Shown: positions 1-39,783 of the stretch, one piece after another | Layout of the letters: the number at the start of each line of letters is the position of its first letter | Numbering within the stretch: position 1 is the first letter of the stretch | IMG/VR virus record: IMGVR_UViG_2706794673_000014 | Reading direction: 5' to 3' (one strand) | Length of the DNA stretch: 39,783 nt | Source of the DNA: a virus | Lineage: Duplodnaviria; Heunggongvirae; Uroviricota; Caudoviricetes | Notes under the pieces: generated by a model | What the model was told of the DNA's origin: nothing | Database searches by the model: none | The model's input: the letters and a program-made list of their open reading frames with translations, nothing else | Program-made: the position numbers and the translations under genes

Positions 1-459
1 TTATTCAGTCGGCAGTGCTACGCGCCAGGGGAGCAGTTCGCCGACCCGGTTTATCGGCCAGTCGGCTATGACGTCAAGGACATAGCGGAGGTAGCTTTCT
101 GGCTCCACTCCGTTCAGTTTGCACGTCCCGATCAGGCTGTACAGCAGCGCTCCCCGCTCTCCTCCATGATCCGAACCGAAGAACAGGTAGTTTTTGCGGC
201 CCAGACTGACCATCCGCAACGCATTTTCAGCGATGTTATTGTCCGCCTCAGCCCAGCCATCATCTGCATAGTACGTCAGCGCCGGCCACTGGTTCAGGGC
301 ATATGCGAACGCTTTCGCCAGTTCTGAGTGTCGCGACAGGGTTTTCATCTTTTCACGCAGCCAGCTTTCCAGGGATTTCAGCAGCGGTTTCGTTTTCAAC
401 TGACGTTCGGCAAGGCGCTGTTTCAGCAGGAAGATGTCGTCAGAAGAGATGTCGTTCAT
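1..459 (-). pseudogene. tnpC: IS66-family transposase (TnpC/Orf3) C-terminal fragment, roughly the last 150 aa; 5' two-thirds absent
   Basis: Translation ends ...NIAENALR...GRKNYLFFGSDHGGERGALLYSLIGTCKLNGVEPESYLRYVLDVIADWP, as recalled for IS66 TnpC C-termini; stop at 1-3; in-frame stop upstream at 520-522. Confidence 0.8.
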
Positions 460-545
460 AAGCCCGTATTTTACCGGGCTTATTCTGTGACAACCAGGAT
501 AAAGAGATTTACAGCATGGTCAGGGAGGTCAGCAGCCGCTTAGGC

Positions 546-640
546 TGTCTATAGCGCGGCGATTTTTTTGATACCGATTTGCATTTCATTTGATACCGCT
601 GAAAAACGCCGATACGCAACTTATTTGATACTAAATCGGC
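546..640. repeat. Right-end (attR-like) terminal repeat region: three closely spaced TTTGATAC(C/T) motifs at 567-575, 589-597, 624-632
   Basis: Motif read directly; inverted copies at the other end (39253-39261, 39158-39166, 39106-39114); tight spacing matches Mu attR R1-R3. Confidence 0.7.
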
Positions 641-677
641 GCTTTTCTTTTGAGTTTTAGAATGAGTTTTTAAGCGT

Positions 678-1415
678 TCATTCACTCTCTTTCAAACCAG
701 TTTTAACTGTTTGTGGTTTTGGGTAAGGCTGGACTTTGAATAGCTTTGTGTTAAGGCGTTTTCTGGCTCTCTTGTCCAGAAACCGGATGTAACGAAACTG
801 ACGGAATTTATGAACACTGGCTCTGTCGATATTAGCCCGCAGATGTTCACCTCGCTGTCCTCCTCGTTTGATTGCATTCTTGCAAATCTCGTGATACCAC
901 TCGCCATCAAGTTCATAGAATGTTGTTTCATGACTGCCTACATAATCAAAATTGCTTGCCTGGTACACGACACCAAGACAGCCACAACGCTCATCTGCAA
1001 ACGACTGAACCCACTGCACCTGCGGATAAAGTTGTCTGATTAGTTTGAGCGCGTAACTGATTGCCCTTGATTCGGAGTTTCTCGGCATACAGTCATGCAG
1101 CCATAACCGGTTAAGCTCCATATATTCGCGGTTCTGCGTGCCAGTTACGACGCGTGCACCATTGTTTGGATTAAGGGCATAACCCCATTGCATTACGCCA
1201 ACCAGCTCCCGTTCTGAAAATATGCCCAGATGAAGGTAGGAATTATTTACGAAACGATGGCTGTAATGTTTATTGACGACGACCAGCCGGGCCAGCCAGC
1301 AACTTATTGTCTCAACCCGTAACTCACGGGAGCCATAACCGACGATATTGTCGTTATAGTGAATAAGTTCAGGCGTGCTGATGATACGGGATGTAACTTG
1401 CTTTCTGTTCCCCAC
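678..1415 (-). CDS. mom: Mom-like DNA modification protein; start uncertain (GTG at 1415 with AAGGA 9 nt upstream proposed; the ORF track extends to 1610)
   Basis: Terminal gene next to attR-like end, overlapped by com 3' end, GATC cluster upstream, ~245 aa; identity inferred from context, not sequence recall. Confidence 0.55.
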
Positions 1416-1569
1416 GACAGGATTTCCTTGTGTATGTGGGGTGCTCTGTGGCGCTCTGAGATGTGATTTGATTGAGGGTTTTACAGCGCGGACATTTAAC
1501 TTCCAGATAACTGAAGCTGGCTCGTGCCAGTAGCTTGTTACAATGTCGGCACCGTATGTTTCGATACAT
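1369..1569 (-). CDS. com: Com zinc-finger translational activator of mom
   Basis: [14 protein letters not shown]...EVKCPRCK...EHPT matches recalled Mu Com (IRCKNCNKLL...EIRCPRCK...EHPT); ATG at 1567-1569 preceded by AGGAGG; stop overlaps proposed mom start region. Confidence 0.8.
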
Positions 1570-1616
1570 GGCCGCATAACCTCCTGCTTTGTTGTTGATA
1601 TCTTTATCACTCAATC

Positions 1617-1702
1617 GATCGACAAAAACGATCGATTTGATTTATTTAATTGATACAACAAATAACACGAAATGTCATTAGCGAAAATTTATGAGTTTGA
1701 TC
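1617..1702. promoter_or_regulatory. GATC cluster (1617-1620, 1630-1633, 1699-1702) and 8-bp inverted repeat ATCGATCG/CGATCGAT upstream of com-mom
   Basis: Read directly; Mu mom promoter is known to be controlled through Dam methylation of three upstream GATC sites (OxyR binding). Confidence 0.45.
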
Positions 1703-1825
1703 ACTAATTTTAAACGGTGCTGTAACGCATAAGTGCTGAATGATTGTACATTTGAATACCGCAAAGCAAACAAATCAACTAATTTATAGAAGTCAATTGG
1801 TTAATTGCCAGCGTAAGAGGCTGCT

Positions 1826-2119
1826 ATGGACAATCATGTAACGACGAGAAATCGAAAAATGATTGAAAATGCGGAAATCTATAATGATTATTTTTCCGAT
1901 TATTCAGATGCCTGCAAATACAGTTCGAGTGCGGGAGAGTTCATATGCTTCAACTTTTTTATTAAATCTTATGTTTTTCCTCCACAGCAAGAAGATGGAG
2001 GTGTGCCACCTCCTGAAATCACTTTGCACCGTATAGCCTCCGTCTCAATGATGGAGCAACAGGCTAATGAGCTGTATAGCATTCTGGGAACGATTCTACA
2101 AAAGCGTGAATCGGACTAA
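1826..2119 (+). CDS. Hypothetical protein, 97 aa, AT-rich, divergent from com-mom
   Basis: ATG at 1826 with AAGAGG 5 nt upstream; local GC far below the phage average; no recognisable motif. Confidence 0.5.
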   Translation: MDNHVTTRNRKMIENAEIYNDYFSDYSDACKYSSSAGEFICFNFFIKSYVFPPQQEDGGVPPPEITLHRIASVSMMEQQANELYSILGTILQKRESD

Positions 2120-2286
2120 TGATACCGGTTCATTTGCCTGCCCGGATGGGGAAGCAGGATTGACTGCTCCATAAGCAGCTATATTTCTGAATACGAAATA
2201 CTATCCAGCGATTACATATGGCTGGATAGCGGCAAAGATGTTTTCATTAGTGTCAAACCGGCAGAGGACACCACCGGTTTGTATTG

Positions 2287-2541
2287 TTACATCATGGTAC
2301 TGTCAGTTCCGGGCTGAGCCGGGTCTGGTTGCTCTGGCTGCGCGTCGGTTTTCGGCTCATTATCAGCATCACTGGCCGCAACTGCTGGCCCAATAAGTTT
2401 TGCCAGCACTTCATCAACGTAAGTGTCGATTTGTGCCTCAAAATCCTTGCGGACCTGCGCTTTCAGCAACTTATTTACTTCACCGGAATACAGTGCCTGT
2501 TTTACCAGGTCTTCAGTGACGGTGCCTTTAATTTCTGGCAT
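2287..2541 (-). CDS. Hypothetical acidic protein, 84 aa
   Basis: ATG at 2539-2541 with AAGGAGG 6 nt upstream; Asp/Glu/Pro-rich C-terminus. Confidence 0.6.
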   Translation of the reverse strand: MPEIKGTVTEDLVKQALYSGEVNKLLKAQVRKDFEAQIDTYVDEVLAKLIGPAVAASDADNEPKTDAQPEQPDPAQPGTDSTMM

Positions 2542-2576
2542 GTATATCCTCCTTATGCGGGAATAAAGCCCTGCAA

Positions 2577-2759
2577 TCAGGGCTGGGTCGGGTCTTTTGG
2601 GAGCGGAGTTACCTGCGCTGTTTTACTGAGTTTTTCAGCTGCTGCGTCCTCAATTTTGCGGCGAACATAATTTCTGATGGCCTTATAACCACCACTCACC
2701 AGATATAACGCACATACTGCCGTGCAGAAATACAATAAAATAAGCTGTAAAAATGTCAT
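2577..2759 (-). CDS. Small membrane protein, 60 aa, one predicted transmembrane helix
   Basis: ATG at 2757-2759 with GGGAGG upstream; hydrophobic N-terminus FLQLILLYFCTAVCALYLV followed by a basic stretch. Confidence 0.6.
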   Translation of the reverse strand: MTFLQLILLYFCTAVCALYLVSGGYKAIRNYVRRKIEDAAAEKLSKTAQVTPLPKDPTQP

Positions 2760-2855
2760 TATCCCTCCCAATTATTGACATGGTGTTGACACCGGTAATA
2801 TCTGTTAGGTAAAAAGGTGCACTGCATTTTTTGCTTTGGATATAACGATCTTTTT

Positions 2856-2897
2856 GCCGCCGGTTTCTTGTTTTCCCTTACCGGCGGCATTTTTTTA
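2856..2897 (+). terminator. GC-rich hairpin (GCCGCCGGT ... ACCGGCGGC) followed by T-run ATTTTTTTA; intrinsic-terminator-like on the plus strand
   Basis: 9-bp perfect stem, 15-nt loop, T-run 2889-2897; on the minus strand the hairpin is followed by A, so it is plus-strand specific. Confidence 0.45.
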
Positions 2898-2903
2898 TCC
2901 TGC

Positions 2904-4958
2904 TTACGCGTTATTCACTTCCACCACGATACTGTCAATCAGTACCGGGTAAGTCGCATTTTTAGTGATATCGGTCACGCGCAACTTGTCTGCCGTAAAC
3001 GTGCCGACCGGAGACTGCGACAGCATGAATGGTGTCCCGTCCTTACCATCAATGACCGGCGTCACCTCAATACTGTTGTTACCGGCAAAACGGAAGCCCA
3101 GCGTATGCCATTCGTTATTAAATGCGCCGAATGACCCCAGCTTCGTGTTCTGCGCCGTGTTTCCTTTGTGATACATCACGTTAAGGTCTGTGGCATCGCT
3201 CTGTACGTAGAACGATGCCAGCAGGTTATGACCGGCATTTCCTTCCAGAGTAACCCCTTGCGGCAGGGCAGAAACCGGCCAGTACAGCGCCAGTGCGTAC
3301 TGATTAGCCGTAAGCGCGCCATCGAGTTTAAAACGACAACTGACAAGACCACCTTTACCCAGCAGGTCCGCACCATTACCAGCATCATGCTCAAGGTACC
3401 AGGGGGCTCTTCCTGTTTCCTTGGTCAGTTTCATTGCCTTACCCCCGCTGGCTCCGGCATCATCCACGATTTGAGCCTTGCCACCTCCGGCAGCCCAACC
3501 CTGTGGTGTCAACCGTCCTTCAGACTCAGATGCCCGGTAAGCAAATAGCGTACTCATCGTCGTGGTGTCTGCGGGTGGCGTGGACGGTTTTGATGGTGTA
3601 TCAGGTGACGGCTTCTCATCCGGTGGTGTCACGGTCTGCCCACGCATCAGTTCAGCCGTGCGCCCTGCATGGAGCATAATAGCTGAGGCCAGACGGTCTG
3701 AAATGACGCCCCTGCGTGCCCATGAGCTGAAATGGCTGTCACGCTGTGTCGAAACAAAACTGCCCTGGGTTCGGGATGCTGCACCGTAATACCCGACAGC
3801 CACAATATCCGGGTCTTCCGCCGGAGCATTCGTTGGCGTGCTCTGTCCATTCTCATCCGTCAGGAACGGTACAAAGAAAATTTTCTGTGCTTCCTTGCCT
3901 TTGTAGCCACCGTATACTGCCTCATATTTATCGGTGCCAGCGTTTTTCCAGTAATACGTGGTATCACCGCAAATCCACGGCACCGTGGTGGCATTTCCAC
4001 TCACGCACTGCGCAGCAAGCGGAGCCAGGTCAGTTCTGAACTGCTGAACCATGGCCGTGAATAAACTATTATGCTGCTGGCTTCCTGAGGCAAGGTCTGC
4101 CTCTCCCTGCATCCAGACCACAGCCAGAAGTTTGTTTTTCGGGTTTTTCGCCAGCGCGACTTTGGTGCGGCTTACCAGGTCCTGATACAGAGGTTTACCG
4201 GCCCCCCAGCGTGAAGAATCAGCGGAAGCACCGCTGGCCTCACTGAATGAGCCGTCGGCTCCAGTGGTGAATGCTGACCCGCCACGACAACAGGGCACCA
4301 GAAGTATCCCGGCATTCTGTGGGATATAGGGAAGCAGTTTTTTGGCAATATGCAACCCCTGACCGACAGTCCCGTACTGGCCTTTTGCCAGATCAGCTTT
4401 CGGGTGGTTTATCCCGCTCATATCCTGAACATCATGCAGGCAGTGGTCTGCCGGAATGATGTCGTTGTATGTACACGACGTACCGTTGGGCGTTACCGTA
4501 CTGCGGCGTGCCAGTTGCTTAATGCGTGGGTCCGGGCGGTCAAACGAATCCGGTAACGGCAGCCCCTCGCCGTAGGCCATGCCATTTGACTGACCCGCGA
4601 GAATGACAACAAAGTAATATTCCGGCTCTGAACTGCTGCCATTCGTGCTACCGGAAGGCCCGGCGTTATCCGGTGCATTCCAGTCGGAGGGCGTGAGCGT
4701 TCCGGCCACGTCAGATGTGATTGGAATGATGCCAGTCACGCCTGAACTGGTGATTTCTGCACTGGGATTACCGGATACCGGCATTACCCATAATGGCTCT
4801 TTCGTGCTGAAGCGGATCACGCAGTCTGCGAAGGTGATCCCCCCTTTATTACCCGAAGGGCGGAAAGGGCTTTCAATAAATGCCACCGTGCCACCGGCAA
4901 CCTTGACTGAAAACTCTCCGGGCATGGCGGAGAGCATTTTCCACTTGGAGTCTGACAT
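2904..4958 (-). CDS. SGNH-hydrolase sialate O-acetylesterase-like protein (NanS/NanS-p-like), 684 aa, with Pro/Thr linker and C-terminal putative carbohydrate-binding domain
   Basis: Motif YYFVVILAGQSNGMAYGEGLPLPD and downstream blocks (NDIIPADHCLHDVQDMSG, LLVPCCRGGSAFT, HFSSWARRG) match recalled E. coli NanS (YjhS); linker TPPDEKPSPDTPSKPSTPP. Confidence 0.75.
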   Translation of the reverse strand: MSDSKWKMLSAMPGEFSVKVAGGTVAFIESPFRPSGNKGGITFADCVIRFSTKEPLWVMPVSGNPSAEITSSGVTGIIPITSDVAGTLTPSDWNAPDNAGPSGSTNGSSSEPEYYFVVILAGQSNGMAYGEGLPLPDSFDRPDPRIKQLARRSTVTPNGTSCTYNDIIPADHCLHDVQDMSGINHPKADLAKGQYGTVGQGLHIAKKLLPYIPQNAGILLVPCCRGGSAFTTGADGSFSEASGASADSSRWGAGKPLYQDLVSRTKVALAKNPKNKLLAVVWMQGEADLASGSQQHNSLFTAMVQQFRTDLAPLAAQCVSGNATTVPWICGDTTYYWKNAGTDKYEAVYGGYKGKEAQKIFFVPFLTDENGQSTPTNAPAEDPDIVAVGYYGAASRTQGSFVSTQRDSHFSSWARRGVISDRLASAIMLHAGRTAELMRGQTVTPPDEKPSPDTPSKPSTPPADTTTMSTLFAYRASESEGRLTPQGWAAGGGKAQIVDDAGASGGKAMKLTKETGRAPWYLEHDAGNGADLLGKGGLVSCRFKLDGALTANQYALALYWPVSALPQGVTLEGNAGHNLLASFYVQSDATDLNVMYHKGNTAQNTKLGSFGAFNNEWHTLGFRFAGNNSIEVTPVIDGKDGTPFMLSQSPVGTFTADKLRVTDITKNATYPVLIDSIVVEVNNA

Positions 4959-5030
4959 CGTCTTTTCTGCCTGTTTCTGAATTAAACAGAGTCAGAATAG
5001 CGACCGCTGAAAAATATGTGTTTTGCGGAA

Positions 5031-5063
5031 ATTCAAAAAAGCGTCACGGTACTTTTGGTGACG
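5031..5063 (-). terminator. Putative intrinsic terminator just after gin (6-bp GC-rich stem, then TTTTTT on the minus strand)
   Basis: Stem CGTCAC/GTGACG at 5042-5047 and 5058-5063 overlapping gin stop; plus-strand A-run 5035-5040. Confidence 0.45.
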
Positions 5064-5616
5064 GAGCTGGTGAGGCAGGAAAATAACGATAAAGGGTGGA
5101 AAGGCCAATATCAAATATCAGTGCGATTTGTTTACGGGACTCGCCATTAGCCAGCAAACGGGCGATTTGCTCCCGCTCTTTCTCTGTCAGTTTCTGAGGT
5201 CTGCCGCCATGACGCCCCTGAGCACGGGCAGCAGCAAGACCCGCGCGTGTACGTTCAATAATGAGTTCCCGCTCCATTTCCGCCAGCGCGCCCATTATAT
5301 GGAAAAAGAAACGTCCCATGGGAGTGGATGTATCAATATTGTCCGTAATGCTGCGGAAGTTAACGCCGCGTTGCCGGAGTTCTTCTGTTAAAAGGACAAG
5401 GTGCTGCATACTGCGTCCAAGGCGATCCAGTTTCCAGACCAGCAGGGTATCCCCTGGCCGGAGTCGCTTTAATGCGCGTTTAAGTCCGGGACGCTCCCTT
5501 GTCTTACCGCTTATTCTGTCTTCGAAAAACAGCTCACATCCTGCACATTCCAGCGCATTTCTTTGTAGCGCCGTATTCTGGTCATTTGTTGACACCCTGA
5601 TATACCCAATCAGCAT
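5044..5616 (-). CDS. gin: Gin/Hin/Pin-family serine DNA invertase
   Basis: MLIGYIRVSTNDQ...LLVWKLDRLGRSMQHL...GRFFFHIMGALAEMERELIIERT closely matches recalled Mu Gin; sits beside the invertible segment. Confidence 0.93.
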   Translation of the reverse strand: MLIGYIRVSTNDQNTALQRNALECAGCELFFEDRISGKTRERPGLKRALKRLRPGDTLLVWKLDRLGRSMQHLVLLTEELRQRGVNFRSITDNIDTSTPMGRFFFHIMGALAEMERELIIERTRAGLAAARAQGRHGGRPQKLTEKEREQIARLLANGESRKQIALIFDIGLSTLYRYFPASPAPSPKVP

Positions 5617-5681
5617 ACGATTTCCTTATTATAAAAAGCCGGAATTGTCGCATGAGGAATAAAACAGAGTTAATCCTGGCT

Positions 5682-5707
5682 TTCCTGAAAACCTCGGTTT
5701 ACGGGAA
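5682..5707. repeat. gix-like recombination site 1 (TTCCTGAAAACC-TC-GGTTTACGGGAA), core 5694-5695
   Basis: 26-bp imperfect palindrome with 12-bp half-sites and 2-bp core; resembles recalled Mu gix/hix sites. Confidence 0.75.
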
Positions 5708-6055
5708 ACGGTAAACAGGGCGGCGAATGCTCTGCCATCGGACGGCACCGCCGTTGCCGCGAATAGACTCGCCACCCCAAGAAATATTAATGGGGTTCCC
5801 TTTGACGGGACGCAGGACATAAACATCACTTCTGGTATAACACAGCAGGATGCGGATTCCCGATATATCCAGGATATCAGGCTGGGAGCAGAGAACAGGC
5901 AGGTAATGTACGGTGGGGCATATTACTCTGCGTACGGTAATGTTATGGCAGGCCTGCAGATTGACAGTAAAGTTGATGCTTCAAACGATTTTATAGCATT
6001 CAGACCCCTGCAAAAATTAGTCGGAGGTACATGGATTACGGTATCTCAGTTATAA
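5696..6055 (+). CDS. Alternative tail-fibre C-terminal cassette (Sv'-like), start-less; would fuse in frame to the constant part of S after inversion
   Basis: Open frame from crossover to stop 6053-6055 encoding [25 protein letters not shown]...FRPLQKLVGGTWITVSQL; first 23 aa identical to the corresponding part of S; no start codon. Confidence 0.65.
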   Translation, partial: GLRETVNRAANALPSDGTAVAANRLATPRNINGVPFDGTQDINITSGITQQDADSRYIQDIRLGAENRQVMYGGAYYSAYGNVMAGLQIDSKVDASNDFIAFRPLQKLVGGTWITVSQL

Positions 6056-6106
6056 ATAGTCAGTAAATAATATATTTTAAAACAGATTTATTTCCAGGAG
6101 GATTTT

Positions 6107-6628
6107 ATGGAACTAAAAAATATAACCCGTTATTATCCTGAAAATATGCCATATGGTAATAATGTTCAGTATTTCCAGAGTGAAGATGGTAAGGATTTCT
6201 ACGAATCCCTGCCATTATTCACCAAAAAATATAAACTTTGCATAACACCTGACAGCGGCGTTATCTGCTCAATATCACAGGACGCCTCGGCGCTGTATCC
6301 TGCGGGGTTTTCTGTGGTTGAGGTCGATGAACTCCCTGAAGGCACGGATATTTCAGGAAACTGGAAGTTTGATAATGGCATAATCTCCCGTATTCCGGTT
6401 AACTACGCAAGAAAACTGGAAGCAATGCGCCAGTCATATCTTAATCAGGCATATGAAAAAATTAATGACTGGAGAACGGAGCTACAACTGGGCACCATCA
6501 GCGATGAAGACAGAGCAGCACTTACCCAATGGATGGCATACATCAGTCAGGTGAAGAAAATGGAACTACCCGCCATTAAAACAGAAGCTGAATTTAACGC
6601 CATTAAATGGCCTGAGCAGCCACAGTAA
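6107..6628 (+). CDS. Tail fibre assembly protein (Tfa/U-like), 173 aa
   Basis: ATG with AGGAGG 6 nt upstream; Tfa-like C-terminus ...NAIKWPEQPQ; follows the Sv' cassette; AT-rich. Confidence 0.8.
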   Translation: MELKNITRYYPENMPYGNNVQYFQSEDGKDFYESLPLFTKKYKLCITPDSGVICSISQDASALYPAGFSVVEVDELPEGTDISGNWKFDNGIISRIPVNYARKLEAMRQSYLNQAYEKINDWRTELQLGTISDEDRAALTQWMAYISQVKKMELPAIKTEAEFNAIKWPEQPQ

Positions 6629-6659
6629 TAAAGAAGGCCGGAAGGCCTTCTGAATATCA

Positions 6660-7541
6660 TTATATACTTGCAGCCGTCACCCATGCTCCATTTAACAGAT
6701 ACTGCAACGGCCGGTAATACACGCCGCCGACGTTATCTGCCGTATTCTTACCGACATCCTGTACTTTAATTCCGGTAAGAACATTGCCGCCCCCCAGATT
6801 CAGATCCCAGCTTTCCCATGTTCCGGGCATATGTGCGGTCACCGACCCCAGTCTTATGGCGGTTACTGTTCCTGATGAGATAGTGATATCCTGCGTCCCG
6901 TCAAAGGGAACACCATTAATTGTGTGGGCATTTGCCAGCCTGTTCGCGGCAACGGCGGTGCCGTCCGATGGCAGGGCATTCGCCGCCCTGTTTACCGTTT
7001 CCCGTAAACCGACGTTATCGATAAAAGCCCCTTTATCCGGAATGTCTGCGCCGTTCTGCTCCCTGCGCAGGTAACGGTTATCACCTTCGCTTTTGCTGTA
7101 AACATCCAGATTATTACGGGCGGTTCCCTTATTCTCCAGGTCGGCGAGATTCTGATCCTTCGCCAGGGCATTAACGTCAGCGGGACCAAGACTGTTTTTT
7201 GTGGCAAGCGTCCCCAGACCAAGATAACCACGGGCCAGACGCTGGGCCTCCGCACCGGCATCAGCAATTTCTTTCAGGTTATTTTTCCGGGAAAAGGCAT
7301 TCGCAGCGATAATGGCTTTAATGGACAGCGTAAGCTGGTTTAACTGCGCCTTATCCGGCTGAATACTGGCTTCAGCCAGAATATTCAGCAGTTCGGCCTG
7401 GAGAATATTCAGCCAGTCCTGACCAATCCAGCTGATACCTTTTTGTCCGTCACCTTCGGTAAACCAGGTGGTGGTATTACTCTGCGCCGGTGCCAGCGCA
7501 GGCATATTCGCCACGCCGGAATTATTATCAACATGAAACAT
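6660..7541 (-). CDS. Tail fibre protein (Mu S-like); C-terminal ~75 aa encoded inside the invertible segment
   Basis: N-terminus [30 protein letters not shown] matches recalled Mu S; reading frame passes through gix site 2. Confidence 0.85.
6999..7024. repeat. gix-like recombination site 2 (TTCCCGTAAACC-GA-CGTTATCGATAA), core 7011-7012, inside the S gene
   Basis: Inverted relative to site 1; outer half-site TTATCGATAACG resembles recalled Mu gixL TTATCCAAAACC. Confidence 0.75.
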
Positions 7542-8101
7542 TAAATAGTCTCCTCTTCATGGCTGTTTGCATAAACGTAAATAAACGTCTGCCATGCAGG
7601 CTTATAACGGTTCAGAATACATTCCAGCGCACCGCCTTCATAAATACGCAGCGGCGTGAGAATATCATCCAGCACATTCATATTCCGGTAGCCGGTTTCA
7701 CTGTTAATCGTGACAATACTGACCCACTGCGAATCCGGTGAGGGCTGAATGTCAATCTGATAACCAAACTCCGCCGCAAACCGGATATAAAATTCACGGT
7801 TCAGCGAGGGCTTCATCCGGTATTTATTTCCGGCATAACGCTGTCGCTCCGTGAGGGTGGCTCCGGCCATATCACACTCGGGAAGCCCGAGATAACGCTC
7901 CCAGTCTTCCAGCAGCAGGCGCGACGTGTCAGGGAAACGCTCGGCAAGCAGCTGTTTACCCGTCCAGGATACACGCGCTGTCGAATGACTGAGGCCCAGA
8001 CATAATGATGCCAGTACGGATGACGGACGCTTGTCCCATGCCAGCCCGTCAGGCAGTAACTGCAACAGGGCGCGCTGATGCGGGGTCAGGGTTACAGCCA
8101 T
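7541..8101 (-). CDS. Tail/baseplate protein (Mu gp48-like)
   Basis: 186-aa ORF between baseplate J-like gene and tail fibre; gene order. Confidence 0.65.
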
Positions 8102-9192
8102 GTGATTTCTCCTACCGTCAGCAGCTCACTGTCTCCCGCCTGAACTGACGTCAGCGGACTGCGCACTTCAAAATCCTCCAGATTTTTCACCCCTGCCACC
8201 GCCCGCCAGAAAGACGACGGCAGAACCAGACCGCCGGGCCGGGATTCGTTATACAACAGGTCGGTCAGCGCCTGTTTTACGGCCGCCTGATTCTCCGGTG
8301 TTTTCGGGATGATCCTGATGCTGAAGGGCACCGGCTTATTGGTCAGTTTAAACACGGTCACCGTCGGCCCCAGAGGCTGTCCGACAGGCTGGCCGGTCGC
8401 CGGATCATCATGACTGCGGATATAATCCGCCACCCGCTGAACATCACCGTCACCGGGGAAAATATCCGGGTTATTATCCTGAACAAACGTTACCCCCACG
8501 CTGCCCGCCTGCGGCCATTCCGGGCGGCACCATGCCCGCGTCACGCCCGGCACTTCACGCGCCCAGCGTTCAAAATCATACTGCGTGCCGNNNNNNNNNN
8601 NNNNNNNNNNNNNNNNNNNNNNNNNNNNNNNNNNNNNNNNNNNNNNNNNNNNNNNNNNNNNNNNNNNNNNNNNNNNNNNNNNNNNNNNNNNNNNNNNNNN
8701 NNNNNNNNNNNNNNNNNNNNNNNNNNNNNNNNNNNNNNNNNNNNNNNNNNNNNNNNNNNNNNNNNNNNNNNNNNNNNNNNNNNNNNNNNNNNNNNNNNNN
8801 NNNNNNNNNNNNNNNNNNNNNNNNNNNNNNNNNNNNNNNNNNNNNNNNTAAACCACGCCATCACTTCGCTGGAGAAGCACACCTTCCTTGATCCCCGCAT
8901 CCGTGGTCAGCATCAGCTGAACCGGCCCGTCCCCCCGAGAGGCAGGCTTACGCATGACGCCCCAGAATGCACAGTGTTTCAGCAGTTCGGCTTCATCGGC
9001 TTCGGTCGGGATGATCTGACGCGCAATCCAGGCCAGATGCTCATGCTCCTGAGCAGATAACCCTGCCTGAGCGTAAGCAATGGCATTCAGGGTGGTTTCA
9101 TTCACACCCGGCTGCGAGCCGGGCAGGCGCTGGCTGATATCCTGCTGTGTCTGCGTGATTAACTGTGCCAGCGGTAAAGGCTGATAAGGCAT
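8092..9192 (-). CDS. Baseplate J-like protein (Mu gp47-like); interrupted by N-run 8591-8848
   Basis: Size and position in baseplate cluster; both flanks of the gap read as one frame. Confidence 0.7.
   Translation of the reverse strand: MPYQPLPLAQLITQTQQDISQRLPGSQPGVNETTLNAIAYAQAGLSAQEHEHLAWIARQIIPTEADEAELLKHCAFWGVMRKPASRGDGPVQLMLTTDAGIKEGVLLQRSDGVVXXXXXXXXXXXXXXXXXXXXXXXXXXXXXXXXXXXXXXXXXXXXXXXXXXXXXXXXXXXXXXXXXXXXXXXXXXXXXXXXXXXXXXXGTQYDFERWAREVPGVTRAWCRPEWPQAGSVGVTFVQDNNPDIFPGDGDVQRVADYIRSHDDPATGQPVGQPLGPTVTVFKLTNKPVPFSIRIIPKTPENQAAVKQALTDLLYNESRPGGLVLPSSFWRAVAGVKNLEDFEVRSPLTSVQAGDSELLTVGEITWL
8591..8848. other. Run of N (unsequenced or masked)
   Basis: Read directly. Confidence 1.
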
Positions 9193-9629
9193 TACTCCCC
9201 CTTAAGATCAGCATAAAAAATCATGGGCCTCACTGAACCATCAGGCAGGGTTATGCGCACCGAAAGCGCCAGCCGCGCGTGTCCCACACGTTCTGCATGA
9301 CAGACCACGGATGACGCCACGCCATCCTGACTGAGCCAGCCCAGCGCCTCATCCGCGTAAGCACGGGCACGGCTTATCACCGAGGCCAGCGTTTTTTCCC
9401 GGCTGAGAAGCCACAGACGGGAGCCAATGGGGCGCGGGCGAAAACTGTCTCCCCACCATCCCCGGCGGTCGCGCGTACCGTCAGGGATTTCATCCGATGC
9501 CAGCGCCCGGCGGTCAGTAAACAGCGAAATCAGAACGGCCGTCAGCAGACTGTCATCCGTCAGCAAGTCGGCACCGTTCAGTTGCAGCGAACCGCACCCC
9601 TGATCCCATACAATTGCAATATCAGCCAT
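9192..9629 (-). CDS. Baseplate protein (Mu gp46/W-like)
   Basis: ATG at 9627-9629 overlapping stop of upstream gene (ATGGCTGA); gene order. Confidence 0.65.
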   Translation of the reverse strand: MADIAIVWDQGCGSLQLNGADLLTDDSLLTAVLISLFTDRRALASDEIPDGTRDRRGWWGDSFRPRPIGSRLWLLSREKTLASVISRARAYADEALGWLSQDGVASSVVCHAERVGHARLALSVRITLPDGSVRPMIFYADLKGE

Positions 9630-10236
9630 TCTCCGGCGCTCCTGTCTTACTGCCTTTGCCGTTATCCTGATGCACATGGCCGGAATAGGTGATCCCGGCA
9701 ATAACGGCATCAGACATCGTGAACAGCCCGTCTGATTTACCTGTACCATCAAGCACGAAATTACCCTTAACATGCAGGTTTTTATCCACCGTCACATTGC
9801 CCGTAAAGGTGGCCTCCGGCGTATCCACCCGCATCCCCTCATCGGCGTAAATCTCCAGCATTTTGCATGTCACAATAATGCGACCATCCTTTGTTAACCG
9901 TATCCGGTGCCCCTCATGGTGATACACCCCCGTATCTCCGGCTGTGAGTCCGGTCGGGCGGCTGCGCCGGTCTTCCACCACAAGCACCACAGTCTGATCC
10001 CGCTGTCCGCCCAGACAGGCAAAAAAGGTTTCCGCACCCGGCAGGGGAACGCTGATCTGCCCGTACTGCTGGGGACGCTCCACATCATCAAAGGTTTCGC
10101 CGTCCATGCCGGTGAGCTGCACATTCTGCATTTTCAGTTCGTCATGTGTGCCGGTCAGAACGCCCCGGCCAAACAACAGGCGAATACCGCGCGTTACCGG
10201 GGCAATCAGGCGGCTGAACACTTCATCATTCATCAA
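9622..10236 (-). CDS. Baseplate assembly/spike protein V (Mu gp45-like)
   Basis: 204-aa ORF in baseplate cluster; gene order and size. Confidence 0.75.
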   Translation of the reverse strand: MMNDEVFSRLIAPVTRGIRLLFGRGVLTGTHDELKMQNVQLTGMDGETFDDVERPQQYGQISVPLPGAETFFACLGGQRDQTVVLVVEDRRSRPTGLTAGDTGVYHHEGHRIRLTKDGRIIVTCKMLEIYADEGMRVDTPEATFTGNVTVDKNLHVKGNFVLDGTGKSDGLFTMSDAVIAGITYSGHVHQDNGKGSKTGAPENG

Positions 10237-11350
10237 AGCTGATCCCCTGTTTTTTCATCTGCTGGCGAATAAAGGCATCAACATCGTCACCGGAACCACC
10301 CCGGCCCTTACTGTCCGGCTCTGCCGGAACGATAAAGCCGTCACGCGGTGCCAGTACCAGCCGGGTGACTTCCCCGTTATGTTCATCAAGTAAAAACTCC
10401 ACCTGACAGACCAGCAGTTCAGTCTGTTCTATACCGAAACGCAGGGCTGAAACACCGGTCAGCAGATTGACATCCCATAACCGGCCATCATCCCGGAACC
10501 AGCCACGCACGGTGGCAGAAAACCGTTCTGAACGGGCAATCGCACGGCGCATTTCACGCAGGGCACGCTGCCGTGCACCGGTGGTGTCTGTCTGTTGATC
10601 GGCGAGGATGATTTTCGACCGGTAGCGGCCGATCTGCTCATCACTGATGACGCCCACAGGTGCTGCCAGACGGGCGGCGGATTCGCTGTCTCCCCGTTTG
10701 CCACCACCGCGCCCGTGTCCCCGGACACGGTATTCGCTGTATCGTCCTCGCCAGTCCGTGTTGTAATCGGCATCAAGCAGGTTATCTCCCAGCACCAGTC
10801 TGTCCGTCTGCTGGCTTCCTGCCTGGGTGAACACCAGATCGCCGTCAGCATTACTGGTCACCAGCACCCCGCGATGCCGGGCAGCACGGGTCAGCGCATC
10901 CGCCACGGTTTCTGAGTTTTCCAGCGTAAAAGAGCTGAAGGGGCGTGCAGCCGTGTCGTCGTTAACCTGCCAGCGCACGGCTATCCCGAAGGGCGCACAT
11001 AAATCTGCGGCAATCTGTGCCAGCGTCCGGTTGCGCCACTGGCTGCCGGGATGGATGGCGGCACAGTCCACCAGGTCGCCGGTTTTATCCCGACCGCTGA
11101 TGCTGATCTGATGACGGGTTGCACTGATCCGCTGACTGACCTGATCCAGCCAGCCACTGATGACCGTCTGCCCGTTAATTCTGAGCGTCAGGGACTGACC
11201 GGTTCGCAGGGCTGAGGGGATGCGCTCACCGGGCAGCATCAGCCCCAGTTCAAACGACCCGGCCAGATGCTCCAGCGAGCGACGGACGCTGACCGTCAGC
11301 CAGCCGGAAAAAATACTGCCACCGATATACAGTTCAATCCTGCTGCTCAC
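10226..11350 (-). CDS. Baseplate hub/tail protein (Mu gp44-like)
   Basis: 374-aa ORF after DNA circularisation gene; gene order. Confidence 0.7.
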   Translation of the reverse strand: MSSRIELYIGGSIFSGWLTVSVRRSLEHLAGSFELGLMLPGERIPSALRTGQSLTLRINGQTVISGWLDQVSQRISATRHQISISGRDKTGDLVDCAAIHPGSQWRNRTLAQIAADLCAPFGIAVRWQVNDDTAARPFSSFTLENSETVADALTRAARHRGVLVTSNADGDLVFTQAGSQQTDRLVLGDNLLDADYNTDWRGRYSEYRVRGHGRGGGKRGDSESAARLAAPVGVISDEQIGRYRSKIILADQQTDTTGARQRALREMRRAIARSERFSATVRGWFRDDGRLWDVNLLTGVSALRFGIEQTELLVCQVEFLLDEHNGEVTRLVLAPRDGFIVPAEPDSKGRGGSGDDVDAFIRQQMKKQGISFDE

Positions 11351-12692
11351 TGATCACCTCCACGCTGCGGCCACCCGGAACAAAAACCGGATCGGGGATA
11401 TTGTTTCTGCGGACAAAATACTGCCAGCGACTGCTGTTGCCGGTGGCACGGTACAGCGTGACCAGTGCCGGTTCGGTGGTGCGAACCATGACCTGAAAAG
11501 CACCGGGAAGATGCACGCTCCGTGTGGTTAAATCTTCTGTCAGCGCAAGCCCTGCATCACGTAATGCAAGGGCAGTCCCGGTATAGCCCTGTGCGGACAG
11601 ATCCAGCACCTGTTGTTCCATGGCATCGCTCAAATCCCGGTTGATACGCTGCACATCAGCAGAACTTTCCAGCCAGGCCAGTCCGCCCGAACGGTCAGTA
11701 TCCTGAACGTGCGTCGTATTCTGCCGGATGACCTGATCCAGCAGTTTTCCGAGCGTCTGTGCCTGCGACACCAGGGTTGCACTCTGCATCACGCTCCGCA
11801 GCAGACGGATATTTTTCTGTGCCGCAGGCGTCAGGCCAATCAGGCGCTGTGGATCATCCTGTTCGCTGAGGGTGTAACGCAGGGAGGAAAGTGTGCGGTA
11901 CAGCTGCGGCATGGCCTGCTCTGCCATGCTGTCACGGTTTGTGGTCAGGCTGCCGGACGGCGTTCCGGCTTTTCCGGTCAGAGACAGGGAAGGATCGCCG
12001 GGCAGCCCGGTCAGCACGGCAAACATTCCGGCCAGCGATTCAGCCATGCGACGGGGCGCATTAATCAGGGCGGCGGCATTGCCTTTCAGGGCAGTAAAAC
12101 TGGCCGTAAAGGCACTGATATCCTGCACAATCCCCATCCCCGAAACGGCATTCTCCAGTGCATCAATCTTATCGCTGATGGTGTCGGTCATGGCCTGTAC
12201 ATCATGCAGACCGTCTGAAATCACCGTCCAGCCGTCTGAAAGCGTGTTAAACAGCTGATTCATTGCTGAGCCGCTTTTCTGCTCCAGCGCAGCTGCCGTA
12301 TCTTCTGCCACCGCAGGGGCGGTATCGTCACTGGCGGGGATCACGTTGATCGTGAACTCAACCGTTCCCTGCTCGCTGGCGTTATAACGGCTTTCAAAGC
12401 TGTTTATCAGCACGTTTAACGTGCCGTAATCCGGGTGCATCAGTTCACCGGCACCGGGTGCACGCAGCGCATCACGCAGGCGGCTTCGCTGTGTCTGAAG
12501 ATCGTCTCCGGTCACCAGAACCGTGAATGTGAACTCCGGGAGTTTTGGCCCCAGATCATCCGCACCGCCGCTTTCACGCAGTGGGTATTCACGGCGCACA
12601 ATGTTACGTCCGCCCCGTTCCCGCTGCTCCTGATAAACCAGGAACGGTACGCCACGAAAGGAGCCACGCCCCGGCGTGTCAGTAGAGGCCAT
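11334..12692 (-). CDS. DNA circularisation protein (Mu gp43/P-like)
   Basis: 452-aa ORF immediately after tape measure; gene order. Confidence 0.75.
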   Translation of the reverse strand: MASTDTPGRGSFRGVPFLVYQEQRERGGRNIVRREYPLRESGGADDLGPKLPEFTFTVLVTGDDLQTQRSRLRDALRAPGAGELMHPDYGTLNVLINSFESRYNASEQGTVEFTINVIPASDDTAPAVAEDTAAALEQKSGSAMNQLFNTLSDGWTVISDGLHDVQAMTDTISDKIDALENAVSGMGIVQDISAFTASFTALKGNAAALINAPRRMAESLAGMFAVLTGLPGDPSLSLTGKAGTPSGSLTTNRDSMAEQAMPQLYRTLSSLRYTLSEQDDPQRLIGLTPAAQKNIRLLRSVMQSATLVSQAQTLGKLLDQVIRQNTTHVQDTDRSGGLAWLESSADVQRINRDLSDAMEQQVLDLSAQGYTGTALALRDAGLALTEDLTTRSVHLPGAFQVMVRTTEPALVTLYRATGNSSRWQYFVRRNNIPDPVFVPGGRSVEVISEQQD

Positions 12693-14736
12693 AGTTCCCT
12701 CCGTTCCAGACGTTCACATCCAGGCCATGCTGTGCGGTATCATCCACATCAATACTGCGCGCCCGCCAGCCTTCAGGGGCAACAAGCTCCACCCGTGCGG
12801 CGGTTTTCGCGGTGGCCTGTCCGCCGTTTTCGTCACTGCCGCCACGCAGTTTCTGCCAGGCCTGCGTCAGCCAGCCCCCCAGATAATCACCGAGATAGCT
12901 GCCCACCGTGGAACCAATGGCAACCCCGACCGGACCGGCAGCCGCCCCCAGCGCGCCACCGGCGATACTTCCGGCAAGGGAACCCACGGCACCGGCTTTA
13001 TCGGCTGCACTGGCGCTGCTGTCCAGCAGTACAGGAGCCGCCATGGCACCGGCCCACAGGGCACCACCACCCAGCCGACCGGCACCACGGAACAGCCCGG
13101 CAAAACGCCCCAGCCCCATGCGGTTTCCGGCCGCCGTTAGCAGACCACCGGCACGGCTCATCATACGACCGAAGAAGCCCTGTTTACCGGCACTCTCCGC
13201 CAGTTGCTCACCGGCAGTCACGACGGTCGTGACACCCCGTCCACGTCCGGGGCCGCGTTTTTTACGGCCGCGCACGGTTTTGCCGTCACCGCTGACCACC
13301 ACATCCCCGCCACCTGAGGCCAGGCCACCCGCAGGCCAATTGGTGACCAGCACGGGCTGAACGGCAGCCGGATTTACCCCGGTAAGGAAATTCAGGAACC
13401 GGCCAGCGCGTCCGGGCTGCGTTCCCGGTACAGTGGTCTGCGGTTTGCGGAAGGGCGACGTCAGCACGGAGGTCATCGCCATGCCATAGCGTAAGGGGGT
13501 TGCGCCGAGACGTAATGCCCCCGTCCCCGCAAACCTGAGCACCTTCAGCGCACGGGAGGCGAGATACATATACATCAGGTACTTTGCGGCGGTCTGCGCA
13601 CCCTGACCAATGCGATCCAGCGCATCGCCATAACCGGCGTCGCGCAGTGCCTGAAGCGTTTCCCTGACTTTCTGAATGACCCGGTAAAAGCCGGTCGCAG
13701 CGTCTCTGGCATACTCAAATCCCTGATTCAGGGCTGAGGCCGTCTGTGTGGCCAGCTTATCCTGTAAGCCGCTTTTCTGTGCCGCATCAGCATAATCCAG
13801 AAAGCCTTTCAGGCTCTTTTTCAGGCTGTCAAACGGTCCCTTTGCCATCACCTCGCGGGCAAATCCGTCCCAGACATCGCCCATCATGGACGTCATTCCC
13901 GTCCAGGAATTCATGGCGTTTTTCTGGGCACCTTTTGCCTGTTCGGCCATCACCTGAAATAACAGGCGAATGCTGTCCGGTCCCAGTTTTCCTTTCTCGC
14001 CTTTCTCACGGATGATCTTCTGGTTTACACCCAGCTTATCGGCCAGCAACTGGTAAACGTTAATCCCGTATCCGGTCAGAATATTGGCGTCCGCTGCCTG
14101 GATACTCTGGCGGGCAAACATCTGTTTGAGTTGCAGGGACGCACCCTGTGCATCTGACAGTGACCAGCCGTGATAGCCGCCCTGATCCTGAAGCATGGTA
14201 ATAAAGCGACGGGCTTCCCTGTCACTCATACCGAACCCGCGACTGGAGGCGTATTCCTGCATAACCCCCGCCAGCCCCCAGGTGGTGTCTTTGGCGTTCT
14301 GTACCGCCCAGGCTTTCACTGCTTCCGTTTTTGCCGTATCGCCATGATTAATGGCGTTGAGACGCAGAATATAGTTCTCCATCTCTGCGGCCGGGCGGAT
14401 AAAGGCTTTATTAAACCCGTAGACCGCAGCCCCTCCCGCCAGCATCCCGTAAAGGTTGCTTATCCGCCCGATGGTGCCGGTAATGCTGCCCTGAAGGCGG
14501 TCAAAATCTGACGTCACCGTGCGGATACTGCCACGAACACCGGCAAGCGTTCGCTGCATACGGGAGCCGACAAGTTCTGTCTCCTGACCGGCACGACGTG
14601 CTGCATTTCCAAGACCACCCAGCCCCGTCCTGCCGGAACGGGAGAATGCCCCCAGCTCCTGTGACCACTGGCGGGATTTGGCAGAAATATTGCCGAGTAA
14701 ATCGACAATCAGGGAGGCTTTCAGGTTTTTTGCCAT
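12679..14736 (-). CDS. Tail tape measure protein
   Basis: 685-aa ORF, Gly/Ala-rich C-terminal repeats, between tail chaperone-like genes and baseplate genes. Confidence 0.8.
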   Translation of the reverse strand: MAKNLKASLIVDLLGNISAKSRQWSQELGAFSRSGRTGLGGLGNAARRAGQETELVGSRMQRTLAGVRGSIRTVTSDFDRLQGSITGTIGRISNLYGMLAGGAAVYGFNKAFIRPAAEMENYILRLNAINHGDTAKTEAVKAWAVQNAKDTTWGLAGVMQEYASSRGFGMSDREARRFITMLQDQGGYHGWSLSDAQGASLQLKQMFARQSIQAADANILTGYGINVYQLLADKLGVNQKIIREKGEKGKLGPDSIRLLFQVMAEQAKGAQKNAMNSWTGMTSMMGDVWDGFAREVMAKGPFDSLKKSLKGFLDYADAAQKSGLQDKLATQTASALNQGFEYARDAATGFYRVIQKVRETLQALRDAGYGDALDRIGQGAQTAAKYLMYMYLASRALKVLRFAGTGALRLGATPLRYGMAMTSVLTSPFRKPQTTVPGTQPGRAGRFLNFLTGVNPAAVQPVLVTNWPAGGLASGGGDVVVSGDGKTVRGRKKRGPGRGRGVTTVVTAGEQLAESAGKQGFFGRMMSRAGGLLTAAGNRMGLGRFAGLFRGAGRLGGGALWAGAMAAPVLLDSSASAADKAGAVGSLAGSIAGGALGAAAGPVGVAIGSTVGSYLGDYLGGWLTQAWQKLRGGSDENGGQATAKTAARVELVAPEGWRARSIDVDDTAQHGLDVNVWNGGNYGLY

Positions 14737-14739
14737 GGG

Positions 14740-14886
14740 TTACTGCTTCGTTCTGAGAATTTTTTCGGTCTGTCGGCAGTGCCGGTAAAGCTGCGATAAG
14801 GGGAGGTTAAGCGCCCACTCCGGGCCGCTTTTTGTCACCATCCCCAGCACAATTGCGGCTTCTTCAATCTGATCCCGGCACTGCAT
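14740..14886 (-). CDS. Small ORF (48 aa) between chaperone-like gene and tape measure
   Basis: ATG at 14884-14886 with GGGGG 8 nt upstream; overlaps upstream gene by 23 nt in the +1 frame. Confidence 0.35.
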   Translation of the reverse strand: MQCRDQIEEAAIVLGMVTKSGPEWALNLPLSQLYRHCRQTEKILRTKQ

Positions 14887-15340
14887 CTGGTCGCCCCCGT
14901 TCAGCGACCAGCTTTCCGGCCATCGCGGAATCAAGCAGGCTTACTGCCGCCATCAGTCGGGAGAGATCGCGCTCGCTGAGCTGTCCTATCTGACGCGGAG
15001 ACAATGGCCCCTCAATCTGGCCGACAGCGGCAATCTGACGGCGCAGCAGCGCAATGCCGCGCAGTGCCGGTGAGGCCACAAGAACCGGACCGTTTCGGGT
15101 TTCCATAAGACGCTCGGCCTCGCTCTCCGCATCAATGCTGTCTTTTGCCGTCAGTTCGCGGAAGGTGACGCGGTATTCACGGGATTCCCCGAACGGCAGA
15201 CCGTCGAGCAGATCCACATAGCCGTTCGCCAGTTGTTCAGCCAGCCCGGCGGTGCGGGGATCGCCGTCTTCAAGTGCATCCCGGATAGCCTCCATCACGG
15301 CCTCGTCAGAAACCGCCGTTTTTTTCTTACGTGTGCTCAT
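14864..15340 (-). CDS. Putative tail assembly chaperone (Mu gp41-like position)
   Basis: 158-aa acidic ORF between tail tube and tape measure; position only. Confidence 0.5.
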   Translation of the reverse strand: MSTRKKKTAVSDEAVMEAIRDALEDGDPRTAGLAEQLANGYVDLLDGLPFGESREYRVTFRELTAKDSIDAESEAERLMETRNGPVLVASPALRGIALLRRQIAAVGQIEGPLSPRQIGQLSERDLSRLMAAVSLLDSAMAGKLVAERGRPDAVPGSD

Positions 15341-15354
15341 TACATTTTTCCTGA

Positions 15355-15765
15355 TTACTGGACACGGGTACTGGTGGCGCTGGCGAACTTCGCGGAGATA
15401 TCACCACCACCGTCAAGCGAGGCCGGTTCACTGCTCCAGGCCTTCGTCATCATGTGGACTTCACCGGTATCGGCCANNNNNNNNNNNNNNNNNNNNNNNN
15501 NNNNNNNNNNNNNNNNNNNNNNNNNNNNNNNNNNNNNNNNNNNNNNNNNNNNNNNNNNNNNNNNNNNNNNNNNNNNNNNNNNNNNNNNNNNNNNNNNNNN
15601 NNNNNNNNNNNNNNNNNNNNNNNNNNNNNNNNNNNNNNNNNNNNNNNNNNNNNNNNNNNNNNNNNNNNNNNNNNNNNNNNNNNNNNNNNNNNNNNNNNNN
15701 NNNNNNNNNNNNNNNNNNNNNNNNNNNNNNNNNNNNNNNNNNNNNNNNNNNNNNNNNNNNNNCTT
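15355..15765 (-). CDS. Tail tube protein (only C-terminal ~40 aa visible; remainder in N-run 15477-15762)
   Basis: Open frame ending ...GGGDISAKFASATSTRVQ with stop at 15355-15357; located between sheath and chaperone. Confidence 0.4.
   Translation of the reverse strand, partial: KXXXXXXXXXXXXXXXXXXXXXXXXXXXXXXXXXXXXXXXXXXXXXXXXXXXXXXXXXXXXXXXXXXXXXXXXXXXXXXXXXXXXXXXXXXXXXXXXADTGEVHMMTKAWSSEPASLDGGGDISAKFASATSTRVQ
15477..15762. other. Run of N (unsequenced or masked)
   Basis: Read directly. Confidence 1.
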
Positions 15766-15768
15766 ACC

Positions 15769-17280
15769 TCACAAAATGAAACGGATCTGCGCGGCCATGA
15801 AGCGGAACTGGTTAACCAGATCCGGTGTACACATCACATCCAGACGGTTACGNNNNNNNNNNNNNNNNNNNNNNNNNNNNNNNNNNNNNNNNNNNNNNNN
15901 NNNNNNNNNNNNNNNNNNNNNNNNNNNNNNNNNNNNNNNNNNNNNNNNNNNNNNNNNNNNNNNNNNNNNNNNNNNNNNNNNNNNNNNNNNNNNNNNNNNN
16001 NNNNNNNNNNNNNNNNNNNNNNNNNNNNNNNNNNNNNNNNNNNNNNNNNNNNNNNNNNNNNNNNNNNNNNNNNNNNNNNNNNNNNNNNNNNNNNNNNNNN
16101 NNATCCAGATAGCTGGGATCGATTTCGCCGTATGCATTCTGACGGTACATCGTCACCTGACGTTCAATCTGCACCACATCCGCGGCCGCGACGGTCACCG
16201 TGGACATGCCGGTATAAAGCAGGCTGTTTCGCTCTTCCCGCGTCAGACGATCCGGTGCTTCAGGTGCCATACGGGCAGGCAGCGCCAGTGTCTGTAATGG
16301 TCGGGCCGGATCCGTTGACAGGGAGGGCGCACAGACCGCACAAATGGAGGCAGCCCAGACATAATCCGGCTCTGGTGCTTTAGGAATAGAAGTGCAGGTA
16401 AACAGGAAGTCATTACGGGATTCACCAAAACTGGTTGCCGTACCGAAGGTGCCGGTATGCGCCATCCAGACCATACCGTCCGACATTTTTACCGGTCCCC
16501 AGCGTTTCAGCAGTTCATCCGCCAGAATTTTGAGATTTGCCGCATCCTTATAGGGCATGACGATGTAGTTGTACTGACGATTCCCCATCCCTGAGACGCT
16601 ACGGGTGATATCGGGGTTTGTTGCCTTCTGTGTTGGCGCGACGAGCTCCAGCGTAAGACCGGCCGGTGTAGTTTCACCGTCATAATAGTTCACCCGTAAA
16701 TCATGAGCTGAGCATTCACCGATAAAGCGGGCGTTAACCCCCATGCTGCCTTTAAGTCCTTCAGCATTATCACCACTGACTTCAGCTGCGATAGCAGTGA
16801 ATGGCGCATCAGTGTCAGCGTTAATGACCTTNNNNNNNNNNNNNNNNNNNNNNNNNNNNNNNNNNNNNNNNNNNNNNNNNNNNNNNNNNNNNNNNNNNNN
16901 NNNNNNNNNNNNNNNNNNNNNNNNNNNNNNNNNNNNNNNNNNNNNNNNNNNNNNNNNNNNNNNNNNNNNNNNNNNNNNNNNNNNNNNNNNNNNNNNNNNN
17001 NNNNNNNNNNNNNNNNNNNNNNNNNNNNNNNNNNNNNNNNNNNNNNNNNNNNNNNNNNNNNNNNNNNNNNNNNNNNNNNNNCTTGTGAAGCTCGGGTAAT
17101 ACGTACTGGTACATCAAGCTGACCGCGCCCCTGAATGGTAGTGTCTTTCATTGCAGCCTGACCAAACAACAGTACCGCCTGACGCTGTGGTGGAGTGCCG
17201 GTCACGGCCATTGAATTATTGATTTCAATCTGTACCAGCGGAATGCGATTGTTATCGCCGATATAATCAAAGTTAATCAT
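15769..17280 (-). CDS. Contractile tail sheath protein (Mu L-like); interrupted by two N-runs
   Basis: N-terminus MINFDYIGDNNRIPLVQIEINNSMAVTGTPPQRQAVLLFGQ is typical of sheath N-termini; C-terminal frame ends ...AAQIRFIL at 15769; frames differ across gaps. Confidence 0.75.
15853..16102. other. Run of N (unsequenced or masked)
   Basis: Read directly. Confidence 1.
16832..17081. other. Run of N (unsequenced or masked)
   Basis: Read directly. Confidence 1.
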
Positions 17281-17558
17281 CAGGACGTCCCCTTATCTGA
17301 TGCTGCGGTTTTTTCAGCCACCGCCGCAGTTTTTTCTGCTACCGCTCCCGCTGGTTTTGCCGCCGCGCCGGTATTAGCAGTTGTGGCAGCCGGGGCAGGC
17401 TCCGCCGTTTTATCCACCACAATGACGTCGCCATCATTAAGACGGCGGCACCAGAACGGAGTGAAGGGTTTCTCTTCCCCGTCCTGAGAGAGCGGAGTCA
17501 TCGTGTCGGGATCGCGGATCAGGCATCCCGGCGCAGGTTTAATAAAAATGGTTGTCAT
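17280..17558 (-). CDS. Conserved Mu-like head-tail region protein (gp38-like)
   Basis: 92-aa ORF, position upstream of sheath. Confidence 0.55.
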   Translation of the reverse strand: MTTIFIKPAPGCLIRDPDTMTPLSQDGEEKPFTPFWCRRLNDGDVIVVDKTAEPAPAATTANTGAAAKPAGAVAEKTAAVAEKTAASDKGTS

Positions 17559-17561
17559 CTG

Positions 17562-18125
17562 TTATTCCTCTGACAGTCCGGCGTTTTCACCGGCGGCAGT
17601 TGCACCAGGCAGACGGATGTGTGCCTTAAATTCCGGCGTGCCTTCCGGTTCGGTAAAGGTTTCGTAATGGCGCAGGAAATCATCCAGCGAGCTGATATCC
17701 GTCAGCGGGTCGATCATTTCCTCGCATGAGAAATACAGGGCGTACATCACGGCACCGCTGCCTGCCTGCGTTTCGGTGTAACCGTTGACCGCCTTTTCAA
17801 AGTAAAGCGGTGAGGTTTTTTCTGCTCTGAAGCCGTCCAGCACGGTAATCAGGCGGGCCACAATCTGATAAAGCCCGGGACGGCTGACCTCACGGCCATT
17901 GAGCATGTCGCCGATGACGTAGAACACCCAGTGACTGACCAGACGCCCACGGGTACGCCCTTCACCGGCACCCAGCCAGGCAACATAGATAGCCGGGGCG
18001 TTAATCAGCATGGTGCGCAGTACGCTGTCGCTCCAGTCGCCGGGATGTGTGTCAACAGACACCAGTTCATTCCCGAAATACTCACGGATACGGGCGATGT
18101 ACGCCTGCTCGGTTTCCGTAATCAT
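17562..18125 (-). CDS. Conserved Mu-like protein (gp37-like)
   Basis: 187-aa ORF; gene order. Confidence 0.6.
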   Translation of the reverse strand: MITETEQAYIARIREYFGNELVSVDTHPGDWSDSVLRTMLINAPAIYVAWLGAGEGRTRGRLVSHWVFYVIGDMLNGREVSRPGLYQIVARLITVLDGFRAEKTSPLYFEKAVNGYTETQAGSGAVMYALYFSCEEMIDPLTDISSLDDFLRHYETFTEPEGTPEFKAHIRLPGATAAGENAGLSEE

Positions 18126-18541
18126 ATAAAGCCCTTCTGGTTGCGCCCGAACACCGCCGCATCAGACTGCACCTGCGGTAAATCCCCGGATTCAGGGGCC
18201 GCACCGTCTGTATCCACGCCGACCGGCACGTTACCGTTCATGACATCTTTCAGCCAGGCCAGCGCCTCACGGTAACGGTCACGCGCCTGATCGGATGCCC
18301 GCTGATCGCACAGGTAATAAAAGGCAATCGTGCAGCAATGCTGAACAAGGACCGCCGGAACCACCGCCAGCGGCAGCGTGTAACGGGAAGACAGATAGCT
18401 GTCGATAAGGGCAGACGCGTCCGTCAGTGCCCGGTTCAGCTTGCGCGTGTCCGGTTCATCCGAACGGGGCACGGCCAGTAATGGCCTGAGCAAATCCTCG
18501 CGGTAACGTGCCCGCATATCGGTTTCGGTGGCGTAATTCAT
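18122..18541 (-). CDS. Conserved Mu-like protein (gp36-like)
   Basis: 139-aa ORF; gene order. Confidence 0.6.
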   Translation of the reverse strand: MNYATETDMRARYREDLLRPLLAVPRSDEPDTRKLNRALTDASALIDSYLSSRYTLPLAVVPAVLVQHCCTIAFYYLCDQRASDQARDRYREALAWLKDVMNGNVPVGVDTDGAAPESGDLPQVQSDAAVFGRNQKGFI

Positions 18542-18897
18542 GCGCGCGCCTTTTTCGCCTGTCTGGCGTTATTGCCGGTCTTTTTCCGGGGAGCATCCTG
18601 TACGGTTTCGGCTTCGGCTAAATCTGCACCGGTCTCTGCATGAACCACACCCGCCACGGCTCCCGCATCATCACCAGGCGTCTGTAGTATTCGTACAGTG
18701 AGGCATGGCTCCGCTTCCAGTCGGGCAAGCTGCTCCGGGGTGACGTCAACCTGCTGGCGTCCCCGCATGAACAGGAACCCCGCACGACGAAAATGCGTAC
18801 GACTGCAACGCACTTCTGCCAGTACCGTGACAGGACTGTCACCACTGACCTGAAGGCCTGAATCATCTGTTGCTGCCACAGTGTGATGTTCATTCAT
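18538..18897 (-). CDS. Hypothetical head-associated protein
   Basis: 119-aa ORF directly after major capsid gene. Confidence 0.5.
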   Translation of the reverse strand: MNEHHTVAATDDSGLQVSGDSPVTVLAEVRCSRTHFRRAGFLFMRGRQQVDVTPEQLARLEAEPCLTVRILQTPGDDAGAVAGVVHAETGADLAEAETVQDAPRKKTGNNARQAKKARA

Positions 18898-18940
18898 ATT
18901 TGCCCTCCGCAGGGGCCGGGCCGTAAGCCCGGCTCACCGT

Positions 18941-19888
18941 TTACAGATAATCCGCGACAACCAGCTCCAGCTTGCCCTTCATCTCGTTAGAGACTGTGGC
19001 GTTACCGTCTGCGAACAGCTCGCGCTCCAGCAGCTGCACCGCCTGTTTTTCCAGCGAGGTGGGGACAACAATATGGGTGGGTTTGATGCCGAGTTTGCGG
19101 CCACCGTCAGCCTTAAAGTCACGCATGGCTGACCAGCCGTGCCACAGCGCATCCAGCGTCAGCGGTGACTGCATCATGTAGGCCATCTGCCAGAAGCCGT
19201 AGCCCACATTGCGACGGGCGGAAGCACCGAACACAAACTCGTTATCAGTAAACGCACGGCCTTCATCGACTTTTGTCTGGGCAACCAGTTCGGCTTTGCG
19301 GCGATCCTGATAAATCAGCGGTTTTACCGCGCGGGAGCAGTCAAGCAGATACCAGGCCGGGCCGCTGTAATCCGCCTGTGCACCGACAGAGCCGGTTTTT
19401 GCCACAAACATATTGCTGACCATCTGTGCATCACCGGAGCCATCCACTTTGGGGTAAACAGGGTGTTCGGTATCAAAGAAGTTCTGGCCGTCATAGCAGG
19501 CCGCATTCAGACCATCACGCAGTGCAGCAAAGACCAGTTCATCCGGTTGTGCCGCAGCGGCACGACCCATTTCCTGGAATAACGGGGAGTAGATGCCGAG
19601 ATTGTCGTCTTCAAAGTCATCGCGGCTAATGGCAACGGTGCCTTCAAAGGTTTTGTTCACGATGGCGTAGCCATAGGCTTTCATCTTCTCGATGACGCGG
19701 GAGCCGATCCACTCACGGAACTGCGGGAACTGCCCCAGCCAGCCGTAGGTGTTGGATTTCGAGGTGGACGGCACGGTCATCGCAATTTTCTGGTACTGCG
19801 ACGGAGCCATGGACATCCCGGCCTGAAAATCAGAACGGTAGCCCGTCATCAGGGCGGTGATCATCGCCGGTGTAATCGGGGTAGGCAT
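18941..19888 (-). CDS. Major capsid protein (Mu T-like)
   Basis: 315-aa ORF following protease/scaffold gene; size and order. Confidence 0.8.
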   Translation of the reverse strand: MPTPITPAMITALMTGYRSDFQAGMSMAPSQYQKIAMTVPSTSKSNTYGWLGQFPQFREWIGSRVIEKMKAYGYAIVNKTFEGTVAISRDDFEDDNLGIYSPLFQEMGRAAAAQPDELVFAALRDGLNAACYDGQNFFDTEHPVYPKVDGSGDAQMVSNMFVAKTGSVGAQADYSGPAWYLLDCSRAVKPLIYQDRRKAELVAQTKVDEGRAFTDNEFVFGASARRNVGYGFWQMAYMMQSPLTLDALWHGWSAMRDFKADGGRKLGIKPTHIVVPTSLEKQAVQLLERELFADGNATVSNEMKGKLELVVADYL

Positions 19889-21021
19889 TATTGCATTTCC
19901 TCTTTCATTTTCAGGAACTCGGCTTCGGTTTTACCCAACAGACGTGCGGCGGCGATATCTTCAGCCGACAGCACAGCGGTGGCGGTCTTTTTATCCGGCA
20001 CGGTTACGGTGTCGGTCTGAAGAGTGGTCAGAGCCGCAACCGGCTGGCGGGCGTCAAGCTGTGCAGAAAGTGCCGCGACGCCAATCTGTTGTCCGAGTCC
20101 TTCCATGTATCCGCGTTCGCTTTTGAAAATGCGTCCTTCGGACTCGGCCTTATCCAGCAACTGCTCCAGCGTGGTGCTGCCGTGTTGTGCCGACAGCGCG
20201 GCATATTCGGTACGCAGGGCGTTATACGTCTCAACGGGCACATATTTCGTCAGATCAATAGTGCCGCCAGTTGGTGTGCCTTTTGCGGTTTCCAGTTCTG
20301 CCGACAGGCTGGCAACCTGCGTTTTCAGGGTGTCGTGCGCATCCGCACGGGTTTTGATCCCGGTAAGGGCAGACAGCGCCGCCGTGCCCAGTTCCGGTGT
20401 AAATTCGTCACCGTCAGCCACGGTCAGACCGAGCGCCGTCAGCAACTGGCGTAATTGCTCATTCATGGGGGATTGCTCCTGAGAAGGGGAAACGACATAG
20501 AGATCATCAGCACTGAGTGCCGCGACAGGGTTCATACCCGTAATACCCGGATCATTCGTCAGGGAAGCCATGCGCAACAGGTAGGGTTCCCCGGTGTCAG
20601 CGAAATAATGCATATATGCAGACAGATAGGCATATTCACGGTCATCAATATGTTTTTGTGCCTGTGGTGTCCATTCAGGTTTAATGAAAATCCCCTGACC
20701 CTCACGCCATTCGATGTTTTCCGGCTTAACCCATCCTGCAGCAATAGCCTTGAATCCGTTTTTCTGCGCATTCACGGAGTGATGGTCATAATCAATCAGT
20801 AACGGCTGATGCAGGGCGGAAAGCCCGGCTTTCATCCGGTTACAGGCGGATTCGTTAATCAGCCAGCCTTCAGTCGGTTTTTCCGGGCGACCGTCACGGG
20901 CCTTTACCCGACCGGCTGGCAGTAACTGACACCATCCGTCGCCGGATGCAGTCAGCGAAGCTGAAAGCACGGCTAAACCGGAGGGGCGATTTGCGTCTTT
21001 TGGGTGATTTTCTGTCTTCAT
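19888..21021 (-). CDS. Head protease/scaffold protein (Mu I-like)
   Basis: 377-aa ORF with Ala/Leu-rich coiled-coil C-terminal half; upstream of capsid gene. Confidence 0.8.
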   Translation of the reverse strand: MKTENHPKDANRPSGLAVLSASLTASGDGWCQLLPAGRVKARDGRPEKPTEGWLINESACNRMKAGLSALHQPLLIDYDHHSVNAQKNGFKAIAAGWVKPENIEWREGQGIFIKPEWTPQAQKHIDDREYAYLSAYMHYFADTGEPYLLRMASLTNDPGITGMNPVAALSADDLYVVSPSQEQSPMNEQLRQLLTALGLTVADGDEFTPELGTAALSALTGIKTRADAHDTLKTQVASLSAELETAKGTPTGGTIDLTKYVPVETYNALRTEYAALSAQHGSTTLEQLLDKAESEGRIFKSERGYMEGLGQQIGVAALSAQLDARQPVAALTTLQTDTVTVPDKKTATAVLSAEDIAAARLLGKTEAEFLKMKEEMQ

Positions 21022-21198
21022 ACCGGCAGCATAAGCCGGGTATTTTTGGGGCTGGTTTTGCGGGACTTCAGAAAGTGCTGACAGGGGGGGAATGAGAAAG
21101 GCGCTTCACGCAGATTTTAAAGCCCGTTAAATACAGGTTAGAAAATCACGACACGCGCCTGAAGGGGGTAAGGTAATACGTTTGCATACCTTAAACCA

Positions 21199-21672
21199 TT
21201 ACGGCGTTTCTGTGGCCTTTTTAAAGCGTTTTCTGATTTCGTCCATGATCTCCTGTTCTGCCACCTGATCAAAGCCCATATACGGACGTGCGCCAATGGC
21301 CGCCGGTCCCGGTGGCATACCAGGCAGGCCACCCCACTGATGAATGGCTGCATAAGGTTCATTTGATCCAATCAGCGCCCAGGTATCGCCATAATCCGTG
21401 GTCAGGCGGCGGGCCAGATCGCCGTTCAGCGTCAGGATTTTGCCGGGCGTGTATCCCTTACGGGTACGCCACTCACGGTAAGGATCTGACCAGTCATGCC
21501 AGCGTTCACCATCCGGCTCTTTTTCCTGCTCAAACGCCATTTCTGACGATGACAGAAGACTCGCCGCCACACTGCGGGCCAGGTCTTTTCCGCCGCCCAC
21601 AAACTGAAGCCGGGCAAACACTCGCTGGAGACGCGTAACGTCAACAACGACAGCTGCATCAATGGATGACAT
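21199..21672 (-). CDS. Virion morphogenesis protein (Mu G-like)
   Basis: 157-aa ORF between F-like and I-like genes. Confidence 0.7.
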   Translation of the reverse strand: MSSIDAAVVVDVTRLQRVFARLQFVGGGKDLARSVAASLLSSSEMAFEQEKEPDGERWHDWSDPYREWRTRKGYTPGKILTLNGDLARRLTTDYGDTWALIGSNEPYAAIHQWGGLPGMPPGPAAIGARPYMGFDQVAEQEIMDEIRKRFKKATETP

Positions 21673-21793
21673 ATTGCCTCCGCATAAAGGATGAATATAA
21701 AATAAACAGGCGGTCAGTGTACGCTTAACTGGTAAAGTCGGTGCCTGCCTCCGGGTGGATCATGTATGCGGGTTCGACCCCCGCCACTGACCG

Positions 21794-23125
21794 TTAATCA
21801 ATTTGTCCTTCCAGCACCTCAAGCATTCCGCCCCGGATATCCGATTTCAGCTTATCCATATTGATAACCCGGTAAGCATTCACAATCACATCCAGTTTGT
21901 CGGGCTGACGTTTCAGACTGTACGGTGCATTAACGGCAATCTGCACACTGCCATCCTGATTTTCCACGATATACATCAGATTGTTGTGCCGTTTGTCCCA
22001 CAGTACCGCTTTTGGCCTTGCCAGCATTGCCGGTAAGCGCCCGAAGTCCTCCGGCGTCAGAGCGATGCCGTCATTCTGATGTTTCACACTGTCCGCATGG
22101 AGCACATTTTTACCGCTCATCGCCAGCAGGCGGGCCGGTGGCGTTCCCGTCCGGCTTTCCACTGCCTGCGCAATGCTTTCAGTCATAAAGCCCAGCGTGC
22201 GGATATCGTTACCACCTCGCCGGGTCTGCATGATGTTTTTTGCCCAGATGCGGAACGCCAGCTGCCGCTCCGGGCTGTTGTTCATCTCCTGAACCACCAT
22301 TTCCCGTAACGCCGGGCTTTTCACCTCGATCAGTTTGCGGATCAGCGCCTGGTCTGTGCCGAACGCTGCCGAGCCGGGGTTATATGACCAGCCCACATCC
22401 GGTGTCATGGTTCTGGCGCCATCTGAATATGTGGTCACCGGCATTTCTCTGACTTCTCCGGTCTGTTTATCCACGCCAGCCTCAACATTGCGGGTGGAGA
22501 GATGATCCTCACCGGATGAAACGGATAACCCCATTGCATCCAGACGGGCCTGAGACAATGGCCGCACACGGCAGCGGCAGTTCCAGCCATTGGGCGGGTA
22601 GTGTGTTTTCCAGAACGGATCGTCATAGCGGAATACCAGACCGTTAAGGGCGGAATGCGACGGGCGGGTACGGCTGTCCATGACCGCCACATACTGCCAG
22701 AACGGATGCGTGTCCGTGTTGTTCATCATCTGCGTGTAACGCCCGGCATTGTAAGCCACACGGGTGTTCACGTTGTAAATCAGCGCCAGACGACGGGGAC
22801 TGCCCTGCTGCACTTCTTCCGCGTTACCGTCGCTGTCCACCACAATCTGCTTTCCCCACCATCCCAGCTTTTGCAGGCGTGGCGTCAGTGTGCGGATAAA
22901 TTCTTTCTGTGAAATCCCCTCATCAATGGCCCGCTGCACTTCGGCCTGTAATGTGGTTACCACATCCAGCCGTGCCGTTTTTGCTGCCGTGAATGAGCGG
23001 GCATGAACATCCGCGTCTGTTTCGAACCAGTTCCAGCTGATATGCGCCCCTTTGGCGCGGAAGTATGCCACCGTCTCTTTTGAGGGAAGCGTGGCGGCAT
23101 AACCTAAATCAATCCCCTGAGCCAT
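21794..23125 (-). CDS. Head morphogenesis protein (Mu F/gp30-like)
   Basis: 443-aa ORF directly after portal gene. Confidence 0.8.
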   Translation of the reverse strand: MAQGIDLGYAATLPSKETVAYFRAKGAHISWNWFETDADVHARSFTAAKTARLDVVTTLQAEVQRAIDEGISQKEFIRTLTPRLQKLGWWGKQIVVDSDGNAEEVQQGSPRRLALIYNVNTRVAYNAGRYTQMMNNTDTHPFWQYVAVMDSRTRPSHSALNGLVFRYDDPFWKTHYPPNGWNCRCRVRPLSQARLDAMGLSVSSGEDHLSTRNVEAGVDKQTGEVREMPVTTYSDGARTMTPDVGWSYNPGSAAFGTDQALIRKLIEVKSPALREMVVQEMNNSPERQLAFRIWAKNIMQTRRGGNDIRTLGFMTESIAQAVESRTGTPPARLLAMSGKNVLHADSVKHQNDGIALTPEDFGRLPAMLARPKAVLWDKRHNNLMYIVENQDGSVQIAVNAPYSLKRQPDKLDVIVNAYRVINMDKLKSDIRGGMLEVLEGQID

Positions 23126-24698
23126 CCAGCATCCCCTTCATTTCCGCAGCAAACATGGCATCACTGAGCAGCGTCATCAGGCGGGAATCATCCATTTCAC
23201 GGTAAAGGGCAGGCAGGTCTGCCAGTGCCTCCGCCAGCCCCCGCGTTCTGATGACATCAATGACCGGCTCCAGCACCGGATCGATGGCCTCCTGTAAGCG
23301 GCGGGCAGGCACCGCGTCCCCCATGTCGTCCAGTTCATCACGCGGCGTGTTTTTCGCTTCCGGCAGTCGGGCTGAAAGCGCCGTCTGTTCTGTCTTTTCC
23401 TGTTTTTCCGGTAGCGTTTCCCTGTCAGGCATGGCCGGTTCATTACTGCTCTGACGGACACGGAATATGGCTTCACCGGGCGTGGGCTGTGGAATACCGG
23501 TCTGATCCCGTACCCAGGGATCAGGAATATCCATCCCCGCACTGAGTTGCATCACCGCACTGGCTATTTTGGTGATATCCCCCGGTTCTTTGGTCTGGAA
23601 ACAGATACGCGGCAGGCGACGGATATCAATGGCGTGGGCGGTGTTCAGGGCATACAGCGGATACACCAGATCGCGGTTCAGGGTTGCAGCCAGCTGGCGT
23701 AAATCAGAATCCCTGATTTCCCGGCGCACCTCGTTATGCACCTCACCCAGCGAGCGCGCGCCTTTGTCTCCGGCTTCTGTGGTCAGCGTGCCGCCGAGTA
23801 TTGCTTTGGAGATGGAACGCTCACCCCACGAAATCATGGTTTCAAACGGATCGGCCTGACCGTTCGCTGCCGCCTGAAACTCCAGCGACATCCCGGCCGG
23901 GATGATCCCGCCTGTACGTCGCCCGATATCCATCACCGCCCGCATCAGGGCACTTTTCTGCTCCGGTGTTGCCCCGGACGGGTATTTCCCGACCTTCATT
24001 GGCAGGCCGTACACCTCCAGAAATTCCGCCAGATCGCGCACGGAATAGTTTTTGAAAATGAACGGCCAGATAAGCGTTCTGACAAGCCCCGTCGCACCAC
24101 CGTAGCCGGTGCGTGAACGCGACTGATGCACTATCCAGCCAAAGGGCTGAAACGCCACCCCGGCATGGCTGCCGTCACGCAGCCGCAGTTCGCTCAAATC
24201 ATCCGGGTTAAGGCAGAAATGCCCGCTGTCACGCCAGCGGATGGCGCGGATGATGTGCATTTTACCGAGCATCCCGTGCTCAATTTCCATGCAGGAATAG
24301 CCCTTCAGGATGGCATCCGTGGCGTCAAACAGCATGGCATCAAACCAGTCTGCGGAATGCAGATATTCGTCGAGCATTTCCGCGTCCTTTTTCTCATTCG
24401 CGCTGGCGTTCGGTGGCGGCTCAATACTCCATGGCACCCCCTGAATGGCAAGACGTCGCTTGCCCAGCTCCGCAAAAAGGTGGGTGTCCTTTTCTTCAAT
24501 ATCAGCGGCCAGATCGGACTGGGCAATCAGATCGCCACGTTCAGCCCCGCGAAGGCACTGCGCCGCCCGGTTCGGGGTGATACCCGAAGCCGGATGTTCA
24601 ATATAACGGCTGGCAATCTGCGGAATATCCAGCGCGGCACTCTGCATCTCCGGGTCAAAGGAGAAAGGTTTTCCGTCAGTATCAATGATGCGTCCCAC
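23109..24698 (-). CDS. Portal protein (Mu gp29-like)
   Basis: 529-aa ORF directly after terminase large subunit. Confidence 0.85.
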   Translation of the reverse strand: MGRIIDTDGKPFSFDPEMQSAALDIPQIASRYIEHPASGITPNRAAQCLRGAERGDLIAQSDLAADIEEKDTHLFAELGKRRLAIQGVPWSIEPPPNASANEKKDAEMLDEYLHSADWFDAMLFDATDAILKGYSCMEIEHGMLGKMHIIRAIRWRDSGHFCLNPDDLSELRLRDGSHAGVAFQPFGWIVHQSRSRTGYGGATGLVRTLIWPFIFKNYSVRDLAEFLEVYGLPMKVGKYPSGATPEQKSALMRAVMDIGRRTGGIIPAGMSLEFQAAANGQADPFETMISWGERSISKAILGGTLTTEAGDKGARSLGEVHNEVRREIRDSDLRQLAATLNRDLVYPLYALNTAHAIDIRRLPRICFQTKEPGDITKIASAVMQLSAGMDIPDPWVRDQTGIPQPTPGEAIFRVRQSSNEPAMPDRETLPEKQEKTEQTALSARLPEAKNTPRDELDDMGDAVPARRLQEAIDPVLEPVIDVIRTRGLAEALADLPALYREMDDSRLMTLLSDAMFAAEMKGMLDGSGD

Positions 24699-26365
24699 TA
24701 CCAGCCCCCCCGATCAAATTCATGATATGCCTCATCGTCATCACGATAACCGCCCTCCATTGCCCGCGACCGCTCCTGTAGCGCCTGACAGGCTGATTCA
24801 TCCAGGATGAAGCCCTCCATGTATGACGCCCGGTTTGCCATACAGAGCGCCACGGCAAAATCACCATGGCGGCGGGCGTTCGCAGCCGTTGCGTTCTGGT
24901 CCTTCGTGCGCCCCTTGTCGATTTGCGGGATACCATTCACTACCTTCACATGGCGCAAATCATCAAGCGTGGTCTGATGGCGGGCGACGAGGATATTCTG
25001 ATCTTCAAACTCGGCTTTCAGTTTTGGCATCCACTCGCCGTACCACTTCGGCGACAACATCACGCAGTCGATGATGTCCGGGCCAAAGGCCAGCAGTGCG
25101 GCCTCTGCCAGATAGCCGCCGTTACCGGTGGCGTCGAACGCCGCACCGACCAGCGCCGGAACGCGGGTCAGGATGTACATCATCACCTGTTCCTGCTGGG
25201 CATACGGCAGGTTGCGCAGCTCCACGCGAAACACCTCGCGCTTTGCCAGGGATTCGGTGATTTCCAGCAGCACAAAGCAGGACAGGTCACCGGTGCGGGC
25301 AAAGTCTTCCCCGAAGCTGAAGCGGGAACGGGGATTTAATTTCTCTAAAAGCGGTTTTAAATGTTCTTCACACCAGGTTAAAACTTCCGATTCACGCAGC
25401 CATGCGGCACGGCTGATGAAGTTGTCCGGGGCTTCAAACGTCAGAATCGGGATGTCGCGGATCATCGCCATTTCAATAAGCGCGTGGGGGATATAGGCAC
25501 CGCCGGATTTTTTCGGGATACAGCCGTATTCCTCGTCGGCATCCTCACGGGTCGGGGCGTTTTTGTAGAGATCATCACGCCATTTCTGCTCGCTTTCCGG
25601 TGACCATTCCTGATCGGTGACGTAACAGATACGACGGTACAGCCCGTCCGCAATGGCATCATCCAGGGTTATGCGGTGGACGCTGTAATCCTTGCGCCCC
25701 TCGCGGGCTTCCTGAATGTACTGATTAAACAGATTATCGACGCCGTTATGCGTGGAGATAATACGCACGCGCGCGCCCCACATAGTGAGCGCCATTGCCG
25801 CCTTGAGAAGCTCATCCAGTGACTCGTGGAACGCGGCTTCATCAATCACCACATCCCCCTGAAGGCCGCGCAGGTTTGACGGACGGGAAGACAATGCCTG
25901 AATTTTGAATCCACTGTTCGGAAAGCGGATCATGTAGGTCAAAATTTCTTCTTTTTTATCCCGATCCCAGAATGTCTGCTCATACACATCAGCATCTGCC
26001 AGCTGGTTAAAGGCACGGGAGAACAGCGCGCAGGCAGAAATATATTCCAGCGCCATCTCCTGCTTTGATCCCACATAAAACACATTGCGGCCACCACGAC
26101 GCTTCGGTTTTGCAGCAGTAATGACGTTACGCCCGGCTTCCGCCCAGGTAAGACCGGTGCGGCGGGATTTCTCCGCGATGCAGACCTGACTTTCATCTGC
26201 AAACCAGCGGGCCTGATAATCCAGAAACACCGGCATATCACCGGGCAAATCAAGGCTGTCCGGCACATCCACGCCCAGCAGGGCTTTTTCACCTGACAGA
26301 TCAATTTTGCGGGGAGGCGTCATTTGCATCAGTGAAGGCGACGTTTCTCTGGCTTTGTTCATCAT
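24698..26365 (-). CDS. Terminase large subunit (Mu gp28-like)
   Basis: 555-aa ORF; position and size. Confidence 0.88.
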   Translation of the reverse strand: MMNKARETSPSLMQMTPPRKIDLSGEKALLGVDVPDSLDLPGDMPVFLDYQARWFADESQVCIAEKSRRTGLTWAEAGRNVITAAKPKRRGGRNVFYVGSKQEMALEYISACALFSRAFNQLADADVYEQTFWDRDKKEEILTYMIRFPNSGFKIQALSSRPSNLRGLQGDVVIDEAAFHESLDELLKAAMALTMWGARVRIISTHNGVDNLFNQYIQEAREGRKDYSVHRITLDDAIADGLYRRICYVTDQEWSPESEQKWRDDLYKNAPTREDADEEYGCIPKKSGGAYIPHALIEMAMIRDIPILTFEAPDNFISRAAWLRESEVLTWCEEHLKPLLEKLNPRSRFSFGEDFARTGDLSCFVLLEITESLAKREVFRVELRNLPYAQQEQVMMYILTRVPALVGAAFDATGNGGYLAEAALLAFGPDIIDCVMLSPKWYGEWMPKLKAEFEDQNILVARHQTTLDDLRHVKVVNGIPQIDKGRTKDQNATAANARRHGDFAVALCMANRASYMEGFILDESACQALQERSRAMEGGYRDDDEAYHEFDRGGW

Positions 26366-26610
26366 GCTTTACCTGTCAGAATGCTTTTGATTCGGGACTC
26401 AAGCTCTTCAGTCATCACGTCCACGCCGCTCAACTCATCAGTGGCAGCCTCTGCCAGCAGCGAATGCAGTTGTTCCAGGGATATTTCCCCGGCAATGCTG
26501 AGTTCAGTCAACTCACGACATACCTTTATGGTTTCAGGAGGTAACTGTGTTGCAAGACTGAATGCTTTCTGATGGGCACTGCTCATCAGTGAGCGGTTAT
26601 CTGTTGCCAT
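26362..26610 (-). CDS. Small protein (82 aa) whose C-terminal ~25 aa resemble the C-terminus of the upstream gp27-like protein
   Basis: ...TDELSGVDVMTEELESRIKSILTGKA versus gp27-like ...TDELRGVDGMSEQIEFRIRQMLLGKA. Confidence 0.5.
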   Translation of the reverse strand: MATDNRSLMSSAHQKAFSLATQLPPETIKVCRELTELSIAGEISLEQLHSLLAEAATDELSGVDVMTEELESRIKSILTGKA

Positions 26611-26620
26611 GATTCACCTC

Positions 26621-27202
26621 CTACGCCTTACCCAGCAGCATCTGCCTGATACGGAATTCGATCTGCTCGCTCATGCCATCCACGCCGCGCAACTCATCGG
26701 TGACCGCATTCGCCATCTCTTCAGCAAATGCGGCCCGGATTTCTTTTTCACGCTTAATGCTGCGCTCGGCGGCACTTTCTGCACGCTGTGCCGACAGGAG
26801 GATGTCCTTAATAAGGCGCATATCCACATCGCTGTCGCTGTTCAGGGATTCGGTGGCGGCACGCAGACGGCGGTACATCAGGGCACGGGACATCTCCAGA
26901 ATCAGTGCCGTGGTTTCACCGGTCGGCTTATCCCCCAGTTCGGCCATCATGGCTTTTGTCTGCTCGCGTAAATCACGCAGATTACGGGCAATCAGCTCAT
27001 TACGGGAGGCTTCCCGGCTGATGGCCGCCGGTGAGAGCTGCTGCTCTTCCGGCAGACCTGCTTCACGGATCAGACGGTTGATTTCCTCGCGGATCTGGAC
27101 CTGCGTCAGACGTTTTTCACGCAGCATTTCCAGCAGCGGCTTACGGATGCTGTCGGGGAGCAAATCCACCTTGCGTACACGGCCACGCGCTGGCTTATCC
27201 AT
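26621..27202 (-). CDS. Mu gp27-like DNA-binding protein (terminase small-subunit-like)
   Basis: 193-aa ORF just upstream of terminase large subunit; basic N-terminus. Confidence 0.7.
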   Translation of the reverse strand: MDKPARGRVRKVDLLPDSIRKPLLEMLREKRLTQVQIREEINRLIREAGLPEEQQLSPAAISREASRNELIARNLRDLREQTKAMMAELGDKPTGETTALILEMSRALMYRRLRAATESLNSDSDVDMRLIKDILLSAQRAESAAERSIKREKEIRAAFAEEMANAVTDELRGVDGMSEQIEFRIRQMLLGKA

Positions 27203-27204
27203 CG

Positions 27205-27495
27205 TTACCCCCTTGCGCGTGGTTTCTTCACACCCGGAACGGTGGCGCGGCCTTCCGCCACATCCTGACCCCGGCCGGTCAGTTCAGCGATGAAATAACC
27301 GTTAACAAGCGTGCGCTTACGCACCAGTCCCTGCTCGGCAAGCCAGGCAATGTGGGTATGAACGGTGTCGCGGGACACGCGGTGACCGTAATCATCCAGG
27401 CAGTCCTGAAGCACGGATTCGCCCAGTTCGCCGTTGTAATCCGCCAGCGACCGCAGAATGACAAGACGCTGATCTTCAGTAATGAAATCACTCAT
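27205..27495 (-). CDS. Hypothetical protein (Mu gp26 position), possible winged-helix fold
   Basis: 96-aa ORF; position. Confidence 0.5.
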   Translation of the reverse strand: MSDFITEDQRLVILRSLADYNGELGESVLQDCLDDYGHRVSRDTVHTHIAWLAEQGLVRKRTLVNGYFIAELTGRGQDVAEGRATVPGVKKPRARG

Positions 27496-27799
27496 TGTGT
27501 TTTTTCCTTACAGCCTGCTCCAGCAGCAGTTCGTTCTGATGGGAGACGGATTTCAGGGTGGCATTGGTGGCCTTAAGCTCACCGCGCAGGGTGGTGATTT
27601 CGATATTGAGTCTGTTCACCTCCTGCTGCGTGGGCAGGCCGGAAATCCGGCTCTCCACCCGCTCAACCCGGTCGGAGAGTTTTTCAAAGGCCTCGCGGGG
27701 GACAAAGGTTTTGCGCATCAGCGCCATGAAGATCCCCCCGGCTGTGGCCGTTGCCGACAGGATCGGCACGACATAATCTTTAACGATGCTGACCCACAT
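27488..27799 (-). CDS. Membrane-anchored coiled-coil protein (Mu gp25-like; possible releasin-type lysis factor)
   Basis: N-terminal hydrophobic segment VVPILSATATAGGIFMALM then coiled coil; position in lysis cassette. Confidence 0.5.
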   Translation of the reverse strand: MWVSIVKDYVVPILSATATAGGIFMALMRKTFVPREAFEKLSDRVERVESRISGLPTQQEVNRLNIEITTLRGELKATNATLKSVSHQNELLLEQAVRKKHNE

Positions 27800-28007
27800 G
27801 ACCGGCCTCCATGATGTTCTGGCAGTTCACACAACGGATGGCATCCGGCACGGCAACCAGACGGGCAGCCGGAATGTCACCCCCGCAGTCCGCGCATACA
27901 CGCCTGCCCGGTGTCTCCGCCACCCGGCGCTTACGTGTCAGCCGGTCACAAAGGGCGCGTTCTGTTGCACGCTCCATGACTGCCTGAGCACAATCTGAAT
28001 CATCCAT
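27780..28007 (-). CDS. TraR/DksA-family C4 zinc-finger protein
   Basis: CDRL...CADCGGDIPAARLVAVPDAIRCVNCQ motif; ATG at 28005-28007 with AAGGA upstream. Confidence 0.8.
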   Translation of the reverse strand: MDDSDCAQAVMERATERALCDRLTRKRRVAETPGRRVCADCGGDIPAARLVAVPDAIRCVNCQNIMEAGHVGQHR

Positions 28008-28017
28008 ACCTTTTTCC

Positions 28018-28389
28018 TTACTTCGTCTTTCCTGCCGGAACAGCAGTCGTTCCGGCCATATCAGTAAATTCATGCTGTCGCTGTGTCTCCAGACGGCGGA
28101 TGCTGGCCTTGTCCACGTTGCAGTTTTTAATCACCGCCAGCAGTTGCAGGTTGTAAGTGACCGATGCACCAAACGTGAACGGCTGCGGCGCGGGAGGGAC
28201 CAGGCAGTCAGCCAGCCATTCAGCGGGGATCGGCACCGGCTTCACCGGCACGTATTTCACAGACGGCCCGCCGCACCCGGTCAGCCACATCATCAGGCAC
28301 AGGCACAGCGGCAGCAGGCACCGTTGCCAGTGACCGGCGGACAATGCTCTGCTGTTCCTCGCTGTGCTGCATGTTCTGCTGTTTTTCAT
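28018..28389 (-). CDS. Putative o-spanin (outer-membrane lipoprotein), overlapped architecture; start uncertain
   Basis: Lipobox LTGC preceded by hydrophobic CLLPLCLCLMMW, Pro-rich mature part; begins inside the i-spanin frame and extends beyond it. Confidence 0.5.
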   Translation of the reverse strand: MKNSRTCSTARNSRALSAGHWQRCLLPLCLCLMMWLTGCGGPSVKYVPVKPVPIPAEWLADCLVPPAPQPFTFGASVTYNLQLLAVIKNCNVDKASIRRLETQRQHEFTDMAGTTAVPAGKTK

Positions 28390-28720
28390 TCGTGGCCGCC
28401 TTGCTGATTTGTGAAATGAGTTGCAGGGTGCGTTGCTGGTTTGCCAGCACCAGACGGGCTTCGTCCCGTTCACGCACAAGCACATGATTATTGTCCTCAA
28501 GGCGCTGCGTCTTCTGGTGCATTCCCCATACCACGGCAGCCAGCACGCTCATCACCCCCAGCGCCGCCATACAGCCTCCGGCAATCAGGGCCGGTAAGGG
28601 ATTGTTCACCGCAGACACAGCACACCCCGCAGCAGCACAACGGCACACAGCAGCGCAATCATGAGCGGTCGCCAGAAGCGGTTCAGACTTTCGGCAAATC
28701 GTAACGACATAACCATTCAT
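28220..28720 (-). CDS. Putative i-spanin (transmembrane helix plus periplasmic coiled coil); start uncertain
   Basis: Hydrophobic LIAGGCMAALGVMSVLAAVVW followed by charged coiled-coil region; directly downstream of endolysin. Confidence 0.5.
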   Translation of the reverse strand: MNGYVVTICRKSEPLLATAHDCAAVCRCAAAGCAVSAVNNPLPALIAGGCMAALGVMSVLAAVVWGMHQKTQRLEDNNHVLVRERDEARLVLANQQRTLQLISQISKAATNEKQQNMQHSEEQQSIVRRSLATVPAAAVPVPDDVADRVRRAVCEIRAGEAGADPR

Positions 28721-29183
28721 CCGCCGAACGGCGGGCCTCAAGACCGGGGAGTTTTACCCCCTTTGAATAAATCCAGCGGATATACTGCTTACAGGACGCG
28801 GGCATCTGCCCGGCATTGATAAGGCGCAGGAGCGTGGAGTTGCGAAAGTTCGTTTCACCGGCCCAGAAAATCCAGGAGGCCAGCGCCACCGTCTGACCAC
28901 GGGTAAGCGGCACCTGAACATGACGATCGATAGCCGCAAAGGCCCATTTCATGTCCTTTTCCAGCAGCTCCAGACACTCTTCATCAGTTTTTGTCATCCC
29001 CGGTTTCACATCCGGGCCGGTATGGCCGTAACAGATGGTGGGGGTGCCGGTGGGATCAATGTACGTGGTGTTTTCTTTCCCTTCCCAGTAGCCGGTGTAG
29101 TGCGTGGCAATGGTGAACGTCCCGGCTCCGGCCAGAACAAGGGCAATCAGCTTTTTACGCAGGGGTGCGGGGAGTTTTGGCAT
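28683..29183 (-). CDS. SAR endolysin (T4-lysozyme-like muramidase with N-terminal signal-arrest-release domain)
   Basis: N-terminal weakly hydrophobic LIALVLAGAGTFTIA; catalytic E-D-T region YWEGKENTTYIDPTGTPTICYGHTG. Confidence 0.85.
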   Translation of the reverse strand: MPKLPAPLRKKLIALVLAGAGTFTIATHYTGYWEGKENTTYIDPTGTPTICYGHTGPDVKPGMTKTDEECLELLEKDMKWAFAAIDRHVQVPLTRGQTVALASWIFWAGETNFRNSTLLRLINAGQMPASCKQYIRWIYSKGVKLPGLEARRSADEWLCRYDLPKV

Positions 29184-29195
29184 TGTTACGCTGTC

Positions 29196-29699
29196 TCATG
29201 GTGTTCTCTGAGTCAGCGTAACCGTGAGGAAAAGGGGGCAGGATTTGCGGAATATCANNNNNNNNNNNNNNNNNNNNNNNNNNNNNNNNNNNNNNNNNNN
29301 NNNNNNNNNNNNNNNNNNNNNNNNNNNNNNNNNNNNNNNNNNNNNNNNNNNNNNNNNNNNNNNNNNNNNNNNNNNNNNNNNNNNNNNNNNNNNNNNNNNN
29401 NNNNNNNNNNNNNNNNNNNNNNNNNNNNNNNNNNNNNNNNNNNNNNNNNNNNNNNNNNNNNNNNNNNNNNNNNNNNNNNNNNNNNNNNNNNNNNNNNNNN
29501 NNNNNNNNNNNNNNNNNNNNNCCGCCTGAGCAGGTTCAATCCCCTGACGGTGCAGTTCAGCACTGATCACATCAACCAGGTCCCGCAGCGTGCCGGGCCA
29601 GTTCTTTTTCAGCTCATCATCAGGAATATCATCCAGACGGTCAATCAGCGCGTGCAGCTGTTCGCTGTCACCAAACATGCTCATCTGTGTTTCAGCCAT
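29196..29699 (-). CDS. Mor/C-family transcription activator; only the N-terminal ~59 aa (29521-29699) are readable, the rest lies in N-run 29258-29520
   Basis: N-terminus MAETQMSMFGDSEQLHALIDRLDDIPDDELKKNWPGTLRDLVDVISAELHRQGIEPAQA resembles recalled Mu Mor; position between gemA and lys. Confidence 0.6.
   Translation of the reverse strand: MAETQMSMFGDSEQLHALIDRLDDIPDDELKKNWPGTLRDLVDVISAELHRQGIEPAQAXXXXXXXXXXXXXXXXXXXXXXXXXXXXXXXXXXXXXXXXXXXXXXXXXXXXXXXXXXXXXXXXXXXXXXXXXXXXXXXXXXXXXXXXXIFRKSCPLFLTVTLTQRTP
29258..29520. other. Run of N (unsequenced or masked)
   Basis: Read directly. Confidence 1.
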
Positions 29700-29769
29700 A
29701 CCCGCCTCCGGTCATCATTACACAGGGCAAGTTTAAAATAAAAATCCCGCGCTGTGGCGGGATTTGGGG

Positions 29770-30282
29770 TTAACGGGGGAATGATTTTTCATACAGCCTG
29801 CAAACACGCTCATAACTCATCACTGCACGTTCCGACATATCCAGGGCTGCCAGCATTTTGCGGCGGTGCCAGCGTTTGAGACGCTCCAGCACATCAGAGG
29901 CCAGCGCGGGTTGTTGCTCCAGCCACTGCCAGTTAGCCACACCTTCGCCGTCGTTCTGCGCGGCCGTCTGCGATTTCACCCAGCGGTTAAGGGCCGTTTC
30001 CCCGCCATCAGAGATAAATCCCTGCCGGTGCATCACTTTCCAGATGGCGCGAATTTTGGCGGTCACCGTACCCGGTTTTAAGGCCCGGTTAACCGGCTTC
30101 TGACGCACTTTAAAACCGCGTTTTTTGAAAACATCCAGCACGCGGGATAACTCACCGGGTGACATATCACGGCAACTGGATTTGCCGGTGGCTGCCAGCA
30201 GCGCGGATGTATAGGTATCATGGTCAAGCTGTAGATCGCGTTTTGCGACATGTATTAAGGTAATCAGGGAAGCGCGATTCAT
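29770..30282 (-). CDS. gemA: GemA-like regulatory protein (Mu gp16 family)
   Basis: N-terminal LITLIHVAKRDLQLDHDTYTSALL motif typical of gp16/GemA; position upstream of mor. Confidence 0.8.
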   Translation of the reverse strand: MNRASLITLIHVAKRDLQLDHDTYTSALLAATGKSSCRDMSPGELSRVLDVFKKRGFKVRQKPVNRALKPGTVTAKIRAIWKVMHRQGFISDGGETALNRWVKSQTAAQNDGEGVANWQWLEQQPALASDVLERLKRWHRRKMLAALDMSERAVMSYERVCRLYEKSFPR

Positions 30283-30294
30283 TATCGTGGCTCC

Positions 30295-30324
30295 ATAAAA
30301 AATGGGCGGTGTTACCGCACCGCC
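30295..30324 (-). terminator. Hairpin (GGCGGTG/CACCGCC) followed on the minus strand by a U-run, 18 nt upstream of gemA start
   Basis: 7-bp stem at 30305-30311 and 30318-30324, 6-nt loop; plus-strand A-run 30297-30302. Confidence 0.4.
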
Positions 30325-30352
30325 ATGTCAATTAACATAAAAGGAAAAATCT

Positions 30353-30592
30353 ATGTCAGATATAAAAAATGCACTTGATGTTGCCGCATTCACAATGGCT
30401 GGAAATCTTATGGTAACCCTGTTCGATAAGGGGCTGATTTCCCGTGAGGAGGCAATACATATTATCAATCTCGCTCAAAAAAACTCTACCCCGGAAAATG
30501 CAGAAGATATCCAGGATGGCTCATATATTAATACCGACTGGCATTTCGACAATCTCCGGGCCTGTATGGGGATTACCGCTGAAAAAGATTAA
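30353..30592 (+). CDS. Hypothetical protein, 79 aa, opposite strand to the surrounding early operon, AT-rich
   Basis: ATG at 30353 with AAGGA 8 nt upstream; GC visibly lower than flanking phage DNA. Confidence 0.6.
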   Translation: MSDIKNALDVAAFTMAGNLMVTLFDKGLISREEAIHIINLAQKNSTPENAEDIQDGSYINTDWHFDNLRACMGITAEKD

Positions 30593-30860
30593 AAATTTTT
30601 GCATAATGTTCAGATGTAAGAATTGCTGAACCATCAACACCGAGCCTACGGCGAACGTATTCCTCGCGGGCTATTTTATTATCCAGAGATACAGCATCCT
30701 TAATCAGGTTAATCTCCCGCTCCATTATCAAAAGGGCTTCTCTGGCTGCAAGATTTTCTTTTATCGCATATTCGATAATGTCCCGCATACGTTCAAGCAT
30801 GCCGATTTTAGCCAGTTCTTCGTCGATAGATTTAGGCGCAAATTTGATTTCTTTTTCCAT
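30573..30860 (-). CDS. Hypothetical protein, 95 aa, predicted helical; convergent with 30353-30592 and overlapping it by 20 nt
   Basis: ATG at 30858-30860 with GAGGA upstream; AT-rich. Confidence 0.5.
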   Translation of the reverse strand: MEKEIKFAPKSIDEELAKIGMLERMRDIIEYAIKENLAAREALLIMEREINLIKDAVSLDNKIAREEYVRRRLGVDGSAILTSEHYAKIFNLFQR

Positions 30861-30861
30861 A

Positions 30862-31005
30862 TTATTCATCCTCACAATTTATACATGCAGTGTCGTCGCC
30901 CATATCGCAGTGGTTACATTTTATCTCACCACAATGTGGGCACTCTTTCAGATACTCCGGGTCCTCATTTCCACAGGTGGGACATTCAACAATTTGCTCA
31001 TCCAT
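30862..31005 (-). CDS. Small zinc-ribbon protein, 47 aa, four CxxC pairs
   Basis: Translation MDEQIVECPTCGNEDPEYLKECPHCGEIKCNHCDMGDDTACINCEDE derived by hand; below the ORF-track size cut-off. Confidence 0.5.
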   Translation of the reverse strand: MDEQIVECPTCGNEDPEYLKECPHCGEIKCNHCDMGDDTACINCEDE

Positions 31006-31330
31006 TATGTATCCCCTGTAATTCCGGCAAGGCCGAAAGATGGCACCAGTGCGTCACCTGTCCGTCCTCATCTTCAAGGCAGGCTCCGGTTTCTTCATCA
31101 ATAAAAAAGCCTTCATACCCCATATGGCCGATGCGCAGTTCCTGTTGGTCACCATACTGAACAATCAGCACGACAGCCTCCATATCAGGCGGAAATGCGT
31201 CATCCAGTGAATGCCAGGGATAACCGCGCAAATCCCCGAAATAAACGCCGGTCAGCGTTCCGCCACAGAGCGGCATTCCGGCGGCACACACAAGAGGTTC
31301 ATCTGATTCAACAAATAAGGTCGTTATCAT
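30998..31330 (-). CDS. Hypothetical early protein, 110 aa
   Basis: ORF in early operon; no motif recognised. Confidence 0.5.
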   Translation of the reverse strand: MITTLFVESDEPLVCAAGMPLCGGTLTGVYFGDLRGYPWHSLDDAFPPDMEAVVLIVQYGDQQELRIGHMGYEGFFIDEETGACLEDEDGQVTHWCHLSALPELQGIHNG

Positions 31331-31878
31331 GGCGTTAACTCCCGTAATACAGCGTCCTCGGCAGTCCGGCGACGGTAATAAACTGCGTGAGCAGAATGTT
31401 CAGATATTCCAAACTTTTCGCCAATTTCCCGGAATGACAGACGGCGTGGGTAATCGGAATCACGCAGCTCACGTATAAGACGTACATCATCATCAGATAT
31501 GCGCGTGCCGGGGCGTAACTCTCCGCACTTTGTTAATCCAGCACCAATCATTCCTGCCCGACATCTGACAGAATCTTTATTACGTCCGAGATATTCTCCC
31601 ATTTGCTGGCAGGTCATTGTTCTGGCATTTTTTCGAATAAACTTATCTTCATCAGGTGTAAATCTTGGGTGTTTATATTTCAGTAACTCCGGGTATGAAC
31701 TGCGCAATACACCAGTCCGGTTATATACAGCCCAGACAGTTCTTTTTATTCTGGCAGCAATATCCTTAACCGGGGTGGATGAATAAAGCGCAATCAGCAG
31801 CGCATCTTCTTCAGGTGTCCACGGACGGACATGAGCGGGGGCGCGACCTTTTAGTCCCATGGGTTGTAATTTCATCAT
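31327..31878 (-). CDS. Hypothetical DNA-binding protein with three tandem helix-turn-helix-like repeats (GcrA/SANT-like)
   Basis: Repeats WTPEEDALLIALY..., FTPDEDKFIRKNA..., ISDDDVRLIRELR... each followed by a putative recognition helix. Confidence 0.55.
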   Translation of the reverse strand: MMKLQPMGLKGRAPAHVRPWTPEEDALLIALYSSTPVKDIAARIKRTVWAVYNRTGVLRSSYPELLKYKHPRFTPDEDKFIRKNARTMTCQQMGEYLGRNKDSVRCRAGMIGAGLTKCGELRPGTRISDDDVRLIRELRDSDYPRRLSFREIGEKFGISEHSAHAVYYRRRTAEDAVLRELTP

Positions 31879-31881
31879 GCA

Positions 31882-32397
31882 TCACCCCCTGACTCGCTTT
31901 TCAGCAGCATAAAACTCATCAGACAGTATTTCGGTCATTTTCTGTTTTGCGGGTTTTACGCCGCACTGAAGGTAAATCACATCGTCAACGCAGAACCACT
32001 TCACAGGGCCAAACAGGATTGCCGAGAAATCAATACCCAACCAGAACAACAGCGCATCGGTTCTGGCATACGTGACGGGCGAATATTCACGCCACAGACT
32101 GTTCAGTTCATCAGAGGCAACACGCAGGGTTTTAGGGATACGTGATGTGCGCGGTGTGCAGCTCCAGCCATTCGACGCAGTCGGTTTTCGCCATAAGTCG
32201 CGATGAAAAGGATATTTGTCCTCCGTAAAACGCAGTCCCTTAAAGTAAAATCCACTGATACCGGATACAAATACCGACCGGCACGCAACATTCAGCACGG
32301 CCTCAAGGCGTTTTGCCTCATCCTTAACTTTCTGGCAGTCCTGCTGGTATTTTTGCCACGCAGCCAGCGCGGAAGGGTTTGATGTTTTAAAGAACAT
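31882..32397 (-). CDS. Hypothetical early protein, 171 aa
   Basis: ORF in early operon; no motif recognised. Confidence 0.5.
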   Translation of the reverse strand: MFFKTSNPSALAAWQKYQQDCQKVKDEAKRLEAVLNVACRSVFVSGISGFYFKGLRFTEDKYPFHRDLWRKPTASNGWSCTPRTSRIPKTLRVASDELNSLWREYSPVTYARTDALLFWLGIDFSAILFGPVKWFCVDDVIYLQCGVKPAKQKMTEILSDEFYAAEKRVRG

Positions 32398-32930
32398 TAC
32401 GCCACCTCCGCAGATATCCCGGCAGGCGCTGCTGTCCGGTCAACAATCAGGTAGCGCAGAACATGTTCAGTGATATTCCAGCCGCTTAAACCGCAGATAA
32501 TGACGCCCAGGCGTATGTCGATATACGCCATCACAAACTGGGGCACGCCTTCTTTCATGGCCTGCTCATCAACTTCAGCCACCACATAAACGGTTTCACA
32601 GGTCAGAACGCCCTGAGCAAATTCCCACGCCATCGACGGAATATCATGCCCCTCAATCCATGGCAGGGATTTTCTGAAGCCGCACCACTGAACATCATCA
32701 GCCGCAGATTCCTGGCTGCATTTGCGACGAACCGGCTGCACCGGGCGGGGACGCGGAATATCATAAAAACCGTTACATTCCGTCAGCACGCCTGCATCAA
32801 CCGCATCACGCAGAAAATAAACCATGGAGGATGGCGGCATATTCATTTTTTCAGCCAGTACACCGCAGGTCAGGCGGCCATAAATACACAGCCAGTTTTT
32901 AACCCCTTCAAGCACTTTTGCATCAATCAT
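32397..32930 (-). CDS. Hypothetical early protein, 177 aa
   Basis: ORF in early operon directly downstream of gam. Confidence 0.5.
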   Translation of the reverse strand: MIDAKVLEGVKNWLCIYGRLTCGVLAEKMNMPPSSMVYFLRDAVDAGVLTECNGFYDIPRPRPVQPVRRKCSQESAADDVQWCGFRKSLPWIEGHDIPSMAWEFAQGVLTCETVYVVAEVDEQAMKEGVPQFVMAYIDIRLGVIICGLSGWNITEHVLRYLIVDRTAAPAGISAEVA

Positions 32931-33075
32931 GATTTATTTCCCCACCACATTATTAATGACGATATAAACGTATTTCATATTTCTTAACCCTTATTTTCTG
33001 TTTTCAGGCGCAAGCAGTCCCCTGACGCGAGCGCCATAATTAAAATGAAGTGATATTTAATTGATTAATGCGGTG

Positions 33076-33606
33076 TTATTTATTCAGTCCGGCGTCCTGT
33101 TCAAAAGGCTCGACATAAAAACTTTCAGCGCCTTTATTCACCTTGATACCGGCAATGCCTTTCACAGCATCCGGCTCCGCCAGGACGGCTTCCTTGTTCA
33201 CTTCCTCTTTCGTGCGGATGAAACGCTCAAGCCCCATACGGCGCAGCATTTCAATCACACCTTCCACATCACGGCTGACGCTGCATGATGGCGTTCCCAG
33301 CCGCCATGACACCGTTCCGGTGGTCAGATTGGCTGTTTTGGTTTTGCCGCCGTTCGTCAGCTCATCACGGTTGGTTTTGCACCAGTCCTGAATCCCTTTA
33401 AAAAGCACTTTGATTTGCTTTTTAAGATTTTCAATCTGCGGCGTATAACGGGCGGTGATTTCTGCCACTTCGTCATTCATCGCCGTTTCCAGGCGCAGCG
33501 CCTCTCGCTGAATATCTCCCAGGGTGCGGATATCACGGCTGACTTCTTCCCGGGTCTGCGGTGCCGCCTCGGCTGCGGCCTTTAATTTTGTAACGCGTTT
33601 AGCCAT
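33076..33606 (-). CDS. gam: Gam host-nuclease inhibitor (Ku-like DNA end-binding protein)
   Basis: MAKR...IRTLGDIQREALRLETAMNDEVAEIT...WCKTNRDELTNGGKTKTANLTTGTVSWR...FIRTKEEVNKEA closely matches recalled Mu Gam. Confidence 0.92.
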   Translation of the reverse strand: MAKRVTKLKAAAEAAPQTREEVSRDIRTLGDIQREALRLETAMNDEVAEITARYTPQIENLKKQIKVLFKGIQDWCKTNRDELTNGGKTKTANLTTGTVSWRLGTPSCSVSRDVEGVIEMLRRMGLERFIRTKEEVNKEAVLAEPDAVKGIAGIKVNKGAESFYVEPFEQDAGLNK

Positions 33607-33617
33607 TTTGTTTTTCC

Positions 33618-33911
33618 TTATTGCAGTGTGCCTGATGCTTTATGCACGCGGTGGCGTTTAATGATGGCATCCGCTCCAAAAGACTGTGCAGATGCCTGAA
33701 ATTCCGCTGAGAGAAACTGAATAATTGCAGGACTGTGATACTGGAGAATACTTGCATAAACGTCACAGAGTGACGTCGGCCTGTTATCCGTATCACGTTC
33801 TGTTTTCACATCCACTCCAATCTTTTCATGCACTTCAACACAGTCATTGCCTGCCAACTTTTCGTCATGCGAAACATGATTAAATTCAAAAATAACGCGT
33901 ACTTTGCTCAT
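33618..33911 (-). CDS. Hypothetical early protein, 97 aa
   Basis: ATG at 33909-33911; ORF in early operon. Confidence 0.5.
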   Translation of the reverse strand: MSKVRVIFEFNHVSHDEKLAGNDCVEVHEKIGVDVKTERDTDNRPTSLCDVYASILQYHSPAIIQFLSAEFQASAQSFGADAIIKRHRVHKASGTLQ

Positions 33912-33915
33912 GGAA

Positions 33916-34473
33916 TTACCCCTGTTGATTAAATTCATTACCGTTAATAACCCCGGAAGCCATGCCTCTGTCTTTCATGAATGCACTGGCTTNNNNNNNN
34001 NNNNNNNNNNNNNNNNNNNNNNNNNNNNNNNNNNNNNNNNNNNNNNNNNNNNNNNNNNNNNNNNNNNNNNNNNNNNNNNNNNNNNNNNNNNNNNNNNNNN
34101 NNNNNNNNNNNNNNNNNNNNNNNNNNNNNNNNNNNNNNNNNNNNNNNNNNNNNNNNNNNNNNNNNNNNNNNNNNNNNNNNNNNNNNNNNNNNNNNNNNNN
34201 NNNNNNNNNNNNNNNNNNNNNNNNNNNNNNNNNNNNNNNNNNNNNNNNNAACCGAATCATGGCATTAAAGGCTTCTTCCTCCGTCACCGCTTCCGGTATC
34301 CCCGGAACCAGTAACTGCTCCTGTTCATCACGTCCATGACGCGCCATAACCTCAATCACATGCCGTACCGTGGCAGGCTTTCCGGCAACTATCGGCAATG
34401 CACCTTCCGGCAGGACGTAACCAAACTCAATAAGACCACTCGACCACGCCCATGCAATGAGATTTTTTTTCAC
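33916..34473 (-). CDS. Hypothetical early protein, interrupted by N-run 33993-34249
   Basis: N-terminal 74 aa readable; remainder within gap. Confidence 0.45.
   Translation of the reverse strand: MKKNLIAWAWSSGLIEFGYVLPEGALPIVAGKPATVRHVIEVMARHGRDEQEQLLVPGIPEAVTEEEAFNAMIRXXXXXXXXXXXXXXXXXXXXXXXXXXXXXXXXXXXXXXXXXXXXXXXXXXXXXXXXXXXXXXXXXXXXXXXXXXXXXXXXXXXXXXXASAFMKDRGMASGVINGNEFNQQG
33993..34249. other. Run of N (unsequenced or masked)
   Basis: Read directly. Confidence 1.
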
Positions 34474-34474
34474 C

Positions 34475-34741
34475 TCACACCTCCCAGTAAACCGTGCAGC
34501 CGCTGATGCGGGTGGCCTTCACACGGCGGCGCAGGCCGTTGGTCTGTATGGTGATTTCAATTTCACCGGTTCCCTGCACGTTGCCTACCGGCGGCGTGGT
34601 TTTCAGTGCAAAACGTTGCGGATAGCGCTTACTGCGTTCCAGTACCGCACCGGCAAGTTCGGTCAGACGGCGCGCGCTGTTCAGGGAGTCGAATAAATTC
34701 ATTTTGTTACCGCAGGATTGCATATTCATATAACACCTCAT
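34475..34741 (-). CDS. Hypothetical early protein, 88 aa
   Basis: ORF in early operon. Confidence 0.45.
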   Translation of the reverse strand: MRCYMNMQSCGNKMNLFDSLNSARRLTELAGAVLERSKRYPQRFALKTTPPVGNVQGTGEIEITIQTNGLRRRVKATRISGCTVYWEV

Positions 34742-34969
34742 TTAGCTGACTTGTTTCGCACCAACAGAACGGCATATTCCGCTGTAAACTTCTGTCGCAC
34801 CTTCGCGATCAAGTCCGGCAGATATCACCATTCGTGTGCGGTCATTAAATTCAAAAAGTAAATCGCCACATTCTTTATTTTCGGCCAGTGAAATCACCTT
34901 CACGTTATCGAAATTAACCAGGTAAAAGCGTCCGTAAATATCAGGAATATTAAATACCGCCATAATCAC
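34742..34969 (-). CDS. Hypothetical protein, 75 aa, at the position and size of Mu kil
   Basis: First gene after B; size ~74 aa as in Mu kil; position only. Confidence 0.4.
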   Translation of the reverse strand: MIMAVFNIPDIYGRFYLVNFDNVKVISLAENKECGDLLFEFNDRTRMVISAGLDREGATEVYSGICRSVGAKQVS

Positions 34970-35907
34970 ACCTGTGAGAGTAATTCAGGGTTGGTATAAA
35001 CCTCTTTAAAGGCCGCATTAATATGTTTTTCTGTCAGCGCCGCGCCTTCACCGCTGGCGGTGAGCCACGCCTGGTTAAGCGTATGTGTCAGAACGCGTAA
35101 CGCTCCCGGCTTTTCAGCGATAGCCTGCATGACGGCCAGCTCGGCCTCACCACTGATCCCCCACGCCATGGCAATGGCCAGCACATCCGCCTTTTTGGCC
35201 TTGCGAAGTTGTTTTGTACGGGCAAGACGGCTGAACAGGCGCGATAAATCATCAAAGGCGCGGCGTCCACCTTTAAACAATCCGCGCGGGTTACCAATAA
35301 GCACCATCCCGATCCCCGTGGCGTCCTGAATTGCCCGGAGTTGCTCCAGACCGTCAATACCAAGATGATCCGCCTCATCCACAATCACCAGTCCACGCGT
35401 TCCCATCAGGCGACGGCGGATGGCGCGGGATAATGCCCCTTTGTTCGCGCGGGTGTAATCAATCCCCAGCGCATCGGCCAGCTCCAGCAGACACTCCGTG
35501 ACGCTGGAGTGCGCGGGTGACAGGGTGATCATCCAGGTGTTTGGTTGCTCCTGGCAGTAATTACGGGCAGTGGCCGTTTTACCCACACCCGGTACGCCCA
35601 CAATAACGTTAATACAGCCCATCAGGCGAACCGCCTGAAACAGTGCGCGCAGCTCCTGGACTGTCTGAGTTTCCACAAACTGCGGCGGTTCCGGCAGTGC
35701 GCTTTGTTTATTCCAGTTCTCATACCAGGAGCGCAGGGAAGCAGCCACAGCAGCGTTATCGCCTTTATATTTTCCCTTACGGAAAGCCGATAATGTGCCG
35801 TCGGAAATTCCCGCCTCTCTGGCGATGGCATACTGCGTCAGTACGCCGCCATCAATAAGTTCATCAATGGTCTTGATTACATCGTTAATATCGGTCATAT
35901 TATTCAC
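34966..35907 (-). CDS. B: MuB-like AAA+ transposition target-capture ATPase
   Basis: Walker A VGVPGVGKT, LVIVDEADHLG Walker B, ...KPGALRVL...; closely matches recalled Mu B. Confidence 0.92.
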   Translation of the reverse strand: MNNMTDINDVIKTIDELIDGGVLTQYAIAREAGISDGTLSAFRKGKYKGDNAAVAASLRSWYENWNKQSALPEPPQFVETQTVQELRALFQAVRLMGCINVIVGVPGVGKTATARNYCQEQPNTWMITLSPAHSSVTECLLELADALGIDYTRANKGALSRAIRRRLMGTRGLVIVDEADHLGIDGLEQLRAIQDATGIGMVLIGNPRGLFKGGRRAFDDLSRLFSRLARTKQLRKAKKADVLAIAMAWGISGEAELAVMQAIAEKPGALRVLTHTLNQAWLTASGEGAALTEKHINAAFKEVYTNPELLSQV

Positions 35908-35980
35908 CTCGCTTGAGACAGCATTCTCCGAGACTGAAACCTCAAATAACCTGAGTCACCCCTCGGGTTATTTTTTTATT

Positions 35981-38068
35981 TCAGGCCAGCGGATCACTTT
36001 CTTTTAATTTCGCTTCGAGCAGTTGCAATCCCCGCTGGAAATTACGCTCGTATTCTTCATCAGGTTCATCGTCAGCGACCGGTTGCTGAACGGTCACCGT
36101 ATTACCCACAGGGCGGTATATGTTTTCCAGCCAGGGCTCCTGCGGCTTGTGCTCCAGCACGTTGACAACCTCATCCTCGGCATCACGGATTTTTTCCTCT
36201 GCGCGTTTACGCATGCCTTTAAGGCGCTGCTGCTGTTTGTAGTATTCCGCGCTGACAGGGAAGGCTTCGCGTTTATTGCCGTCCCATACCGCCTCGCAAA
36301 TCACGCTGCCATCCGGGCGGCGCACGGTAATTCGTTCGGCATCATGAATGTCATAGCTGATAAGTACCTTACGGCCATGCTCGTCACGCAGCTCGGGCGC
36401 GTAGTAAATATTATTCAGCCAGCGTATTTCACAGCGTCTTACAGGGCGCTCCACCATCGGCCGGAACATATCCCGCAGTTCAACATCGGACAGCCATTCA
36501 ATTTCCGTGTCCTCTTCCGCCAGGCGTTTTTTTCTGAACTCCGCCGGGCTGTAATGTTTACCGTTCGGCTTCATGGGTAATTCATCGTGCGGCCGGTTGT
36601 TGTACCACTCAACACCGTCACGAATGGCATCAATCAGTTCAGACCAGGACGGTAAATCACGCATCGCTGACTGCTGCCGGGCGTTCAGCCGTTTGCCCTG
36701 TTGCAGGGCACTGAATGCCGAGCGTAAATCGCGGTTGGTTTTACGTAACGTCTCGCGATCTGCTCCTTTCCCGAAATAGGTGCGGTATTTACGGGCTATG
36801 CGCATCGGTAATGTGCGGTTAAGCCGTTCGATAATGCCCCGTCCCTGCGGATTACCGGCAATCCCTGTCGGGTGATTAATCCCCAGTCGTGGCAGTATCC
36901 CCACAATCTCCTTATCCAGGACGTCGGCGGTTTCCCCGGAGCCATTATCCGAGTAATACAGAAACGGTTTGCCATGATGGCGAATACCGTGCTGTATGGC
37001 ACCGGCTACGGCGAAAACATTTTCAGCCAGGTCAAGGCTCCAGCCCACCACAAAGCGCGTGCCACCGTCGATAACAAAGGTCACTTCCGGTGCGAATGGC
37101 CGCCCGTGAACCGGGTGCGCGCATTTCAGCTTCATGCCGTGACCGTCACCAATCCAGACATAATTCACCGGCATTCTGGACCAGTCGCGGCGCGTGAATC
37201 CCTCAAGCTGACGGTATTCACTGCCAGTTACCCGGCCTTTTTGTTTCACCACTTCCGGCAGTTTCTTCATTGCGCGGCGAATGGTGTCATAAGAGGGCAT
37301 GATATCGAGCATATAAGGCTCATCAGCGTGCCGGTGCTGCCATTCAGCAACAAAATCCTCGTAAGCCTCGGTCATTGGTCGGCCGTTTGACTGGCGATAC
37401 TGCGCCAGAAATTCGGGCAGCCAGTTAATATCTTCGGCTTTTATTTCCTGGCGTTTACCCGGTGCCAGTAAAAGCAGGCGTTCAGCGGCGTTCTGTGCCT
37501 TGTTAAAGGCCGCAATCCAGCGTTTCAGCGTGATTTCACTCAACGCGCGGCTGTTTCCCTTTTTGGCGTTCGCCGTCTCAACCATTGCCACAATGCGCTC
37601 GTCCAGTTGTGATCGTGCCAGGCTGTTAACGAGGAACCGGATAGCTTTAGCGCAGCTGAAACCGGGTTGTTGCGTGAATTTCAGCACCTCACTGACGATC
37701 GCAATGCGTGCGTCTGCCACCTGGCGCTGGTTTTCAGTCAGGGCATTGAGGCGTTCGACCATCAGTTGTGGTGATCCGCGATATGCCTCCACCGCATCAA
37801 CCACGGCAGACGAGCGTCTGGCCTTTGTCACCACCGGAGCCGGTGATTCATCGGCTTTTTGCGTCATCAGTTGCAGGGCATAACGTTCGCGTAATGCCTG
37901 CTGTGTCACTTCAGGTAAACAGTCAATGCTGTATTCAAAACCTTTAGCGCCTTTCTTGCGGCGTCTGCTGGTTTCGCTGGTTGCATACTTCCTGATTGAA
38001 TAGCGAACGCCTTGCTCCGTTCCCGGCATCCCCGGTAATCCAACCAGTTCTTTAACTGAAGCAAACAT
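35981..38068 (-). CDS. A: MuA-like DDE transposase
   Basis: 695-aa ORF between ner and B; N-terminal end-binding-like region; length and order as Mu A. Confidence 0.93.
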   Translation of the reverse strand: MFASVKELVGLPGMPGTEQGVRYSIRKYATSETSRRRKKGAKGFEYSIDCLPEVTQQALRERYALQLMTQKADESPAPVVTKARRSSAVVDAVEAYRGSPQLMVERLNALTENQRQVADARIAIVSEVLKFTQQPGFSCAKAIRFLVNSLARSQLDERIVAMVETANAKKGNSRALSEITLKRWIAAFNKAQNAAERLLLLAPGKRQEIKAEDINWLPEFLAQYRQSNGRPMTEAYEDFVAEWQHRHADEPYMLDIMPSYDTIRRAMKKLPEVVKQKGRVTGSEYRQLEGFTRRDWSRMPVNYVWIGDGHGMKLKCAHPVHGRPFAPEVTFVIDGGTRFVVGWSLDLAENVFAVAGAIQHGIRHHGKPFLYYSDNGSGETADVLDKEIVGILPRLGINHPTGIAGNPQGRGIIERLNRTLPMRIARKYRTYFGKGADRETLRKTNRDLRSAFSALQQGKRLNARQQSAMRDLPSWSELIDAIRDGVEWYNNRPHDELPMKPNGKHYSPAEFRKKRLAEEDTEIEWLSDVELRDMFRPMVERPVRRCEIRWLNNIYYAPELRDEHGRKVLISYDIHDAERITVRRPDGSVICEAVWDGNKREAFPVSAEYYKQQQRLKGMRKRAEEKIRDAEDEVVNVLEHKPQEPWLENIYRPVGNTVTVQQPVADDEPDEEYERNFQRGLQLLEAKLKESDPLA

Positions 38069-38070
38069 AA

Positions 38071-38301
38071 TTACGCGACCTTACGAATGTAGCGGCTGGG
38101 CCAAATCTCCTCGGGCGGCACCCCCAGGCATTCCGCGATAATCCCCTCATACTTGGGAACATGGCGGTATACCGCGTTGTACAGATTGTTCTGACCCACG
38201 CCAGCTTTACGGGCCAGCGCCCTCATGCTTCCTTCTCTGGCTCTGACTTCCCCCAAAATTCTTTGAGGATGCCAATCAGGCTTAACTTCATTTCTCGCCA
38301 T
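38071..38301 (-). CDS. ner: Ner-like DNA-binding regulator
   Basis: ...DWHPQRILGEVRAREGSMRALARKAGVGQNNLYNAV...EEIWPSRY matches recalled Mu Ner (DWH...IWPSRY). Confidence 0.9.
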   Translation of the reverse strand: MARNEVKPDWHPQRILGEVRAREGSMRALARKAGVGQNNLYNAVYRHVPKYEGIIAECLGVPPEEIWPSRYIRKVA

Positions 38302-38331
38302 GATTCATCTATCCTAAAAAGTTACGAAATT

Positions 38332-38353
38332 TGATAACTAAACTTAGTTATCA
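38332..38353. promoter_or_regulatory. Perfect 22-bp palindrome TGATAACTAA-AC-TTAGTTATCA in the ner/repressor intergenic region; putative operator
   Basis: Read directly; lies between divergent ner and repressor genes where Mu carries its operators. Confidence 0.5.
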
Positions 38354-38486
38354 AGTTTGATATAAGTATTGATCCACTTCTGCTTCATGTAAAGCAAAAA
38401 AAACATCTTTCTTTTGTCTATTGTGGATCAATGGTTGCTGACAACACTAAAAGTTAATAATTTCAAATTGATAGGAAGAAAAGAAA

Positions 38487-39032
38487 ATGAACAAGCAAAC
38501 AACAACATCTCTTTCTTTTCCTGGTGGTAGAAAAGAAAGCATTGCTGAGCGTCTGAAAAGGCTGATTGGCTCCCGCAGCGTCAGAGCTGCAGCAAGAGAT
38601 TGGGGGCTTTCATTTTCAACACTAAACAATTATCTGTCTCGTGGCACTGAGCCATCCTTAAGTGTCGCCCTTCAGATTGCGTCTATCGAAGGAGTAAGTG
38701 TTGAGTGGCTATGTGGATTCAGTGATGCATCACAAGTGAATCGGTGTGAGATCAAGGAAAATCAAGATGAAAGCAAGAAGATAATTATGACGATTATCAG
38801 CGCACTTGATGAAAAAGACTTAGAGCAGCTATCGAAAAATTTGGTTCTGAATGGAGCCAAGTACTTAGCTCGGTTGTTAGAGCCTGAAAATCAAGATCTA
38901 ATCCGCTTAGAAGGAAGGAAAAGAATAGCTGCATTACAGCTTGAAGGTATGTCTGACGAACGCGTCAGAGAGATTTTGGAAGAAACTGAGAGAAGTCGCA
39001 AATCTAACGCGGTAGAACCAAAAGCGGGTTAA
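38487..39032 (+). CDS. Prophage repressor (HTH DNA-binding protein, functional analogue of Mu c)
   Basis: Divergent from ner, reads toward the phage end as Mu c does; HTH-like AAARDWGLSFSTLNNYLSRGTEPSLSVALQIA; AT-rich. Confidence 0.75.
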   Translation: MNKQTTTSLSFPGGRKESIAERLKRLIGSRSVRAAARDWGLSFSTLNNYLSRGTEPSLSVALQIASIEGVSVEWLCGFSDASQVNRCEIKENQDESKKIIMTIISALDEKDLEQLSKNLVLNGAKYLARLLEPENQDLIRLEGRKRIAALQLEGMSDERVREILEETERSRKSNAVEPKAG

Positions 39033-39105
39033 TAGCATTAGCCCGCATTTTGCACTATATCGAGTATTTCGCATTGTTTGGAACGCCTTAAAAGACTAAA
39101 ACCAC

Positions 39106-39286
39106 AGTATCAAATGAGTTGCCGATTTTATAATAAATGACTAATTATTGCACAATCGGTATCAAATAGACCTTATCCGCACATCTAGCCATCACCTGTT
39201 TTATTTCAGTATCTTACAGGTGATTTCACCTCCTTTCACTAAACCCCTTGTCGGTATCAAATGATTCACCTGGTTATATGTCGCCA
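39106..39286. repeat. Left-end (attL-like) terminal repeat region: one GGTATCAAA motif at the terminus (39253-39261), two more 95 and 147 bp inward (39158-39166, 39106-39114)
   Basis: Inverted copies of the right-end motif; spacing (one terminal site, gap, two internal) matches Mu attL L1-L3. Confidence 0.7.
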
Positions 39287-39589
39287 GTCGATACCTTCCA
39301 GCAGCATCGCCAGCTGCGCCTGTGTAAGGAACACTTTGCCATCACGGGCTGACGGCCAGGCGAAGCGCCCACGCTCCAGCCGTTTGGTCAGGAGGCACAG
39401 TCCGTCACTGGTGGACCACAGCAGTTTAACCTGACTGCCGCTGCGGCCCCGGAAAATGAAAACATGGCCGGACATGGGATCGTCTTTCAGCGCCGTCTGT
39501 ACTTTCGCAGCCAGGCCGTTGAAGCCATTTCTCATATCGGTGATACCGGCAACCAGCCAAATTTTGATCCCGGAAGGTAACGGGATCAT
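39266..39589 (-). CDS. tnpB: IS66-family TnpB (Orf2); C-terminus may be altered by the prophage junction
   Basis: MIPLPSGIKIWLVAGITDMRNGFNGLAAKVQ...LWSTSDGLCLLTKRLERGRFAWP typical IS66 Orf2; ATGA overlap with upstream orf at 39586-39589. Confidence 0.9.
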   Translation of the reverse strand: MIPLPSGIKIWLVAGITDMRNGFNGLAAKVQTALKDDPMSGHVFIFRGRSGSQVKLLWSTSDGLCLLTKRLERGRFAWPSARDGKVFLTQAQLAMLLEGIDWRHITR

Positions 39590-39783
39590 CGCTTCAGTTC
39601 CTGTATCAGCAGAGTCAGGAGCTTTTCGCTGACATTGCCATTGAAGCGGAGCGTCCCGTGCCGGAACGTTACCTCACAGCTGATACTGAGGGTTTTCGGG
39701 TCCTCTGCGAGCGATTCTGGCTGTTCGGCAGCTGCATCGAGAGTCACAGGAAGTAGCTGGGGGCTCTCTGAAGAAGGTAATAG
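39586..39783 (-). CDS. tnpA: IS66-family TnpA (Orf1), 3' portion; 5' end beyond window
   Basis: Open minus-strand frame to window edge ending in TGA overlapping the tnpB ATG (classic IS66 orf1/orf2 arrangement). Confidence 0.7.
   Translation of the reverse strand, partial: LLPSSESPQLLPVTLDAAAEQPESLAEDPKTLSISCEVTFRHGTLRFNGNVSEKLLTLLIQELKR

Follow-up and report, generated by a model that had tools for sequence, protein, structure and literature searches.

A 38.7-kb Mu-like prophage in tnpB of a decayed IS66 element of a Shigella sonnei-type chromosome

Genes of the prophage and of its IS66 flanks

The window, by which we mean the whole 39,783-nt stretch of DNA analyzed here, contains a 38.7-kb Mu-like prophage that is a clean, ordinary insertion into tnpB of an already decayed IS66 copy on a chromosome of the Shigella sonnei type. 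As delimited by the ends of its relatives and by its Pfam-annotated genes, this Sp18-like transposable prophage spans 38,729 bp (550-39278, minus strand). Because mom and com lie at the left side of the window, that side corresponds under the Mu convention to the right end of the phage, placing the right (mom) end at position 550 and the left (repressor) end at 39278. Pfam matches at 678-1614 identify the com-mom module, with mom, the DNA-modification gene (678-1415, minus strand; Mom, E = 7.8e-78, in agreement with the annotation of relatives), and com, encoding a zinc-ribbon translational activator of mom (1369-1569, minus strand; Zn_ribbon_Com, E = 1.3e-12; coordinates mapped from a relative's annotation). 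These matches bear out the initial annotation, made from the sequence before any database search, in which the right end of a prophage abutted IS66 DNA.

Toward the opposite end, Pfam identifies a repressor (38487-39032, plus strand) and a Ner-like regulator (38071-38301, minus strand), followed by a MuA-like DDE transposase of 695 amino acids (35981-38068, minus strand; Mu-transpos_C, E = 2.1e-17; HTH_Tnp_Mu_1, E = 1.3e-08) and a MuB-like ATPase (34966-35907, minus strand; Phage-MuB_C, E = 7.8e-25, with an AAA domain). When searched against the PDB with phmmer, the transposase matched the N-terminal domain of MuA (1tns, E = 6.8e-06) and, weakly, retroviral-integrase cores; its core had no match to that of MuA. 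Rfam and ARAGORN detected no RNA family or tRNA anywhere in the window; three related prophages (L009, L010 and L011) carry an 80-nt RefSeq "tRNA-OTHER" feature between the head-morphogenesis and virion-morphogenesis genes (e.g., L010, 21064-21143). Six masked runs of N, each of 250-286 nt, interrupt the prophage (8591-8848, 15477-15762, 15853-16102, 16832-17081, 29258-29521 and 33993-34249). The last of these (257 bp) accounts for an apparent divergence from loci L020 and L021, which have 250 bp of ordinary early-region sequence there; it reflects masking in the window and not biology.

The flanks retain the tnpA-tnpB-tnpC order and IS66 domains, according to both Pfam and existing annotation, with the window starting at the tnpC stop codon and ending inside tnpA, so that the inverted repeats of the IS66 element fall outside it. 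To the left of the prophage, a tnpC remnant of 152 codons (1-459, minus strand; ATG at 459-457, stop at 3-1), defined by its open reading frame, Pfam and alignment, is followed by the 49-nt tnpB-tnpC intergenic spacer (460-508, minus strand), recognized by alignment to IS66 elements, and by the 3' end of tnpB (509-549, minus strand), made up of the final two bases of codon 103, all of codons 104-115 (QPKRLLTSLTML) and a TAA at 511-509. The stretch 460-549 is IS66 spacer and tnpB coding sequence, and neither phage nor unassigned DNA. The in-frame stop noted earlier at 520-522 does exist, as a TGA at 522-520 lying 21 codons upstream of the tnpC ATG, within the coding sequence of tnpB. To the right, 39279-39783 is 99.6% identical to the tnpB and tnpA of annotated IS66. 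Here a truncated tnpB (39266-39589, minus strand; TnpB_IS66, E = 1.2e-37) consists of 103 native codons, four codons supplied by the phage end (HITR) and a stop, and the 3' part of tnpA (39586-39783, minus strand), assigned from the annotated tnpA under the BLAST match, runs off the window.

The spacer contains a hairpin (458-483, minus strand) with a perfect 9-bp stem and an 8-nt loop, and the 86-nt fold around it has a predicted energy of -22.1 kcal/mol (z = -2.4). The AU of the tnpC start codon, AUG, forms part of the 3' arm, so that this hairpin may be a translational control element of the insertion sequence.

The prophage ends, the target duplication and the empty site

BLAST of window positions 1-700 against annotated IS66 elements yielded two colinear pieces. 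Positions 1-420/422 match the 3' end of tnpC at 99.8% in an ISEc22-type copy and at 99.3% in the IS66 of the O104:H4 pAA plasmid, and positions 405-549, which cover the start of tnpC, the spacer and the 3' end of tnpB, are 99.3% identical to an ISEc8-type copy and 98.6% identical to pAA. A hybrid origin of the left flank from two different IS types was considered and set aside as an artifact of two BLAST pieces joined in plasmids with tandem IS66 copies; upon re-alignment, a single mosaic parent type, that of the O104:H4 pAA plasmid, accounts for both halves. Identity to IS66 ends at 549 and does not continue through 560, placing the boundary between prophage and host exactly at 549/550, at the upper edge of the range of about 460 to 550 that had been proposed for the junction. 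On the other side, tnpB continues colinearly from 39279. By alignment and translation, the insertion point is codon 104 of the 115-codon tnpB, and not tnpC: window positions 39589-39281 translate to TnpB residues 1-103, and 547-509 to residues 104-115 followed by the stop.

Placed on IS66 reference coordinates by BLAST and re-alignment, the flanks share exactly four bases, TGTC, which we assign from this overlap and from the empty site as the two copies of the target-site duplication (546-549 and 39279-39282, plus strand). A 5-bp duplication, obtained by shifting the boundary one base in either direction, was rejected, as it fails in most of eight independent insertions of the family and against the empty site. 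These eight insertions lie in flgL, citF, xdhA, bcsA, a diguanylate cyclase gene, a restriction-enzyme gene, elyC/ydcF and IS66 tnpB, and all eight show 4-bp direct repeats (TGTC, CGTC, GGTA, TCTA, CGTA, TGCG, CGAA and CACA). The related prophages at these unrelated loci begin and end at the bases corresponding to 550 and 39278, with the element always starting TATAGCG and ending GGTTATA in seven of the eight cases and GGTTACA in one; the GGTTACA repressor end belongs to the variant in E. coli JE86-ST02 (L023). The canonical Mu signature of TG...CA termini and a 5-bp duplication is replaced here by TATA...TATA and 4 bp, a difference that excludes "Mu sensu stricto" as a description of this phage, not "Mu-like".

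The right end opens with a terminal inverted repeat, TATAGCGCGGCGATTTTTTTGATACCGA (550-577, plus strand), which is identical at 21 of 28 positions to the reverse complement of 39251-39278. Similarity between the termini had been thought to extend to about 546. The inverted match instead begins at 550 with TATA, and positions 546-549 are the directly repeated TGTC, which has no inverted match. A motif scan locates three putative transposase-binding repeats of the form TTTGATAC(C/T)(G/A) at the mom end (567-576, 589-598 and 624-633, plus strand), the first of which, TTTGATACCG at 567-576, stands where the initial annotation had put its first motif, and three more at the repressor end (39252-39261, 39157-39166 and 39105-39114, minus strand). 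Allowing at most one mismatch, the decamer TTTGATACCG is found at 11 places in the window where 2.05 would be expected, a count reached in none of 100 shuffles. Counted inward from base 550, the repeats of the mom end start at 17, 39 and 74 nt; counted inward from base 39278, those of the repressor end start at 17, 112 and 164 nt. Each end has three putative sites, the first motif starts on the 18th base at both termini, and the first repeat of the left end stands some 95 bp apart from the other two.

A scan of 400-1700 for promoters and terminators gave nothing above shuffle expectation. Directly downstream of the mom stop is a 13-nt inverted repeat (601-613 and 635-647; 92% complementary, 21-nt spacer), which the terminator scan did not call; it lies between the second end repeat and the third (624-633), and its right arm begins 2 nt past the latter.

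To examine the locus without the phage, we rebuilt the empty site by joining 1-549 to 39283-39783, which leaves out the prophage and one TGTC. This 1050-bp sequence is identical at 1050 of 1050 positions, without gaps, to four existing loci (L012, L013, L015 and L018) and at 1049 of 1050 to four others, among them HE616528.1, which is S. sonnei 53G (PMC10673971). This empty site holds a single TGTC. The full-length match therefore fixes the phage bounds at exactly 550 and 39278 and the duplication at exactly 4 bp. In the phage-free loci, an intact 115-aa TnpB is encoded directly upstream of an identical 152-aa TnpC remnant. No full-length tnpA was called there between tnpB and an upstream IS3-family element, only an open reading frame of at most 76 codons, and the gene calls thus suggest that tnpA is truncated in these loci.

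Exact-sequence protein look-up placed the 152-aa TnpC product in 457 assembly blocks. We read eight loci among its carriers, seven on chromosome-scale contigs of 4.8-5.0 Mb and one on a 67.7-kb contig, and in all eight an ipaH-type gene (LRR_TTSS and NEL domains) lies on the same contig. The 107-aa product of the truncated tnpB fused to the phage end was found by the same exact look-up in 110 assembly blocks, including the complete chromosome CP176614.1 and a 48-kb contig; these two were compared with the window over roughly 8.3 kb, where identity was 99.98-100%. It follows that the insertion is real, has been assembled many times independently and is confined to some of the deletion-bearing genomes. 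Exact-pattern scans of GTDB representative genomes and of IMG/VR for the phage/IS66 junction and the tnpC deletion junction returned 0 matches, a similar scan of JGI metagenomes returned none for the phage/IS66 junction, and a plasmid collection held no contiguous junction.

The S. sonnei 53G locus (L014, HE616528.1, approximately 7125-12459), where the tnpB site is empty, has a different Mu-like prophage about 660 bp away, situated in a phage tail-fibre gene in the same orientation and encoding a 176-aa repressor. This neighbor is about 78% identical to the window at the repressor end and 99.4% identical across much of the transposase and the downstream early genes (34250-37937).

The tnpC deletion and the origin of the locus

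Compared with the intact 512-aa TnpC of the pAA copy, the 152-codon tnpC of the window consists of native codons 1-18 (MNDISSDDIFLLKQRLAE) fused in frame to the last 134 codons, with 360 internal codons (1080 bp, in frame) missing. The initial annotation recognized only the last 150 or so codons of tnpC; the open reading frame is indeed 152 codons long and covers the C-terminal third of the domain, yet it also keeps the native start and owes its length to an internal deletion. Pfam matches the remnant to DDE_Tnp_IS66 only at profile positions 195-283 of 284 (E = 5e-29) and to DDE_Tnp_IS66_C (E = 2.1e-17), and at 152 versus 512 amino acids it falls short of the full-length DDE transposase of a functional IS66. 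The remaining frame lacks most of the catalytic domain, the host element was non-functional before the phage arrived, and because this IS66 copy was already dead, the insertion was probably neutral.

The deletion endpoints in the intact gene are two 17-bp direct repeats, TTCGGC(A/C)AGGCGCTGTT, which are identical at 16 of 17 positions, lie 1080 bp apart and encode QRLAE at residues 14-18 and 374-378. Alignment to both parts of the pAA copy shows a hybrid repeat, TTCGGCAAGGCGCTGTT, at the junction (406-422), with the crossover within 413-422. We infer that the 1080 bp were lost between these imperfect direct repeats, through either RecA-dependent recombination or replication slippage. The contiguous deletion junction was present in 0 of 5426 complete E. 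coli genomes. As the empty-site loci carry the deletion in the absence of the phage, the deletion is older than the prophage and was not caused by it.

Together, these observations lead us to propose, with roughly 95% confidence, that strand transfer by a DDE transposase inserted an Sp18-family phage at the 3' end of tnpB in a chromosomal IS66 of the ISEc8/ISEc22 type that had already lost part of tnpC. The tnpC of this element would first have shed 1080 bp between its 17-bp repeats; the phage would later have cut its target with a 4-bp stagger at TGTC, within codons 103-104 of the 115-codon tnpB, leaving TGTC on either side of the 38,729-bp prophage. Since the transposase is only remotely MuA-like, that the phage works like Mu is something we infer from gene content and end architecture; these features and the duplication suggest integration by the phage's own MuA- and MuB-like proteins, presumably acting on the three putative repeats at each end. 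Of this account, the sequences show directly where the junction lies, that 4 bp are duplicated, that both flanks are colinear, that the empty site exists and that the tnpC deletion occurs in phage-free genomes. Nothing we found contradicts the insertion model; the TA-3' ends and 4-bp duplication of the prophage depart from those of canonical Mu (CA-3', 5 bp).

The initial annotation placed the junction in a truncated tnpC, as if the prophage had entered that gene and removed or separated its first 370 or so codons, with 460-549 as junction or phage-terminal DNA. Such a reading draws on the fact that only a 152-codon tnpC is left beside the phage and on the in-frame TGA at 522-520, but the open reading frame begins with the ATG and initial 18 codons of native tnpC, 460-549 matches the spacer and the 3' end of tnpB in IS66 elements at 98.6-99.3% identity, and the right flank is tnpB, not tnpC. 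Phage-free chromosomes, moreover, have the same 152-aa TnpC beside an intact tnpB, and the 1050/1050 empty-site match refutes an insertion into tnpC, to which we assign practically no probability.

Two further accounts are very improbable. Transposable phages such as Mu generate deletions beside their ends, and the tnpC deletion, only about 130 bp from the terminus, might be attributed to intramolecular replicative transposition of this prophage end. Mu-type adjacent deletions, however, begin exactly at the phage terminus, whereas here the distance between deletion junction and phage end is 128-137 bp, and 128 bp of intact, colinear IS66 DNA (422-549) separate the two. The endpoints of the deletion are 17-bp direct repeats, and the deletion is found without the phage; every phage-free carrier would have to have lost the prophage precisely, which to our knowledge Mu-like phages essentially never do. 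It is just as hard to credit that the flanks derive from two IS66 copies, brought together by recombination between prophage copies, inversion or mis-assembly, with TGTC shared by coincidence. Some E. coli genomes do carry several copies of the phage with ends far apart, and IS66 copies are numerous, but the joined flanks are 100% identical to one contiguous locus, and 110 blocks, a complete chromosome among them, have independent assemblies of the same fusion frame. Integration into tnpB of an already tnpC-deleted element remains our reading of the locus.

For annotation, this means that the prophage bounds are fixed to the base at 550-39278, with TGTC as the target-site duplication, and that two errors are averted: a tnpC described as "truncated by the phage" and positions 460-549 described as phage DNA. 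The insertion is also a clean presence/absence marker, found in 110 blocks against 457 with the older tnpC deletion, and on these counts it could be used to mark a lineage among Shigella sonnei-type genomes. Neither partner is new in kind, and public assemblies already contain this very insertion.

Relation to Sp18, IS66, Mu and other transposable phages

Of 5426 complete E. coli genomes, 233 have the mom end (550-1650), beside many different host genes, and together they carry roughly 290 copies of the prophage family. Ten records match this end at 100% identity and O157:H7 prophages match all 1101 bp of it at about 95.7%, and the repressor end with the immunity region is more variable among members of the family. 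In a phage collection we found no isolated phage of the Sp18-like type, only two Stx-phage records bearing an inserted relative of about 91% identity. Sp18 of E. coli O157:H7 Sakai, to which we liken this prophage by published size and behavior, measures 38,759 bp compared with 38,729 bp here, and Sp18 and its relatives (e.g., Phi804-3) are Mu-like prophages with strain-specific integration sites (PMC7430833; PMC2669165). The gene order, from repressor, ner, A and B through to com and mom, is that of these relatives, and the insertion site differs, being IS66 tnpB in a Shigella-type chromosome. Sizes and behavior fit the Sp18 group, and we place the prophage in an Sp18-like family.

The flanks are equally recognizable as IS66 of the ISEc8/ISEc22 type, being 98.6-99.8% identical to known copies with tnpA, tnpB and tnpC in order. 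Next to the intact mosaic parent type on the O104:H4 pAA plasmid, with its 512-aa TnpC, the copy described here is a wreck, its tnpC without 360 internal codons and its tnpB split by the phage. The reverse situation occurs in E. coli 23CRST047 (L011), where a related prophage has itself been struck twice by IS66-family elements (12349-14765 and 36880-39215): ISEc43 sits in the gene for the DNA circularization protein, and ISEc22 lies in the early region.

The likeness to Mu extends across the MuB-like ATPase, Mu-transpos_C, HTH_Tnp_Mu_1, Ner, Com and Mom, and includes a short target duplication of fixed length at many insertion sites. The attR of Mu is a contiguous R1-R3 array and its attL is split into L1 and L2-L3; the prophage similarly has three putative transposase-binding repeats per end, contiguous at the mom end and with the first one set apart at the repressor end. 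It differs from Mu in its 5'-TA...TA-3' termini (TG...CA in Mu), its 4-bp duplication (5 bp in Mu), a transposase core without MuA similarity detectable by phmmer and a putative site consensus, TTTGATACCG, unrelated to that of Mu.

These differences raise the possibility that the Sp18-like phages of Escherichia and Shigella represent a distinct transpososome type, with TA-3' (occasionally CA-3') ends, a 4-bp stagger and a core not recognizably MuA-like, a tentative proposal that we hold at somewhat under even odds. A full-text literature search of incomplete coverage returned nothing relevant on a Mu-like phage with a 4-bp duplication, and the TA-3'/4-bp signature is a possible minor novelty that we do not consider established. 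A 2021 paper states that, until a TA-TA group came to light in Leptospira, every known Mu- and B3-like phage had kept TG-CA ends (PMC8705779); the transposable prophages of this WETA1 group have a TA dinucleotide at both ends, B3/Tn552-family transposases and 6-bp duplications (PMC8705779). If undescribed, the 4-bp duplication with TA termini would add a variant of transposable-phage integration geometry in a common enterobacterial Mu-like family, one that shares its TA ends with the Leptospira WETA1 group and differs from it in pairing them with Mu-type accessory domains and 4 bp, in place of a B3/Tn552 transposase and 6 bp.

Follow-up and report, generated by a model that had tools for sequence, protein, structure and literature searches.

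A Mu-type com-mom module with the mom start codon inside com in a Mu-like Escherichia coli prophage

The product of the Mom enzyme of phage Mu rearranges to N6-carbamoylmethyl-adenine, and phage DNA then resists many restriction enzymes. In a 2026 study, Mu Mom was found to transfer glycine from Gly-tRNA(Gly) to N6 of adenine in double-stranded DNA (PMC13219725). Activity was abolished or greatly reduced in mutants of R111, S124, D149 and R151, with R111, S124 and R151 being essential, and was strongly diminished in mutants of W48, H58, Y59, Y159 and W181, whilst mutation of Y28 had no significant effect; a Mom-specific HTH-like insertion (Mu residues ~175-209) was required for activity, and Mu Mom without the 10 residues upstream of the GUG codon was active (PMC13219725). 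This GUG is the mom start according to the literature and lies within the stem of a translation inhibition structure (TIS), the recognition motif of Com being CC(N)2-3GAG in a hairpin loop (PMC6483171). In RefSeq, Mu mom starts at an ATG (241 aa), and the GUG of the literature is codon 11 of that annotated ORF. The Mu-like prophage Sp18 of O157:H7 encodes Mom and its regulators at the corresponding position, and modules combining com with a DNA methyltransferase gene have been described in phage B3 (ORF47/48), FluMu (HI1522.1/HI1523) and Pnm1 (PMC3299994). The Mu reference used for comparison was as follows.

NC_000929: Mu com at 35768-35956; Mu mom GUG start 10 codons inside the annotated CDS at 35877-36602

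Prophage setting and the com and mom gene products

The window, that is the whole 39,783-nucleotide stretch of DNA analysed, contains a Mu-like prophage gene set comprising GemA, Gp27, lysozyme, a gin-like invertase and A- and B-sized ORFs. The com-mom operon lies at the right-hand end of a Mu-like transposable E. coli prophage, with the same gene order and right-end position as in Mu. The genes and the adjoining prophage end were assigned as follows.

678-1415, minus strand: mom, 245 aa, start GTG 1415-1413, stop 680-678; tRNA(Gly)-dependent adenine N6 aminoacyl/carbamoylmethyl transferase by homology
1369-1569, minus strand: com, 66 aa, start ATG 1569-1567, stop 1371-1369; zinc-ribbon translational activator by homology
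1580-1585, minus strand: com Shine-Dalgarno AGGAGG, 10 nt 5' of the com ATG, read from the sequence
559-631, no strand: repeated TTTGATAC(C) motifs at the prophage end beside mom, found by repeat search

Mirror-image motifs (GGTATCAAAT) were present at 39104-39262, at the other prophage end, and the TTTGATAC/GGTATCAAAT end repeats are probably transposase-binding. The mom stop codon lies ~130 nt from the prophage end, the Mu distance being 115 nt. Homology to a copy of the prophage inserted elsewhere (sgrR) begins at window position 544, and ISEc8 sequence extends to 549, overlapping the start of this homology. The right junction is near 39266-39282, with an imperfect candidate target duplication (CTGTC/ATGTC), and the prophage is flanked by ISEc8 (IS66-family) fragments. 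Unlike in Mu, gin is not adjacent to com in the window; cargo genes intervene, the interval between the invertase and com holding a divergent ORF without assigned function, DUF826, DUF1378 and a NanS-p-like esterase. No NCBIfam model matched the ORF at 1826-2119.

An earlier sequence-only reading had taken the identity of Mom from context, had allowed that its product might be a diverged DNA-modification enzyme, and had proposed alignment with Mu Mom as a check, with lack of similarity to Mom-family proteins counting against it. The 678-1415 product matched the Pfam Mom family (PF25680) over its full length (profile positions 1-202 of 202) with an E-value of 1.6e-77 and a score of 260.2 bits (cut-off 27.1). 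It shares 78% identity with Mu Mom across 229 aa and matched the Mom crystal structure, PDB 8bv8 ('Methylcarbamoylase mom'), with an E-value of 2.4e-123; at the DNA level the window region and Mu mom/com share 72% nucleotide identity. All nine of the Mu residues at which mutation impairs activity are identical in the window protein, where W48, H58, Y59, R111, S124, D149, R151, Y159 and W181 align with W40, H50, Y51, R103, S116, D141, R143, Y151 and W173, respectively. Mu Y28 is likewise identical, and the HTH-like insertion aligned free of gaps and with high identity. Since the Pfam match, the identity to Mu Mom, the match to 8bv8 and the conserved residues all bear on the protein itself, the identification as Mom is independent of context, and with 78% identity and every activity residue kept the caution about a diverged enzyme was unneeded. 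By sequence comparison the window mom gene encodes an intact Mom enzyme, with two extra residues near the N-terminus and 12 beyond the C-terminus of Mu Mom. No NCBIfam model matched the window Mom.

The same reading had recognised com by its zinc-finger motif, and this was borne out by a match of the com product to Pfam PF10122 (Zn_ribbon_Com, 'Mu-like prophage protein Com'; E 7.5e-13, 48.2 bits, cut-off 22.9) and by two CxxC pairs, C7-x2-C10 and C26-x2-C29 (CxxC...CPRC). All four cysteines are conserved in every one of 10 aligned Com proteins, and the window Com is 45% identical to that of Mu. A PDB sequence search with Com gave no match.

Both coding sequences are present in RefSeq as the same CDSs as in the window (com, WP_014334043.1; mom, WP_000528246.1); the module is already known and is annotated there with the same boundaries. 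E. coli Mu-like prophages such as Sp18 carry modules identical or at least 90% identical to that of the window. Copies of the O157:H7 type are ~94.5% identical and the insertion site varies among genomes, with otherwise no substantive difference. At an identity of at least 90% the module was found in 226 of 5,426 complete E. coli genomes. E. coli annotations name the mom product variously as 'protein mom', 'Mom family adenine methylcarbamoylation protein' and 'tRNA(Gly)-dependent adenine aminoacyltransferase Mom', and annotated copies have a Com family protein overlapping mom.

Start codon of mom and predicted RNA structure at the com/mom overlap

The features bearing on translation of mom are these.

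1369-1415, minus strand: overlap of the com 3' end and the mom 5' end, 47 nt, the mom frame lying one nucleotide downstream of the com frame
1425-1429, minus strand: mom Shine-Dalgarno AAGGA, 9 nt 5' of GTG 1415, read from the sequence
1410-1441, minus strand: predicted TIS, for which the RNAfold MFE and centroid structures agree
1441-1454, minus strand: probable Com target hairpin GCGC[CACAGA]GCAC, abutting the TIS, placed by positional homology to the Mu target

From 1610 down to 678 the mom frame stays open, and the in-frame ATG, GTG or TTG codons upstream of the Mom domain are limited to GTG 1610, ATG 1577 and GTG 1415. The conserved domain begins near 1325, and the next in-frame ATG, at 1193, falls inside it. 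GTG 1415 is homologous to the GUG at which Mu mom starts, the two aligning exactly (VGNRKQ... versus VGKEKK...), and in a 99.9% identical E. coli chromosome PGAP calls a Mom CDS of 738 nt and a Com CDS of 201 nt that overlap by 47 nt. The sequence-only reading had placed the mom start at GTG 1415, with AAGGA 9 nt upstream and 47 nt inside com, and had remarked that no ATG of the mom frame lies near the com stop. Each of these points was confirmed: the codon aligns with the Mu GUG and coincides with the PGAP start, the overlap runs from 1415 to 1369 as in PGAP, and the nearest ATGs are at 1577 and, within the Mom domain, 1193. The corresponding overlap in Mu is 50 nt (GTG at 811 of locus L001, com stop ending at 762).

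In the predicted TIS the outer stem is formed by CCCCAC (1441-1436) pairing with GUGGGG (1415-1410), which includes the start codon, and an inner stem covering the Shine-Dalgarno is formed by the pairs A1431-U1417, C1430-G1418, A1429-U1419, G1427-C1420 and G1426-C1421. The fold of the 53 nt from 1452 to 1400 by RNAfold has an energy of -13.3 kcal/mol and is only modestly better than that of shuffled sequence (z = -1.9; 11 of 200 shuffles equally good). In Mu, as in the window, a hairpin with the C-N3-GA type of loop is immediately followed by a CCCAC...GUGGG stem that has the Shine-Dalgarno within it, the differences being a TIS loop of 20 nt with an extra inner stem over the Shine-Dalgarno in the window as against 11 nt in Mu, and a single C·A mismatch in the window hairpin stem that is not present in Mu.

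The window hairpin has the C-N3-GA loop, CACAGA, within CCACAGAG at the place homologous to the Mu target, AUGC[CUGCGA]GCAU, and this loop agrees with the CC(N)2-3GAG motif. Of its four stem pairs, the second is the C·A mismatch and the others are standard; RNAfold forms just two of the pairs. The stem is weak and commonplace by chance, one-mismatch hairpins of this kind being expected about 7 times per kb, so that the window hairpin alone is not significant, and 1441-1454 is the probable Com target on positional homology rather than on statistics.

Related com junctions were gathered from viral and genome collections, and 15 of this type were compared. The layout of a C-N3-GA hairpin, CCCAC or CCCCAC, a Shine-Dalgarno loop of 11-20 nt and GUGGG(G) was present in all 15, including three (L084, L085 and L086) with a methyltransferase gene instead of mom. 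The TIS outer stem gives no information from covariation, as its arms are invariant across the 15 junctions, and the codons that overlap there (EHPT in Com, VG in Mom) could account for part of this conservation. The stems of the Com hairpin do covary across the family (AUGC/GCAU, GCAC/GUGC, GCGU/ACGC, AGGC/GCCU, UUGC/GCAA and others). At least one perfect Com-type hairpin was found near the com 3' end on the mRNA-sense strand in 58 of 70 distinct com loci, and the density of such hairpins was 7.4 per kb at com 3' ends against 0.78 elsewhere in the same loci, a 9.5-fold difference. In the window clade the second stem pair is nonstandard (C·A in the window, A·A in L085 and L086), and no perfect Com hairpin was found among the loci of this clade. 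An Rfam scan of 500-2300 at E <= 1 returned a chance IS102 match alone (21 bits, gathering score 46), and no curated Rfam family for a Com target or TIS matched in this interval. It had been proposed at the outset that the locus has the Mu arrangement, in which Com is needed to expose the mom start, and that RNA structure prediction around that start would be informative; the prediction pairs both start codon and Shine-Dalgarno directly 3' of a hairpin with a Com loop, in the Mu layout and with arms conserved in 15 of 15 junctions.

Three other interpretations of this region were considered. The open mom frame could in principle yield a long, Com-independent Mom isoform of 299 aa starting at ATG 1577, which sits 8 nt upstream of the com ATG and just downstream of the strong AGGAGG. 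However, only 2 nt separate AGGAGG from this ATG, which is too close, whereas the com ATG lies at 10 nt. In L016, a relative with 96-97% identity, a stop closes the frame 27 codons before the GTG, and in Mu and the other relatives stops occur 1-46 codons upstream, L030 alone being open, over 68 codons. The stop-free stretch across com is unremarkable because 15% of codon-shuffled versions of com are also stop-free in the mom frame over the 51 codons between the com start and the GTG. The extension would moreover be an out-of-frame translation of com that does not resemble Mom, and in the long ORF the Pfam domain begins at residue 96. The start at ATG 1577 was rejected on the unconserved open frame and the spacing of its Shine-Dalgarno, and such an isoform is considered extremely improbable. 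That Com might be a DNA-binding transcription factor rather than an RNA-binding translational activator is suggested by the RefSeq product name, 'Com family DNA-binding transcriptional regulator', and by a loose description of promoter regulation by Com (PMC3299994). The RefSeq name is, however, an automated annotation, Mu Com binds mom mRNA at the hairpin beside the TIS (PMC6483171), and target-type hairpins with covarying stems on the mRNA-sense strand of 58 of 70 com loci are the signature of an RNA rather than of a DNA operator, so that this role for Com is scarcely credible.

A further possibility is that the genes are intact and control by Com has decayed in the window clade, leaving mom permanently silent or leaky in a cryptic prophage. 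The nonstandard second pair of the hairpin and the lack of a perfect hairpin throughout the clade would fit such decay, as would the position of the prophage amid IS66 fragments. Against this, a C·A opposition can form a wobble-like pair, and the whole clade, at Com identities of 62-100%, has kept the TIS, the placement of the hairpin against it, the loop motif and the closing pairs. The com and mom genes and all important Mom residues are also intact, and the module is retained at 90% identity or more in the 226 complete genomes mentioned above. Decay of Com control is thus regarded as very unlikely, and the window module as an ordinary Mu-type com-mom for which the first reading was correct.

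Promoter region and candidate late activator

Two further features are relevant to transcription of the operon.

1613-1637, no strand: palindrome AATCGATCG-N7-CGATCGATT with two Dam sites, aligning with Mu AAATCGATCG..GATCGATT
29196-29699, minus strand: gene for a 167-aa Mor/C-family protein, a candidate late activator, immediately upstream of the endolysin gene, at the place of C in Mu

The Dam sites of the palindrome are GATC at 1617 and 1630, 13 nt apart, with a third GATC at 1699, and in the alignment the window GATC block is homologous to the block upstream of Mu Pmom, which also has a GATC pair 13 nt apart. OxyR reportedly binds the Mu GATC block when Dam methylation is absent, as described in work by Hattman and Kahmann. 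By analogy we infer that the 1613-1637 palindrome may be an OxyR/Dam control element. Of 20 com loci compared, 18 have a GATC cluster upstream of com. The spacing falls into two main classes, with 76-80 nt between the com ATG and the proximal GATC in the Mu class and 51-54 nt in the window class. Eight of these 20 loci, the window included, have a GATC pair with 13-nt spacing whose proximal member is at -51 to -54 relative to the com ATG. The window block has two sites and lies 27 nt closer to the com ATG than that of Mu, which has three; because of this closer position a Mu-type C site would not fit between the block and a -10 element, and promoter control may therefore differ in the window class.

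A sigma-70 promoter scan of the minus strand upstream of com found none, and when a C site and promoter were sought by eye in this region neither could be placed. The absence of a sigma-70-like promoter fits an activator-dependent promoter such as Mu Pmom. The N-terminal 50 aa of the 29196-29699 product show 38% identity to Mu C (E 2e-10) and 31% to Mor, the resemblance to Mu C being confined to these residues; the product matched Pfam Mor at an E-value of only 0.2, and no NCBIfam model matched it. The flanking genes encode GemA and lysozyme. This candidate activator may act at the com-mom promoter.

Proposed mechanism and coupling of com to other modification genes

The differences between the window module and Mu described above are small, and the Mu mechanism very probably holds for the window com-mom. 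The protein identities, the overlap, the homologous start codon and the conserved RNA layout are evident in the sequences, and from Mu homology and the RNA fold prediction we infer Com binding, opening of the stem and transcriptional control of the Mu kind. One transcript would carry com and mom, with late transcription probably gated by Dam methylation of GATC 1617/1630 (OxyR-type in Mu) and probably also requiring a late activator, for which the Mor/C-like gene at 29196-29699 is the candidate. Com would be translated from its own strong ribosome-binding site, whilst the mom ribosome-binding site, AAGGA, and the GUG would be sequestered in the stem-loop 1441-1410. Binding of Com to the adjacent hairpin at 1454-1441 would then open the stem-loop and allow translation of mom late in the lytic cycle, and Mom would modify adenines of the phage DNA, protecting it from restriction.

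The earlier reading had also allowed for a different gene family at this position in relatives. This is the case in some of them, where com precedes DNA methyltransferase genes, although the window gene itself is still mom. Modules of Com with a methyltransferase share with the window the Com zinc ribbon, overlap of the controlled gene with the com 3' end and a Com-type mRNA hairpin; they differ in controlling a C5, N6/N4 or D12 (Dam-like) methyltransferase, whereas the window module controls a genuine Mom. In L084, L085 and E. coli SW070917 the TIS and GUGGGG are as in the window, and homology ends ~13 nt past the start codon. Judged from sequence, the presence of com before methyltransferases in relatives shows that the regulatory cassette is modular.

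Several observations on the wider occurrence of com were made alongside. In E. coli SW070917 a com 93.5% identical to that of the window is joined to a cytosine methyltransferase gene. Among 80 com loci in species-representative genomes, mom was downstream in just seven, the other 73 being without Mom. When 10 downstream ORFs from non-mom loci were compared with Pfam, all but one were D12, N6/N4 or C5 DNA methyltransferases or had no match, and most of the remaining downstream ORFs begin like D12 enzymes. Genes downstream of com usually overlap its 3' end, and most of these loci have a Com-type hairpin with covarying stems, often in two copies 22-23 nt apart. Many Mom homologues of 68-70% identity occur without com and have an ATG start.

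The balance tips slightly towards com, its hairpin, the stem-loop and the first codons of the target gene together forming a portable translational-control cassette that recombines onto varied DNA-modification genes, with the promoter layout of the window clade perhaps unlike that of Mu, its Dam sites lying inside the core promoter. This principle has been published for B3, FluMu and Pnm1; if such a cassette exists, novelty would lie only in its breadth, the breakpoint and the conserved RNA motif. The window module is a clean positive control in that a non-ATG start buried in an upstream gene was callable from sequence alone. The occurrence of Com-type hairpins before varied DNA-modification genes is of modest help in annotating start codons and in predicting translational control of phage modification genes. 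By its sequence the prophage has its anti-restriction function intact, and the phage, or DNA that it mobilises, could thereby be helped across restriction barriers among E. coli strains.

The 3′ end of com and the genes that follow it

A perfect 4-bp hairpin with a C-N2-4-GA loop was present at the com 3′ end in 58 of 70 distinct loci, a 9.5-fold enrichment. The hairpin stems covary across com loci and paired hairpins were frequent at com 3′ ends, with a spacing of 22–23 nt. Rfam contained no family for this Com-type hairpin RNA element. Among 80 Com loci from genome contigs (L084–L163), Mom was absent downstream in 73, and downstream genes usually overlapped the com 3′ end, by 16–100 nt. When ten downstream ORFs were checked against Pfam, eight were D12 (Dam-like), N6/N4 or C5 DNA methyltransferases, one matched ABC_tran only and one was without a family.

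In E. coli SW070917 (L165, 1584–1769, compared with window 1402–1660), a com 93.5% identical to that of the window leads directly into a gene for a C5 cytosine methyltransferase, and homology to the window stops approximately 13 nt 3′ of the GTG start codon. The position of this break suggests recombination just past the start codon, with com, the hairpin, the predicted translation inhibition structure enclosing the mom start and the start codon itself possibly travelling as a single cassette. The comparison also took in Citrobacter braakii (L084), where a methyltransferase gene stands in place of mom.

The com upstream region and a Mor/C-like protein

Features and their window positions
1613–1637 and 1699: GATC cluster upstream of com
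29196–29699, minus: 167-aa Mor/C-like protein, located where Mu has C

Comparison of the com upstream regions of the window, L016, L028–L033, L084–L091 and L114 indicated two main classes of spacing between the proximal GATC and the com ATG, 76–80 nt or 51–54 nt, with the window belonging to the short (51–54 nt) class. In the short class the GATC pair would overlap the core promoter, with no space for a Mu-type C site. Likeness of the 167-aa protein to the Mu activators C and Mor is restricted to its N-terminal 50 residues, and its C-terminal part, the would-be DNA-binding part, produced no family match.

Cargo genes and prophage flanks

Features and their window positions
1–549: left flank, with the 3′ end of tnpB (~41 nt), the spacer between tnpB and tnpC, and a tnpC ORF
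1826–2119, plus: 97-aa ORF, divergent from com
2287–2541, minus: DUF826
2577–2771, minus: DUF1378
2904–4958, minus: 684-aa SASA and DUF6645 protein, a NanS-p-like sialate O-acetylesterase
5044–5616: gin-like invertase
39266–39783: right flank, tnpA/tnpB of ISEc8, with tnpB truncated at 39266

The gin-like invertase is separated from com by a block (2287–4958) encoding DUF826, DUF1378 and the NanS-p-like esterase, a trio whose typical home is lambdoid/Stx prophages and which is therefore odd cargo for a Mu-like prophage. A matching block adjoins com and the cytosine methyltransferase gene in E. coli SW070917 (L165, 563–3460), where the block sits beside a lambdoid tail gene (L). The 97-aa ORF had no match in Pfam or NCBIfam; RefSeq calls it hypothetical in a near-identical genome and marks the copy in E. 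coli SW070917 as frameshifted.

Pieces of ISEc8 (IS66 family) lie on both sides of the prophage. The tnpC ORF of the left flank is only 152 aa long, and its match to the transposase domain is confined to the domain's C-terminal part. The prophage flanks showed no clean 5-bp target duplication.

Mom proteins with and without com

Mu Mom ends in …PYPK, whereas the window Mom continues further.

Feature and its window position
678–716, minus: extra C-terminal part of Mom, 12 residues past the Mu Mom end

This extension is common to the whole window clade of 245-aa proteins (cluster P0001, 1,318 member sequences). Mom homologues 68–70% identical to that of the window were located mid-contig in phage contigs of 40–80 kb (L049–L082, viral contigs). 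Since these homologues have no com upstream and start with ATG, Com control is limited to part of the Mom family.

Follow-up and report, generated by a model that had tools for sequence, protein, structure and literature searches.

The stretch of DNA analysed here, called the window below (39,783 nt in full length; IMG/VR record IMGVR_UViG_2706794673_000014), is a complete Mu-like prophage in reversed orientation. Its right end lies at ~548, and positions 1–459 encode the C-terminus of an IS66-family transposase. Near-identical prophages are carried by E. coli chromosomes at many insertion sites, and prophages of this type are widespread in genomes of STEC and O157 E. coli. For an unmasked copy in the Mu orientation (L031), the window coordinate near the right end equals 40399 minus the L031 coordinate. 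The features of the locus are listed in Table 1. The structural genes of the Mu-like prophage, like those for the transposase, lie on the minus strand. In Mu the upstream neighbour of com-mom is gin, whereas in the window this place is taken by cargo genes (the DUF6645 esterase, DUF1378, DUF826 and a variable ORF).

The assignment of mom agrees with the RefSeq annotation of identical prophages. The Mom protein shares 78% amino acid identity with Mom of Mu (tblastn), and the start of mom overlaps the end of com in a Mu-like manner, the overlapping pair being found directly downstream of the control region. The phage has a single protein of the Mor/C family (Pfam Mor, 6.7e-31), whose gene immediately precedes that for lysozyme. 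It is 40% identical to C of Mu, compared with 28% for Mor. A search for known RNA families in 1300–2400 gave only a sub-threshold IS102 match, and in 21500–21900 of the window, the estimated corresponding stretch, ARAGORN did not detect the 'tRNA-OTHER' that the annotation of an identical prophage includes.

Table 1. Features of the com-mom locus and of the surrounding Mu-like prophage (window coordinates; com-strand elements are read from high to low positions)
Feature	Position	Strand	Remarks
mom, DNA adenine modification enzyme	678..1415	-	GTG start; Pfam Mom 1.6e-77
com, zinc-ribbon translational activator of mom	1369..1569	-	Pfam Zn_ribbon_Com 7.5e-13; CPRC motif present
Leader block ATCAACAACAAAGCAGGAGGTTATGCGGCC	1570..1599	-	com Shine-Dalgarno AGGAGG (1580-1585); upstream end within candidate -10 TATCAA (1600-1595)
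Hypervariable segment, GAGTGATAAAGAT in the window	1600..1612	-	Constant 13 nt; read as promoter spacer
Perfect dyad AATCGATCG-N7-CGATCGATT	1613..1637		GATC 1617-1620 and 1630-1633, 13 bp apart
Conserved upstream block, com strand TATTTGTTGTATCAATTAAATAAATCA	1638..1664		OxyR-like half-sites 1640-1654, 1649-1663
Favoured candidate promoter	-35 TCGATC (1621-1616), 16-bp spacer, -10 TATCAA (1600-1595)	com strand	Placed by parallel with gtr
Candidate promoter	ATGACA (1678-1673)-17-TATCAA (1655-1650)	com strand	Weak; overlaps the plus-strand candidate; PWM 7.1, top 0.05% of window; conserved in both variants
Candidate promoter	TTTAAA (1714-1709)-17-TAAATT (1691-1686)	com-facing	In cassette; PWM 12.0, but AT-rich DNA
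Candidate promoter, momP2-like	TTGATA (1650-1655)-17-TGTCAT (1673-1678)	+	Weak; PWM 8.3, top 0.02%; no A at -11
Replaceable cargo cassette, 579 bp	1679..2257	+	Carries the 97-aa ORF; homology break and genome distribution
Third GATC	1699..1702		In cassette, in spacer of com-facing sigma-70-like site TTTAAA-17-TAAATT
Late-promoter-like box ATTTGAA-TACCGCAAAGCA	1750..1768	+	58 bp upstream of ORF97 ATG
97-aa ORF (ORF97)	1826..2119	+	Shine-Dalgarno AAGAGG 1815-1820
Two hairpins between convergent ORF97 and DUF826	2164..2229		Terminator-like
DUF1378, DUF826	between DUF6645/SASA esterase and com	-	
DUF6645/SASA esterase	2904-4958	-	
gin-type recombinase	5044-5616	-	
Transposase A and B genes	35-38 kb	-	
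Repressor gene	38.5-39.0 kb	+	

An earlier note on this DNA had described the interval 1570–1825 as an AT-rich region between com-mom on the minus strand and a divergent 97-aa ORF, with three GATC sites and an 8-bp inverted repeat upstream of com. All of this is borne out. GATC starts exactly at the positions given, 1617, 1630 and 1699, and nowhere else between 172 and 2846, and the GC content of 1601–1800 is 0.305 vs 0.45–0.59 in the flanks. The inverted repeat ATCGATCG/CGATCGAT in fact extends to perfect 9-bp arms, AATCGATCG (1613–1621) and CGATCGATT (1629–1637), with a 7-bp spacer. Two GATC triplets within 86 bp are seen in the window and ~3.1 are expected (118 GATC sites in 39.8 kb), while the pair of sites 13 bp apart is unique in the window, with 0.33 expected. 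The triplet is not beyond chance; therefore the evidence that the GATC pair exceeds chance is its homology and conservation, and not the counts.

Two parts that are not related to each other make up the interval, the com-mom control region at 1570–1678 and the start of a cassette at 1679–1825. In blastn comparisons with L093 and L003, homology to the majority variant of the prophage extends from inside mom up to 1678 and comes back at 2258. Among complete E. coli genomes, 233 match the first 125–139 nt of the query (from 1541 to 1664/1678), and only 18 of these 233 match the full 1540–2290 stretch. This break in homology, together with the genome counts, separates a conserved control region (1570–1678) from a replaceable cassette (1679–2257). 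In the majority variant the slot is occupied by a different divergent ORF of 154 aa, often frameshifted; its start is at a distance of 114 bp from the com ATG, 5 nt beyond the block that this variant and the window have in common. The position of the third GATC reads AATC in that variant; an annotation of the mom control region should leave out both this GATC and the 97-aa ORF. The junction also points to a hotspot of cargo-gene recombination right beside the operator.

Mistimed expression of Mom is lethal, and the Mu promoter Pmom is a textbook example of layered control, exerted by Dam, OxyR, C, Com and Fis. The mom gene of Mu is under Dam/OxyR control and has a weak promoter, in a region with the divergent promoters momP1 and momP2 (PMC3378877; PMC4287176). 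Where Mu reads AAATCGATCGgtaatacAGATCGATT, the window reads AAATCGATCGtttttgtCGATCGATT, so that homology to the OxyR/Dam operator of Mu is found. The longer alignment is GACGATCGA-ATCAATTAAAT-CGATCGgtaatacAGATCGATT in Mu and TTTGTTGT-ATCAATTAAAT-aaatcaaat-CGATCGtttttgtCGATCGATT in the window. Both contain the operator sequences AAATCGATCG-N7-nGATCGATT and ATCAATTAAAT, with 9 extra bp between the ATCAATTAAAT motif and the dyad in the window. In this alignment the window sites at 1630 and 1617 correspond to GATC sites 2 and 3 of Mu. In place of Mu site 1 the window has TTGT, and its GATC at 1699 is not homologous to that site.

The geometry of the two regions differs. The three GATCs of Mu are spaced by 18 and 13 bp and lie 109, 91 and 78 nt from the com ATG, whereas the window keeps only the 13-bp pair, with its third GATC 69 bp off in a non-homologous cassette (distances of 133, 64 and 51 nt). 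The proximal site is thus 51 nt from the com ATG in the window and 78 nt in Mu. In Mu, the activator site for C (TTAT-N6-ATAA; TTATgccccaATAA in the Mu sequence) lies between the operator and the -35 element, and this site and a promoter with a 19-bp spacer are found downstream of the GATCs. The window has neither room for a C site nor a match to one: TTAT-N6-ATAA was not found in the 43 nt between the dyad and the com ATG. With the Mu start site set at L004 3747 from the primer position in PMC3378877, the Mu GATCs fall at about -87, -69 and -56; footprint coordinates for Mu are in our own numbering, based on the Mu sequence and later papers. On this scale the Mu operator occupies about -87 to -53, upstream of the C site, whereas the window operator lies at or over the core promoter. 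The overlapping com-mom operon, the GATC pair 13 bp apart, a C-family activator encoded by the phage and a weak, non-consensus promoter (in the window, a candidate) are shared with Mu.

The claim that the sites are those expected for a Dam/OxyR-controlled mom promoter therefore stands in part. It is supported for the two com-proximal GATCs and the repeat, which are homologous to part of the Mu operator. It fails for the GATC at 1699, which lies beyond the 1678/1679 break and is not Mu site 1, and the geometry, with 43 nt and no C site, is unlike that of Mu. In terms of predicted sites, the core is the expected Dam/OxyR-type mom operator, and the variant part is its two-GATC, promoter-proximal form.

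A close parallel to this form is found in the gtr operon of phage P22, with experimentally validated OxyR half-sites that each carry a GATC pair 13 bp apart, the promoter-proximal pair being at -46/-33 (PMC2909390). In the P22 genome the OxyR(A) and OxyR(C) half-sites read TGATCGgtaacaaCGATCA and TGATCGcttgtatCGATCA, and CGATCGtttttgtCGATCG of the window has the identical GATCG-N7-CGATC form. The predicted Dam-sensitive half-site is ATCG-N7-CGAT vs ATAG-N7-CTAT in the OxyR consensus. We scored OxyR sites by a crude count of matches to ATAGnTnnnAnCTAT-N7/16-ATAGnTnnnAnCTAT over 20 positions. By this count 1618–1654 scores 13/20, a value reached at three positions in 39.8 kb, and 1618–1663 scores 14/20, the single best position in the window, which coincides with the invariant block described below. 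The known Mu site scores 13/20 and 14/20 in the same arrangement, and in gtr, as in the window, a second half-site is located ~16–17 bp away. OxyR is the predicted reader of the dyad, on the grounds of homology to Mu and P22 gtr and of this crude consensus count.

The parallel with gtr does not extend to its switch. The agn43 (flu) gene, a chromosomal phase-variable adhesin gene with three GATCs, has its operator just downstream of the start site. It has a single repressing OxyR site, at which GATC methylation abrogates binding (summarised in PMC2909390). In gtr, two GATC pairs and alternative OxyR sites (AB activating, BC repressing) produce heritable ON and OFF states (Broadbent et al. 2010, PMC2909390). 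No such set of alternative OxyR sites with a GATC pair apiece was found in the window. Only one pair is present in the conserved block, and a bistable switch of the gtr type is therefore not evident. The GATC at 1699 is a singleton in a weak half-site, with spacings of 82 and 69 bp vs 77 and 64 bp in gtr; a gtr-like second GATC pair or third half-site upstream was rejected, because neither the spacing nor the half-site scores fit.

Conservation was examined at two levels. The E. coli variants compared include four (L091–L094) retrieved by blastn independently of the dyad pattern. The com-strand block TATTTGTTGTATCAATTAAAyAAATCrAATCGATCGTTTTTGTCGATCGATT is invariant among these variants, and the part at 1638–1664 varies at two positions only. 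The leader block next to the 13-mer, ATCA[A/T]CAACAAAGCAGGAGGTTATGCGGCC-ATG, is also identical in the compared variants, except that one position is A or T, that L048 has 6 nt (AACAAC) inserted, and that L041 and L093 have T for C close to the com ATG. The candidate -10 hexamer is TATCAT (5/6) in L032, L042 and L077. Between these invariant blocks lies the hypervariable segment, for which eight distinct sequences were found, every one of 13 nt.

At the level of lineages, we surveyed an unbiased sample of Com-encoding viral contigs with 36 distinct Com N-termini. The 13-bp GATC pair is present in nine of the 36 lineages, those with the Com proteins most similar to that of the window. The proximal GATC is located 50–54 nt before the com ATG in eight of these nine lineages and 38 nt before it in L147. 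With the pair at a similar distance from com in eight of nine, it is Mu that appears to be the exception. The Mu-like 18/13 triplet occurs in two of the nine. In one lineage the operator has been cleanly lost by natural deletion, as seen in L141 and L143. Loss of the GATC sites in related phages had been named in the earlier note as the observation that would speak against its reading; the GATC pair is conserved in related enterobacterial phages, and it is absent from GC-rich, non-enteric Com lineages.

The same comparison bears on the possibility that the inverted repeat acts as an RNA hairpin, either a plus-strand terminator or insulator antisense to com, or a hairpin in the leader of the com mRNA. 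A terminator scan flags 1613–1637, followed by TGATTTATTT, on the plus strand, and the predicted folding energy of the hairpin is -11.2 kcal/mol for the plus strand (z = -3.2) and -12.6 kcal/mol for the minus strand. In the terminator test of this element, with the tail UGAUUUAUUU, the stem has no more than 9 bp, of which 4 are G-C, and there is no upstream plus-strand gene that needs termination. Furthermore, the GATCs and their 13-bp spacing are kept in sequences with unpaired arms, ATCGATCG/AGATCGAT in Mu and ATCGATCG/AGATCAAT in L007. The spacing is also retained without arm pairing in L017 and L018, and prophages of Symbiopectobacterium and Pantoea retain the 18/13 spacing with arms that no longer pair. 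Spacing kept without pairing points to recognition at the DNA level rather than to an RNA hairpin, and we regard the RNA reading as very unlikely.

Recognition of DNA could also be by a protein of the phage. The dyad could be the site of a phage regulator, either the C/Mor-family late activator or Com, and not of host OxyR, with the GATCs incidental or having a tuning role. Proteins of the Mor/C family bind dyad-symmetric sites near -35 to -50 (PMC4287176), the phage encodes one C orthologue, and no other activator site was detected upstream of com. However, the dyad and its half-sites are absent from the other late promoters of the phage, which share the box TTyTGAwnTyCCGCAAAwC. The dyad as a general late-activator site was rejected, as no second copy was found by blastn-short of 1570–1700 against the whole window. 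The form of the dyad is identical to the validated OxyR half-sites, and the homologous Mu sequence is an OxyR site and not a C site. The dyad also precedes other genes, com linked to a C5 methyltransferase or to an N6/N4 methyltransferase. It is also found before genes without an adjoining com, namely between a Dam-like methyltransferase gene and a divergent GT25 glycosyltransferase gene, and before a tail-fibre gene. Taken with these observations, control of the dyad by a phage regulator appears very unlikely.

The preferred reading is that a conserved Dam/OxyR-type com-mom operator lies beside a swappable cassette; from homology and conservation we hold it to be the better-than-even explanation. 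Its relation to the com promoter is constrained by distance. Between the dyad and the com start codon there are just 43 nt, and the operator thus overlaps the core promoter or lies downstream of it, whichever promoter candidate is right. The promoter scan was made with our own sigma-70-type PWM (window maximum 12.6). In the favoured candidate, the proximal GATC would be part of the -35 element, the hypervariable 13-mer would fall in the spacer, and the two GATCs would be near -45/-32, much as in gtr. There the proximal GATC forms the -35 element of TCGATC-17-TACACT, with GATCs at -46/-33, to be compared with TCGATC-16-TATCAA and about -45/-32 for the window. The favoured -10 element is poor: it reads TATCAA in the window, TATCAT in some variants and CATCAA in the commonest one, and it scored below the PWM matches listed in Table 1. 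Related lineages have a good -10 element (TATCAT, TATACT or TATCAA) 3–4 nt after the dyad, and the position of the operator relative to the promoter hence differs between lineages.

If com were transcribed from ATGACA-17-TATCAA, the dyad would be at +6 to +30, just downstream of the start site, in an arrangement like that of agn43. The hexamer AAAGAT (1604–1599), considered as a -10 element similar to TAAGAT of Mu, was rejected; it lies in the hypervariable segment and is absent from other variants.

Late transcription was considered in the same way. A late box, TTyTGAwnTyCCGCAAAwC, is found upstream of the lysozyme, protease I and DUF6645 esterase genes and is followed 22–23 nt later by TAykCT; these are probable late promoters of the phage. 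No such box was found on the com strand, where the best match has 2.9 bits vs ~32 for the training sites. A partial match, TTTCGCTAAT, located 22 nt before the TATCAA at 1655–1650, was judged too weak. After DUF826, a hairpin at 2201–2229 (-15.3 kcal/mol on the minus strand) resembles a terminator of the DUF6645-DUF1378-DUF826 unit and argues against simple read-through into com-mom from the esterase promoter.

We propose the following mechanism for the control of com-mom. The dyad with its two Dam sites 13 bp apart would make one half-site for an OxyR dimer, and together with the conserved upstream half-site (1640–1663) it could form an operator of tetramer size. By analogy with Mu and P22 gtr, OxyR would bind the operator when the GATCs are unmethylated and block transcription of the toxic mom operon; full methylation by Dam would prevent binding of OxyR and make the promoter available. 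The 97-aa ORF would be driven from its own late-type promoter in a separate cassette. A prophage family common in E. coli would thus keep a methylation-sensitive operator in an altered geometry, without the Mu-type C site. Such a promoter-proximal operator with two GATCs may offer a simple, testable system that relates operator position to OxyR/Dam logic.

We also speculate, as an idea that is itself quite unlikely, on a portable 'methylation gate' placed over the core promoters of toxic DNA-modifying or surface-modifying cargo genes in enterobacterial phages. In this Mu-like lineage the gate would replace the Mu-type activator site, mom would be governed mainly by methylation state, possibly with heterogeneous expression from the prophage, and the adjacent cargo could also be controlled via a divergent promoter. 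Examples of genes with such a gate could be mom, the com-linked C5 and N6/N4 methyltransferase genes, the GT25 glycosyltransferase gene and the tail-fibre gene.

The earlier note had further suggested that methylation-sensitive control could be common to com-mom and the divergent 97-aa ORF. No positive evidence was obtained for this, as ORF97 is located in the replaceable cassette, is present in 18 of the 233 genomes and has a late-like box of its own. A more general version is that one Dam/OxyR operator gates both com-mom and a divergent promoter of the adjacent cargo slot, similar to momP1/momP2, given that the Pmom region of Mu contains divergent promoters (PMC4287176; PMC3378877). The weak plus-strand candidate TTGATA-17-TGTCAT is contained wholly in the conserved block, with its end right at the cassette junction and its -35 element within the predicted OxyR site. 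In the majority variant the 154-aa ORF is so close to com, 114 bp from its ATG, that its promoter must overlap the mom control block. On the other hand, the divergent -10 element reads TGTCAT or AGTCAT, so that neither variant has the near-invariant A at -11, and no conserved momP2-like -10 element was found beside the proximal GATC among the compared variants. The ATG of ORF97 is 148 nt past the TTGATA-17-TGTCAT site, at a distance of ~190 bp from the GATC pair. The cargo can be exchanged, and ORF97 is missing from most genomes that have the control region. We therefore consider a shared gate rather unlikely, and retain the reading in which the operator serves com-mom and the cassette has its own promoter.

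ORF97 is found only in E. coli and Shigella, judging by its homologues. The start at 1826 is supported by a 79%-identical homologue in the same slot, in which the internal Met taken as the start by RefSeq is missing. The pN/pS ratio of 0.39 indicates that ORF97 is probably a real gene. No match of ORF97 was found in Pfam, PHROG or PADLOC. Its AlphaFold model has low confidence (pLDDT 62.5) and consists of a beta-hairpin and a C-terminal helix; a Foldseek search of the PDB had no match below E = 0.25. With one gap allowed, the box at 1750–1768 is the best non-training site for the late promoter in the whole prophage on either strand (17.1 bits), and its distance to the -10-like TATAGA is 3–4 nt shorter than in the three training promoters. 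From this match, ORF97 is probably expressed from its own late-type promoter. A hairpin at 2164–2178, followed by a T-run, is terminator-like for ORF97.

The GATC dyad of the com-mom control region, ATCGATCG-N7-CGATCGAT, also precedes genes other than com-mom, and a third GATC frequently lies 18-19 bp away from it. It was found in front of com paired with a C5 cytosine methyltransferase or with an N6/N4 methyltransferase, between a gene for a Dam-like D12 methyltransferase and one for a GT25 LPS glycosyltransferase, and upstream of a tail-fibre gene and a DUF4942 gene.

The GATC cluster is absent from the GC-rich, non-enteric Com lineages (L144, L145, L150, L154, L155, L158, L162-L164, L168-L170 and L174; about 1075-1200; alignment A4). 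Upstream of com they share instead a conserved element in which CCAAGGC is followed by a short stem whose loop is palindromic, and then by GCCTAyCA. Compensatory changes occur in three of the four predicted pairs, and the element may act as a structured leader or as another kind of activator site. Within a single lineage, a comparison with L117 and L139 shows that the three-GATC operator has been cleanly deleted from the natural variants L141 and L143 (about 1070-1200). Both variants retain TATCAT and the leader downstream of the deletion and would be ready-made operator-minus controls.

In the majority prophage variant, the replaceable slot next to the control region holds a different divergent ORF of 154 aa (PHROG 26524), with a C-terminal CxxC...CxxC region; the ORF is often frameshifted. 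Its ATG and the com ATG are 114 bp apart, and the former lies 5 nt past the end of the block common to this variant and the window; therefore, the promoter of this ORF has to overlap the region that controls mom. Two additional GATCs, spaced 11 bp, are located just inside the ORF. Elsewhere in the window, the intergenic region upstream of gene 32397-32930 has ATCAATTAAATA (12/12) and two further short AT-rich words in common with the mom control block, which may be due to chance in AT-rich DNA.

A 20-bp box, TTyTGAwnTyCCGCAAAwC, followed after 22-23 nt by TAykCT, is common to three sites upstream of the genes for the DUF6645/SASA esterase, protease I and lysozyme. These are probably late promoters of the single C orthologue of the phage, and if they are, the nanS-p-like esterase cargo would belong to the late genes. 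Six runs of N mask parts of the window, among them most of the C-orthologue gene; the near-identical prophage L031 supplied the unmasked sequence. Between DUF6645 and DUF1378, a strong hairpin, GCCGCCGGT...ACCGGCGGC, precedes T7 on the plus strand and is terminator-like for plus-strand (antisense) transcription.

Coordinates of the sequence features in the window and in related sequences (L-numbers)
Feature	Location	Strand	L031 coordinate
20-bp box, copy 1	window 5019-5038	-	35361
20-bp box, copy 2	window 21054-21073	-	19393
20-bp box, copy 3	window about 29241-29260	-, partly masked	11206
Dyad at other loci	L033 8340-9611; L084 2317-3315; L051 605-1502; L078 224-1029; L056 11445-12979; L043 13135-14085		
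154-aa ORF	L003 7138-7595; L093 844-1308		
Region sharing words with mom control block	window 32930-33076		
Hairpin	window 2861-2900		
N-masked runs	window 8591-8848, 15477-15762, 15853-16102, 16832-17081, 29258-29521, 33993-34249		
TTTGATAC repeats	window 567, 589, 624		
IS66-family transposase gene	window 1-459		

In the region 1-700 of the window, the right end of the prophage is at about 548, where it adjoins an IS66-family transposase gene at that gene's 3' end. Three copies of the TTTGATAC repeat look like transposase-binding sites of this end.

Follow-up and report, generated by a model that had tools for sequence, protein, structure and literature searches.

The window analysed here, 39,783 nucleotides of viral DNA (IMGVR_UViG_2706794673_000014), is, taken as a whole, a transposable Mu-like prophage, carrying MuA, MuB, a Mu-type portal, head and baseplate proteins, gin, com and mom (Pfam: MuA, MuB, Mu portal, gpT, gpP and gp48). 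The right end is arranged as in phages Mu, D108 and SfMu: gin is followed, on the same strand and in the same order, by a control region rich in GATC, by com and by mom, which overlaps com, and the Mom protein is 76–78% identical to those of the three phages (78% for Mu itself). In phage Mu (NC_000929) 94 bp lie between gin and com, whereas about 3.4 kb (1680–5043) are interposed in the window. Since gin stops at 5044 and similarity to the mom control region of Mu and Mu-like prophages returns only at about 1660–1680, the interposed DNA is real. It is accessory relative to Mu, D108 and SfMu, which bears out the cargo island proposed, by comparison with Mu, in an earlier note on this DNA.

The interposed DNA and its signals

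The left boundary is formed by the gin DNA invertase gene (5044–5616, minus strand; Pfam Resolvase and HTH_7), which is 78% identical to gin of the Mu-like phage inside LC727881. On the right, a GATC-containing palindrome of the mom control region (1611–1640, minus strand; inverted repeat at 1613–1637) can be aligned with the cluster of GATC sites that precedes com in Mu, and is followed by com (1369–1569) and mom (678–1415), both on the minus strand, identified by Pfam Zn_ribbon_Com and Mom and delimited according to the RefSeq annotation of identical DNA. Between these boundaries, the genes named in the earlier note are all where it placed them: a 684-aa esterase gene, genes for a 60-aa membrane protein and an 84-aa acidic protein, and a divergent 97-aa ORF. 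Purifying selection acts on each (dN/dS 0.08–0.36), in agreement with four real genes, and the two small genes do have strong ribosome-binding sites (GGGAGGG and AAGGAGG, respectively).

The composition of the interval was said to differ from that of the phage backbone, which holds for the right-hand 1.1 kb only: G+C is 39.8% in the 97-aa ORF, which is AT-rich as described, and 34.4% in the mom control region, whereas the esterase gene (54.9%) matches the backbone (55.3%); com and mom themselves have 46–48%. A low-GC stretch at 8400–9000 proved to be a run of N and represents no feature. No repeats flanking the interposed DNA were found as marks of insertion. The cassette is not a recent insertion, and the idea of an island peculiar to one prophage has to be given up, as it is a constant feature of an entire lineage of Mu-like prophages in E. 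coli.

Hairpins, which the earlier note had called terminator-like, were found 3′ of the esterase gene and of both small genes, but their standing as terminators is less secure, since a consensus scan of the sequence yielded 9 terminator-like sites against 5.7 ± 2.3 expected in shuffled sequence. The conserved cassette ends at an AAACCGG-N12-CCGGTTT hairpin (2255–2280, minus strand). Another hairpin, with a 9-bp G+C stem (2856–2864 paired with 2880–2888) and a T run, occupies 2856–2896 on the plus strand within the part of the cassette common to lambdoid prophages, and is terminator-like for antisense transcription only. An Rfam match to Esr41 at the same place is attributable to chance (E 0.73; 22 bits, below the gathering score of 102) and is ruled out also by its absence from the equivalent place in related loci. 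In the spacer between gin and the esterase gene (4959–5043, minus strand), a weak hairpin with a T run lies directly 3′ of gin, and alignment of the window, CI5, M3, O157-type, LC727881 and Salmonella versions revealed a conserved CTGTTTAATTCAGAAACAGG element immediately 5′ of a weak ribosome-binding site. A sigma-70 scan gave fewer matches than shuffled sequence and no convincing promoter, and the Mu C-protein site pattern of Pmom is absent from the window; any timing assigned to cassette expression is therefore a guess.

A NanS-p-type esterase with a new N-terminal domain

The main gene of the interval (2904–4958, minus strand) does encode an esterase, as had been proposed, with a Pfam SASA domain and a match to the structure of E. 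coli NanS (3PT5). All domains are encoded on the minus strand. Residues 112–432 (3663–4625) constitute an SGNH/SASA catalytic domain of the NanS type (PF03629), which matches 3PT5 with an E value of 1.8e-117 over residues 110–428 and is 58% identical to it over 315 residues. Ser124 (in the GQSN motif of block I) and His409 (block V), which align with the catalytic residues of NanS, are invariant in alignments of 13 and 18 homologues, and both the GQSN serine and the SHFS histidine are shared with NanS. A Pro/Thr/Ser-rich linker of differing length among alleles (residues 433–468; 3555–3662) leads to a lectin-like jelly-roll domain (residues 469–684 and stop codon; 2904–3554) assigned to DUF6645 (PF20350, E 7e-68), which is 69% identical to the NanS-p structure 6YP6 (E 7e-98). 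An AlphaFold model of the full-length protein, built with 18 close homologues, reached a pLDDT of 36 and was not used. From these comparisons, residues 110–683 are homologous to enzymes with demonstrated 9-O-acetyl-N-acetylneuraminate esterase activity, with catalytic Ser and His intact, and the 684-aa protein can be classed by homology as a NanS-p-type sialate O-acetylesterase; its specificity for sialates is assumed from the 58% identity to NanS.

NanS (YjhS), the 9-O-acetyl-N-acetylneuraminate esterase encoded on the E. coli chromosome, belongs to the nan regulon and is a periplasmic enzyme with a single domain, whereas the window protein is phage-borne and has additional N-terminal and C-terminal domains. 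The closer likeness is to NanS-p of lambdoid phages (933W L0105/z1466; phi24B gp84, also vb_24B_21; 6YP6), with which it shares the catalytic domain, the linker and the DUF6645 domain. Identity is 65% over 86% of the length for L0105, and up to 89–91% over residues ~95–684 for some E. coli lambdoid alleles. Both proteins are without a signal peptide (judged by eye only in the window esterase), and both genes are followed by genes of the DUF1378 and DUF826 families. Unlike NanS-p, which is carried by lambdoid phages between Q/stx and the holin gene of the lysis cassette, the window esterase belongs to a transposable Mu-like myovirus and lies between gin and com–mom. The activity of lambdoid alleles on Neu5,9Ac2 and mucin O-glycans has been demonstrated biochemically (PMC8065619), and their expression is late (PMC8065619; PMC10462455).

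The two types of protein also differ at the N-terminus, where the capsid-binding DUF1737 domain of the lambdoid enzymes has been exchanged for a 93-residue beta-barrel domain without a family, which is a new finding. Pfam detected no DUF1737 (PF08410) in the window esterase; residues 1–93 (4680–4958) are unrelated to DUF1737 N-termini in alignments, and homologues covering the full length are likewise devoid of PF08410. In a model of its own, the N-terminal domain is predicted to be a small, cupin-like beta barrel, a generic fold, for which no significant match was obtained among solved or predicted phage structures. No similarity emerged when it was compared with all ORFs of the window, and it is thus no duplicate of a domain from a tail-fibre or head protein. 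In our searches it was found only in esterases of Mu-like prophages: an exhaustive HMMER search returned one true distant relative, Salmonella P0127, and two low-complexity or repeat proteins regarded as spurious, while a scan with each species represented by one genome gave no hit and a word-indexed search gave fragments only. The domain is the most constrained part of the esterase (dN/dS 0.04, strong purifying selection; 0.10–0.14 for the esterase), and is joined to the catalytic domain by a Ser/Gly/Pro-rich linker (residues 94–111; 4626–4679) with a dN/dS of 0.8 against CI5.

Companion genes and a hypervariable slot

The 60-aa protein (2577–2759, minus strand; PF07125, E 1e-31; phrog_494) belongs to DUF1378 and has a single N-terminal transmembrane helix, a basic tail and a pI of 9.3 (dN/dS 0.14–0.32). 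Its gene lies directly 3′ of nanS-p in the examples inspected, about 150 bp downstream in LC645424 and PA28, for which both coordinates are listed, and in 933W; among phage records, DUF1378 occurs in 309 and the esterase in 349. The 84-aa protein (2287–2541, minus strand; PF05696, E 6e-16; phrog_311) is an acidic DUF826 member (pI 4.2; dN/dS 0.08–0.22) with a conserved C-terminus ending in MM, and L0106 of 933W is likewise a DUF826 protein. The order esterase, DUF1378, DUF826 on one strand is common to the window, 933W, a non-Stx lambdoid prophage (L044) and all Mu-like loci. As these three genes are already known downstream of stx in 933W and in many lambdoid prophages, the earlier note's view of the interval as the likeliest home of an undescribed function is not borne out: three of the four genes are the known nanS-p/DUF1378/DUF826 cassette.

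Between this cassette and the mom control region lies a hypervariable slot (1679–2257) with unrelated small divergent ORFs, which is a new observation. The slot of the window has no similarity to those of O157-type and LC727881-type prophages, and similarity to the former begins at 2258. It contains the 97-aa acidic ORF (1826–2119, plus strand), whereas a 154-aa ORF occupies the O157-type slot and a 64-aa ORF the LC727881-type slot; a third filler consists of 76-aa and 106-aa ORFs. Considered as a possible moron, a prophage cargo gene expressed independently from the repressed prophage between its own promoter and terminator, the 97-aa ORF has a good ribosome-binding site (AAGAGG) and a hairpin after it, with a sigma-70 promoter scan no better than shuffled sequence. 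Its frame and start codon at 1826 are conserved in strain CI5 (80% nucleotide identity; dN/dS 0.36), and it was found in 18 of 5426 genomes; it is probably a real gene. Searches of Pfam, PHROGs, NCBIfam and PADLOC gave no match for it and nothing significant for the slot ORFs of 97, 154, 64, 58 and 87 aa.

Distribution, exchange and proposed role

The Mu-type esterase N-terminus is present in 233 of 5426 complete E. coli genomes; the com–mom type of the window likewise scored 233 of 5426, in a separate count for which the genome sets may differ. All related loci spanning the region have the order gin (optional), esterase, DUF1378, DUF826, slot and com, except two recombinant contigs (L009 and L014), the former with a hybrid Mu-like/lambdoid junction. 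Backbone and gene order through to mom are the same in Mu-like prophages of O157 and other STEC, in which the O157-type esterase allele is 66–70% identical and carries a type B N-terminal domain of 61–62% identity. The published O157 Mu-like prophage is Sp18 of strain Sakai (PMC2669165). Some relatives have a C5 cytosine methylase gene in place of mom. P2-like phages carry the esterase too, their records ending inside or beside it, and the DLI.5a prophage copy is a remnant. The window and a lambdoid allele are 92% identical at the nucleotide level over 2631–4625, similarity stopping exactly at the Ser/Gly/Pro-rich linker. Recombination with lambdoid alleles involves the esterase body, while the first 93 residues occur specifically in Mu-like prophages, and the cassette is a constant component of the Mu-like lineage under purifying selection.

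As a whole, the interval is best explained as a three-gene accessory cassette (esterase, DUF1378, DUF826) followed by a hypervariable slot with the 97-aa ORF, a reading to which we assign a probability of roughly 0.6. The esterase, because it has no signal peptide, would probably be made in the cytoplasm during lytic growth and leave the cell at lysis. Outside, it may remove 9-O-acetyl groups from mucin-derived sialic acids, giving Neu5Ac usable by E. coli, and glycans would be targeted through its lectin-like C-terminal domain. The part played by DUF1737 in lambdoid NanS-p, a protein contact specific to the phage type or one for oligomerisation, probably falls to the new N-terminal domain. 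DUF1378 and DUF826 probably work with the esterase and not with lysis genes, because they have moved with it to a position far from the lysis genes of Mu. This co-transfer is the sole basis of the proposed partnership, and linkage alone could account for it, since the three genes may have moved as one segment. Indeed, the two genes could be lysis-accessory genes merely carried along with nanS-p into a Mu-like genome, a view we find unlikely; in lambdoid phages both lie immediately upstream of holin S (933W, L044 and L009), and DUF1378 is a small single-pass membrane protein, but in Mu-like prophages both are under purifying selection (dN/dS 0.08–0.32), at the right-hand prophage end with no lysis gene adjoining, and occur in every examined Mu-like locus that reaches past the esterase.

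A reading that overlaps with the accessory cassette, and that we regard as possible though not favoured, makes the esterase a virion-displayed structural enzyme whose N-terminal domain docks on the hexons of the Mu-like capsid or on the baseplate/fibre region, so that the particle would bear a mucus-glycan-modifying or "receptor-destroying" activity. The precedent is phi24B, whose NanS-p (gp84) is the only homologue reported in virions, where DUF1737 is described as binding the capsid hexons in hexameric form (phi24B preprint, 2026). The replacement of DUF1737, exactly at the linker, by a domain seen only in Mu-like prophage esterases and more constrained than the rest of the protein is consistent with such an anchor. 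So is the place of the gene just after the tail-fibre/invertase module: it directly adjoins tail-fibre genes in some relatives that are devoid of gin, and in the Salmonella version it follows gin after two small ORFs. SASA domains are found, too, in a minor tail protein of an actinophage and in tail families of PHROG. Against this, the N-terminal domain resembles no window protein and no phage structure significantly, its cupin-like barrel being generic; decoration and cement proteins are absent from prototype Mu (PMC11915804); and retention of the domain after recombination is trivially expected, as lambdoid alleles offer no homologous replacement. Of what the earlier note had set against its own view, one half holds, as these genes recur at this position in related Mu-like phages; the other half, a structural role assigned to them, was not found there. 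Action on O-acetylated bacterial surface glycans (O-antigen, capsule or enterobacterial common antigen), aiding adsorption or modifying the lysogen surface, has been raised for NanS-p in a review of Stx phages (PMC8065619) and would suit both the lectin-like domain and the neighbouring host-range (tail-fibre) module. It is nevertheless improbable, given the catalytic similarity to a chromosomal sialate esterase, the activity of lambdoid alleles on Neu5,9Ac2 and mucin O-glycans, the inability of an enzyme without a signal peptide to reach the lysogen's own surface unless lysis occurs, and the free exchange of the esterase body with lambdoid alleles whatever the tail-fibre type. Finally, some prophage copies are remnants, such as that of DLI.5a with its frameshifted gin, as might be expected of a decaying hitch-hiker without function; intact reading frames for all four ORFs, dN/dS values of 0.04–0.36 across alleles differing by up to 0.4–0.6 synonymous substitutions per site, and occurrence of the cassette in 233 genomes make this interpretation of the interval highly implausible.

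Until now, NanS-p has been seen as a property of Stx and other lambdoid phages by which lysogens obtain sialic acid from mucin as food. The same body of the enzyme is fixed in a transposable Mu-like myovirus present in ~4% of complete E. coli genomes, many O157/STEC strains among them, and its different, strongly constrained N-terminus offers a simple comparative test of the idea of phage-specific anchors. We tentatively suggest, while holding it rather doubtful, that NanS-p-type esterases are modular virion-displayed enzymes in which a shared, recombining catalytic and lectin body is combined with a family-specific N-terminal anchor (DUF1737 for the capsids of lambdoid phages and podoviruses, the 93-residue barrel for Mu-like myoviruses), with DUF1378 and DUF826 as loading or processing helpers. 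If this were true, gut coliphages of differing architecture would all bear a sialate-de-O-acetylating, receptor-destroying-like particle activity, resembling that of animal viruses with haemagglutinin-esterases. DUF1378 and DUF826, families without known function, become candidate partners of the esterase because they travel with it away from lysis genes. The shared cassette, moreover, provides Mu-like and lambdoid prophages with a highly similar segment at which recombination demonstrably takes place, and is thus relevant to prophage-mediated genome rearrangement in STEC.

The esterase cassette between gin and com

A Mu-like prophage, nearly complete and lying on the minus strand, occupies the window. 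It encodes MuA, MuB, a Mu-type portal, gpT, a tape-measure protein, gpP and gp48, and a fragment of an IS66-family transposase gene (1-459) adjoins its right end (about 460-677). In phage Mu only 94 bp separate the end of gin from com, and alignment with Mu confirms that DNA is interposed here between gin (5044-5616) and com (1369-1569), the latter followed by mom (678-1415). Because the GATC-rich element directly 3' of gin in Mu aligns at about 1611-1660, the interposed DNA extends from 5043 down to about 1680; no flanking repeats marking an insertion event were found around it. All four reading frames named in the earlier note lie in this interval: an esterase gene (684 aa, 2904-4958, minus strand), a membrane protein of 60 aa (2577-2759, minus strand, GGGAGGG ahead of the start), an acidic protein of 84 aa (2287-2541, minus strand, AAGGAGG ahead of the start) and a divergent 97-aa ORF (1826-2119, plus strand, AAGAGG ahead of the start). 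The deviant composition ascribed to the whole island is confined to the AT-rich 97-aa ORF (39.8% G+C) and the mom control region (34.4%), whereas the esterase gene (54.9%) resembles the backbone (55.3%). A low-GC block at 8400-9000 (a dip to 23-29% G+C) was rejected as a real feature; it is an artefact of unassembled or masked bases, a stretch of N at 8592-8849 within the baseplate J/gp47-like gene.

The 684-aa protein matches the Pfam families SASA (PF03629) and DUF6645 (PF20350). Among solved structures, residues 110-428 resemble E. coli NanS (3PT5; E 1.8e-117, 58% identity), the 9-O-acetyl-N-acetylneuraminate esterase, and residues 469-683 resemble the C-terminal domain of NanS-p (6YP6; E 7e-98, 69% identity). 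Ser124, the GQSN serine, and His409, the SHFS histidine, are invariant in the homologue alignments. A tblastn search with the protein matched 349 phage records, nearly all of them Stx-converting or other lambdoid phages, including L0105 of 933W (65% identity over 86% of the length). Lambdoid NanS-p alleles show esterase activity on Neu5,9Ac2 and O-acetylated mucin glycans, give a growth advantage on Neu5,9Ac2 and are strongly up-regulated alongside late genes (PMC8065619; PMC10462455). The window esterase is like NanS-p in its catalytic domain, catalytic residues and C-terminal domain, but unlike it in having no DUF1737 N-terminus and in lying outside the lambdoid Q/stx-to-holin context. Judged by its sequence, it is thus largely a member of the NanS-p family, best filed as an architectural variant in a phage background that is new.

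The two smaller leftward genes belong, according to Pfam, to DUF1378 (60 aa) and DUF826 (84 aa), families that just two papers of the literature searched mention. Downstream of its esterase gene, 933W has an unannotated 59-aa DUF1378 ORF, then L0106 (DUF826) and holin S, an order that recurs in a non-Stx lambdoid prophage. DUF1378 is present in 309 phage records; in 933W and in the records listing both genes' coordinates, it comes some 150 bp after the esterase gene. From these family matches and the shared order, the three leftward genes are therefore the nanS-p/DUF1378/DUF826 cassette of lambdoid phages. Between the esterase and DUF1378 genes, antisense to the cassette, a plus-strand hairpin with a 9-bp G+C stem and a run of seven T (2856-2896) is conserved in the lambdoid allele and overlapped by a weak, sub-threshold match to Rfam Esr41 (E 0.73); it might mark the end of an antisense transcript.

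DUF1378 combines a single transmembrane helix with a basic tail, and DUF826 is acidic with a conserved C-terminal ...MM. Both are found with the esterase at the prophage's right-hand end, where no lysis gene adjoins them, and both are under purifying selection (dN/dS 0.08-0.32). Since they stay beside the esterase, away from lysis genes and under constraint, the comparison favours a link to the esterase rather than to the holin; alternatively, they could be found with it through co-transfer of one DNA segment.

Distribution and exchange with lambdoid prophages

The earlier note called the interposed DNA a cargo island. Related Mu-like prophages have the cassette at the same position; by these comparisons it is a lineage trait, not a private island. 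Of 5426 complete E. coli genomes, just 27 match at least 80% of the entire 3.8-kb query, a number set by the divergence of alleles and not by a missing cassette. The window type of com-mom segment was found in 233 genomes and the esterase N-terminus, queried with its two E. coli variants, also in 233 (235 records), carriers that are matched by count and not genome by genome; two plasmid places occur in each search. In O157:H7 F7508 and strain E2865, the tail-fibre gene and gin precede the esterase gene (679 aa), after which come DUF1378, DUF826, a divergent 154-aa ORF, com and mom. A Mu-like phage inside an Stx2c phage (LC727881) shares this order, and the 34 IMG/VR contigs with the N-terminal domain keep the common order wherever they are long enough, except for two recombinants (L009 and L014). 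In a Salmonella enterica Mu-like prophage, an invertible segment lies between the tail genes and gin, and gin is followed by two small ORFs and an esterase gene, cut by the contig end, whose N-terminus is 30% identical to that of the window. Mu, D108 and SfMu were absent from the records that the esterase and DUF1378 queries brought up. Identical island DNA lies in ypdB, xdhA-region, flagellar-gene and garL contexts in other strains, and a genome can have as many as 5 copies, which is to be expected of a phage that transposes. The Mu-like prophage published for O157 is Sp18 of strain Sakai (PMC2669165); a literature search returned no paper joining nanS-p with Mu-like phages.

The flanking modules also vary. 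Several relatives (CI5, M3 and some IMG/VR contigs) lack gin altogether, and in DLI.5a it is frameshifted. A C5 cytosine methylase (PF00145, 350 aa) replaces mom at 9420-10472 of LC727881 and in three IMG/VR contigs (L025, L031 and L036), its gene lying directly behind com and overlapping it, so that a different DNA-modification enzyme occupies mom's position. The invertible tail-fibre segment (5629-7541) looks reduced: its minus strand has a fibre gene of 293 aa and its plus strand an alternative 49-aa fibre C-terminus with a 173-aa assembly gene, and no assembly gene follows the expressed fibre gene.

Over 2631-4625, from inside DUF1378 to exactly the linker preceding the catalytic domain, the window is 92% identical in DNA to a lambdoid prophage allele but its identity to the Mu-like allele of the O157 type is just some 70%. 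Exchange with lambdoid alleles has therefore affected the body of the esterase, and the N-terminal domain was kept by the Mu-like backbone; from one Mu-like locus to another, the whole esterase is anywhere from 53% to 100% identical to that of the window. In L009 (96-8236), gin and an esterase with the Mu-type N-terminal domain (identity to the window 99%) precede a lambdoid-type DUF1378, a 127-aa DUF826 and then 933W-like holin S, endolysin, Rz and small terminase genes; in L014, the DUF826-orf97-com-mom part is inverted, 6.5 kb away. To judge from these junctions, Mu-like and lambdoid prophages evidently recombine, or undergo inversion, through the esterase cassette that they share.

[quoted passage not shown]

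Lambdoid NanS-p begins with DUF1737 (PF08410), which the window protein does not; its residues 1-93 matched no Pfam, PHROG or NCBIfam model. Homologues in a large protein collection form two classes, one of 678-691 aa without PF08410 and with 98-100% query coverage, the other of about 640-655 aa with PF08410, matching only residues ~95-684 at up to 89-91% identity. When 1.8 billion representatives were searched exhaustively with HMMER, one relative turned up outside E. coli and Shigella, that of Salmonella, and within E. coli just two types occur, 97-100% and about 62% identical to the window. Between the window and CI5, the domain has a dS of 0.40, a dN of 0.014 and a dN/dS of 0.04—the lowest of any part of the esterase—against 0.8 for the adjacent linker (residues 94-111) and about 0.1 for the catalytic and C-terminal domains. 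This substitution pattern does show selection on the domain; its staying with the Mu-like backbone is not itself proof of selection, because homologous recombination has no replacement for it.

Chromosomal NanS is periplasmic. Because of this, and because its N-terminus is not hydrophobic, the phage esterase probably remains cytoplasmic until the cell lyses, which is also what is assumed of NanS-p from lambdoid phages. It would then de-O-acetylate sialic acids in mucus, guided by its lectin-like domain. According to a 2026 preprint, phi24B gp84, a NanS-p, belongs to the virion, its DUF1737 forming a hexamer on capsid hexons and the catalytic part being cleaved off later. By analogy, the Mu-type N-terminal domain is the natural candidate for a Mu-specific virion anchor: it is strictly associated with the Mu-like backbone and strongly constrained, its gene comes just after the tail-fibre/gin module (adjoining the tail-fibre genes in gin-less prophages), and SASA domains are known in actinophage minor tail proteins. 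These observations are compatible with a virion anchor, a role that we consider possible but rather unlikely.

As for expression, the 3' side of gin shows a weak hairpin with a T run, and a conserved element in the gin-esterase spacer lies just upstream of a weak ribosome-binding site. A promoter search at the cassette gave no convincing candidate, and the Mu C-protein site of Pmom had no match in the window. A 14-nt motif, ACTCTGTTT(A/T)ATTC, occurs on the minus strand at 4979-4992 and 5657-5670, upstream of the esterase and gin start codons; with just two copies, this may be chance.

The variable slot and the cassette as a family variant

O157-type and LC727881-type prophages have nothing corresponding to 1679-2257, the slot between DUF826 and the mom control region. 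At that place they carry a divergent ORF of 154 aa or its C-terminal part, which is zinc-ribbon-like and 64 aa long; in a third group this slot is filled by about 930 bp with 76-aa and 106-aa ORFs. The window version occurs in 18 genomes. Its 97-aa ORF is probably a real gene, to judge from CI5, where it has 80% DNA identity, keeps the frame and the start codon at 1826, and yields a dN/dS of 0.36 from 39 substitutions. The slot ORFs matched no family, phage or defence-system model. In the Salmonella prophage, the stretch between gin and the esterase gene (L007:9426-9910) encodes two small proteins, one of 58 aa that has a hydrophobic helix at its C-terminus and one of 87 aa that weakly matches an Xre-like HTH; the post-gin space therefore gathers different cargo in different hosts. 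The expectation that the island would be the likeliest site of an undescribed function does not hold for the cassette, whose genes are known; it is the slot where a truly undescribed function may sit, on evidence that is thin.

At the sequence level, what is shown is an intact NanS-p-type esterase under selection, with its two usual companion genes. This variant lets the anchor idea be tested cleanly by comparison and gives a lead on two DUF families.

Follow-up and report, generated by a model that had tools for sequence, protein, structure and literature searches.

What do two small genes, lying between an esterase gene and the com/mom genes of a Mu-like prophage, do for the phage that carries them? 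Both are found on the minus strand of the window, by which we mean the whole stretch of viral DNA analysed here (39,783 nucleotides). A first-pass annotation had described them as two co-oriented ORFs in prophage cargo, separated by 35 bp, and had suggested that such pairs often are toxin-antitoxin, superinfection-exclusion or defence modules. The layout was borne out by the ORF list: both genes lie 3' of a gene for a NanS-p-like sialate O-acetylesterase (from 4958 to 2904, minus strand; 684 aa; Pfam SASA and DUF6645) in the same orientation. The location in cargo also proved right, the order in the right-end cargo slot of the prophage being gin, esterase, the two small genes (named DUF1378 and DUF826 below) and com/mom. 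Fourteen E. coli genomes share, at 100% identity, a 701-bp stretch with both genes, and in them the annotated proteins are WP_000143468.1 and WP_001114100.1; RefSeq matches identical to both products were found. A megablast search of phage records gave no match.

The first gene (2577–2759, minus strand) encodes 60 aa from an ATG that is preceded at 3 nt by the Shine-Dalgarno sequence GGGAGGG (2763–2769). A TTG four codons upstream is unused in homologues, all of which begin with MTF. The product belongs to Pfam DUF1378 (PF07125; E 9.4e-32; 109.4 bits, cut-off 25), with residues 1–58 matching model positions 1–58 of 59, and also to PHROG 494. The conserved core LYFC..LYL.SGGY, seen in family alignments and among the invariant residues, is present. 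Kyte-Doolittle hydropathy in 19-residue windows is 1.9–2.3 over residues 1–24, the pI is 9.3, and the AlphaFold model is a single continuous helix of residues 3–50. Hydropathy, helix and ribosome-binding site agree with the earlier description of a single-pass membrane protein with a GGGAGG site. The protein comprises an N-terminal transmembrane helix, a basic juxtamembrane helix and a disordered tail. By the positive-inside rule, about two residues are outside, and the basic amphipathic helix and the tail are cytoplasmic.

The second gene (2287–2541, minus strand; Shine-Dalgarno sequence AAGGAGG at 2548–2554) encodes 84 aa that match Pfam DUF826 (PF05696; E 6.4e-16, 58.7 bits against a cut-off of 25) with residues 1–57, and also PHROG 311. 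It is as acidic as had been noted (pI 4.24; 16 acidic and 8 basic residues). The AlphaFold model has helices at residues 10–17 and 20–50 with pLDDT above 90 and a tail with pLDDT below 50. DUF826 is a soluble acidic protein with one long helix: a helical N-domain of about 51 aa is followed by an acidic, disordered tail whose last residues, MM, are hydrophobic. Residues S19, R31, E35, D39, V42, D43, L46 and G51 are invariant in the family; the tail is variable, acidic and disordered, with a conserved hydrophobic C-terminus. The family is small (53 representative clusters among 1.84 billion proteins).

Structure prediction, which had been proposed as a check, thus yielded modelled helices and stopped short of an informative fold. 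A Foldseek search of PDB with the DUF826 model returned no match at E <= 10; as the model is essentially a single long helix, a fold search with it is uninformative. When PDB sequences were searched with profiles of the two families, only chance matches came up (E >= 0.29). NCBIfam and PHROGs held nothing informative on the role of either protein, and the searchable literature on DUF1378/DUF826, L0106/L0107, ECs1208/1209 and nanS-p in Mu-like phages contained no functional study. The earlier remark that the sequence points to no specific role stands.

Both ORFs are real protein genes under purifying selection. Median pairwise dN/dS is 0.21 for DUF1378 (30 distinct alleles) and 0.30 for DUF826 (33 distinct alleles); the transmembrane segment of DUF1378 is unusually conserved (0.12). 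Among the Mu-like alleles, which have no adjacent holin gene, values are mostly 0.09–0.30, with the exception of one low-divergence DUF1378 pair (the window versus locus L004) whose value of 0.74 comes from 4 synonymous differences. Both frames are intact in all 88 loci where both genes are complete; invariant residues form clusters, and the ribosome-binding sites are preserved. The conservation that the first-pass annotation had named as a check is strong. These data bear on the reading that the two genes are functionless, decaying hitch-hikers caught between the esterase gene and the next recombination hot spot. The genes are indeed missing from some esterase-carrying prophages, and mosaic break points fall within the unit (e.g., L022/L024 and L071). 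However, dN/dS is well below 1 for both genes in both phage backbones described below, and the intact frames, preserved ribosome-binding sites and clustered invariant residues also speak against decay. The selection analysis largely refutes the hitch-hiker reading, to which we give almost no credence.

The two genes do not travel independently of their neighbour. In every one of the approximately 115 loci that extends far enough, the esterase, DUF1378 and DUF826 genes follow each other in this order on one strand. Likewise, all 309 phage records matched by tblastn, mostly of Shiga-toxin-converting phages, have both genes right after nanS-p and 5' of the lysis genes. The trio occurs in two backbones, Mu-like and lambdoid/Stx, in the latter between nanS-p and the holin gene, and its order is constant in Mu-like prophages as well as next to holins of either of two families (Phage_holin_2_1 and 2_3). 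The lambdoid/Stx slot lies between stx, with the late promoter pR', and the holin gene; in every lambdoid locus, S-R follows immediately 3' of the pair. The position between Q/stx and the holin-endolysin genes does not apply here: the cassette is found between gin and com-mom, about 24 kb from the lysozyme/lysis genes. The travelling companion of the pair is the esterase, not any holin type.

The DUF1378 proteins of Stx phages (933W, VT2-Sakai, phi24B vb_24B_23 and others; sometimes “ORF B78”), encoded between nanS-p and S, share with the present one the length, the N-terminal transmembrane helix, the basic juxtamembrane segment and the place right after the esterase, but they are only 51–58% identical to it, and the carrier here is Mu-like, not lambdoid. 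DUF826 of Stx phages (“ORF C81-like”, sometimes mis-annotated as “head completion protein”) is encoded directly 5' of holin S and has in common with ours the match of the helical N-domain to the HMM, the acidic tail with the hydrophobic tip and the place after DUF1378. Lambdoid DUF826 differs in sequence (30–43% identity) and in gene context, as there is no holin gene 3' of DUF826 in the window. A tblastn search with the present DUF826 at E 1e-3 retrieved Mu-like copies only. The esterase is 66% identical to VT2-Sakai NanS-p; for its N-terminal 109 aa, the only matches are to esterases from Mu-like prophages.

Right after the DUF826 stop codon are two stable hairpins (from 2281 to 2254 and from 2230 to 2200 on the minus strand; -32 kcal/mol, z -4.5), which probably form the 3' end of the cassette transcript. 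A stem-loop is located just 3' of this stop in nearly all of 33 distinct downstream sequences, with a U-tract of variable quality; 23 of 88 loci passed a strict terminator test. The whole is a portable cassette of a NanS-p-type esterase, a PasC-like antisense sRNA gene described below, DUF1378, DUF826 and a hairpin, which a Mu-like prophage has here acquired from Shiga-toxin-type phages. Two apparent fusions, P0201 (DUF1378+DUF826) and P0239 (holin+DUF826), were considered as Rosetta-stone evidence and rejected as frameshift or chimeric artefacts in the sequences.

A role as helper of the esterase would explain why the pair is never parted from it. The two proteins could hold the NanS-p-type esterase at the membrane, delay its autoprocessing or help to load it onto virions. 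The constancy of the trio across about 115 loci and two unrelated backbones speaks for such a role, as do the transplantation of the cassette as a whole into Mu-like prophages and the esterase of phi24B, which decorates the capsid and undergoes processing once released. However, prophages PP2 and PP5 of EPEC E2348/69 retain the esterase and the sRNAs PasC/PasA and lack both small genes, PP2 also keeping its holin gene; the pair is thus dispensable for persistence of the esterase and lysis genes. Distant relatives of both DUF826 and DUF1378 occur without any esterase. In a scan of GTDB species representatives, the sole locus found was in Cedecea, where a prophage cargo slot has a solitary DUF1378 gene flanked by tail-fibre and methylase genes; DUF1378 and DUF826 therefore need not function as a pair. 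Recombinant NanS-p is reportedly active by itself, and a membrane anchor would be an odd chaperone for capsid decoration, which takes place in the cytoplasm. Finally, the virion proteome of phi24B, matched to ORFs of at least 35 aa from all six frames, contains no ORF at 25386–25878, the site of both genes; the same table includes esterase gp84. From this result, which concerns the phi24B homologues and not the present phage, we infer that DUF1378 and DUF826 are non-virion proteins. The helper role appears unlikely on balance.

The spacer between the esterase and DUF1378 genes contains a predicted sRNA gene on the opposite (plus) strand. A sigma-70-type promoter is predicted at 2786–2815 (-35 box TTGACA at 2786–2791, 18-nt spacer, -10 box TAAAAA at 2810–2815, without the usual final T), followed by an sRNA of about 76 nt (2821–2896) with terminator arms at 2856–2863 and 2881–2888 and a T-run at 2890–2896. 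The exact promoter motif occurs once in the 39.8-kb window versus 0.02 expected. The motif TTGAC(N)-17/18-TAAAAA is found in 33 of 34 distinct esterase-DUF1378 spacers and in 0.9% of shuffles; in the same proportion of spacer alleles the -35 box is 18–29 nt from the DUF1378 start codon. The predicted fold energy is -23 kcal/mol (z -4.5), and the terminator is kept across all spacer classes. RNAalifold gave just 5 consensus pairs with negligible covariation energy; the body classes differ too much for alignment, so the call is based on promoter, terminator and position rather than on covariation. Rfam at gathering threshold found nothing in the window. A possible homology of the element at 2816–2898 to Esr41 was rejected because Esr41 is located in island SpLE1 (PMC5286369) and the score (22 bits, E 0.19) is far below the cut-off of 102; the match merely flagged a terminator-bearing element.

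The closest known counterparts are PasC and PasA, validated Hfq-dependent prophage sRNAs of EPEC E2348/69 that occupy the same place in the same orientation (PMC8550237 Table S6; see also bioRxiv 10.64898/2026.05.13.724894). Like the element in the window, they abut the stop codon of the esterase gene and are encoded on the other strand, have a TTGACA -35 box, are about 80 nt long and end in a GC-rich Rho-independent terminator with related cores (GCCAGC / CCGCCAG / CCGCCGG) and a U-run. They differ in that the sRNA bodies have no BLAST-level similarity and that the EPEC loci are devoid of DUF1378 and DUF826 genes. A blastn-short search of the window with PasA and the PasC-like unit of PP2 gave no match; PasC was compared in a multiple alignment, where agreement was limited to the core of the terminator and one short motif upstream. 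The element is a positional and orientational counterpart of PasC, and it represents a predicted gene that had previously gone unnoticed.

An antisense sRNA gene so close to the gene of a small hydrophobic protein brings to mind a type I toxin-antitoxin unit, in which DUF1378 would be the toxin and the sRNA its RNA antidote. In tisB/istR-1 and zorO/orzO, a gene for a small hydrophobic protein has an oppositely transcribed sRNA gene upstream, and the layout here resembles them, with the -35 box at its conserved distance from the DUF1378 start; moreover, EPEC prophages lost the protein gene and kept the sRNA. The sRNA is fully complementary to positions -62 to -137 of a read-through mRNA and is clear of the ribosome-binding site and the coding region, and across nine allele classes it is predicted to pair with the translation starts of DUF1378 and DUF826 no better than shuffles do (z -1.8 to +1.2). 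Its relatives PasA and PasC act in trans on many targets via Hfq. There is no dedicated toxin promoter, and DUF1378, at 60 aa and with an extended soluble tail, is about as large as type I toxins get; it is larger than the proteins of the two known systems and has a conserved soluble partner gene. We consider a type I unit highly improbable.

How, then, are the small genes expressed? No consensus sense promoter for them was found in the spacer, and the sRNA gene fills it, so the pair is presumably read through from the esterase gene. The gin gene has its own terminator, and no promoter was found 5' of the esterase gene. In lambdoid phages the cassette is within the Q-dependent late operon, and nanS-p is induced 1–2.4 logs by mitomycin C (PMC10462455).

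This mode of expression weighs on the suggestion of superinfection exclusion or defence. As lysogen-protecting cargo, DUF1378 would block a component of the host inner membrane that is used by incoming DNA. Exclusion systems typically are small inner-membrane proteins, such as HK97 gp15 and T4 Imm; the pair occupies a cargo slot in both backbones, and the solitary DUF1378 of the Cedecea prophage, between tail-fibre and methylase genes, fits the same picture. But the pair has no recognisable sense promoter and a late-operon position behind a mitomycin-induced gene (PMC10462455), and DUF1378 has virtually no periplasmic residues. PADLOC returned only a match of DUF826 to PbeC at chance level (E 0.0076, 12.9 bits), so no significant hit backs the first-pass proposal. 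We regard exclusion as quite unlikely.

The toxin-antitoxin suggestion can also be put in terms of proteins: DUF1378 would damage or depolarise the membrane, as a toxin or holin-like protein, and DUF826 would restrain it as antidote or antiholin until degraded via its hydrophobic tip. The small single-pass protein with its conserved transmembrane segment, the small acidic protein encoded next to it, whose disordered tail ends in a conserved hydrophobic stretch, and the proximity of holin genes suit this idea. Yet no toxin, antitoxin or holin family was matched in Pfam, NCBIfam or PADLOC, and the pair has neither its own promoter nor an autoregulatory DNA-binding domain. The 35-bp gap and separate ribosome-binding sites leave no translational coupling, and each family is also found alone. 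This version of the suggestion, too, seems quite unlikely to us. Altogether, a toxin-antitoxin, defence or virion function of the pair is unlikely.

The pair is directly 5' of S-R in lambdoid loci, remote DUF826 relatives are solitary genes directly 3' of Rz/Rz1, and SAR endolysins occur in both backbones, which together link the families to the lysis region. The lysozyme of the Mu-like prophage begins MPKLPAPLRKKLIALVLAGAGTFTIATHY and is a SAR-type endolysin; R of the Stx loci is phage-21-type and presumably a SAR endolysin as well. No holin is annotated in the Mu-like phage. The first-pass annotation had named homology to virion or lysis accessory proteins as grounds for refutation, and none was found: neither protein matched a holin family in Pfam or a structural protein, and there is no endolysin near the pair in the window.

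Our preferred reading, which we hold tentatively and at less than even odds, is that the pair is a non-essential accessory acting at the energised inner membrane or at the lysis step of phages with SAR endolysins, where it would tune the time at which cells with esterase-bearing progeny open. Transcripts reading through from the esterase gene would cover the pair, which in lambdoid phages means expression late in lytic growth, and the convergent sRNA gene would probably dampen or insulate this read-through while late transcription is off. DUF1378 would insert into the inner membrane, and its basic juxtamembrane helix could dock the acidic DUF826 helix to form a membrane-tethered complex on the cytoplasmic face; this proposed contact is based on complementarity of charge and amphipathic character. 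T4 RI and RIII, an antiholin pair, offer a functional analogy of a small membrane-tethered and a small helical cytoplasmic protein that are made late, are absent from the virion and jointly tune lysis time. They have no relation to the present pair in sequence or fold, and the soluble part of RI is periplasmic, whereas that of DUF1378 is cytoplasmic. Against a lysis accessory are the distance of about 24 kb to the lysis genes in the Mu-like prophage, the linkage to the esterase and not to a holin type, the persistence of PP2/PP5 without the pair and the solitary DUF1378 in Cedecea. The self-terminated gin gene, the missing promoter before the esterase gene and the imperfect -10 box of the sRNA also count against it.

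A further reading, which we regard as very improbable, is that the cassette, self-contained and portable, is a release-timer for esterase-carrying particles, a three-layer RNA/protein switch shared by lambdoid and Mu-like phages with SAR endolysins. The PasC-like antisense sRNA would gate read-through into a membrane-active DUF1378, whose pore-forming or depolarising activity would be restrained by a labile acidic DUF826 with a C-terminal hydrophobic degron.

The DUF1378 and DUF826 families were already catalogued. Travel as one mobile unit, selection without a neighbouring holin gene in Mu-like prophages and the inferred non-virion nature of the proteins argue against purely holin-coupled, toxin-antitoxin or defence roles. 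If the pair proved inert in every assay, it would be merely conserved phage cargo. The conserved antisense sRNA gene, as predicted, would widen the PasA/PasC class so that it takes in Stx phages and Mu-like prophages and, if the sRNA is expressed, would add another prophage sRNA to the regulatory networks of EHEC and commensal strains.

Downstream of a NanS-p-type sialate O-acetylesterase gene (4958->2904, minus strand, 684 aa, SASA/DUF6645 in Pfam) lie two small minus-strand genes of the families DUF1378 (2759->2577, 60 aa, MTFLQLILLYFCTAVCALYLVSGGYKAIRNYVRRKIEDAAAEKLSKTAQVTPLPKDPTQP) and DUF826 (2541->2287, 84 aa). The first-pass annotation described a co-oriented pair 35 bp apart, encoding a single-pass membrane protein behind a GGGAGG site and a strongly acidic protein behind an AAGGAGG site, and all of this was borne out. 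GGGAGGG stands 3 nt ahead of the DUF1378 ATG, and AAGGAGG precedes the DUF826 start. The DUF1378 product (pI 9.3) has a mean hydropathy of 1.9-2.3 across residues 1-24; because five basic residues follow this stretch, the positive-inside rule predicts an N-out/C-in single-pass protein. In its AlphaFold model residues 3-50 form one continuous helix and the tail is disordered. In the model of the DUF826 product (pI 4.24), residues 10-17 form a short helix and residues 20-50 a long one (pLDDT >90), and the tail is disordered.

Family membership is clear for both products (Pfam DUF1378, 109 bits, E 9e-32; Pfam DUF826, 59 bits, E 6e-16), and both match function-unknown PHROGs (494 and 311, respectively). 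Fourteen complete E. coli genomes have the 701-bp segment with both genes at 100% identity, the products being WP_000143468.1 (DUF1378) and WP_001114100.1 (DUF826) in RefSeq, and a relative with at least 80% nucleotide identity is present in 350 of 5426 genomes. The two families appear as unknown ORFs "between nanS-p and S" in one paper (PMC10462455); no other paper naming both was found in the literature searched. Although genuine, the finding is for the most part unremarkable: both genes encode catalogued domains of unknown function that Stx-type phages routinely carry, and the window copies are divergent alleles in a Mu-like prophage.

The pair is located at the right end of this complete prophage, where tail and baseplate genes and an invertible tail-fibre segment are followed in turn by gin (5616->5044, minus), the esterase gene, DUF1378, DUF826, a family-less ORF, com and mom. 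The family-less ORF (1826-2119, plus, 97 aa) is convergent with DUF826 and matched nothing in Pfam, PHROGs, NCBIfam or PADLOC; some Mu-like loci have it and others do not, and thus it is outside the conserved cassette. Further along the window are the repressor, transposase A/B, gam, mor, lysozyme, spanin, head and tail genes. The lysozyme gene (28683-29183, minus), whose product has a SAR-like N-terminus (MPKLPAPLRKKLIALVLAGAGTFTIATHY), lies some 24 kb away from the pair. No holin is annotated in the prophage or near its lysozyme, as in phage Mu. Masked bases (N) occupy about 29290-29520 inside the mor-like gene region, and ORF translations there contain long runs of X. The gin gene has its own terminator (a hairpin plus T6, CGTCAC..GTGACG CTTTTTT, 5020-5050, minus), and no consensus promoter was seen in the 85-bp gin-esterase spacer. 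A C-terminal fragment of an IS66-family-like transposase (1-459, minus) adjoins the prophage end. In JE86-ST05 the same prophage adjoins rhsC/ybfB; the prophage therefore occupies different chromosomal sites, as expected of a Mu-like element.

The order esterase, DUF1378, DUF826 recurs in VT2-Sakai, 933W, phi24B and other phage records (309; tblastn matches), mostly Stx phages; in these records the trio sits between stx and the pinholin gene S. About 115 loci, drawn from IMG/VR, NCBI and Logan, were annotated using reference proteins and a profile for each of the two families. All loci that extend far enough show the trio in the same order, between gin and com/mom in Mu-like prophages or followed by S and R in lambdoid ones; Citrobacter farmeri has it too, as does Escherichia sp., there accompanied by a different holin family. 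Because allele identities are as wide as 50-100% (esterase), 51-100% (DUF1378) and 30-100% (DUF826), the linkage is old and diversified. A stem-loop follows the DUF826 stop in nearly all alleles (33 distinct downstream sequences read), so the transferred unit ends just after DUF826, separate from the holin gene; a good U-tract follows only in some alleles, and 23 of 88 loci passed a strict terminator test. The first ~109 residues of the window esterase (4630-4958, minus) match only Mu-like prophage esterases (59% identity in LC727881 and LC727895), and Pfam detected no DUF1737 in it, the domain that binds the capsid in the phi24B esterase (bioRxiv 10.64898/2026.04.10.717836). Possibly the domain that docks on the virion was exchanged for one fitting the Mu-type particle. 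In locus L071 (IMGVR_UViG_2617270951_000022, 87-5139) a Mu-like gin and a 99% window-type esterase gene precede a lambdoid-type DUF1378/DUF826 pair, then S and R; it is either a true two-backbone recombinant or a chimera produced in assembly by a join within the conserved esterase 3' part.

The spacer between the esterase gene and DUF1378 contains a predicted antisense sRNA gene, which the first-pass annotation had missed. In 33 of the 34 distinct spacers an antisense motif, TTGAC(N), 17-18 nt and TAAAAA, begins 18-29 nt away from the start codon of DUF1378, and 73-110 nt beyond this motif a strong hairpin (-14 to -22 kcal/mol) with a T-run abuts the esterase stop codon. Only 0.9% of shuffled spacers have the motif, and the window copy (2786-2815, plus) is the sole one in 39.8 kb against 0.02 expected; its -10 box, TAAAAA, lacks the usual final T. 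The predicted 76-nt RNA (2821-2896, plus) folds at -23 kcal/mol (z -4.5). The 933W-type phages VT2-Sakai (L002) and phi24B (L091) have the same architecture. The RNA bodies form at least six poorly alignable classes that share a terminator core and a short upstream motif.

The Hfq-dependent sRNAs PasC and PasA of EPEC E2348/69 were validated by northern blot and RIL-seq (PMC8550237; bioRxiv 10.64898/2026.05.13.724894), and PasA is oriented "> < >" between an esterase gene and the next gene (PMC8550237 Table S6). In the EPEC genome we found that PasC abuts the esterase stop codon, with a TTGACA box upstream. The window element has the same position and orientation; because it has no BLAST-level similarity to PasA or the PasC-like unit of prophage PP2, and no Rfam family at threshold, it is a predicted positional and architectural counterpart rather than a proven homologue. 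Predicted pairing with the initiation regions of DUF1378 and DUF826 was not above chance. Any effect on the pair would be in cis, as the RNA is transcribed convergently and complements positions -62 to -137 of the read-through mRNA. An antisense RNA beside a small membrane-protein gene could be read as a type I toxin-antitoxin-like unit, a reading that we consider very improbable.

In EPEC PP2 (E. coli E2348/69, NC_011601 743266-743712; our locus L121) two tandem ~150-bp units, PasC-like and PasA, each with an antisense terminator and a TTGACA box, replace DUF1378/DUF826. Four lambdoid IMG/VR loci (L054, L043, L046, L066) have DUF1378, a shortened DUF826 and a PasA copy between DUF826 and S, and L054 and L043 also have the PasC-like unit; this arrangement indicates duplication of the esterase 3' end with the sRNA region. 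Upstream of the esterase gene, Rfam finds the known sRNAs STnc100 and AsxR or AgvB, convergent with it, in Stx-type loci (VT2-Sakai, L002, 2014-2273; L072, 4177-4236), where the gene is thus sRNA-flanked on both sides.

Both reading frames are intact in all 88 loci containing both complete genes. Median pairwise dN/dS is 0.21 for DUF1378 (0.12 in its TM segment) and 0.30 for DUF826. Among Mu-like alleles only, which have no holin nearby, it is 0.14-0.30 and 0.09-0.17, respectively, with one exception: DUF1378 in the window versus L004, another Mu-like locus (0.74, at low divergence with 4 synonymous differences). Conservation across homologous loci, a check proposed by the first-pass annotation, is thus seen in gene order and in purifying selection, and non-functional ORFs are a most improbable explanation. 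Twelve residues of the DUF1378 TM segment are invariant (F3, L9, Y10, F11, T13, V15, L18, Y19, L20, G23, G24, Y25), which exceeds the needs of a simple anchor. DUF826 keeps its helical N-domain, and the length of the acidic, proline-rich tail ranges between a few residues and ~100. After this hypervariable tail almost all Escherichia alleles end in 2-3 hydrophobic residues with differing codons (TMM, MMM, MML, TML, TLL, ILP in our alignment A1; proteins P0249, P0252, P0253, P0255), which could be a degron or docking tip.

The linkage has limits. In EPEC, both PP2 and PP5 combine the esterase with PasC/PasA-type units but have neither DUF1378 nor DUF826; the holin is kept in PP2. An exhaustive DUF826 profile search found only 53 representative clusters among 1.84 billion proteins; the most distant relatives, short and without the long tail, are encoded alone directly 3' of Rz/Rz1 in other lambdoid prophages. 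Cedecea neteri has a lone DUF1378 gene between a tail-fibre and a Dam-like methylase gene, and mosaic break points occur within the cassette (e.g., L022/L024, L071). Family-wide, therefore, partnership with the esterase or between the two is not obligatory; in Escherichia they are nearly always together in the sequences collected. A role as esterase helper would suit the conserved trio, and the esterases of PP2 and PP5 stand without the pair; we regard it as unlikely.

The suggested toxin-antitoxin or defence role found no support. PADLOC gave nothing significant (the sole weak match was DUF826 to PbeC, E 0.0076, 12.9 bits), and superinfection exclusion by a phage membrane protein is quite unlikely. 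Neither product has a toxin, antitoxin or holin domain in Pfam or NCBIfam; a protein toxin/antidote or antiholin-like pair, which a membrane protein beside a small acidic partner might suggest, is just as doubtful. The proposed structure and homology check was run and gave no solved-structure relative by sequence or fold. The phi24B esterase gp84 is a capsid-decoration protein (bioRxiv 10.64898/2026.04.10.717836). The two small products are absent from phi24B virions: the proteome, searched against six-frame ORFs down to 35 aa, lists no ORF at 25386-25878, the site of both phi24B genes. In lambdoid phages the esterase gene is late-like, its expression rising 1-2.4 logs with mitomycin C (PMC10462455), and no consensus sense promoter was found for the pair.

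We suppose that the pair would be expressed by read-through from the esterase gene, and for that reason late in lambdoid phages, with the convergent sRNA gene insulating or dampening it. The acidic DUF826 helix would dock on the basic helix next to the DUF1378 TM segment, so that the two would form a complex tethered to the membrane on its cytoplasmic side. The likeliest job of this complex, though possible rather than probable, is that of an accessory to the membrane or lysis stage that the phage can do without. Phage proteins that are late, non-virion and inner-membrane are mostly lysis-related, which argues for such a job, as do the position of the pair, immediately 5' of S-R in every lambdoid locus, and that of distant DUF826 genes, directly 3' of Rz/Rz1. 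Both backbones also use SAR endolysins (the R endolysin of Stx loci is presumably of this type), whose release depends on membrane energisation. Against a lysis or membrane-stage role are, above all, the 24 kb to the lysis genes in the window, a linkage that follows the esterase rather than any holin type, and the loss of the pair in EPEC prophages.

With respect to the literature searched, what is new is the definition of a four-part mobile cassette (esterase, antisense sRNA gene, DUF1378, DUF826), its presence in two phage backbones with continued purifying selection, and a conserved predicted antisense sRNA gene in its spacer.

Follow-up and report, generated by a model that had tools for sequence, protein, structure and literature searches.

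A NanS-p-type sialate O-acetylesterase gene with a lineage-specific amino-terminal domain in Sp18-like Mu-like phages of Escherichia coli

The 39,783-nucleotide stretch of viral DNA analysed here (the window) carries at positions 2904..4958, on the minus strand, a gene of a Mu-like transposable prophage that lies between gin on one side and com/mom on the other. There is good reason to believe that its product is a sialate 9-O-acetylesterase of the NanS-p family and that E. coli phages of the Sp18-like, Mu-like kind carry it as a fixed accessory module. The novelty lies in its architecture: in the Mu-like lineage the DUF1737 domain, a capsid anchor in phi24B, has given way to a domain of no known class. 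In the literature the NanS-p esterases figure as cargo of lambdoid Stx prophages linked to fitness and virulence. Many of the Sp18-like carrier genomes are STEC and, as the enzyme is fixed in these phages, the Mu-type gene should be included whenever nanS-p alleles are tallied strain by strain.

The complete Sp18-like prophage occupies 550..39276 (minus strand), its ends being placed provisionally at the limits of homology to other lysogens. A Mu-like carrier had been proposed in the first-pass annotation and is borne out by the genes detected in the window. These code for MuA (Pfam Mu-transpos_C and HTH_Tnp_Mu_1; 35981-38068), MuB (Pfam Phage-MuB_C and AAA; 34966-35907), Gam, GemA, a member of the Mor/C family (at about 29196-29614), the Mu portal, gpT (18941-19888) and the baseplate, a set with which a near-identical, fully annotated prophage of JE86-ST05 agrees. 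The upstream neighbour of the esterase gene, across an 85-bp spacer, codes a gin-type DNA invertase (5044..5616, minus strand; Pfam Resolvase and HTH_7), and inverted repeats at 5687-5835 and 6871-7019 bracket the tail fibre segment. Downstream, at the phage right end, lie com (1369-1569; Pfam Zn_ribbon_Com) and mom (678-1415; Pfam Mom), both on the minus strand and both backed by the annotation of identical DNA in two other loci (L001 and L002).

Chromosomal sites differ among lysogens (ypdB, the rhsC/ybfB side, the aslB side, hofC, dcuC, comEC and sorM), copies per genome reach 3-4, and the insertion context in the window is an IS66 element. A CAGTT target duplication fits the DLI.5a prophage provided that the phage ends are ATAGCG...GGTTACA. 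In the window the duplication agrees at only 4 of 5 bases (TGTC), and the portions of IS66 on the two sides do not join up. Dips of low GC content at 15-17 kb, 29 kb and 34 kb were considered as foreign islands and rejected as artefacts because they coincide with runs of N. Sp18 itself is described as intact, with its DNA packaged, and as not induced by mitomycin (PMC2669165).

In phage Mu com directly follows gin. Here a block of ~3.4 kb is placed between the two genes and comprises the esterase gene, a DUF1378 gene, a DUF826 gene and a variable small ORF. The DUF1378 gene (2577..2759, minus strand; Pfam PF07125, E=9e-32; PHROG 494) codes a small membrane protein of 60 amino acids and the DUF826 gene (2287..2541, minus strand; Pfam PF05696, E=6e-16; PHROG 311) a product of 84 amino acids. 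The trio esterase-DUF1378-DUF826 is found in the same order in a lambdoid prophage (L006). Searches of the phage collection with the DUF826/DUF1378 stretch, by DNA and tblastn, returned no more than two records, both of Stx phages into which a Mu-like phage had inserted; the lambdoid link of these two genes is therefore one of Pfam families and synteny and not of close identity.

Sixteen nucleotides past the esterase stop codon is a GC-rich hairpin with a 10-bp stem (2856..2888, minus strand; -20 kcal/mol by RNAfold). It is terminator-like for the opposite strand only, because on the coding strand an A-run follows it and an A7U run precedes it, and it is absent from the terminator-scan list. 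DNA homology to the lambdoid locus stops at window position 2880, so that only the proximal arm of the hairpin is covered. The scan for sigma-70 promoters and terminators around the module gave nothing above the shuffled expectation, nothing convincing in the gin-esterase spacer and no promoter that could be ascribed to the esterase gene.

The esterase ORF is intact, with an ATG start and free of N or X, and codes 684 amino acids; its segments, all on the minus strand, follow one another as given here. The lineage-specific, predicted all-beta amino-terminal domain (aa 1-97; 4668..4958) leads into a Gly/Ser/Asn-rich linker (aa 98-112; 4623..4667) that holds the breakpoint of homology with lambdoid alleles. 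The SASA/SGNH catalytic domain (aa 110-430; 3669..4631) was delimited by alignment to NanS (3pt5). It is joined by a Pro/Thr/Ser-rich interdomain linker (aa 431-468; 3555..3668; TVTPPDEKPSPDTPSKPSTPPADTTT), the segment that varies most across homologues, to a carboxyl-terminal lectin-like jelly-roll domain, DUF6645 (aa 469-684; 2907..3554; PDB 6yp6 and Pfam). The first-pass annotation had recognized this general plan. Its Pro/Thr linker is found at aa ~444-467, while the two flanking extensions exist with other sizes: the amino-terminal one, put at ~130 residues, consists of a ~95-residue folded domain and a ~15-residue Gly/Ser linker, NanS homology starting at aa ~110, and the lectin-like domain measures ~215 residues instead of ~190. 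AlphaFold2 (AF2) prediction of the full protein from its single sequence was unusable (pLDDT 33), the usable model being that of the amino-terminal part, built on a 6-sequence alignment.

Homology assigns the protein to the NanS/NanS-p esterase family, as had been proposed. Pfam detects SASA (PF03629) at aa 117-312 (E=1.5e-13, over the gathering score) and DUF6645 (PF20350) at aa 533-650 (E=7.4e-68). PDB sequence searches match NanS/YjhS (3pt5) at aa 110-428 (E=1.8e-117) and the NanS-p carboxyl-terminal domain (6yp6) at aa 469-683 (E=7.1e-98), and the protein is a member of PHROG 143 (E=1.7e-296). The motif YYFVVILAGQSNGMAYGEGLPLPD spans aa 114-137. The catalytic serine is in place in its GQSN context, as Ser124 (codon 4587-4589, minus strand) in ILAGQSNGMAY, and His409 (codon 3732-3734, minus strand) is present in QRDSHFSS. 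By a count along the alignment, the two residues correspond to positions 30 and 312 of the 3pt5 chain, which we take to be the catalytic Ser19 and His301 of NanS reportedly described by Rangarajan et al. in 2011.

The lambdoid NanS-p P0060 is 87% identical over aa 98-684, the BLASTP homology beginning at aa 98, and the catalytic domain shares 79-93% identity with lambdoid alleles. Every NanS-p allele from EDL933 and O104:H4 that was assayed is reported to have esterase activity, and the lambdoid enzymes assayed remove acetyl groups from Neu5,9Ac2 and from mucin glycans (PMC8065619). Identity of the catalytic domain to these alleles suggests that the Mu-type protein would likewise act on Neu5,9Ac2 or O-acetylated mucin sialic acids.

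The Sp18-like Mu-like phages carry the esterase as a fixed component and not as sporadic cargo. The com/mom lineage of this prophage is found in 233 of 5426 complete E. coli genomes (about 4%); 28 have the type-A gin-esterase junction and 205 the type-B junction, which together are all 233. In the eight E. coli prophages inspected, window included, gene order is identical and the esterase ORF intact, even in the otherwise deleted DLI.5a copy. One Salmonella Mu-like prophage also has the esterase downstream of gin. Sp18 of O157:H7 Sakai (ECs_4992-ECs_4998) has an equal arrangement, its esterase ECs_4993 being still labelled 'hypothetical protein', while databases auto-name the Mu-type protein 'sialate O-acetylesterase'. 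The first-pass annotation could not match such a gene, as cargo of a transposable phage, to a case known to it. In the literature this holds to the extent that our search found no paper tying nanS-p to Mu-like phages, although primary NanS/NanS-p papers might mention the Sp18 allele; in genomes it does not hold, the arrangement being present in the Sakai reference and in the ~4% cited above. Relative to Sakai, the SASA domain has a dN/dS of 0.09 and the carboxyl-terminal domain one of 0.18; for the amino-terminal domain dN is 0.27 with dS saturated.

The gene is a mosaic. Window positions 2880-4628 are 91.5% identical in DNA to a lambdoid allele and 69.7% identical to the type-B Mu-like prophages L003 and L004, whose com/mom are 94% identical to the window. 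The homology to the lambdoid allele ends at 4628, inside the Gly/Ser/Asn linker. Among 22 Mu-type proteins identity is 97-100% in the amino terminus (87-88% in two truncated entries) and 81-100% in both the SASA domain and the carboxyl terminus. These comparisons show the catalytic and lectin domains to be mosaic with lambdoid nanS-p alleles, apparently through recombination, and the amino-terminal domain to be specific to the lineage.

That the amino-terminal region is an unrelated domain rather than the DUF1737 of lambdoid proteins is the most distinctive trait of the protein, and one that the first-pass annotation missed. The domain (~95 residues) belongs to no Pfam or PHROG family. PF08410 (DUF1737) has no match in the esterase even at E<=1 and is absent from the 22 Mu-type homologues, while present in lambdoid ones. 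A diverged DUF1737 was considered and rejected: the hhalign profile-profile probability is 0.3%, and the predicted all-beta fold differs from that of DUF1737, described as a helix with three strands (bioRxiv 10.64898/2026.04.10.717836). The domain is unrelated to DUF1737 and replaces it in the Mu-like lineage.

Wherever it was found it was fused to one of these esterases and carried by a Mu-like prophage, the hosts being E. coli, Shigella and Salmonella, and it forms three lineages with identity as low as 30%. A HMMER search of 1.84 billion representatives gave 4 matches, namely two frameshifted pieces of the E. coli gene, a fragment of a Salmonella fusion and a sequence that looks unrelated (E=6e-4), with no stand-alone copy among them. 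Two scans of GTDB species representatives gave zero matches, and in IMG/VR the domain occurs in two E. coli lineages only, the Salmonella type being absent. The AF2 model has pLDDT below 50 at aa 82-108, and a fold search with it retrieved a generic small cupin-like barrel only and no known decoration protein. Substitution patterns indicate that the domain is under purifying selection.

We infer enzyme activity, substrate, expression timing, release route and the role of the amino-terminal domain as follows. The SGNH/SASA-fold domain would strip O-acetyl groups, via Ser124 and His409, from Neu5,9Ac2, free or on mucin glycans, and the lectin-like jelly-roll domain may aid glycan binding. No signal peptide or membrane segment was detected in the esterase (maximum Kyte-Doolittle value over 19 residues, 1.03), so the protein would get out of the cell either when the phage lyses it or as a passenger of the virion. 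Once freed of its O-acetyl groups, the sialic acid would feed the host nan pathway, a gain for surviving lysogens. In Stx phages induction drives nanS-p expression. Sp18 is not mitomycin-inducible, so the scenario of release by lysis rests on spontaneous induction.

This explanation leaves the function of the amino-terminal domain unaccounted for. The domain might be the Mu-type counterpart of DUF1737 and anchor the esterase to the capsid or tail. The particle would then bear a mucin-modifying activity for adherence to or penetration of mucus, and the enzyme would be more than a factor of lysogenic conversion; the chemistry is not in dispute. The closest precedent is gp84 of phi24B, a NanS-p homologue that is capsid-anchored via DUF1737, which forms hexamers on the capsid hexons, and that is present full-length in fresh virions (bioRxiv 10.64898/2026.04.10.717836). 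The domain swap falls exactly at the interdomain linker, P2-like phages retain DUF1737, and the Mu-type domain is confined to Mu-like prophages, in three lineages. It is also under apparent purifying selection and near-invariant in type A while the remainder of the protein is shuffled, which fits a part that needs to match a co-inherited structural partner. Against an anchor speak the generic barrel retrieved by the fold search, the large distance between the gene and the modules for head and tail, and the lack of stand-alone copies of the domain, most DUF1737 proteins being single-domain (bioRxiv 10.64898/2026.04.10.717836). We regard virion display as a tentative reading, less probable than not. 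The same caution applies to the broader notion that the domain is an attachment module matched to the Mu-type particle and that display is kept by anchor swapping across phage types, which is conceivable but doubtful.

Two further readings concern the target and the functionality of the enzyme. Bacterial surface glycans, such as O-antigen, capsular polysialic acid or similar, could be the substrate in place of mucin sialic acids, serving phage adsorption or release or a change of the lysogen surface. This possibility was raised for NanS-p generally (PMC8065619) and would suit both the lectin-like domain and the spread of such esterases over lambdoid, P2-like and Mu-like phages, three families at the least. 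It is nonetheless improbable: the catalytic domain aligns over aa 110-428 with a bona fide Neu5,9Ac2 esterase, NanS, the tested lambdoid alleles act on Neu5,9Ac2 and mucin glycans (PMC8065619), and the protein has no tail-spike-like architecture and is coded outside the tail fibre module. The gene might otherwise be a decaying, functionless remnant from a lambdoid prophage, redundant since carrier genomes also hold several lambdoid nanS-p copies, at up to 5 places per genome. Such an inert passenger is very hard to reconcile with the intact ORF in every E. coli prophage inspected, the low dN/dS of the SASA and carboxyl-terminal domains (the amino-terminal dN being only 0.27, with dS saturated), the retained catalytic residues and the junction counts that cover the whole lineage.

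The catalytic and lectin domains of this fixed esterase swap with lambdoid alleles across phage families, and the swap of the anchor domain makes virion display testable as a conserved purpose of these enzymes. Were display true, the anchors would be DUF1737 in lambdoid and P2-like phages and the amino-terminal domain described here in Mu-like myoviruses. NanS-p would then be a conserved means by which the phage particle interacts with mucus, not a 'lysogenic-conversion metabolic enzyme', and the domain would found a new family of domains that decorate capsids or tails.

Among known systems, the chromosomal NanS (YjhS, 3pt5) is homologous to aa 110-428 of the Mu-type protein, with the GQSN serine and the RxSHFS histidine kept, but is a single domain of about 330 amino acids devoid of the amino-terminal and the lectin-like domains. 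The lambdoid NanS-p proteins (933W L0105/z1466; phi24B vb_24B_21, that is gp84) share the SASA and DUF6645 domains at 79-95% identity, the Pro/Thr linker, the adjacent DUF1378 and DUF826 genes and the lack of a signal peptide. They differ by their DUF1737 amino terminus, in place of which the Mu-type protein has its unrelated beta domain, and by gene position: lambdoid nanS-p is found between Q/stx and the holin gene under late antitermination control, a placement after Q/stx and ahead of the lysis genes that was verified in L006, whereas the Mu-type gene lies between gin and com/mom. P2-like DUF1737-SASA esterases (Escherichia phage vB_EcoM-569R5, Peduoviridae) have a homologous catalytic domain and are likewise cargo beyond lambdoid phages; unlike the Mu-type protein they keep a DUF1737-type amino terminus, as judged by inspection, and adjoin lysis genes. 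The nearest relatives are ECs_4993 of Sakai Sp18 and its STEC counterparts, of the same phage lineage and the same architecture including the Mu-type amino-terminal domain, with the gene order gin - esterase - DUF1378 - DUF826 - opposite-strand ORF - com - mom as in the window. Yet ECs_4993 has only 66% protein identity to the window esterase over its full length, and the type-B (Sp18 lineage) gin-esterase stretch has ~70% DNA identity in a backbone that is 91-94% identical, as measured on L003 and L004.

The esterase gene is a single uninterrupted frame on the minus strand (window 2904-4958) that codes for a 684-amino-acid protein. Its central part features the SASA carbohydrate-esterase domain (PF03629, amino acids 117-312, E=1.5e-13). 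Amino acids 110-428 match the chromosomal E. coli esterase NanS/YjhS among solved structures (3pt5, E=1.8e-117), in agreement with the NanS-like esterase proposed in the first-pass annotation. The motif quoted there is present. The nucleophile Ser124, in its GQSN context (ILAGQSNGMAY), and His409 (QRDSHFSS) are conserved and both align with their NanS counterparts. [quoted passage not shown] The initially described lectin-like C-terminal domain and N-terminal extension both exist but had been missized: the former measures ~215 rather than ~190 amino acids, and the latter ~95 amino acids plus a ~15-amino-acid linker rather than ~130.

Amino acids 1-97 belong to no family in Pfam or PHROG. A relationship to DUF1737 (PF08410), the N-terminal domain of lambdoid NanS-p, was rejected (profile-profile probability 0.3%). 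Searched exhaustively with HMMER, 1.84 billion cluster representatives yielded four matches to the domain. Three of these represent pieces of the fusion protein, two from E. coli with frameshifts and one from Salmonella; the fourth (E=6e-4) appears unrelated. None was found in GTDB species representatives, and in IMG/VR the domain occurs in two E. coli lineages only. Given a six-sequence alignment, AlphaFold2 models a five-stranded all-beta domain (pLDDT 74-90 for amino acids 1-80) and, after it, a disordered linker. On one Salmonella enterica contig, a gene with a related N-terminal domain (30% identical) fused to a GQSN esterase comes after a Mu-like region with baseplate, tail-fibre and gin genes; the contig ends at this gene.

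The context of the gene is a complete Mu-like prophage; a Mu-like phage as its carrier had been proposed at first. The window codes for MuA (35981-38068), MuB (34966-35907), Gam, GemA, a Mu-type portal and the gpT major head protein, with a Gin-type invertase (5044-5616), Com (1369-1569) and Mom (678-1415) at the right end. Inverted repeats (5687-5835 and 6871-7019) enclose the invertible tail-fibre segment. In strain JE86-ST05 a near-identical prophage has a gene-by-gene annotation as a Mu-like phage, and similarity to other lysogens extends from 550 to 39276. Repeated GGTATCAAAT and ATTTGATACC motifs, clustered at both ends (560-640 and 39100-39262), are probably the transposase-binding sites. 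Non-abutting pieces of an IS66-family element lie on both sides (1-549 and 39277-39783): the last ~150 codons of the transposase gene tnpC on one flank and tnpB on the other, whose stop codon at 39266 falls within the last bases common to another lysogen. About 1.1 kb of tnpC is apparently missing, and a possible target duplication matches at only 4 of 5 bases; the flanks suggest that a neighbouring deletion accompanied the insertion, or that two copies of the IS are present. Six masked stretches, runs of N of 250-286 nt each (8591-8848, 15477-15762, 15853-16102, 16832-17081, 29258-29521 and 33993-34249) account for the low-GC dips in the composition profile, which were thus rejected as biological islands, and for the X-filled ORFs.

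In phage Mu, com starts 94 bp after gin. Compared with Mu, the ~3.4-kb block between the two genes is thus inserted DNA. It codes for the esterase, DUF1378 (2577-2759), DUF826 (2287-2541) and, on the opposite (plus) strand, an orphan ORF of 86-97 amino acids (1859-2119) without Pfam or PHROG family, located between DUF826 and com in a 39%-GC spacer (1615-2286). In the Sakai-type lineage this slot is filled by a different ORF of ~154 amino acids (ECs_4996, often frameshifted), and it looks like a variable moron position. No convincing promoter was found in the 85-bp gin-esterase spacer. A GC-rich hairpin lies 16 nt past the esterase stop codon and lacks a U-tract on the coding strand. Upstream, com has a region to itself that holds a perfect inverted repeat, AATCGATCG-N7-CGATCGATT (1613-1637), whose two GATC sites ~45-70 nt upstream of the start codon recall the Dam-methylation-sensitive control region of the Mu mom promoter.

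The gin-com block is a fixed part of the phage lineage, not sporadic cargo. Among 5426 complete E. coli genomes, the gin-esterase junction of the type seen in the window (type A) occurs in 28 (39 places) and that of the O157:H7 type (type B) in 205 (246 places); com/mom of the phage lineage as a whole occur in 233, the sum of the two. Type-A gin directly adjoins com in none of the 5426. The order gin, esterase, DUF1378, DUF826, opposite-strand ORF, com and mom is common to every prophage examined (DLI.5a, a deleted remnant in ypdB; JE86-ST05; OkiPb01714; 2012EL-2448; O157:H7 FRIK2533; 90-3040; O157:H7 Sakai), the gene after com being annotated otherwise in 90-3040. There (L042, 5463-6669), as in strain SW070917, a DNA cytosine methyltransferase is annotated in place of mom, so that a different DNA-modification gene appears to lie behind the same Com regulator. 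One esterase-bearing copy in FRIK2533 (L041) is inserted in dcuC, adjoining the host nanRATEK sialic-acid operon, probably by coincidence because Mu insertion is random. Two Stx-converting phage records of ~93 kb each (LC727895.1 and LC727881.1) contain an inserted Mu-like phage of the window lineage (92% identity), so that Stx prophages can carry the esterase-bearing transposable phage inside them.

The esterase, DUF1378 and DUF826 travel as a trio in lambdoid and Mu-like phages. Strain 317 has a lambdoid prophage arranged as Q, tRNAs, esterase (647 amino acids), DUF1378, DUF826, holin and lysozyme. Of the 120 best homologues, those of 640-655 amino acids have DUF1737, SASA and DUF6645, and those of 678-691 have SASA and DUF6645 only. 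A lambdoid NanS-p (P0060) is 87% identical to the window protein from amino acid 98 to the end and does not align before it. Likewise, DNA of the lambdoid locus of strain 317 (L006) is 91.5% identical over 2880-4628, stopping exactly at the linker ahead of the catalytic domain. The type-B Mu-like prophages L003 and L004, of the lineage that includes Sakai Sp18, reach only 69.7% over this stretch, yet 94% in com/mom. Compared with the window protein, 22 type-A proteins are 97-100% identical in the N-terminal domain (87-88% in two N-truncated entries), 81-100% in SASA and 81-100% in the C-terminal domain; 86 lambdoid proteins reach ~14%, 79-93% and 81-95%. Recombination with lambdoid alleles in the same genomes has thus shuffled the catalytic and lectin parts. 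What stays constant and lineage-specific in the Mu-type esterase is its N-terminal domain.

We infer the chemistry from homology: an SGNH-type Ser/His esterase would take O-acetyl groups off Neu5,9Ac2, free or on mucin glycans, assisted by the lectin-like domain. Tested lambdoid NanS-p alleles de-O-acetylate Neu5,9Ac2 and mucin glycans, enabling growth of the lysogen on Neu5,9Ac2 (PMC8065619). No stretch of the window protein is hydrophobic enough for a signal peptide or a membrane anchor (the Kyte-Doolittle maximum over 19 residues is 1.03), so the protein must reach the outside through lysis or on the virion. In phage phi24B, fresh virions contain the full-length NanS-p homologue gp84, whose DUF1737 domain forms a hexamer on the capsid hexons (2026 preprint, bioRxiv 10.64898/2026.04.10.717836). 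With this precedent, the Mu-type N-terminal domain might be a virion anchor, an attractive proposal though less likely than not. DUF1737 is swapped out cleanly at the linker, and the domain replacing it is confined to Mu-like genomes and stays constant while the remaining protein is shuffled; however, the fold search gave no direct support for such a role and stand-alone copies of the domain do not exist. The Mu-type variant offers a cheap way to decide whether virion display is the conserved role of NanS-p-family enzymes.

As its sequence is widespread, carries automatic annotation and already stands in a reference genome from 2001, the gene itself is no discovery. The exact protein occurs in at least 1000 public contigs, named automatically 'sialate O-acetylesterase', 'YjhS' or 'DUF6645 domain-containing protein'. 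Full-text literature searches found nothing tying nanS-p or sialate O-acetylesterase to Mu-like phages or ECs4993; an earlier mention in primary papers is possible. The Sakai copy of the element carries the annotation 'prophage Sp18, Mu-like phage', and its esterase ECs_4993, 66% identical to the window protein over the full length, that of a 'hypothetical protein'. Sp18 is reportedly intact and not mitomycin-inducible, with efficient packaging of its DNA (PMC2669165). Between the window and Sakai, dN/dS is 0.09 for SASA and 0.18 for the C-terminal domain; the N-terminal domain has dN=0.27 with saturated synonymous sites and is therefore a constrained protein domain. Recent literature gives NanS-p of Stx/lambdoid phages the domain order DUF1737-SASA-C-terminal (PMC10462455), and P2-like phages (Peduoviridae) that also carry the esterase keep the DUF1737-type N-terminus on sequence inspection. 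Within the NanS-p family of esterases, the window protein is a variant whose N-terminal domain has been swapped for an unclassified one, and it is a fixed component of Sp18-like transposable phages.

Follow-up and report, generated by a model that had tools for sequence, protein, structure and literature searches.

A probable Gin-type inversion switch with a single tail-fibre assembly gene in a Mu-like Escherichia coli prophage

Results and Discussion

Sites and genes of the segment

The window (the whole stretch of DNA analyzed, 39,783 nucleotides; IMG/VR record IMGVR_UViG_2706794673_000014) contains two inverted 26-bp sequences nearly the same as the gix crossover site of phage Mu (TTATCCAAAACCTCGGTTTACAGGAA). 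The left one lies on the plus strand at 5682..5707 (TTCCTGAAAACCTCGGTTTACGGGAA; central TC at 5694-5695), the right one on the minus strand at 6999..7024 (reverse complement TTATCGATAACGTCGGTTTACGGGAA), where the central dinucleotide, also TC, occupies 7011-7012 inside codon Val177 of the fibre gene S. These are exactly the outer coordinates at which a sequence-only reading had placed two inverted gix-like sites bounding a segment of ~1.3 kb. A 23-mer common to both sites (TCGGTTTACGGGAAACGGTAAAC) was found exactly twice in the window, once per strand, with none expected from 100 shuffles. The sites are part of longer inverted repeats (5687-5772 / 6934-7019; 86 nt, 93%), which are extended at 5786-5835 / 6871-6920 (50 nt, 84%). 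Exactly two crossover sites are present in the window, whereas multiple-inversion systems (Min of p15B, the P2-like shufflon of EPEC) have more than two. Three gix-like repeats were seen in a relative from Citrobacter braakii (L013). Draft assemblies break at these crossover sites.

A serine DNA invertase of the Gin/Pin/Hin/Cin type (190 aa; 5044..5616, minus strand; Pfam Resolvase 1.6e-51 and HTH_7 4.9e-15) is encoded next to the segment, its gene ending 66 bp from the left site; a small serine recombinase is thus found where Din-family systems (Gin/Hin/Cin/Pin) have theirs. Over 184 aa, the protein shares 74% identity with Mu Gin, and, as in Mu, its gene adjoins the segment. A candidate recombinational enhancer (sis-like; 5517..5597, minus strand) was placed inside the 5′ end of the invertase gene, by analogy with the location of the enhancer in gin and hin. 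Identity to gin rises modestly there (82% over the first 60 nt, 68% over the whole gene), and GGTGTCAACAAATGACCAGAATAC recurs in gin and pinE with 1-2 mismatches. The raised 5′ conservation fits a sis-like enhancer but is suggestive only; inversion may depend on it and on Fis.

S encodes a fibre protein of 293 aa (6660-7541, minus strand, from the open reading frame list and translation) that is composed of a constant and a variable part. Residues 1-177 (7013..7541) constitute the constant part, Sc, which is homologous to residues 1-184 of Mu S; residues 1-191 match Mu S in PDB entries 5yvq_A and 8ju3_A (about 1e-46). The crossover is at the same place in S as in Mu (…N-x-G-L-(Q/R)-E-T-V-N…). 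Residues 178-293 (6660..7010, minus strand) form the presently expressed tip, Sv, which belongs to tip family D-a. The silent tip cassette, Sv′ (family P-a; 5696..6055, plus strand), comprises 119 codons and a stop and has no start codon of its own; its frame is open from 5663 to the stop at 6055. Thus, the start-less alternative 3′ cassette that had been proposed on the plus strand, opposite the 3′ end of S, is present. Of the proposal that its first 23 codons are identical to those of the expressed tip, the identity stood and the length did not, since the identical part comprises the first 26 residues from Gly178. The possibility that the cassette is a decayed pseudogene, which had been named as a refutation, was also considered: it is intact in every relative and forms the expressed end in flipped genomes, although annotation pipelines label the silent cassette a pseudogene. 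The arrangement of a constant 5′ part outside the segment and two opposed start-less 3′ cassettes inside it is that of the Mu G, P1 C and e14 P segments.

The C-terminal ends of both tips are similar, and the sequences quoted for them in the sequence-only reading are correct. A profile of the tips matched the C-terminal 70 aa of both Mu S (2.9e-14) and S′ (9e-7), which assigns the two window tips, by sequence, to the same terminal domain family of ~70 aa as Mu S and S′. The Mu chaperone reportedly binds that terminal region of the fibre.

Only one gene for a tail-fibre assembly protein, tfa (173 aa; 6107..6628, plus strand), lies inside the segment, instead of one behind each cassette (Sv-U / U′-Sv′). 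Its product matches Caudo_TAP (PF02413; 4.8e-19, 69.2 bits with a cut-off of 22.1) and Mu U in PDB entry 5yvq_B (4.2e-16), and is 28-32% identical to Mu U and U′. Tfa therefore is, by sequence, a tail-fibre assembly protein of the Caudo_TAP family (lambda Tfa, Mu U, P2 G), with a predicted role as a chaperone. As had been claimed, it is the only such gene and at present convergent with S. Between the two stop codons, a terminator scan flagged a GC-rich hairpin (6632..6651), which folds with −14.8 and −14.5 kcal/mol on the two strands (z about −3.3 for each). Only on the minus strand is the stem followed by a short U-rich tail (UUUAUU), so the hairpin is predicted to be terminator-like for the S transcript alone.

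The AT-rich spacer upstream of tfa (6056..6106, plus strand) contains its ribosome-binding site (AGGAGG); any promoter there is at best weak. A promoter had been suggested for this region, and what was found there are weak sigma-70-like matches, none convincing: the standard scan of the plus strand upstream of tfa returned no sigma-70-like site, and relaxed settings returned only 8/12 matches. When the window and three other types of tfa upstream region were scanned, sigma-70 matches reached only 8-9/12, and no conserved element was found among them. The Mu Pmom box (TTAT-N6-ATAA) matched three times (2.2 expected), never upstream of tfa. A C-dependent late promoter as in Mu was also considered for tfa and dropped because no late-promoter box of the C type was recognized. 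The upstream region of com in this prophage is unlike that of Mu.

The segment inverts in nature

The combination of genes and sites suggested a mechanism in which the invertase (5044-5616) would pair the two inverted gix-like sites and exchange strands at the central TC. About 1,317 bp would be flipped, with the 177 constant codons of S staying outside the segment, and Sc would be joined either to tip D-a (orientation A, 293-aa fibre) or to tip P-a (orientation B, 296-aa fibre). In orientation B, tfa would lie directly downstream of S′ and be co-transcribed with it, whereas in orientation A, the present form, tfa is convergent with S. When the window was flipped in silico at this crossover, an intact 296-aa S′ resulted.

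Natural variation shows the same exchange. The prophages of two Korean E. coli isolates, FORC_029 and NCCP 13983, sit at the same insertion site in elfC and are identical over 42,601 bp save for an exact flip of the segment; the breakpoint intervals, 5694-5713 / 6993-7012 in window coordinates, begin at the central dinucleotide of each site. In one IMG/VR genome, two copies showed 0 mismatches after flipping, and strains DLI.5a, TOE17 and AST46 each carry one copy per orientation. Among complete E. coli genomes, 18 carry orientation A at ≥98.7% identity, and orientation B occurs at five places; among IMG/VR loci, the numbers were about 22 and 6, all of these frequencies being taken from assemblies, which are non-independent samples. 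Orientation A is thus the commoner. The flipped genomes contain an annotated 296-aa fibre gene with tfa in the same direction, which bears out both the proposed invertibility and the claim that only the flipped form provides a co-oriented fibre-chaperone pair. As in Din-family systems, both orientations occur and are joined exactly at the sites.

Inverted repeats of ~140 bp are long enough for homologous recombination, and the two arms of a locus often share the same sequence for the first ~45 codons, a pattern suggestive of gene conversion. The flips could therefore be RecA-dependent and independent of the invertase. Yet, this would leave unexplained why the crossover in the clonal pair falls within the outermost 20 bp of homology, from the gix center, and that in the window/L001 pair within the outermost 37 bp; furthermore, an intact Gin homolog and two gix cores were kept in those invertible relatives whose contig reaches that far. 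Recombination by RecA is, therefore, a highly improbable source of the flips. Crossover mapping in further A/B pairs was uninformative because repeats were perfect over 128 nt or because the pairs were too divergent or contained indels. All in all, the segment is very probably a switch of phage host range that works by Gin-type site-specific inversion, like the Mu G segment, in a Mu-like E. coli prophage; its unusual point is the single tfa gene where two are usual.

A single tfa throughout a clade of related prophages

Programmed host-range variation has its textbook example in invertible tail-fibre segments, whose accepted design gives every tip a chaperone of its own. Departing from this design, the enterobacterial Mu-like prophages of a large clade have one chaperone gene, which runs antisense to the fibre gene when the segment is in its commoner orientation. 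Each of about 30 related loci with tfa (Sc 65-100% identical) has just one, together with the invertase and two inverted gix cores wherever the contig reaches far enough and gin has been retained. Two tfa genes are present in Mu-proper relatives, e14 and the EPEC Mu-like prophage. The one-tfa layout is therefore conserved across the clade, and the literature search returned no description of an invertible segment with a single tfa.

For finding related loci, the scan of viral contigs was the productive one. Scanning species-representative genomes for Tfa gave 93 pattern hits, 0 of them confirmed, and repeating the scan with an alignment of the constant fibre part gave five loci only. Of 5,426 complete E. 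coli genomes, 237 contained related sequence, with O157 and other STEC among them. The module was found in none of the isolated-phage genomes among 50,697 phage records, the only close matches in that set being Mu-like inserts inside two records of Stx-converting phages.

The tips of the clade fall into three proximal and two distal families, and five of the six possible combinations occur. The distal families (D-a and D-b) are related to each other and distinct from the proximal ones. All five have the terminal domain (profile match to Mu S / S′), every relative has intact D tips that are conserved at the protein level, and the N-terminal domain of Tfa is 69-100% identical across tip combinations.

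In one lineage, a single shared deletion removed gin, gixL and Sv′, and the locus is always in orientation A. S and tfa have stayed intact in this lineage. The pairwise dN/dS of tfa is low (0.10-0.23), a value that is confounded by mosaic recombination and is no proof of selection while the locus was locked. With the divergence being mosaic, dN/dS was set aside as an unclean test of tfa function in the locked state.

Does one chaperone serve both tips?

Because orientation A is commoner than B and the sole form in the invertase-less lineage, which has an intact tfa, one chaperone probably serves both tips. This had been put forward as a possibility; it is strengthened, albeit not proven, by the terminal domain shared by the tips, by their free combination and by the lineage locked in A. 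A Tfa that serves both tips would also need transcription that does not depend on the S transcript. The receptor specificities of the tips, a promoter for tfa and the sharing of the chaperone are all inferred.

Tfa could instead serve only the co-oriented, proximal tip, with the distal one folding without a dedicated chaperone or borrowing the Tfa of another prophage. Such borrowing is conceivable as other tfa genes are common in E. coli genomes; moreover, tfa is antisense to the late S transcript in orientation A, no good promoter for it was found, and the distal tip families differ from the proximal ones. However, the terminal domain is common to all five families, and the locked lineage kept tfa intact through considerable divergence. 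Furthermore, D-like tips in a P1 variant (MH422554; tip 52% identical to the D-a tip) and in an Avunavirus are each followed by a co-oriented Caudo_TAP gene, which argues that this type of tip normally comes with a chaperone. A Tfa restricted to the proximal tip is therefore considered unlikely.

The canonical fibre-chaperone operon exists only in orientation B, which could mean that A is a fibre-deficient state of low infectivity and that inversion switches fibre assembly on and off rather than changing host range. This is difficult to reconcile with the predominance of A in complete genomes and IMG/VR loci alike, with the conservation of intact D tips, and with the locked lineage, which maintains arrangement A with intact S and tfa. 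We regard such an on/off switch as improbable, more so than a Tfa restricted to the proximal tip. The reading we favor, with reasonable though far from full confidence, is that the single Tfa serves both tips and is also transcribed apart from S. Should this be the case, Tfa would be a natural generalist with five interchangeable tip domains of ~75 aa, and the chaperone and its set of tips would be useful for engineering the host range of phages or tailocins.

A more tentative proposal is that a generalist tfa inside the segment has an orientation-independent promoter and that inversion toggles it between an operon-coupled and a convergent state. If so, the dosage of the chaperone, and hence the yield of functional fibres, could depend on orientation, which would constitute a second regulatory layer not described for Mu, P1 or e14.

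Comparison with known inversion systems

The Mu segment measures 3 kb and contains Sv-U and U′-Sv′, i.e., two chaperone genes and variable parts of ~320 aa. Here, the segment is 1.3 kb long, with one tfa and variable parts of 116-119 aa, which lack the ~230-aa middle of Mu Sv; the short tips and the missing second tfa account for its small size. The description of the segment as minimal holds insofar as it is shorter than the Mu G (3 kb) and e14 P (1.84 kb) segments, and is a relative term only. As in Mu, com/mom are at the prophage end, but an additional SASA-esterase/DUF6645 gene and other genes lie between them and the invertase. The C segment of P1, with Cin, involves the same recombinase family and the same principle, but has two tfa genes (U/U′) and much longer fibre genes; its inverted repeats are long, unlike those here. 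An even shorter segment (~790 bp) is reportedly inverted in carotovoricin Er, where 26-bp repeats next to a Din-family invertase are said to swap only the C-terminal fibre ends; it reportedly has no chaperone gene and belongs to a bacteriocin particle, not a phage.

The P segment of e14 (PinE, E. coli K-12) and the Mu-like prophage of EPEC E2348/69 resemble the present locus in having short fibre genes behind a YmfQ/gp48-like gene; their invertible segments are also small (1.84 and 1.92 kb), with a Pin-type invertase or Pin-type sites. In culture, the two orientations are found side by side, and the EPEC inversion was validated (Goldberg et al. 2014, PMC4272514). Unlike here, both have two tfa genes back to back (tfaP/tfaE in e14) and a different crossover repeat (AAACCTTGGTTTGGGAGAA). 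The EPEC "Mu prophage" inversion (Goldberg 2014) was therefore rejected as a validated case of the same architecture, as it has two tfa genes and e14-type repeats.

The P2-like "shufflon" of EPEC E2348/69 (NC_011601 1891695-1893703) resembles the present segment in being an invertible tail-fibre region with a single Caudo_TAP gene, which converges with the expressed fibre gene when the region is in its reference orientation. Its inversion was validated experimentally, with the reference orientation reported in about 90% of cells, and the number of chaperone genes is not discussed in the searched text of that study (Goldberg et al. 2014, PMC4272514). It differs in its P2-type fibre (H), in not belonging to a Mu-like phage, in its three repeats, which give four arrangements and three tips, and in a tail-collar domain on one cassette.

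Organization of the tail-fibre region

This region, read on the minus strand, forms the right end of a Mu-like prophage. V-like and gp46-like baseplate genes precede a gp47/J-like baseplate gene (8092-9192, −; broken at 8585-8851 by a run of N, that is, masked or unknown bases), which is followed by a gp48/YmfQ-like baseplate gene (7541-8101, −; Pfam Phage_Mu_Gp48) and the fibre gene S (6660-7541, −; 293 aa). To the left of S lie the tail-fibre assembly (chaperone) gene tfa (6107-6628, +; Caudo_TAP, 4.8e-19), an alternative plus-strand fibre frame without a start codon (open from 5663 to a stop at 6055) and a gene for a 190-aa serine recombinase with Resolvase and HTH_7 domains (5044-5616, −). 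The ORFs thus bear out the layout proposed in the sequence-only reading: one tfa convergent with S, the 3′ end of S and a start-less plus-strand cassette. Between the convergent stop codons of S and tfa lies a GC-rich hairpin (6632-6651; about −14.7 kcal/mol, z −3.3), followed by a short U-rich tail on the S strand only.

The tfa-containing block is flanked by inverted repeats of 86 nt (93%) and 50 nt (84%). At their outer ends, exactly where two inverted gix-like sites had been proposed, are two inverted 26-mers (5682-5707 and 6999-7024), which share the central dinucleotide TC and resemble gix, the crossover site of the Mu invertase Gin (TTATCCAAAACCTCGGTTTACAGGAA). A 23-mer common to both occurs exactly twice in the window, once per strand, where chance would predict none. 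The crossover in S falls at codon Val177, matching its position in the Mu protein, and the window's invertase is 74% identical to Gin. The first 60 nt of its gene, the stretch in which the gin/hin recombinational enhancer lies, are 82% identical to gin versus 68% over the whole gene, which no more than suggests a candidate enhancer.

The segment inverts in natural genomes

When the 2.6-kb region was compared by megablast with 5,426 complete E. coli genomes, 18 contained it in the orientation of the window (orientation A, tfa convergent with S; at least 98.7% identity, full coverage except for 95% in one), and two, NCCP 13983 among them, matched in the flanks only. In NCCP 13983, the annotation has a 296-aa fibre gene with tfa immediately behind it in the same direction. 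With the flipped form as query, this orientation B was found in five places in the complete E. coli genomes; strains DLI.5a, TOE17 and AST46 carry A and B together, one prophage copy each. In FORC_029 (A) and NCCP 13983 (B), the prophage resides in the fimbrial usher gene elfC, and over 42,601 bp, 15 kb of chromosome included, differences are confined to the segment. Reverse-complementing the segment removed all 819 mismatches, with permitted breakpoints at window positions 5694-5713 and 6993-7012, an interval that begins precisely on the central TC shared by the 26-mers. Likewise, two contigs of one IMG/VR genome (L052 and L054) differed at no position after a flip, and flipping the window in silico at the crossover yielded an intact 296-aa S′. 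Because both orientations occur naturally, with one clonal pair flipped exactly, and the flipped S′ is intact, the segment is neither fixed in a single orientation nor carrying a decayed pseudogene as its plus-strand cassette, two possibilities that the sequence-only reading had kept in view. It belongs to the Gin/gix inversion family as a genuine and active member and serves to switch tail-fibre host range, as the G segment of Mu does.

Homologous recombination between the inverted repeats could also flip the segment; the repeats are long, and within a locus their arms often agree perfectly over ~45 codons. However, the crossover lies within the outermost 20 bp of the repeats, beginning at the site centre, in the FORC_029/NCCP 13983 pair, and within the outermost 37 bp when the window is compared with the related locus L001. 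Given these outermost positions and the conservation of the invertase and its sites, exchange by the invertase is much the more probable mechanism. Inward of the gix sites, the two cassettes of a locus tend to be identical over their first ~45 codons, yet these codons differ from locus to locus (window 5696-5835 and 6871-7010; also L052, L053 and L054), which suggests concerted evolution of the long inverted repeats by gene conversion. An orientation A copy in NCCP 13905 (NZ_CM167690.1; hits H17 and H43) shares just 98.7% identity with the window over the region but 99.9% with the flanks of the flipped copy in NCCP 13983, which hints that repeat-arm polymorphisms may have been exchanged by an inner crossover or by conversion.

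Invertible fibre ends are systematically mis-annotated by RefSeq/PGAP: the silent cassette is labelled a pseudogene (“phage tail protein, incomplete; missing N-terminus”) at 2182-2556 of the related locus L003 (window 5681-6055), and in flipped genomes spurious small ORFs are called across the other cassette. The draft IMG/VR contigs L043, L044 and L045 stop 14-21 nt past the start of the gix core in S, as would be expected of assembly breaks at an inverted repeat or of mixed orientations.

A single tfa is characteristic of the clade

An alignment of the constant part of the fibre (Sc), used to scan contigs of viruses and genomes, recovered 85 loci, which were annotated by phmmer. Those with Sc ~47% identical to that of the window are Mu proper and relatives; they carry gin, encode fibres of ~500 aa and have a pair of opposed tfa genes. 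Loci with Sc 65-100% identical encode ~300-aa fibres and one tfa, and also the invertase where the contig is long enough and the gene has not been deleted; complete ones have two inverted gix cores and no more. In about 22 loci tfa converges on S, and in about 6 the two genes run in the same direction. The same annotation is seen in E. coli relatives that are 80-90% identical, O157, O111 and O91 strains among them. The one-tfa layout is thus a clade character. The comparison with Mu and e14 that the sequence-only reading had proposed sets the clade apart: the 1.84-kb P segment of e14 has two tfa genes, as does the Mu-like prophage of EPEC E2348/69, inversion of whose segment was validated by sequencing and PCR (Goldberg et al, 2014, PMC4272514). 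A chaperone gene per tip is one defining feature of the classical G, C and P segments, and the window's segment lacks it. A precedent is the experimentally validated three-site “shufflon” of a P2-like EPEC prophage, with a single Caudo_TAP gene that converges on the fibre gene in the arrangement reported for about 90% of cells (Goldberg et al, 2014, PMC4272514). No discussion of a single-Caudo_TAP arrangement in an invertible segment was found in the literature searched, and none of 50,697 phage records held the one-tfa module in an isolated-phage genome, the only close matches being Mu-like inserts in two Stx-phage records. The variant is widespread but undescribed in that literature.

In Citrobacter braakii ATCC 51113 (L013, 6819-9223), a relative encodes a 472-aa fibre and a single 229-aa Tfa, with a D-b-like tip (see below) upstream of tfa on the same strand and three gix-like repeats (near 6819-6852, 8780-8856 and 9190-9223), which suggests that the one-chaperone layout also exists in a multi-inversion form.

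One chaperone, probably for both tips

Residues 1-191 of S match Mu S in PDB 5yvq_A and 8ju3_A (about 1e-46). The variable parts comprise only 116 and 119 aa, compared with about 320 aa in Mu, and the clade tip profile aligns with the ~70 C-terminal residues of Mu S (2.9e-14) and S′ (9e-7), as well as a “short tail fiber” (9cuy_c, 2.9e-15). The fibre therefore consists of the Mu Sc, a short repeat and the terminal domain, without the ~230-aa middle of the Mu variable part. The similar ends noticed earlier in the two tips belong to a family-wide motif, Y-x-R-P-x-Q…N-G-x-W…S. Three tip families are proximal, co-oriented with tfa (P-a, P-b, which is very like the Mu S tip, and P-c), and two are distal (D-a and D-b); five of the six combinations were seen, several in both orientations, and all cassettes of the related loci are intact frames. 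Tfa shares 28-32% identity with Mu U and U′ and has a match at 4e-16 to Mu U in PDB 5yvq_B.

A tfa that stands alone and is often antisense raises two questions, one on its mode of expression and one on whether its product is a generalist chaperone. In orientation A, tfa cannot be on the S transcript. The AT-rich upstream region suggested as a promoter gave only weak sigma-70-like matches; no convincing promoter for tfa was found, no Mu C-box was recognised, and the upstream regions differ between alleles. Several observations favour sharing of the chaperone. All tips carry the Mu S/S′ terminal domain, which in Mu is reported to bind the N-terminal domain of the chaperone (North et al, 2019), and the N-terminal 95 residues of Tfa are 69-100% identical (mean 85%) whichever tips accompany it, the C-terminal half varying more. 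That distal tips manage without Tfa is unlikely: the D-like tips found in a P1 variant and an Avunavirus each have a Caudo_TAP gene of their own after them, so this tip type normally comes with a chaperone. A lineage locked in orientation A also speaks against it. L002 (E. coli M3), L026-28, L030, L033, L035 and L042 all share one deletion, identical at its junction, that starts near window 5110, at 22 codons from the invertase stop, and reaches the last ~17 codons of the silent cassette. It has removed the invertase, the left site and most of that cassette, and yet tfa is intact (pairwise dN/dS 0.10-0.23). Because divergence within this lineage is mosaic, recombination could have brought in the low dN/dS. 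A is the commoner orientation in lysogens, which also favours sharing and makes it very improbable that A is a state of poor assembly. Weighing the evidence for sharing against the weak promoter matches and the mosaic divergence, we somewhat favour a single Tfa that serves both tips and has its own transcription.

Neighbouring genes

No tRNA was found by ARAGORN anywhere in the window; in the FORC_029 prophage (L004), RefSeq lists a “tRNA-OTHER” at 36646-36725, between virion morphogenesis and head morphogenesis genes. Upstream of the com/mom homologues (~1590-1650, −), a cluster of GATC sites (…AAATCGATCGTTTTTGTCGATCGATTGAG…) recalls the Dam-dependent control of Mu mom, whereas the rest of the com upstream region is unlike the C-binding region of Mu Pmom. 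Between the invertase and com/mom, directly downstream of the former, a gene that is not part of classical Mu (2904-4958, −) encodes a protein of 684 aa that carries a SASA carbohydrate-esterase domain (1.5e-13) and, at its C terminus, DUF6645 (7e-68). It occupies the same position in all E. coli relatives examined, and its product could be an O-acetyl esterase acting on surface polysaccharide, either virion-borne or in lysogenic conversion.
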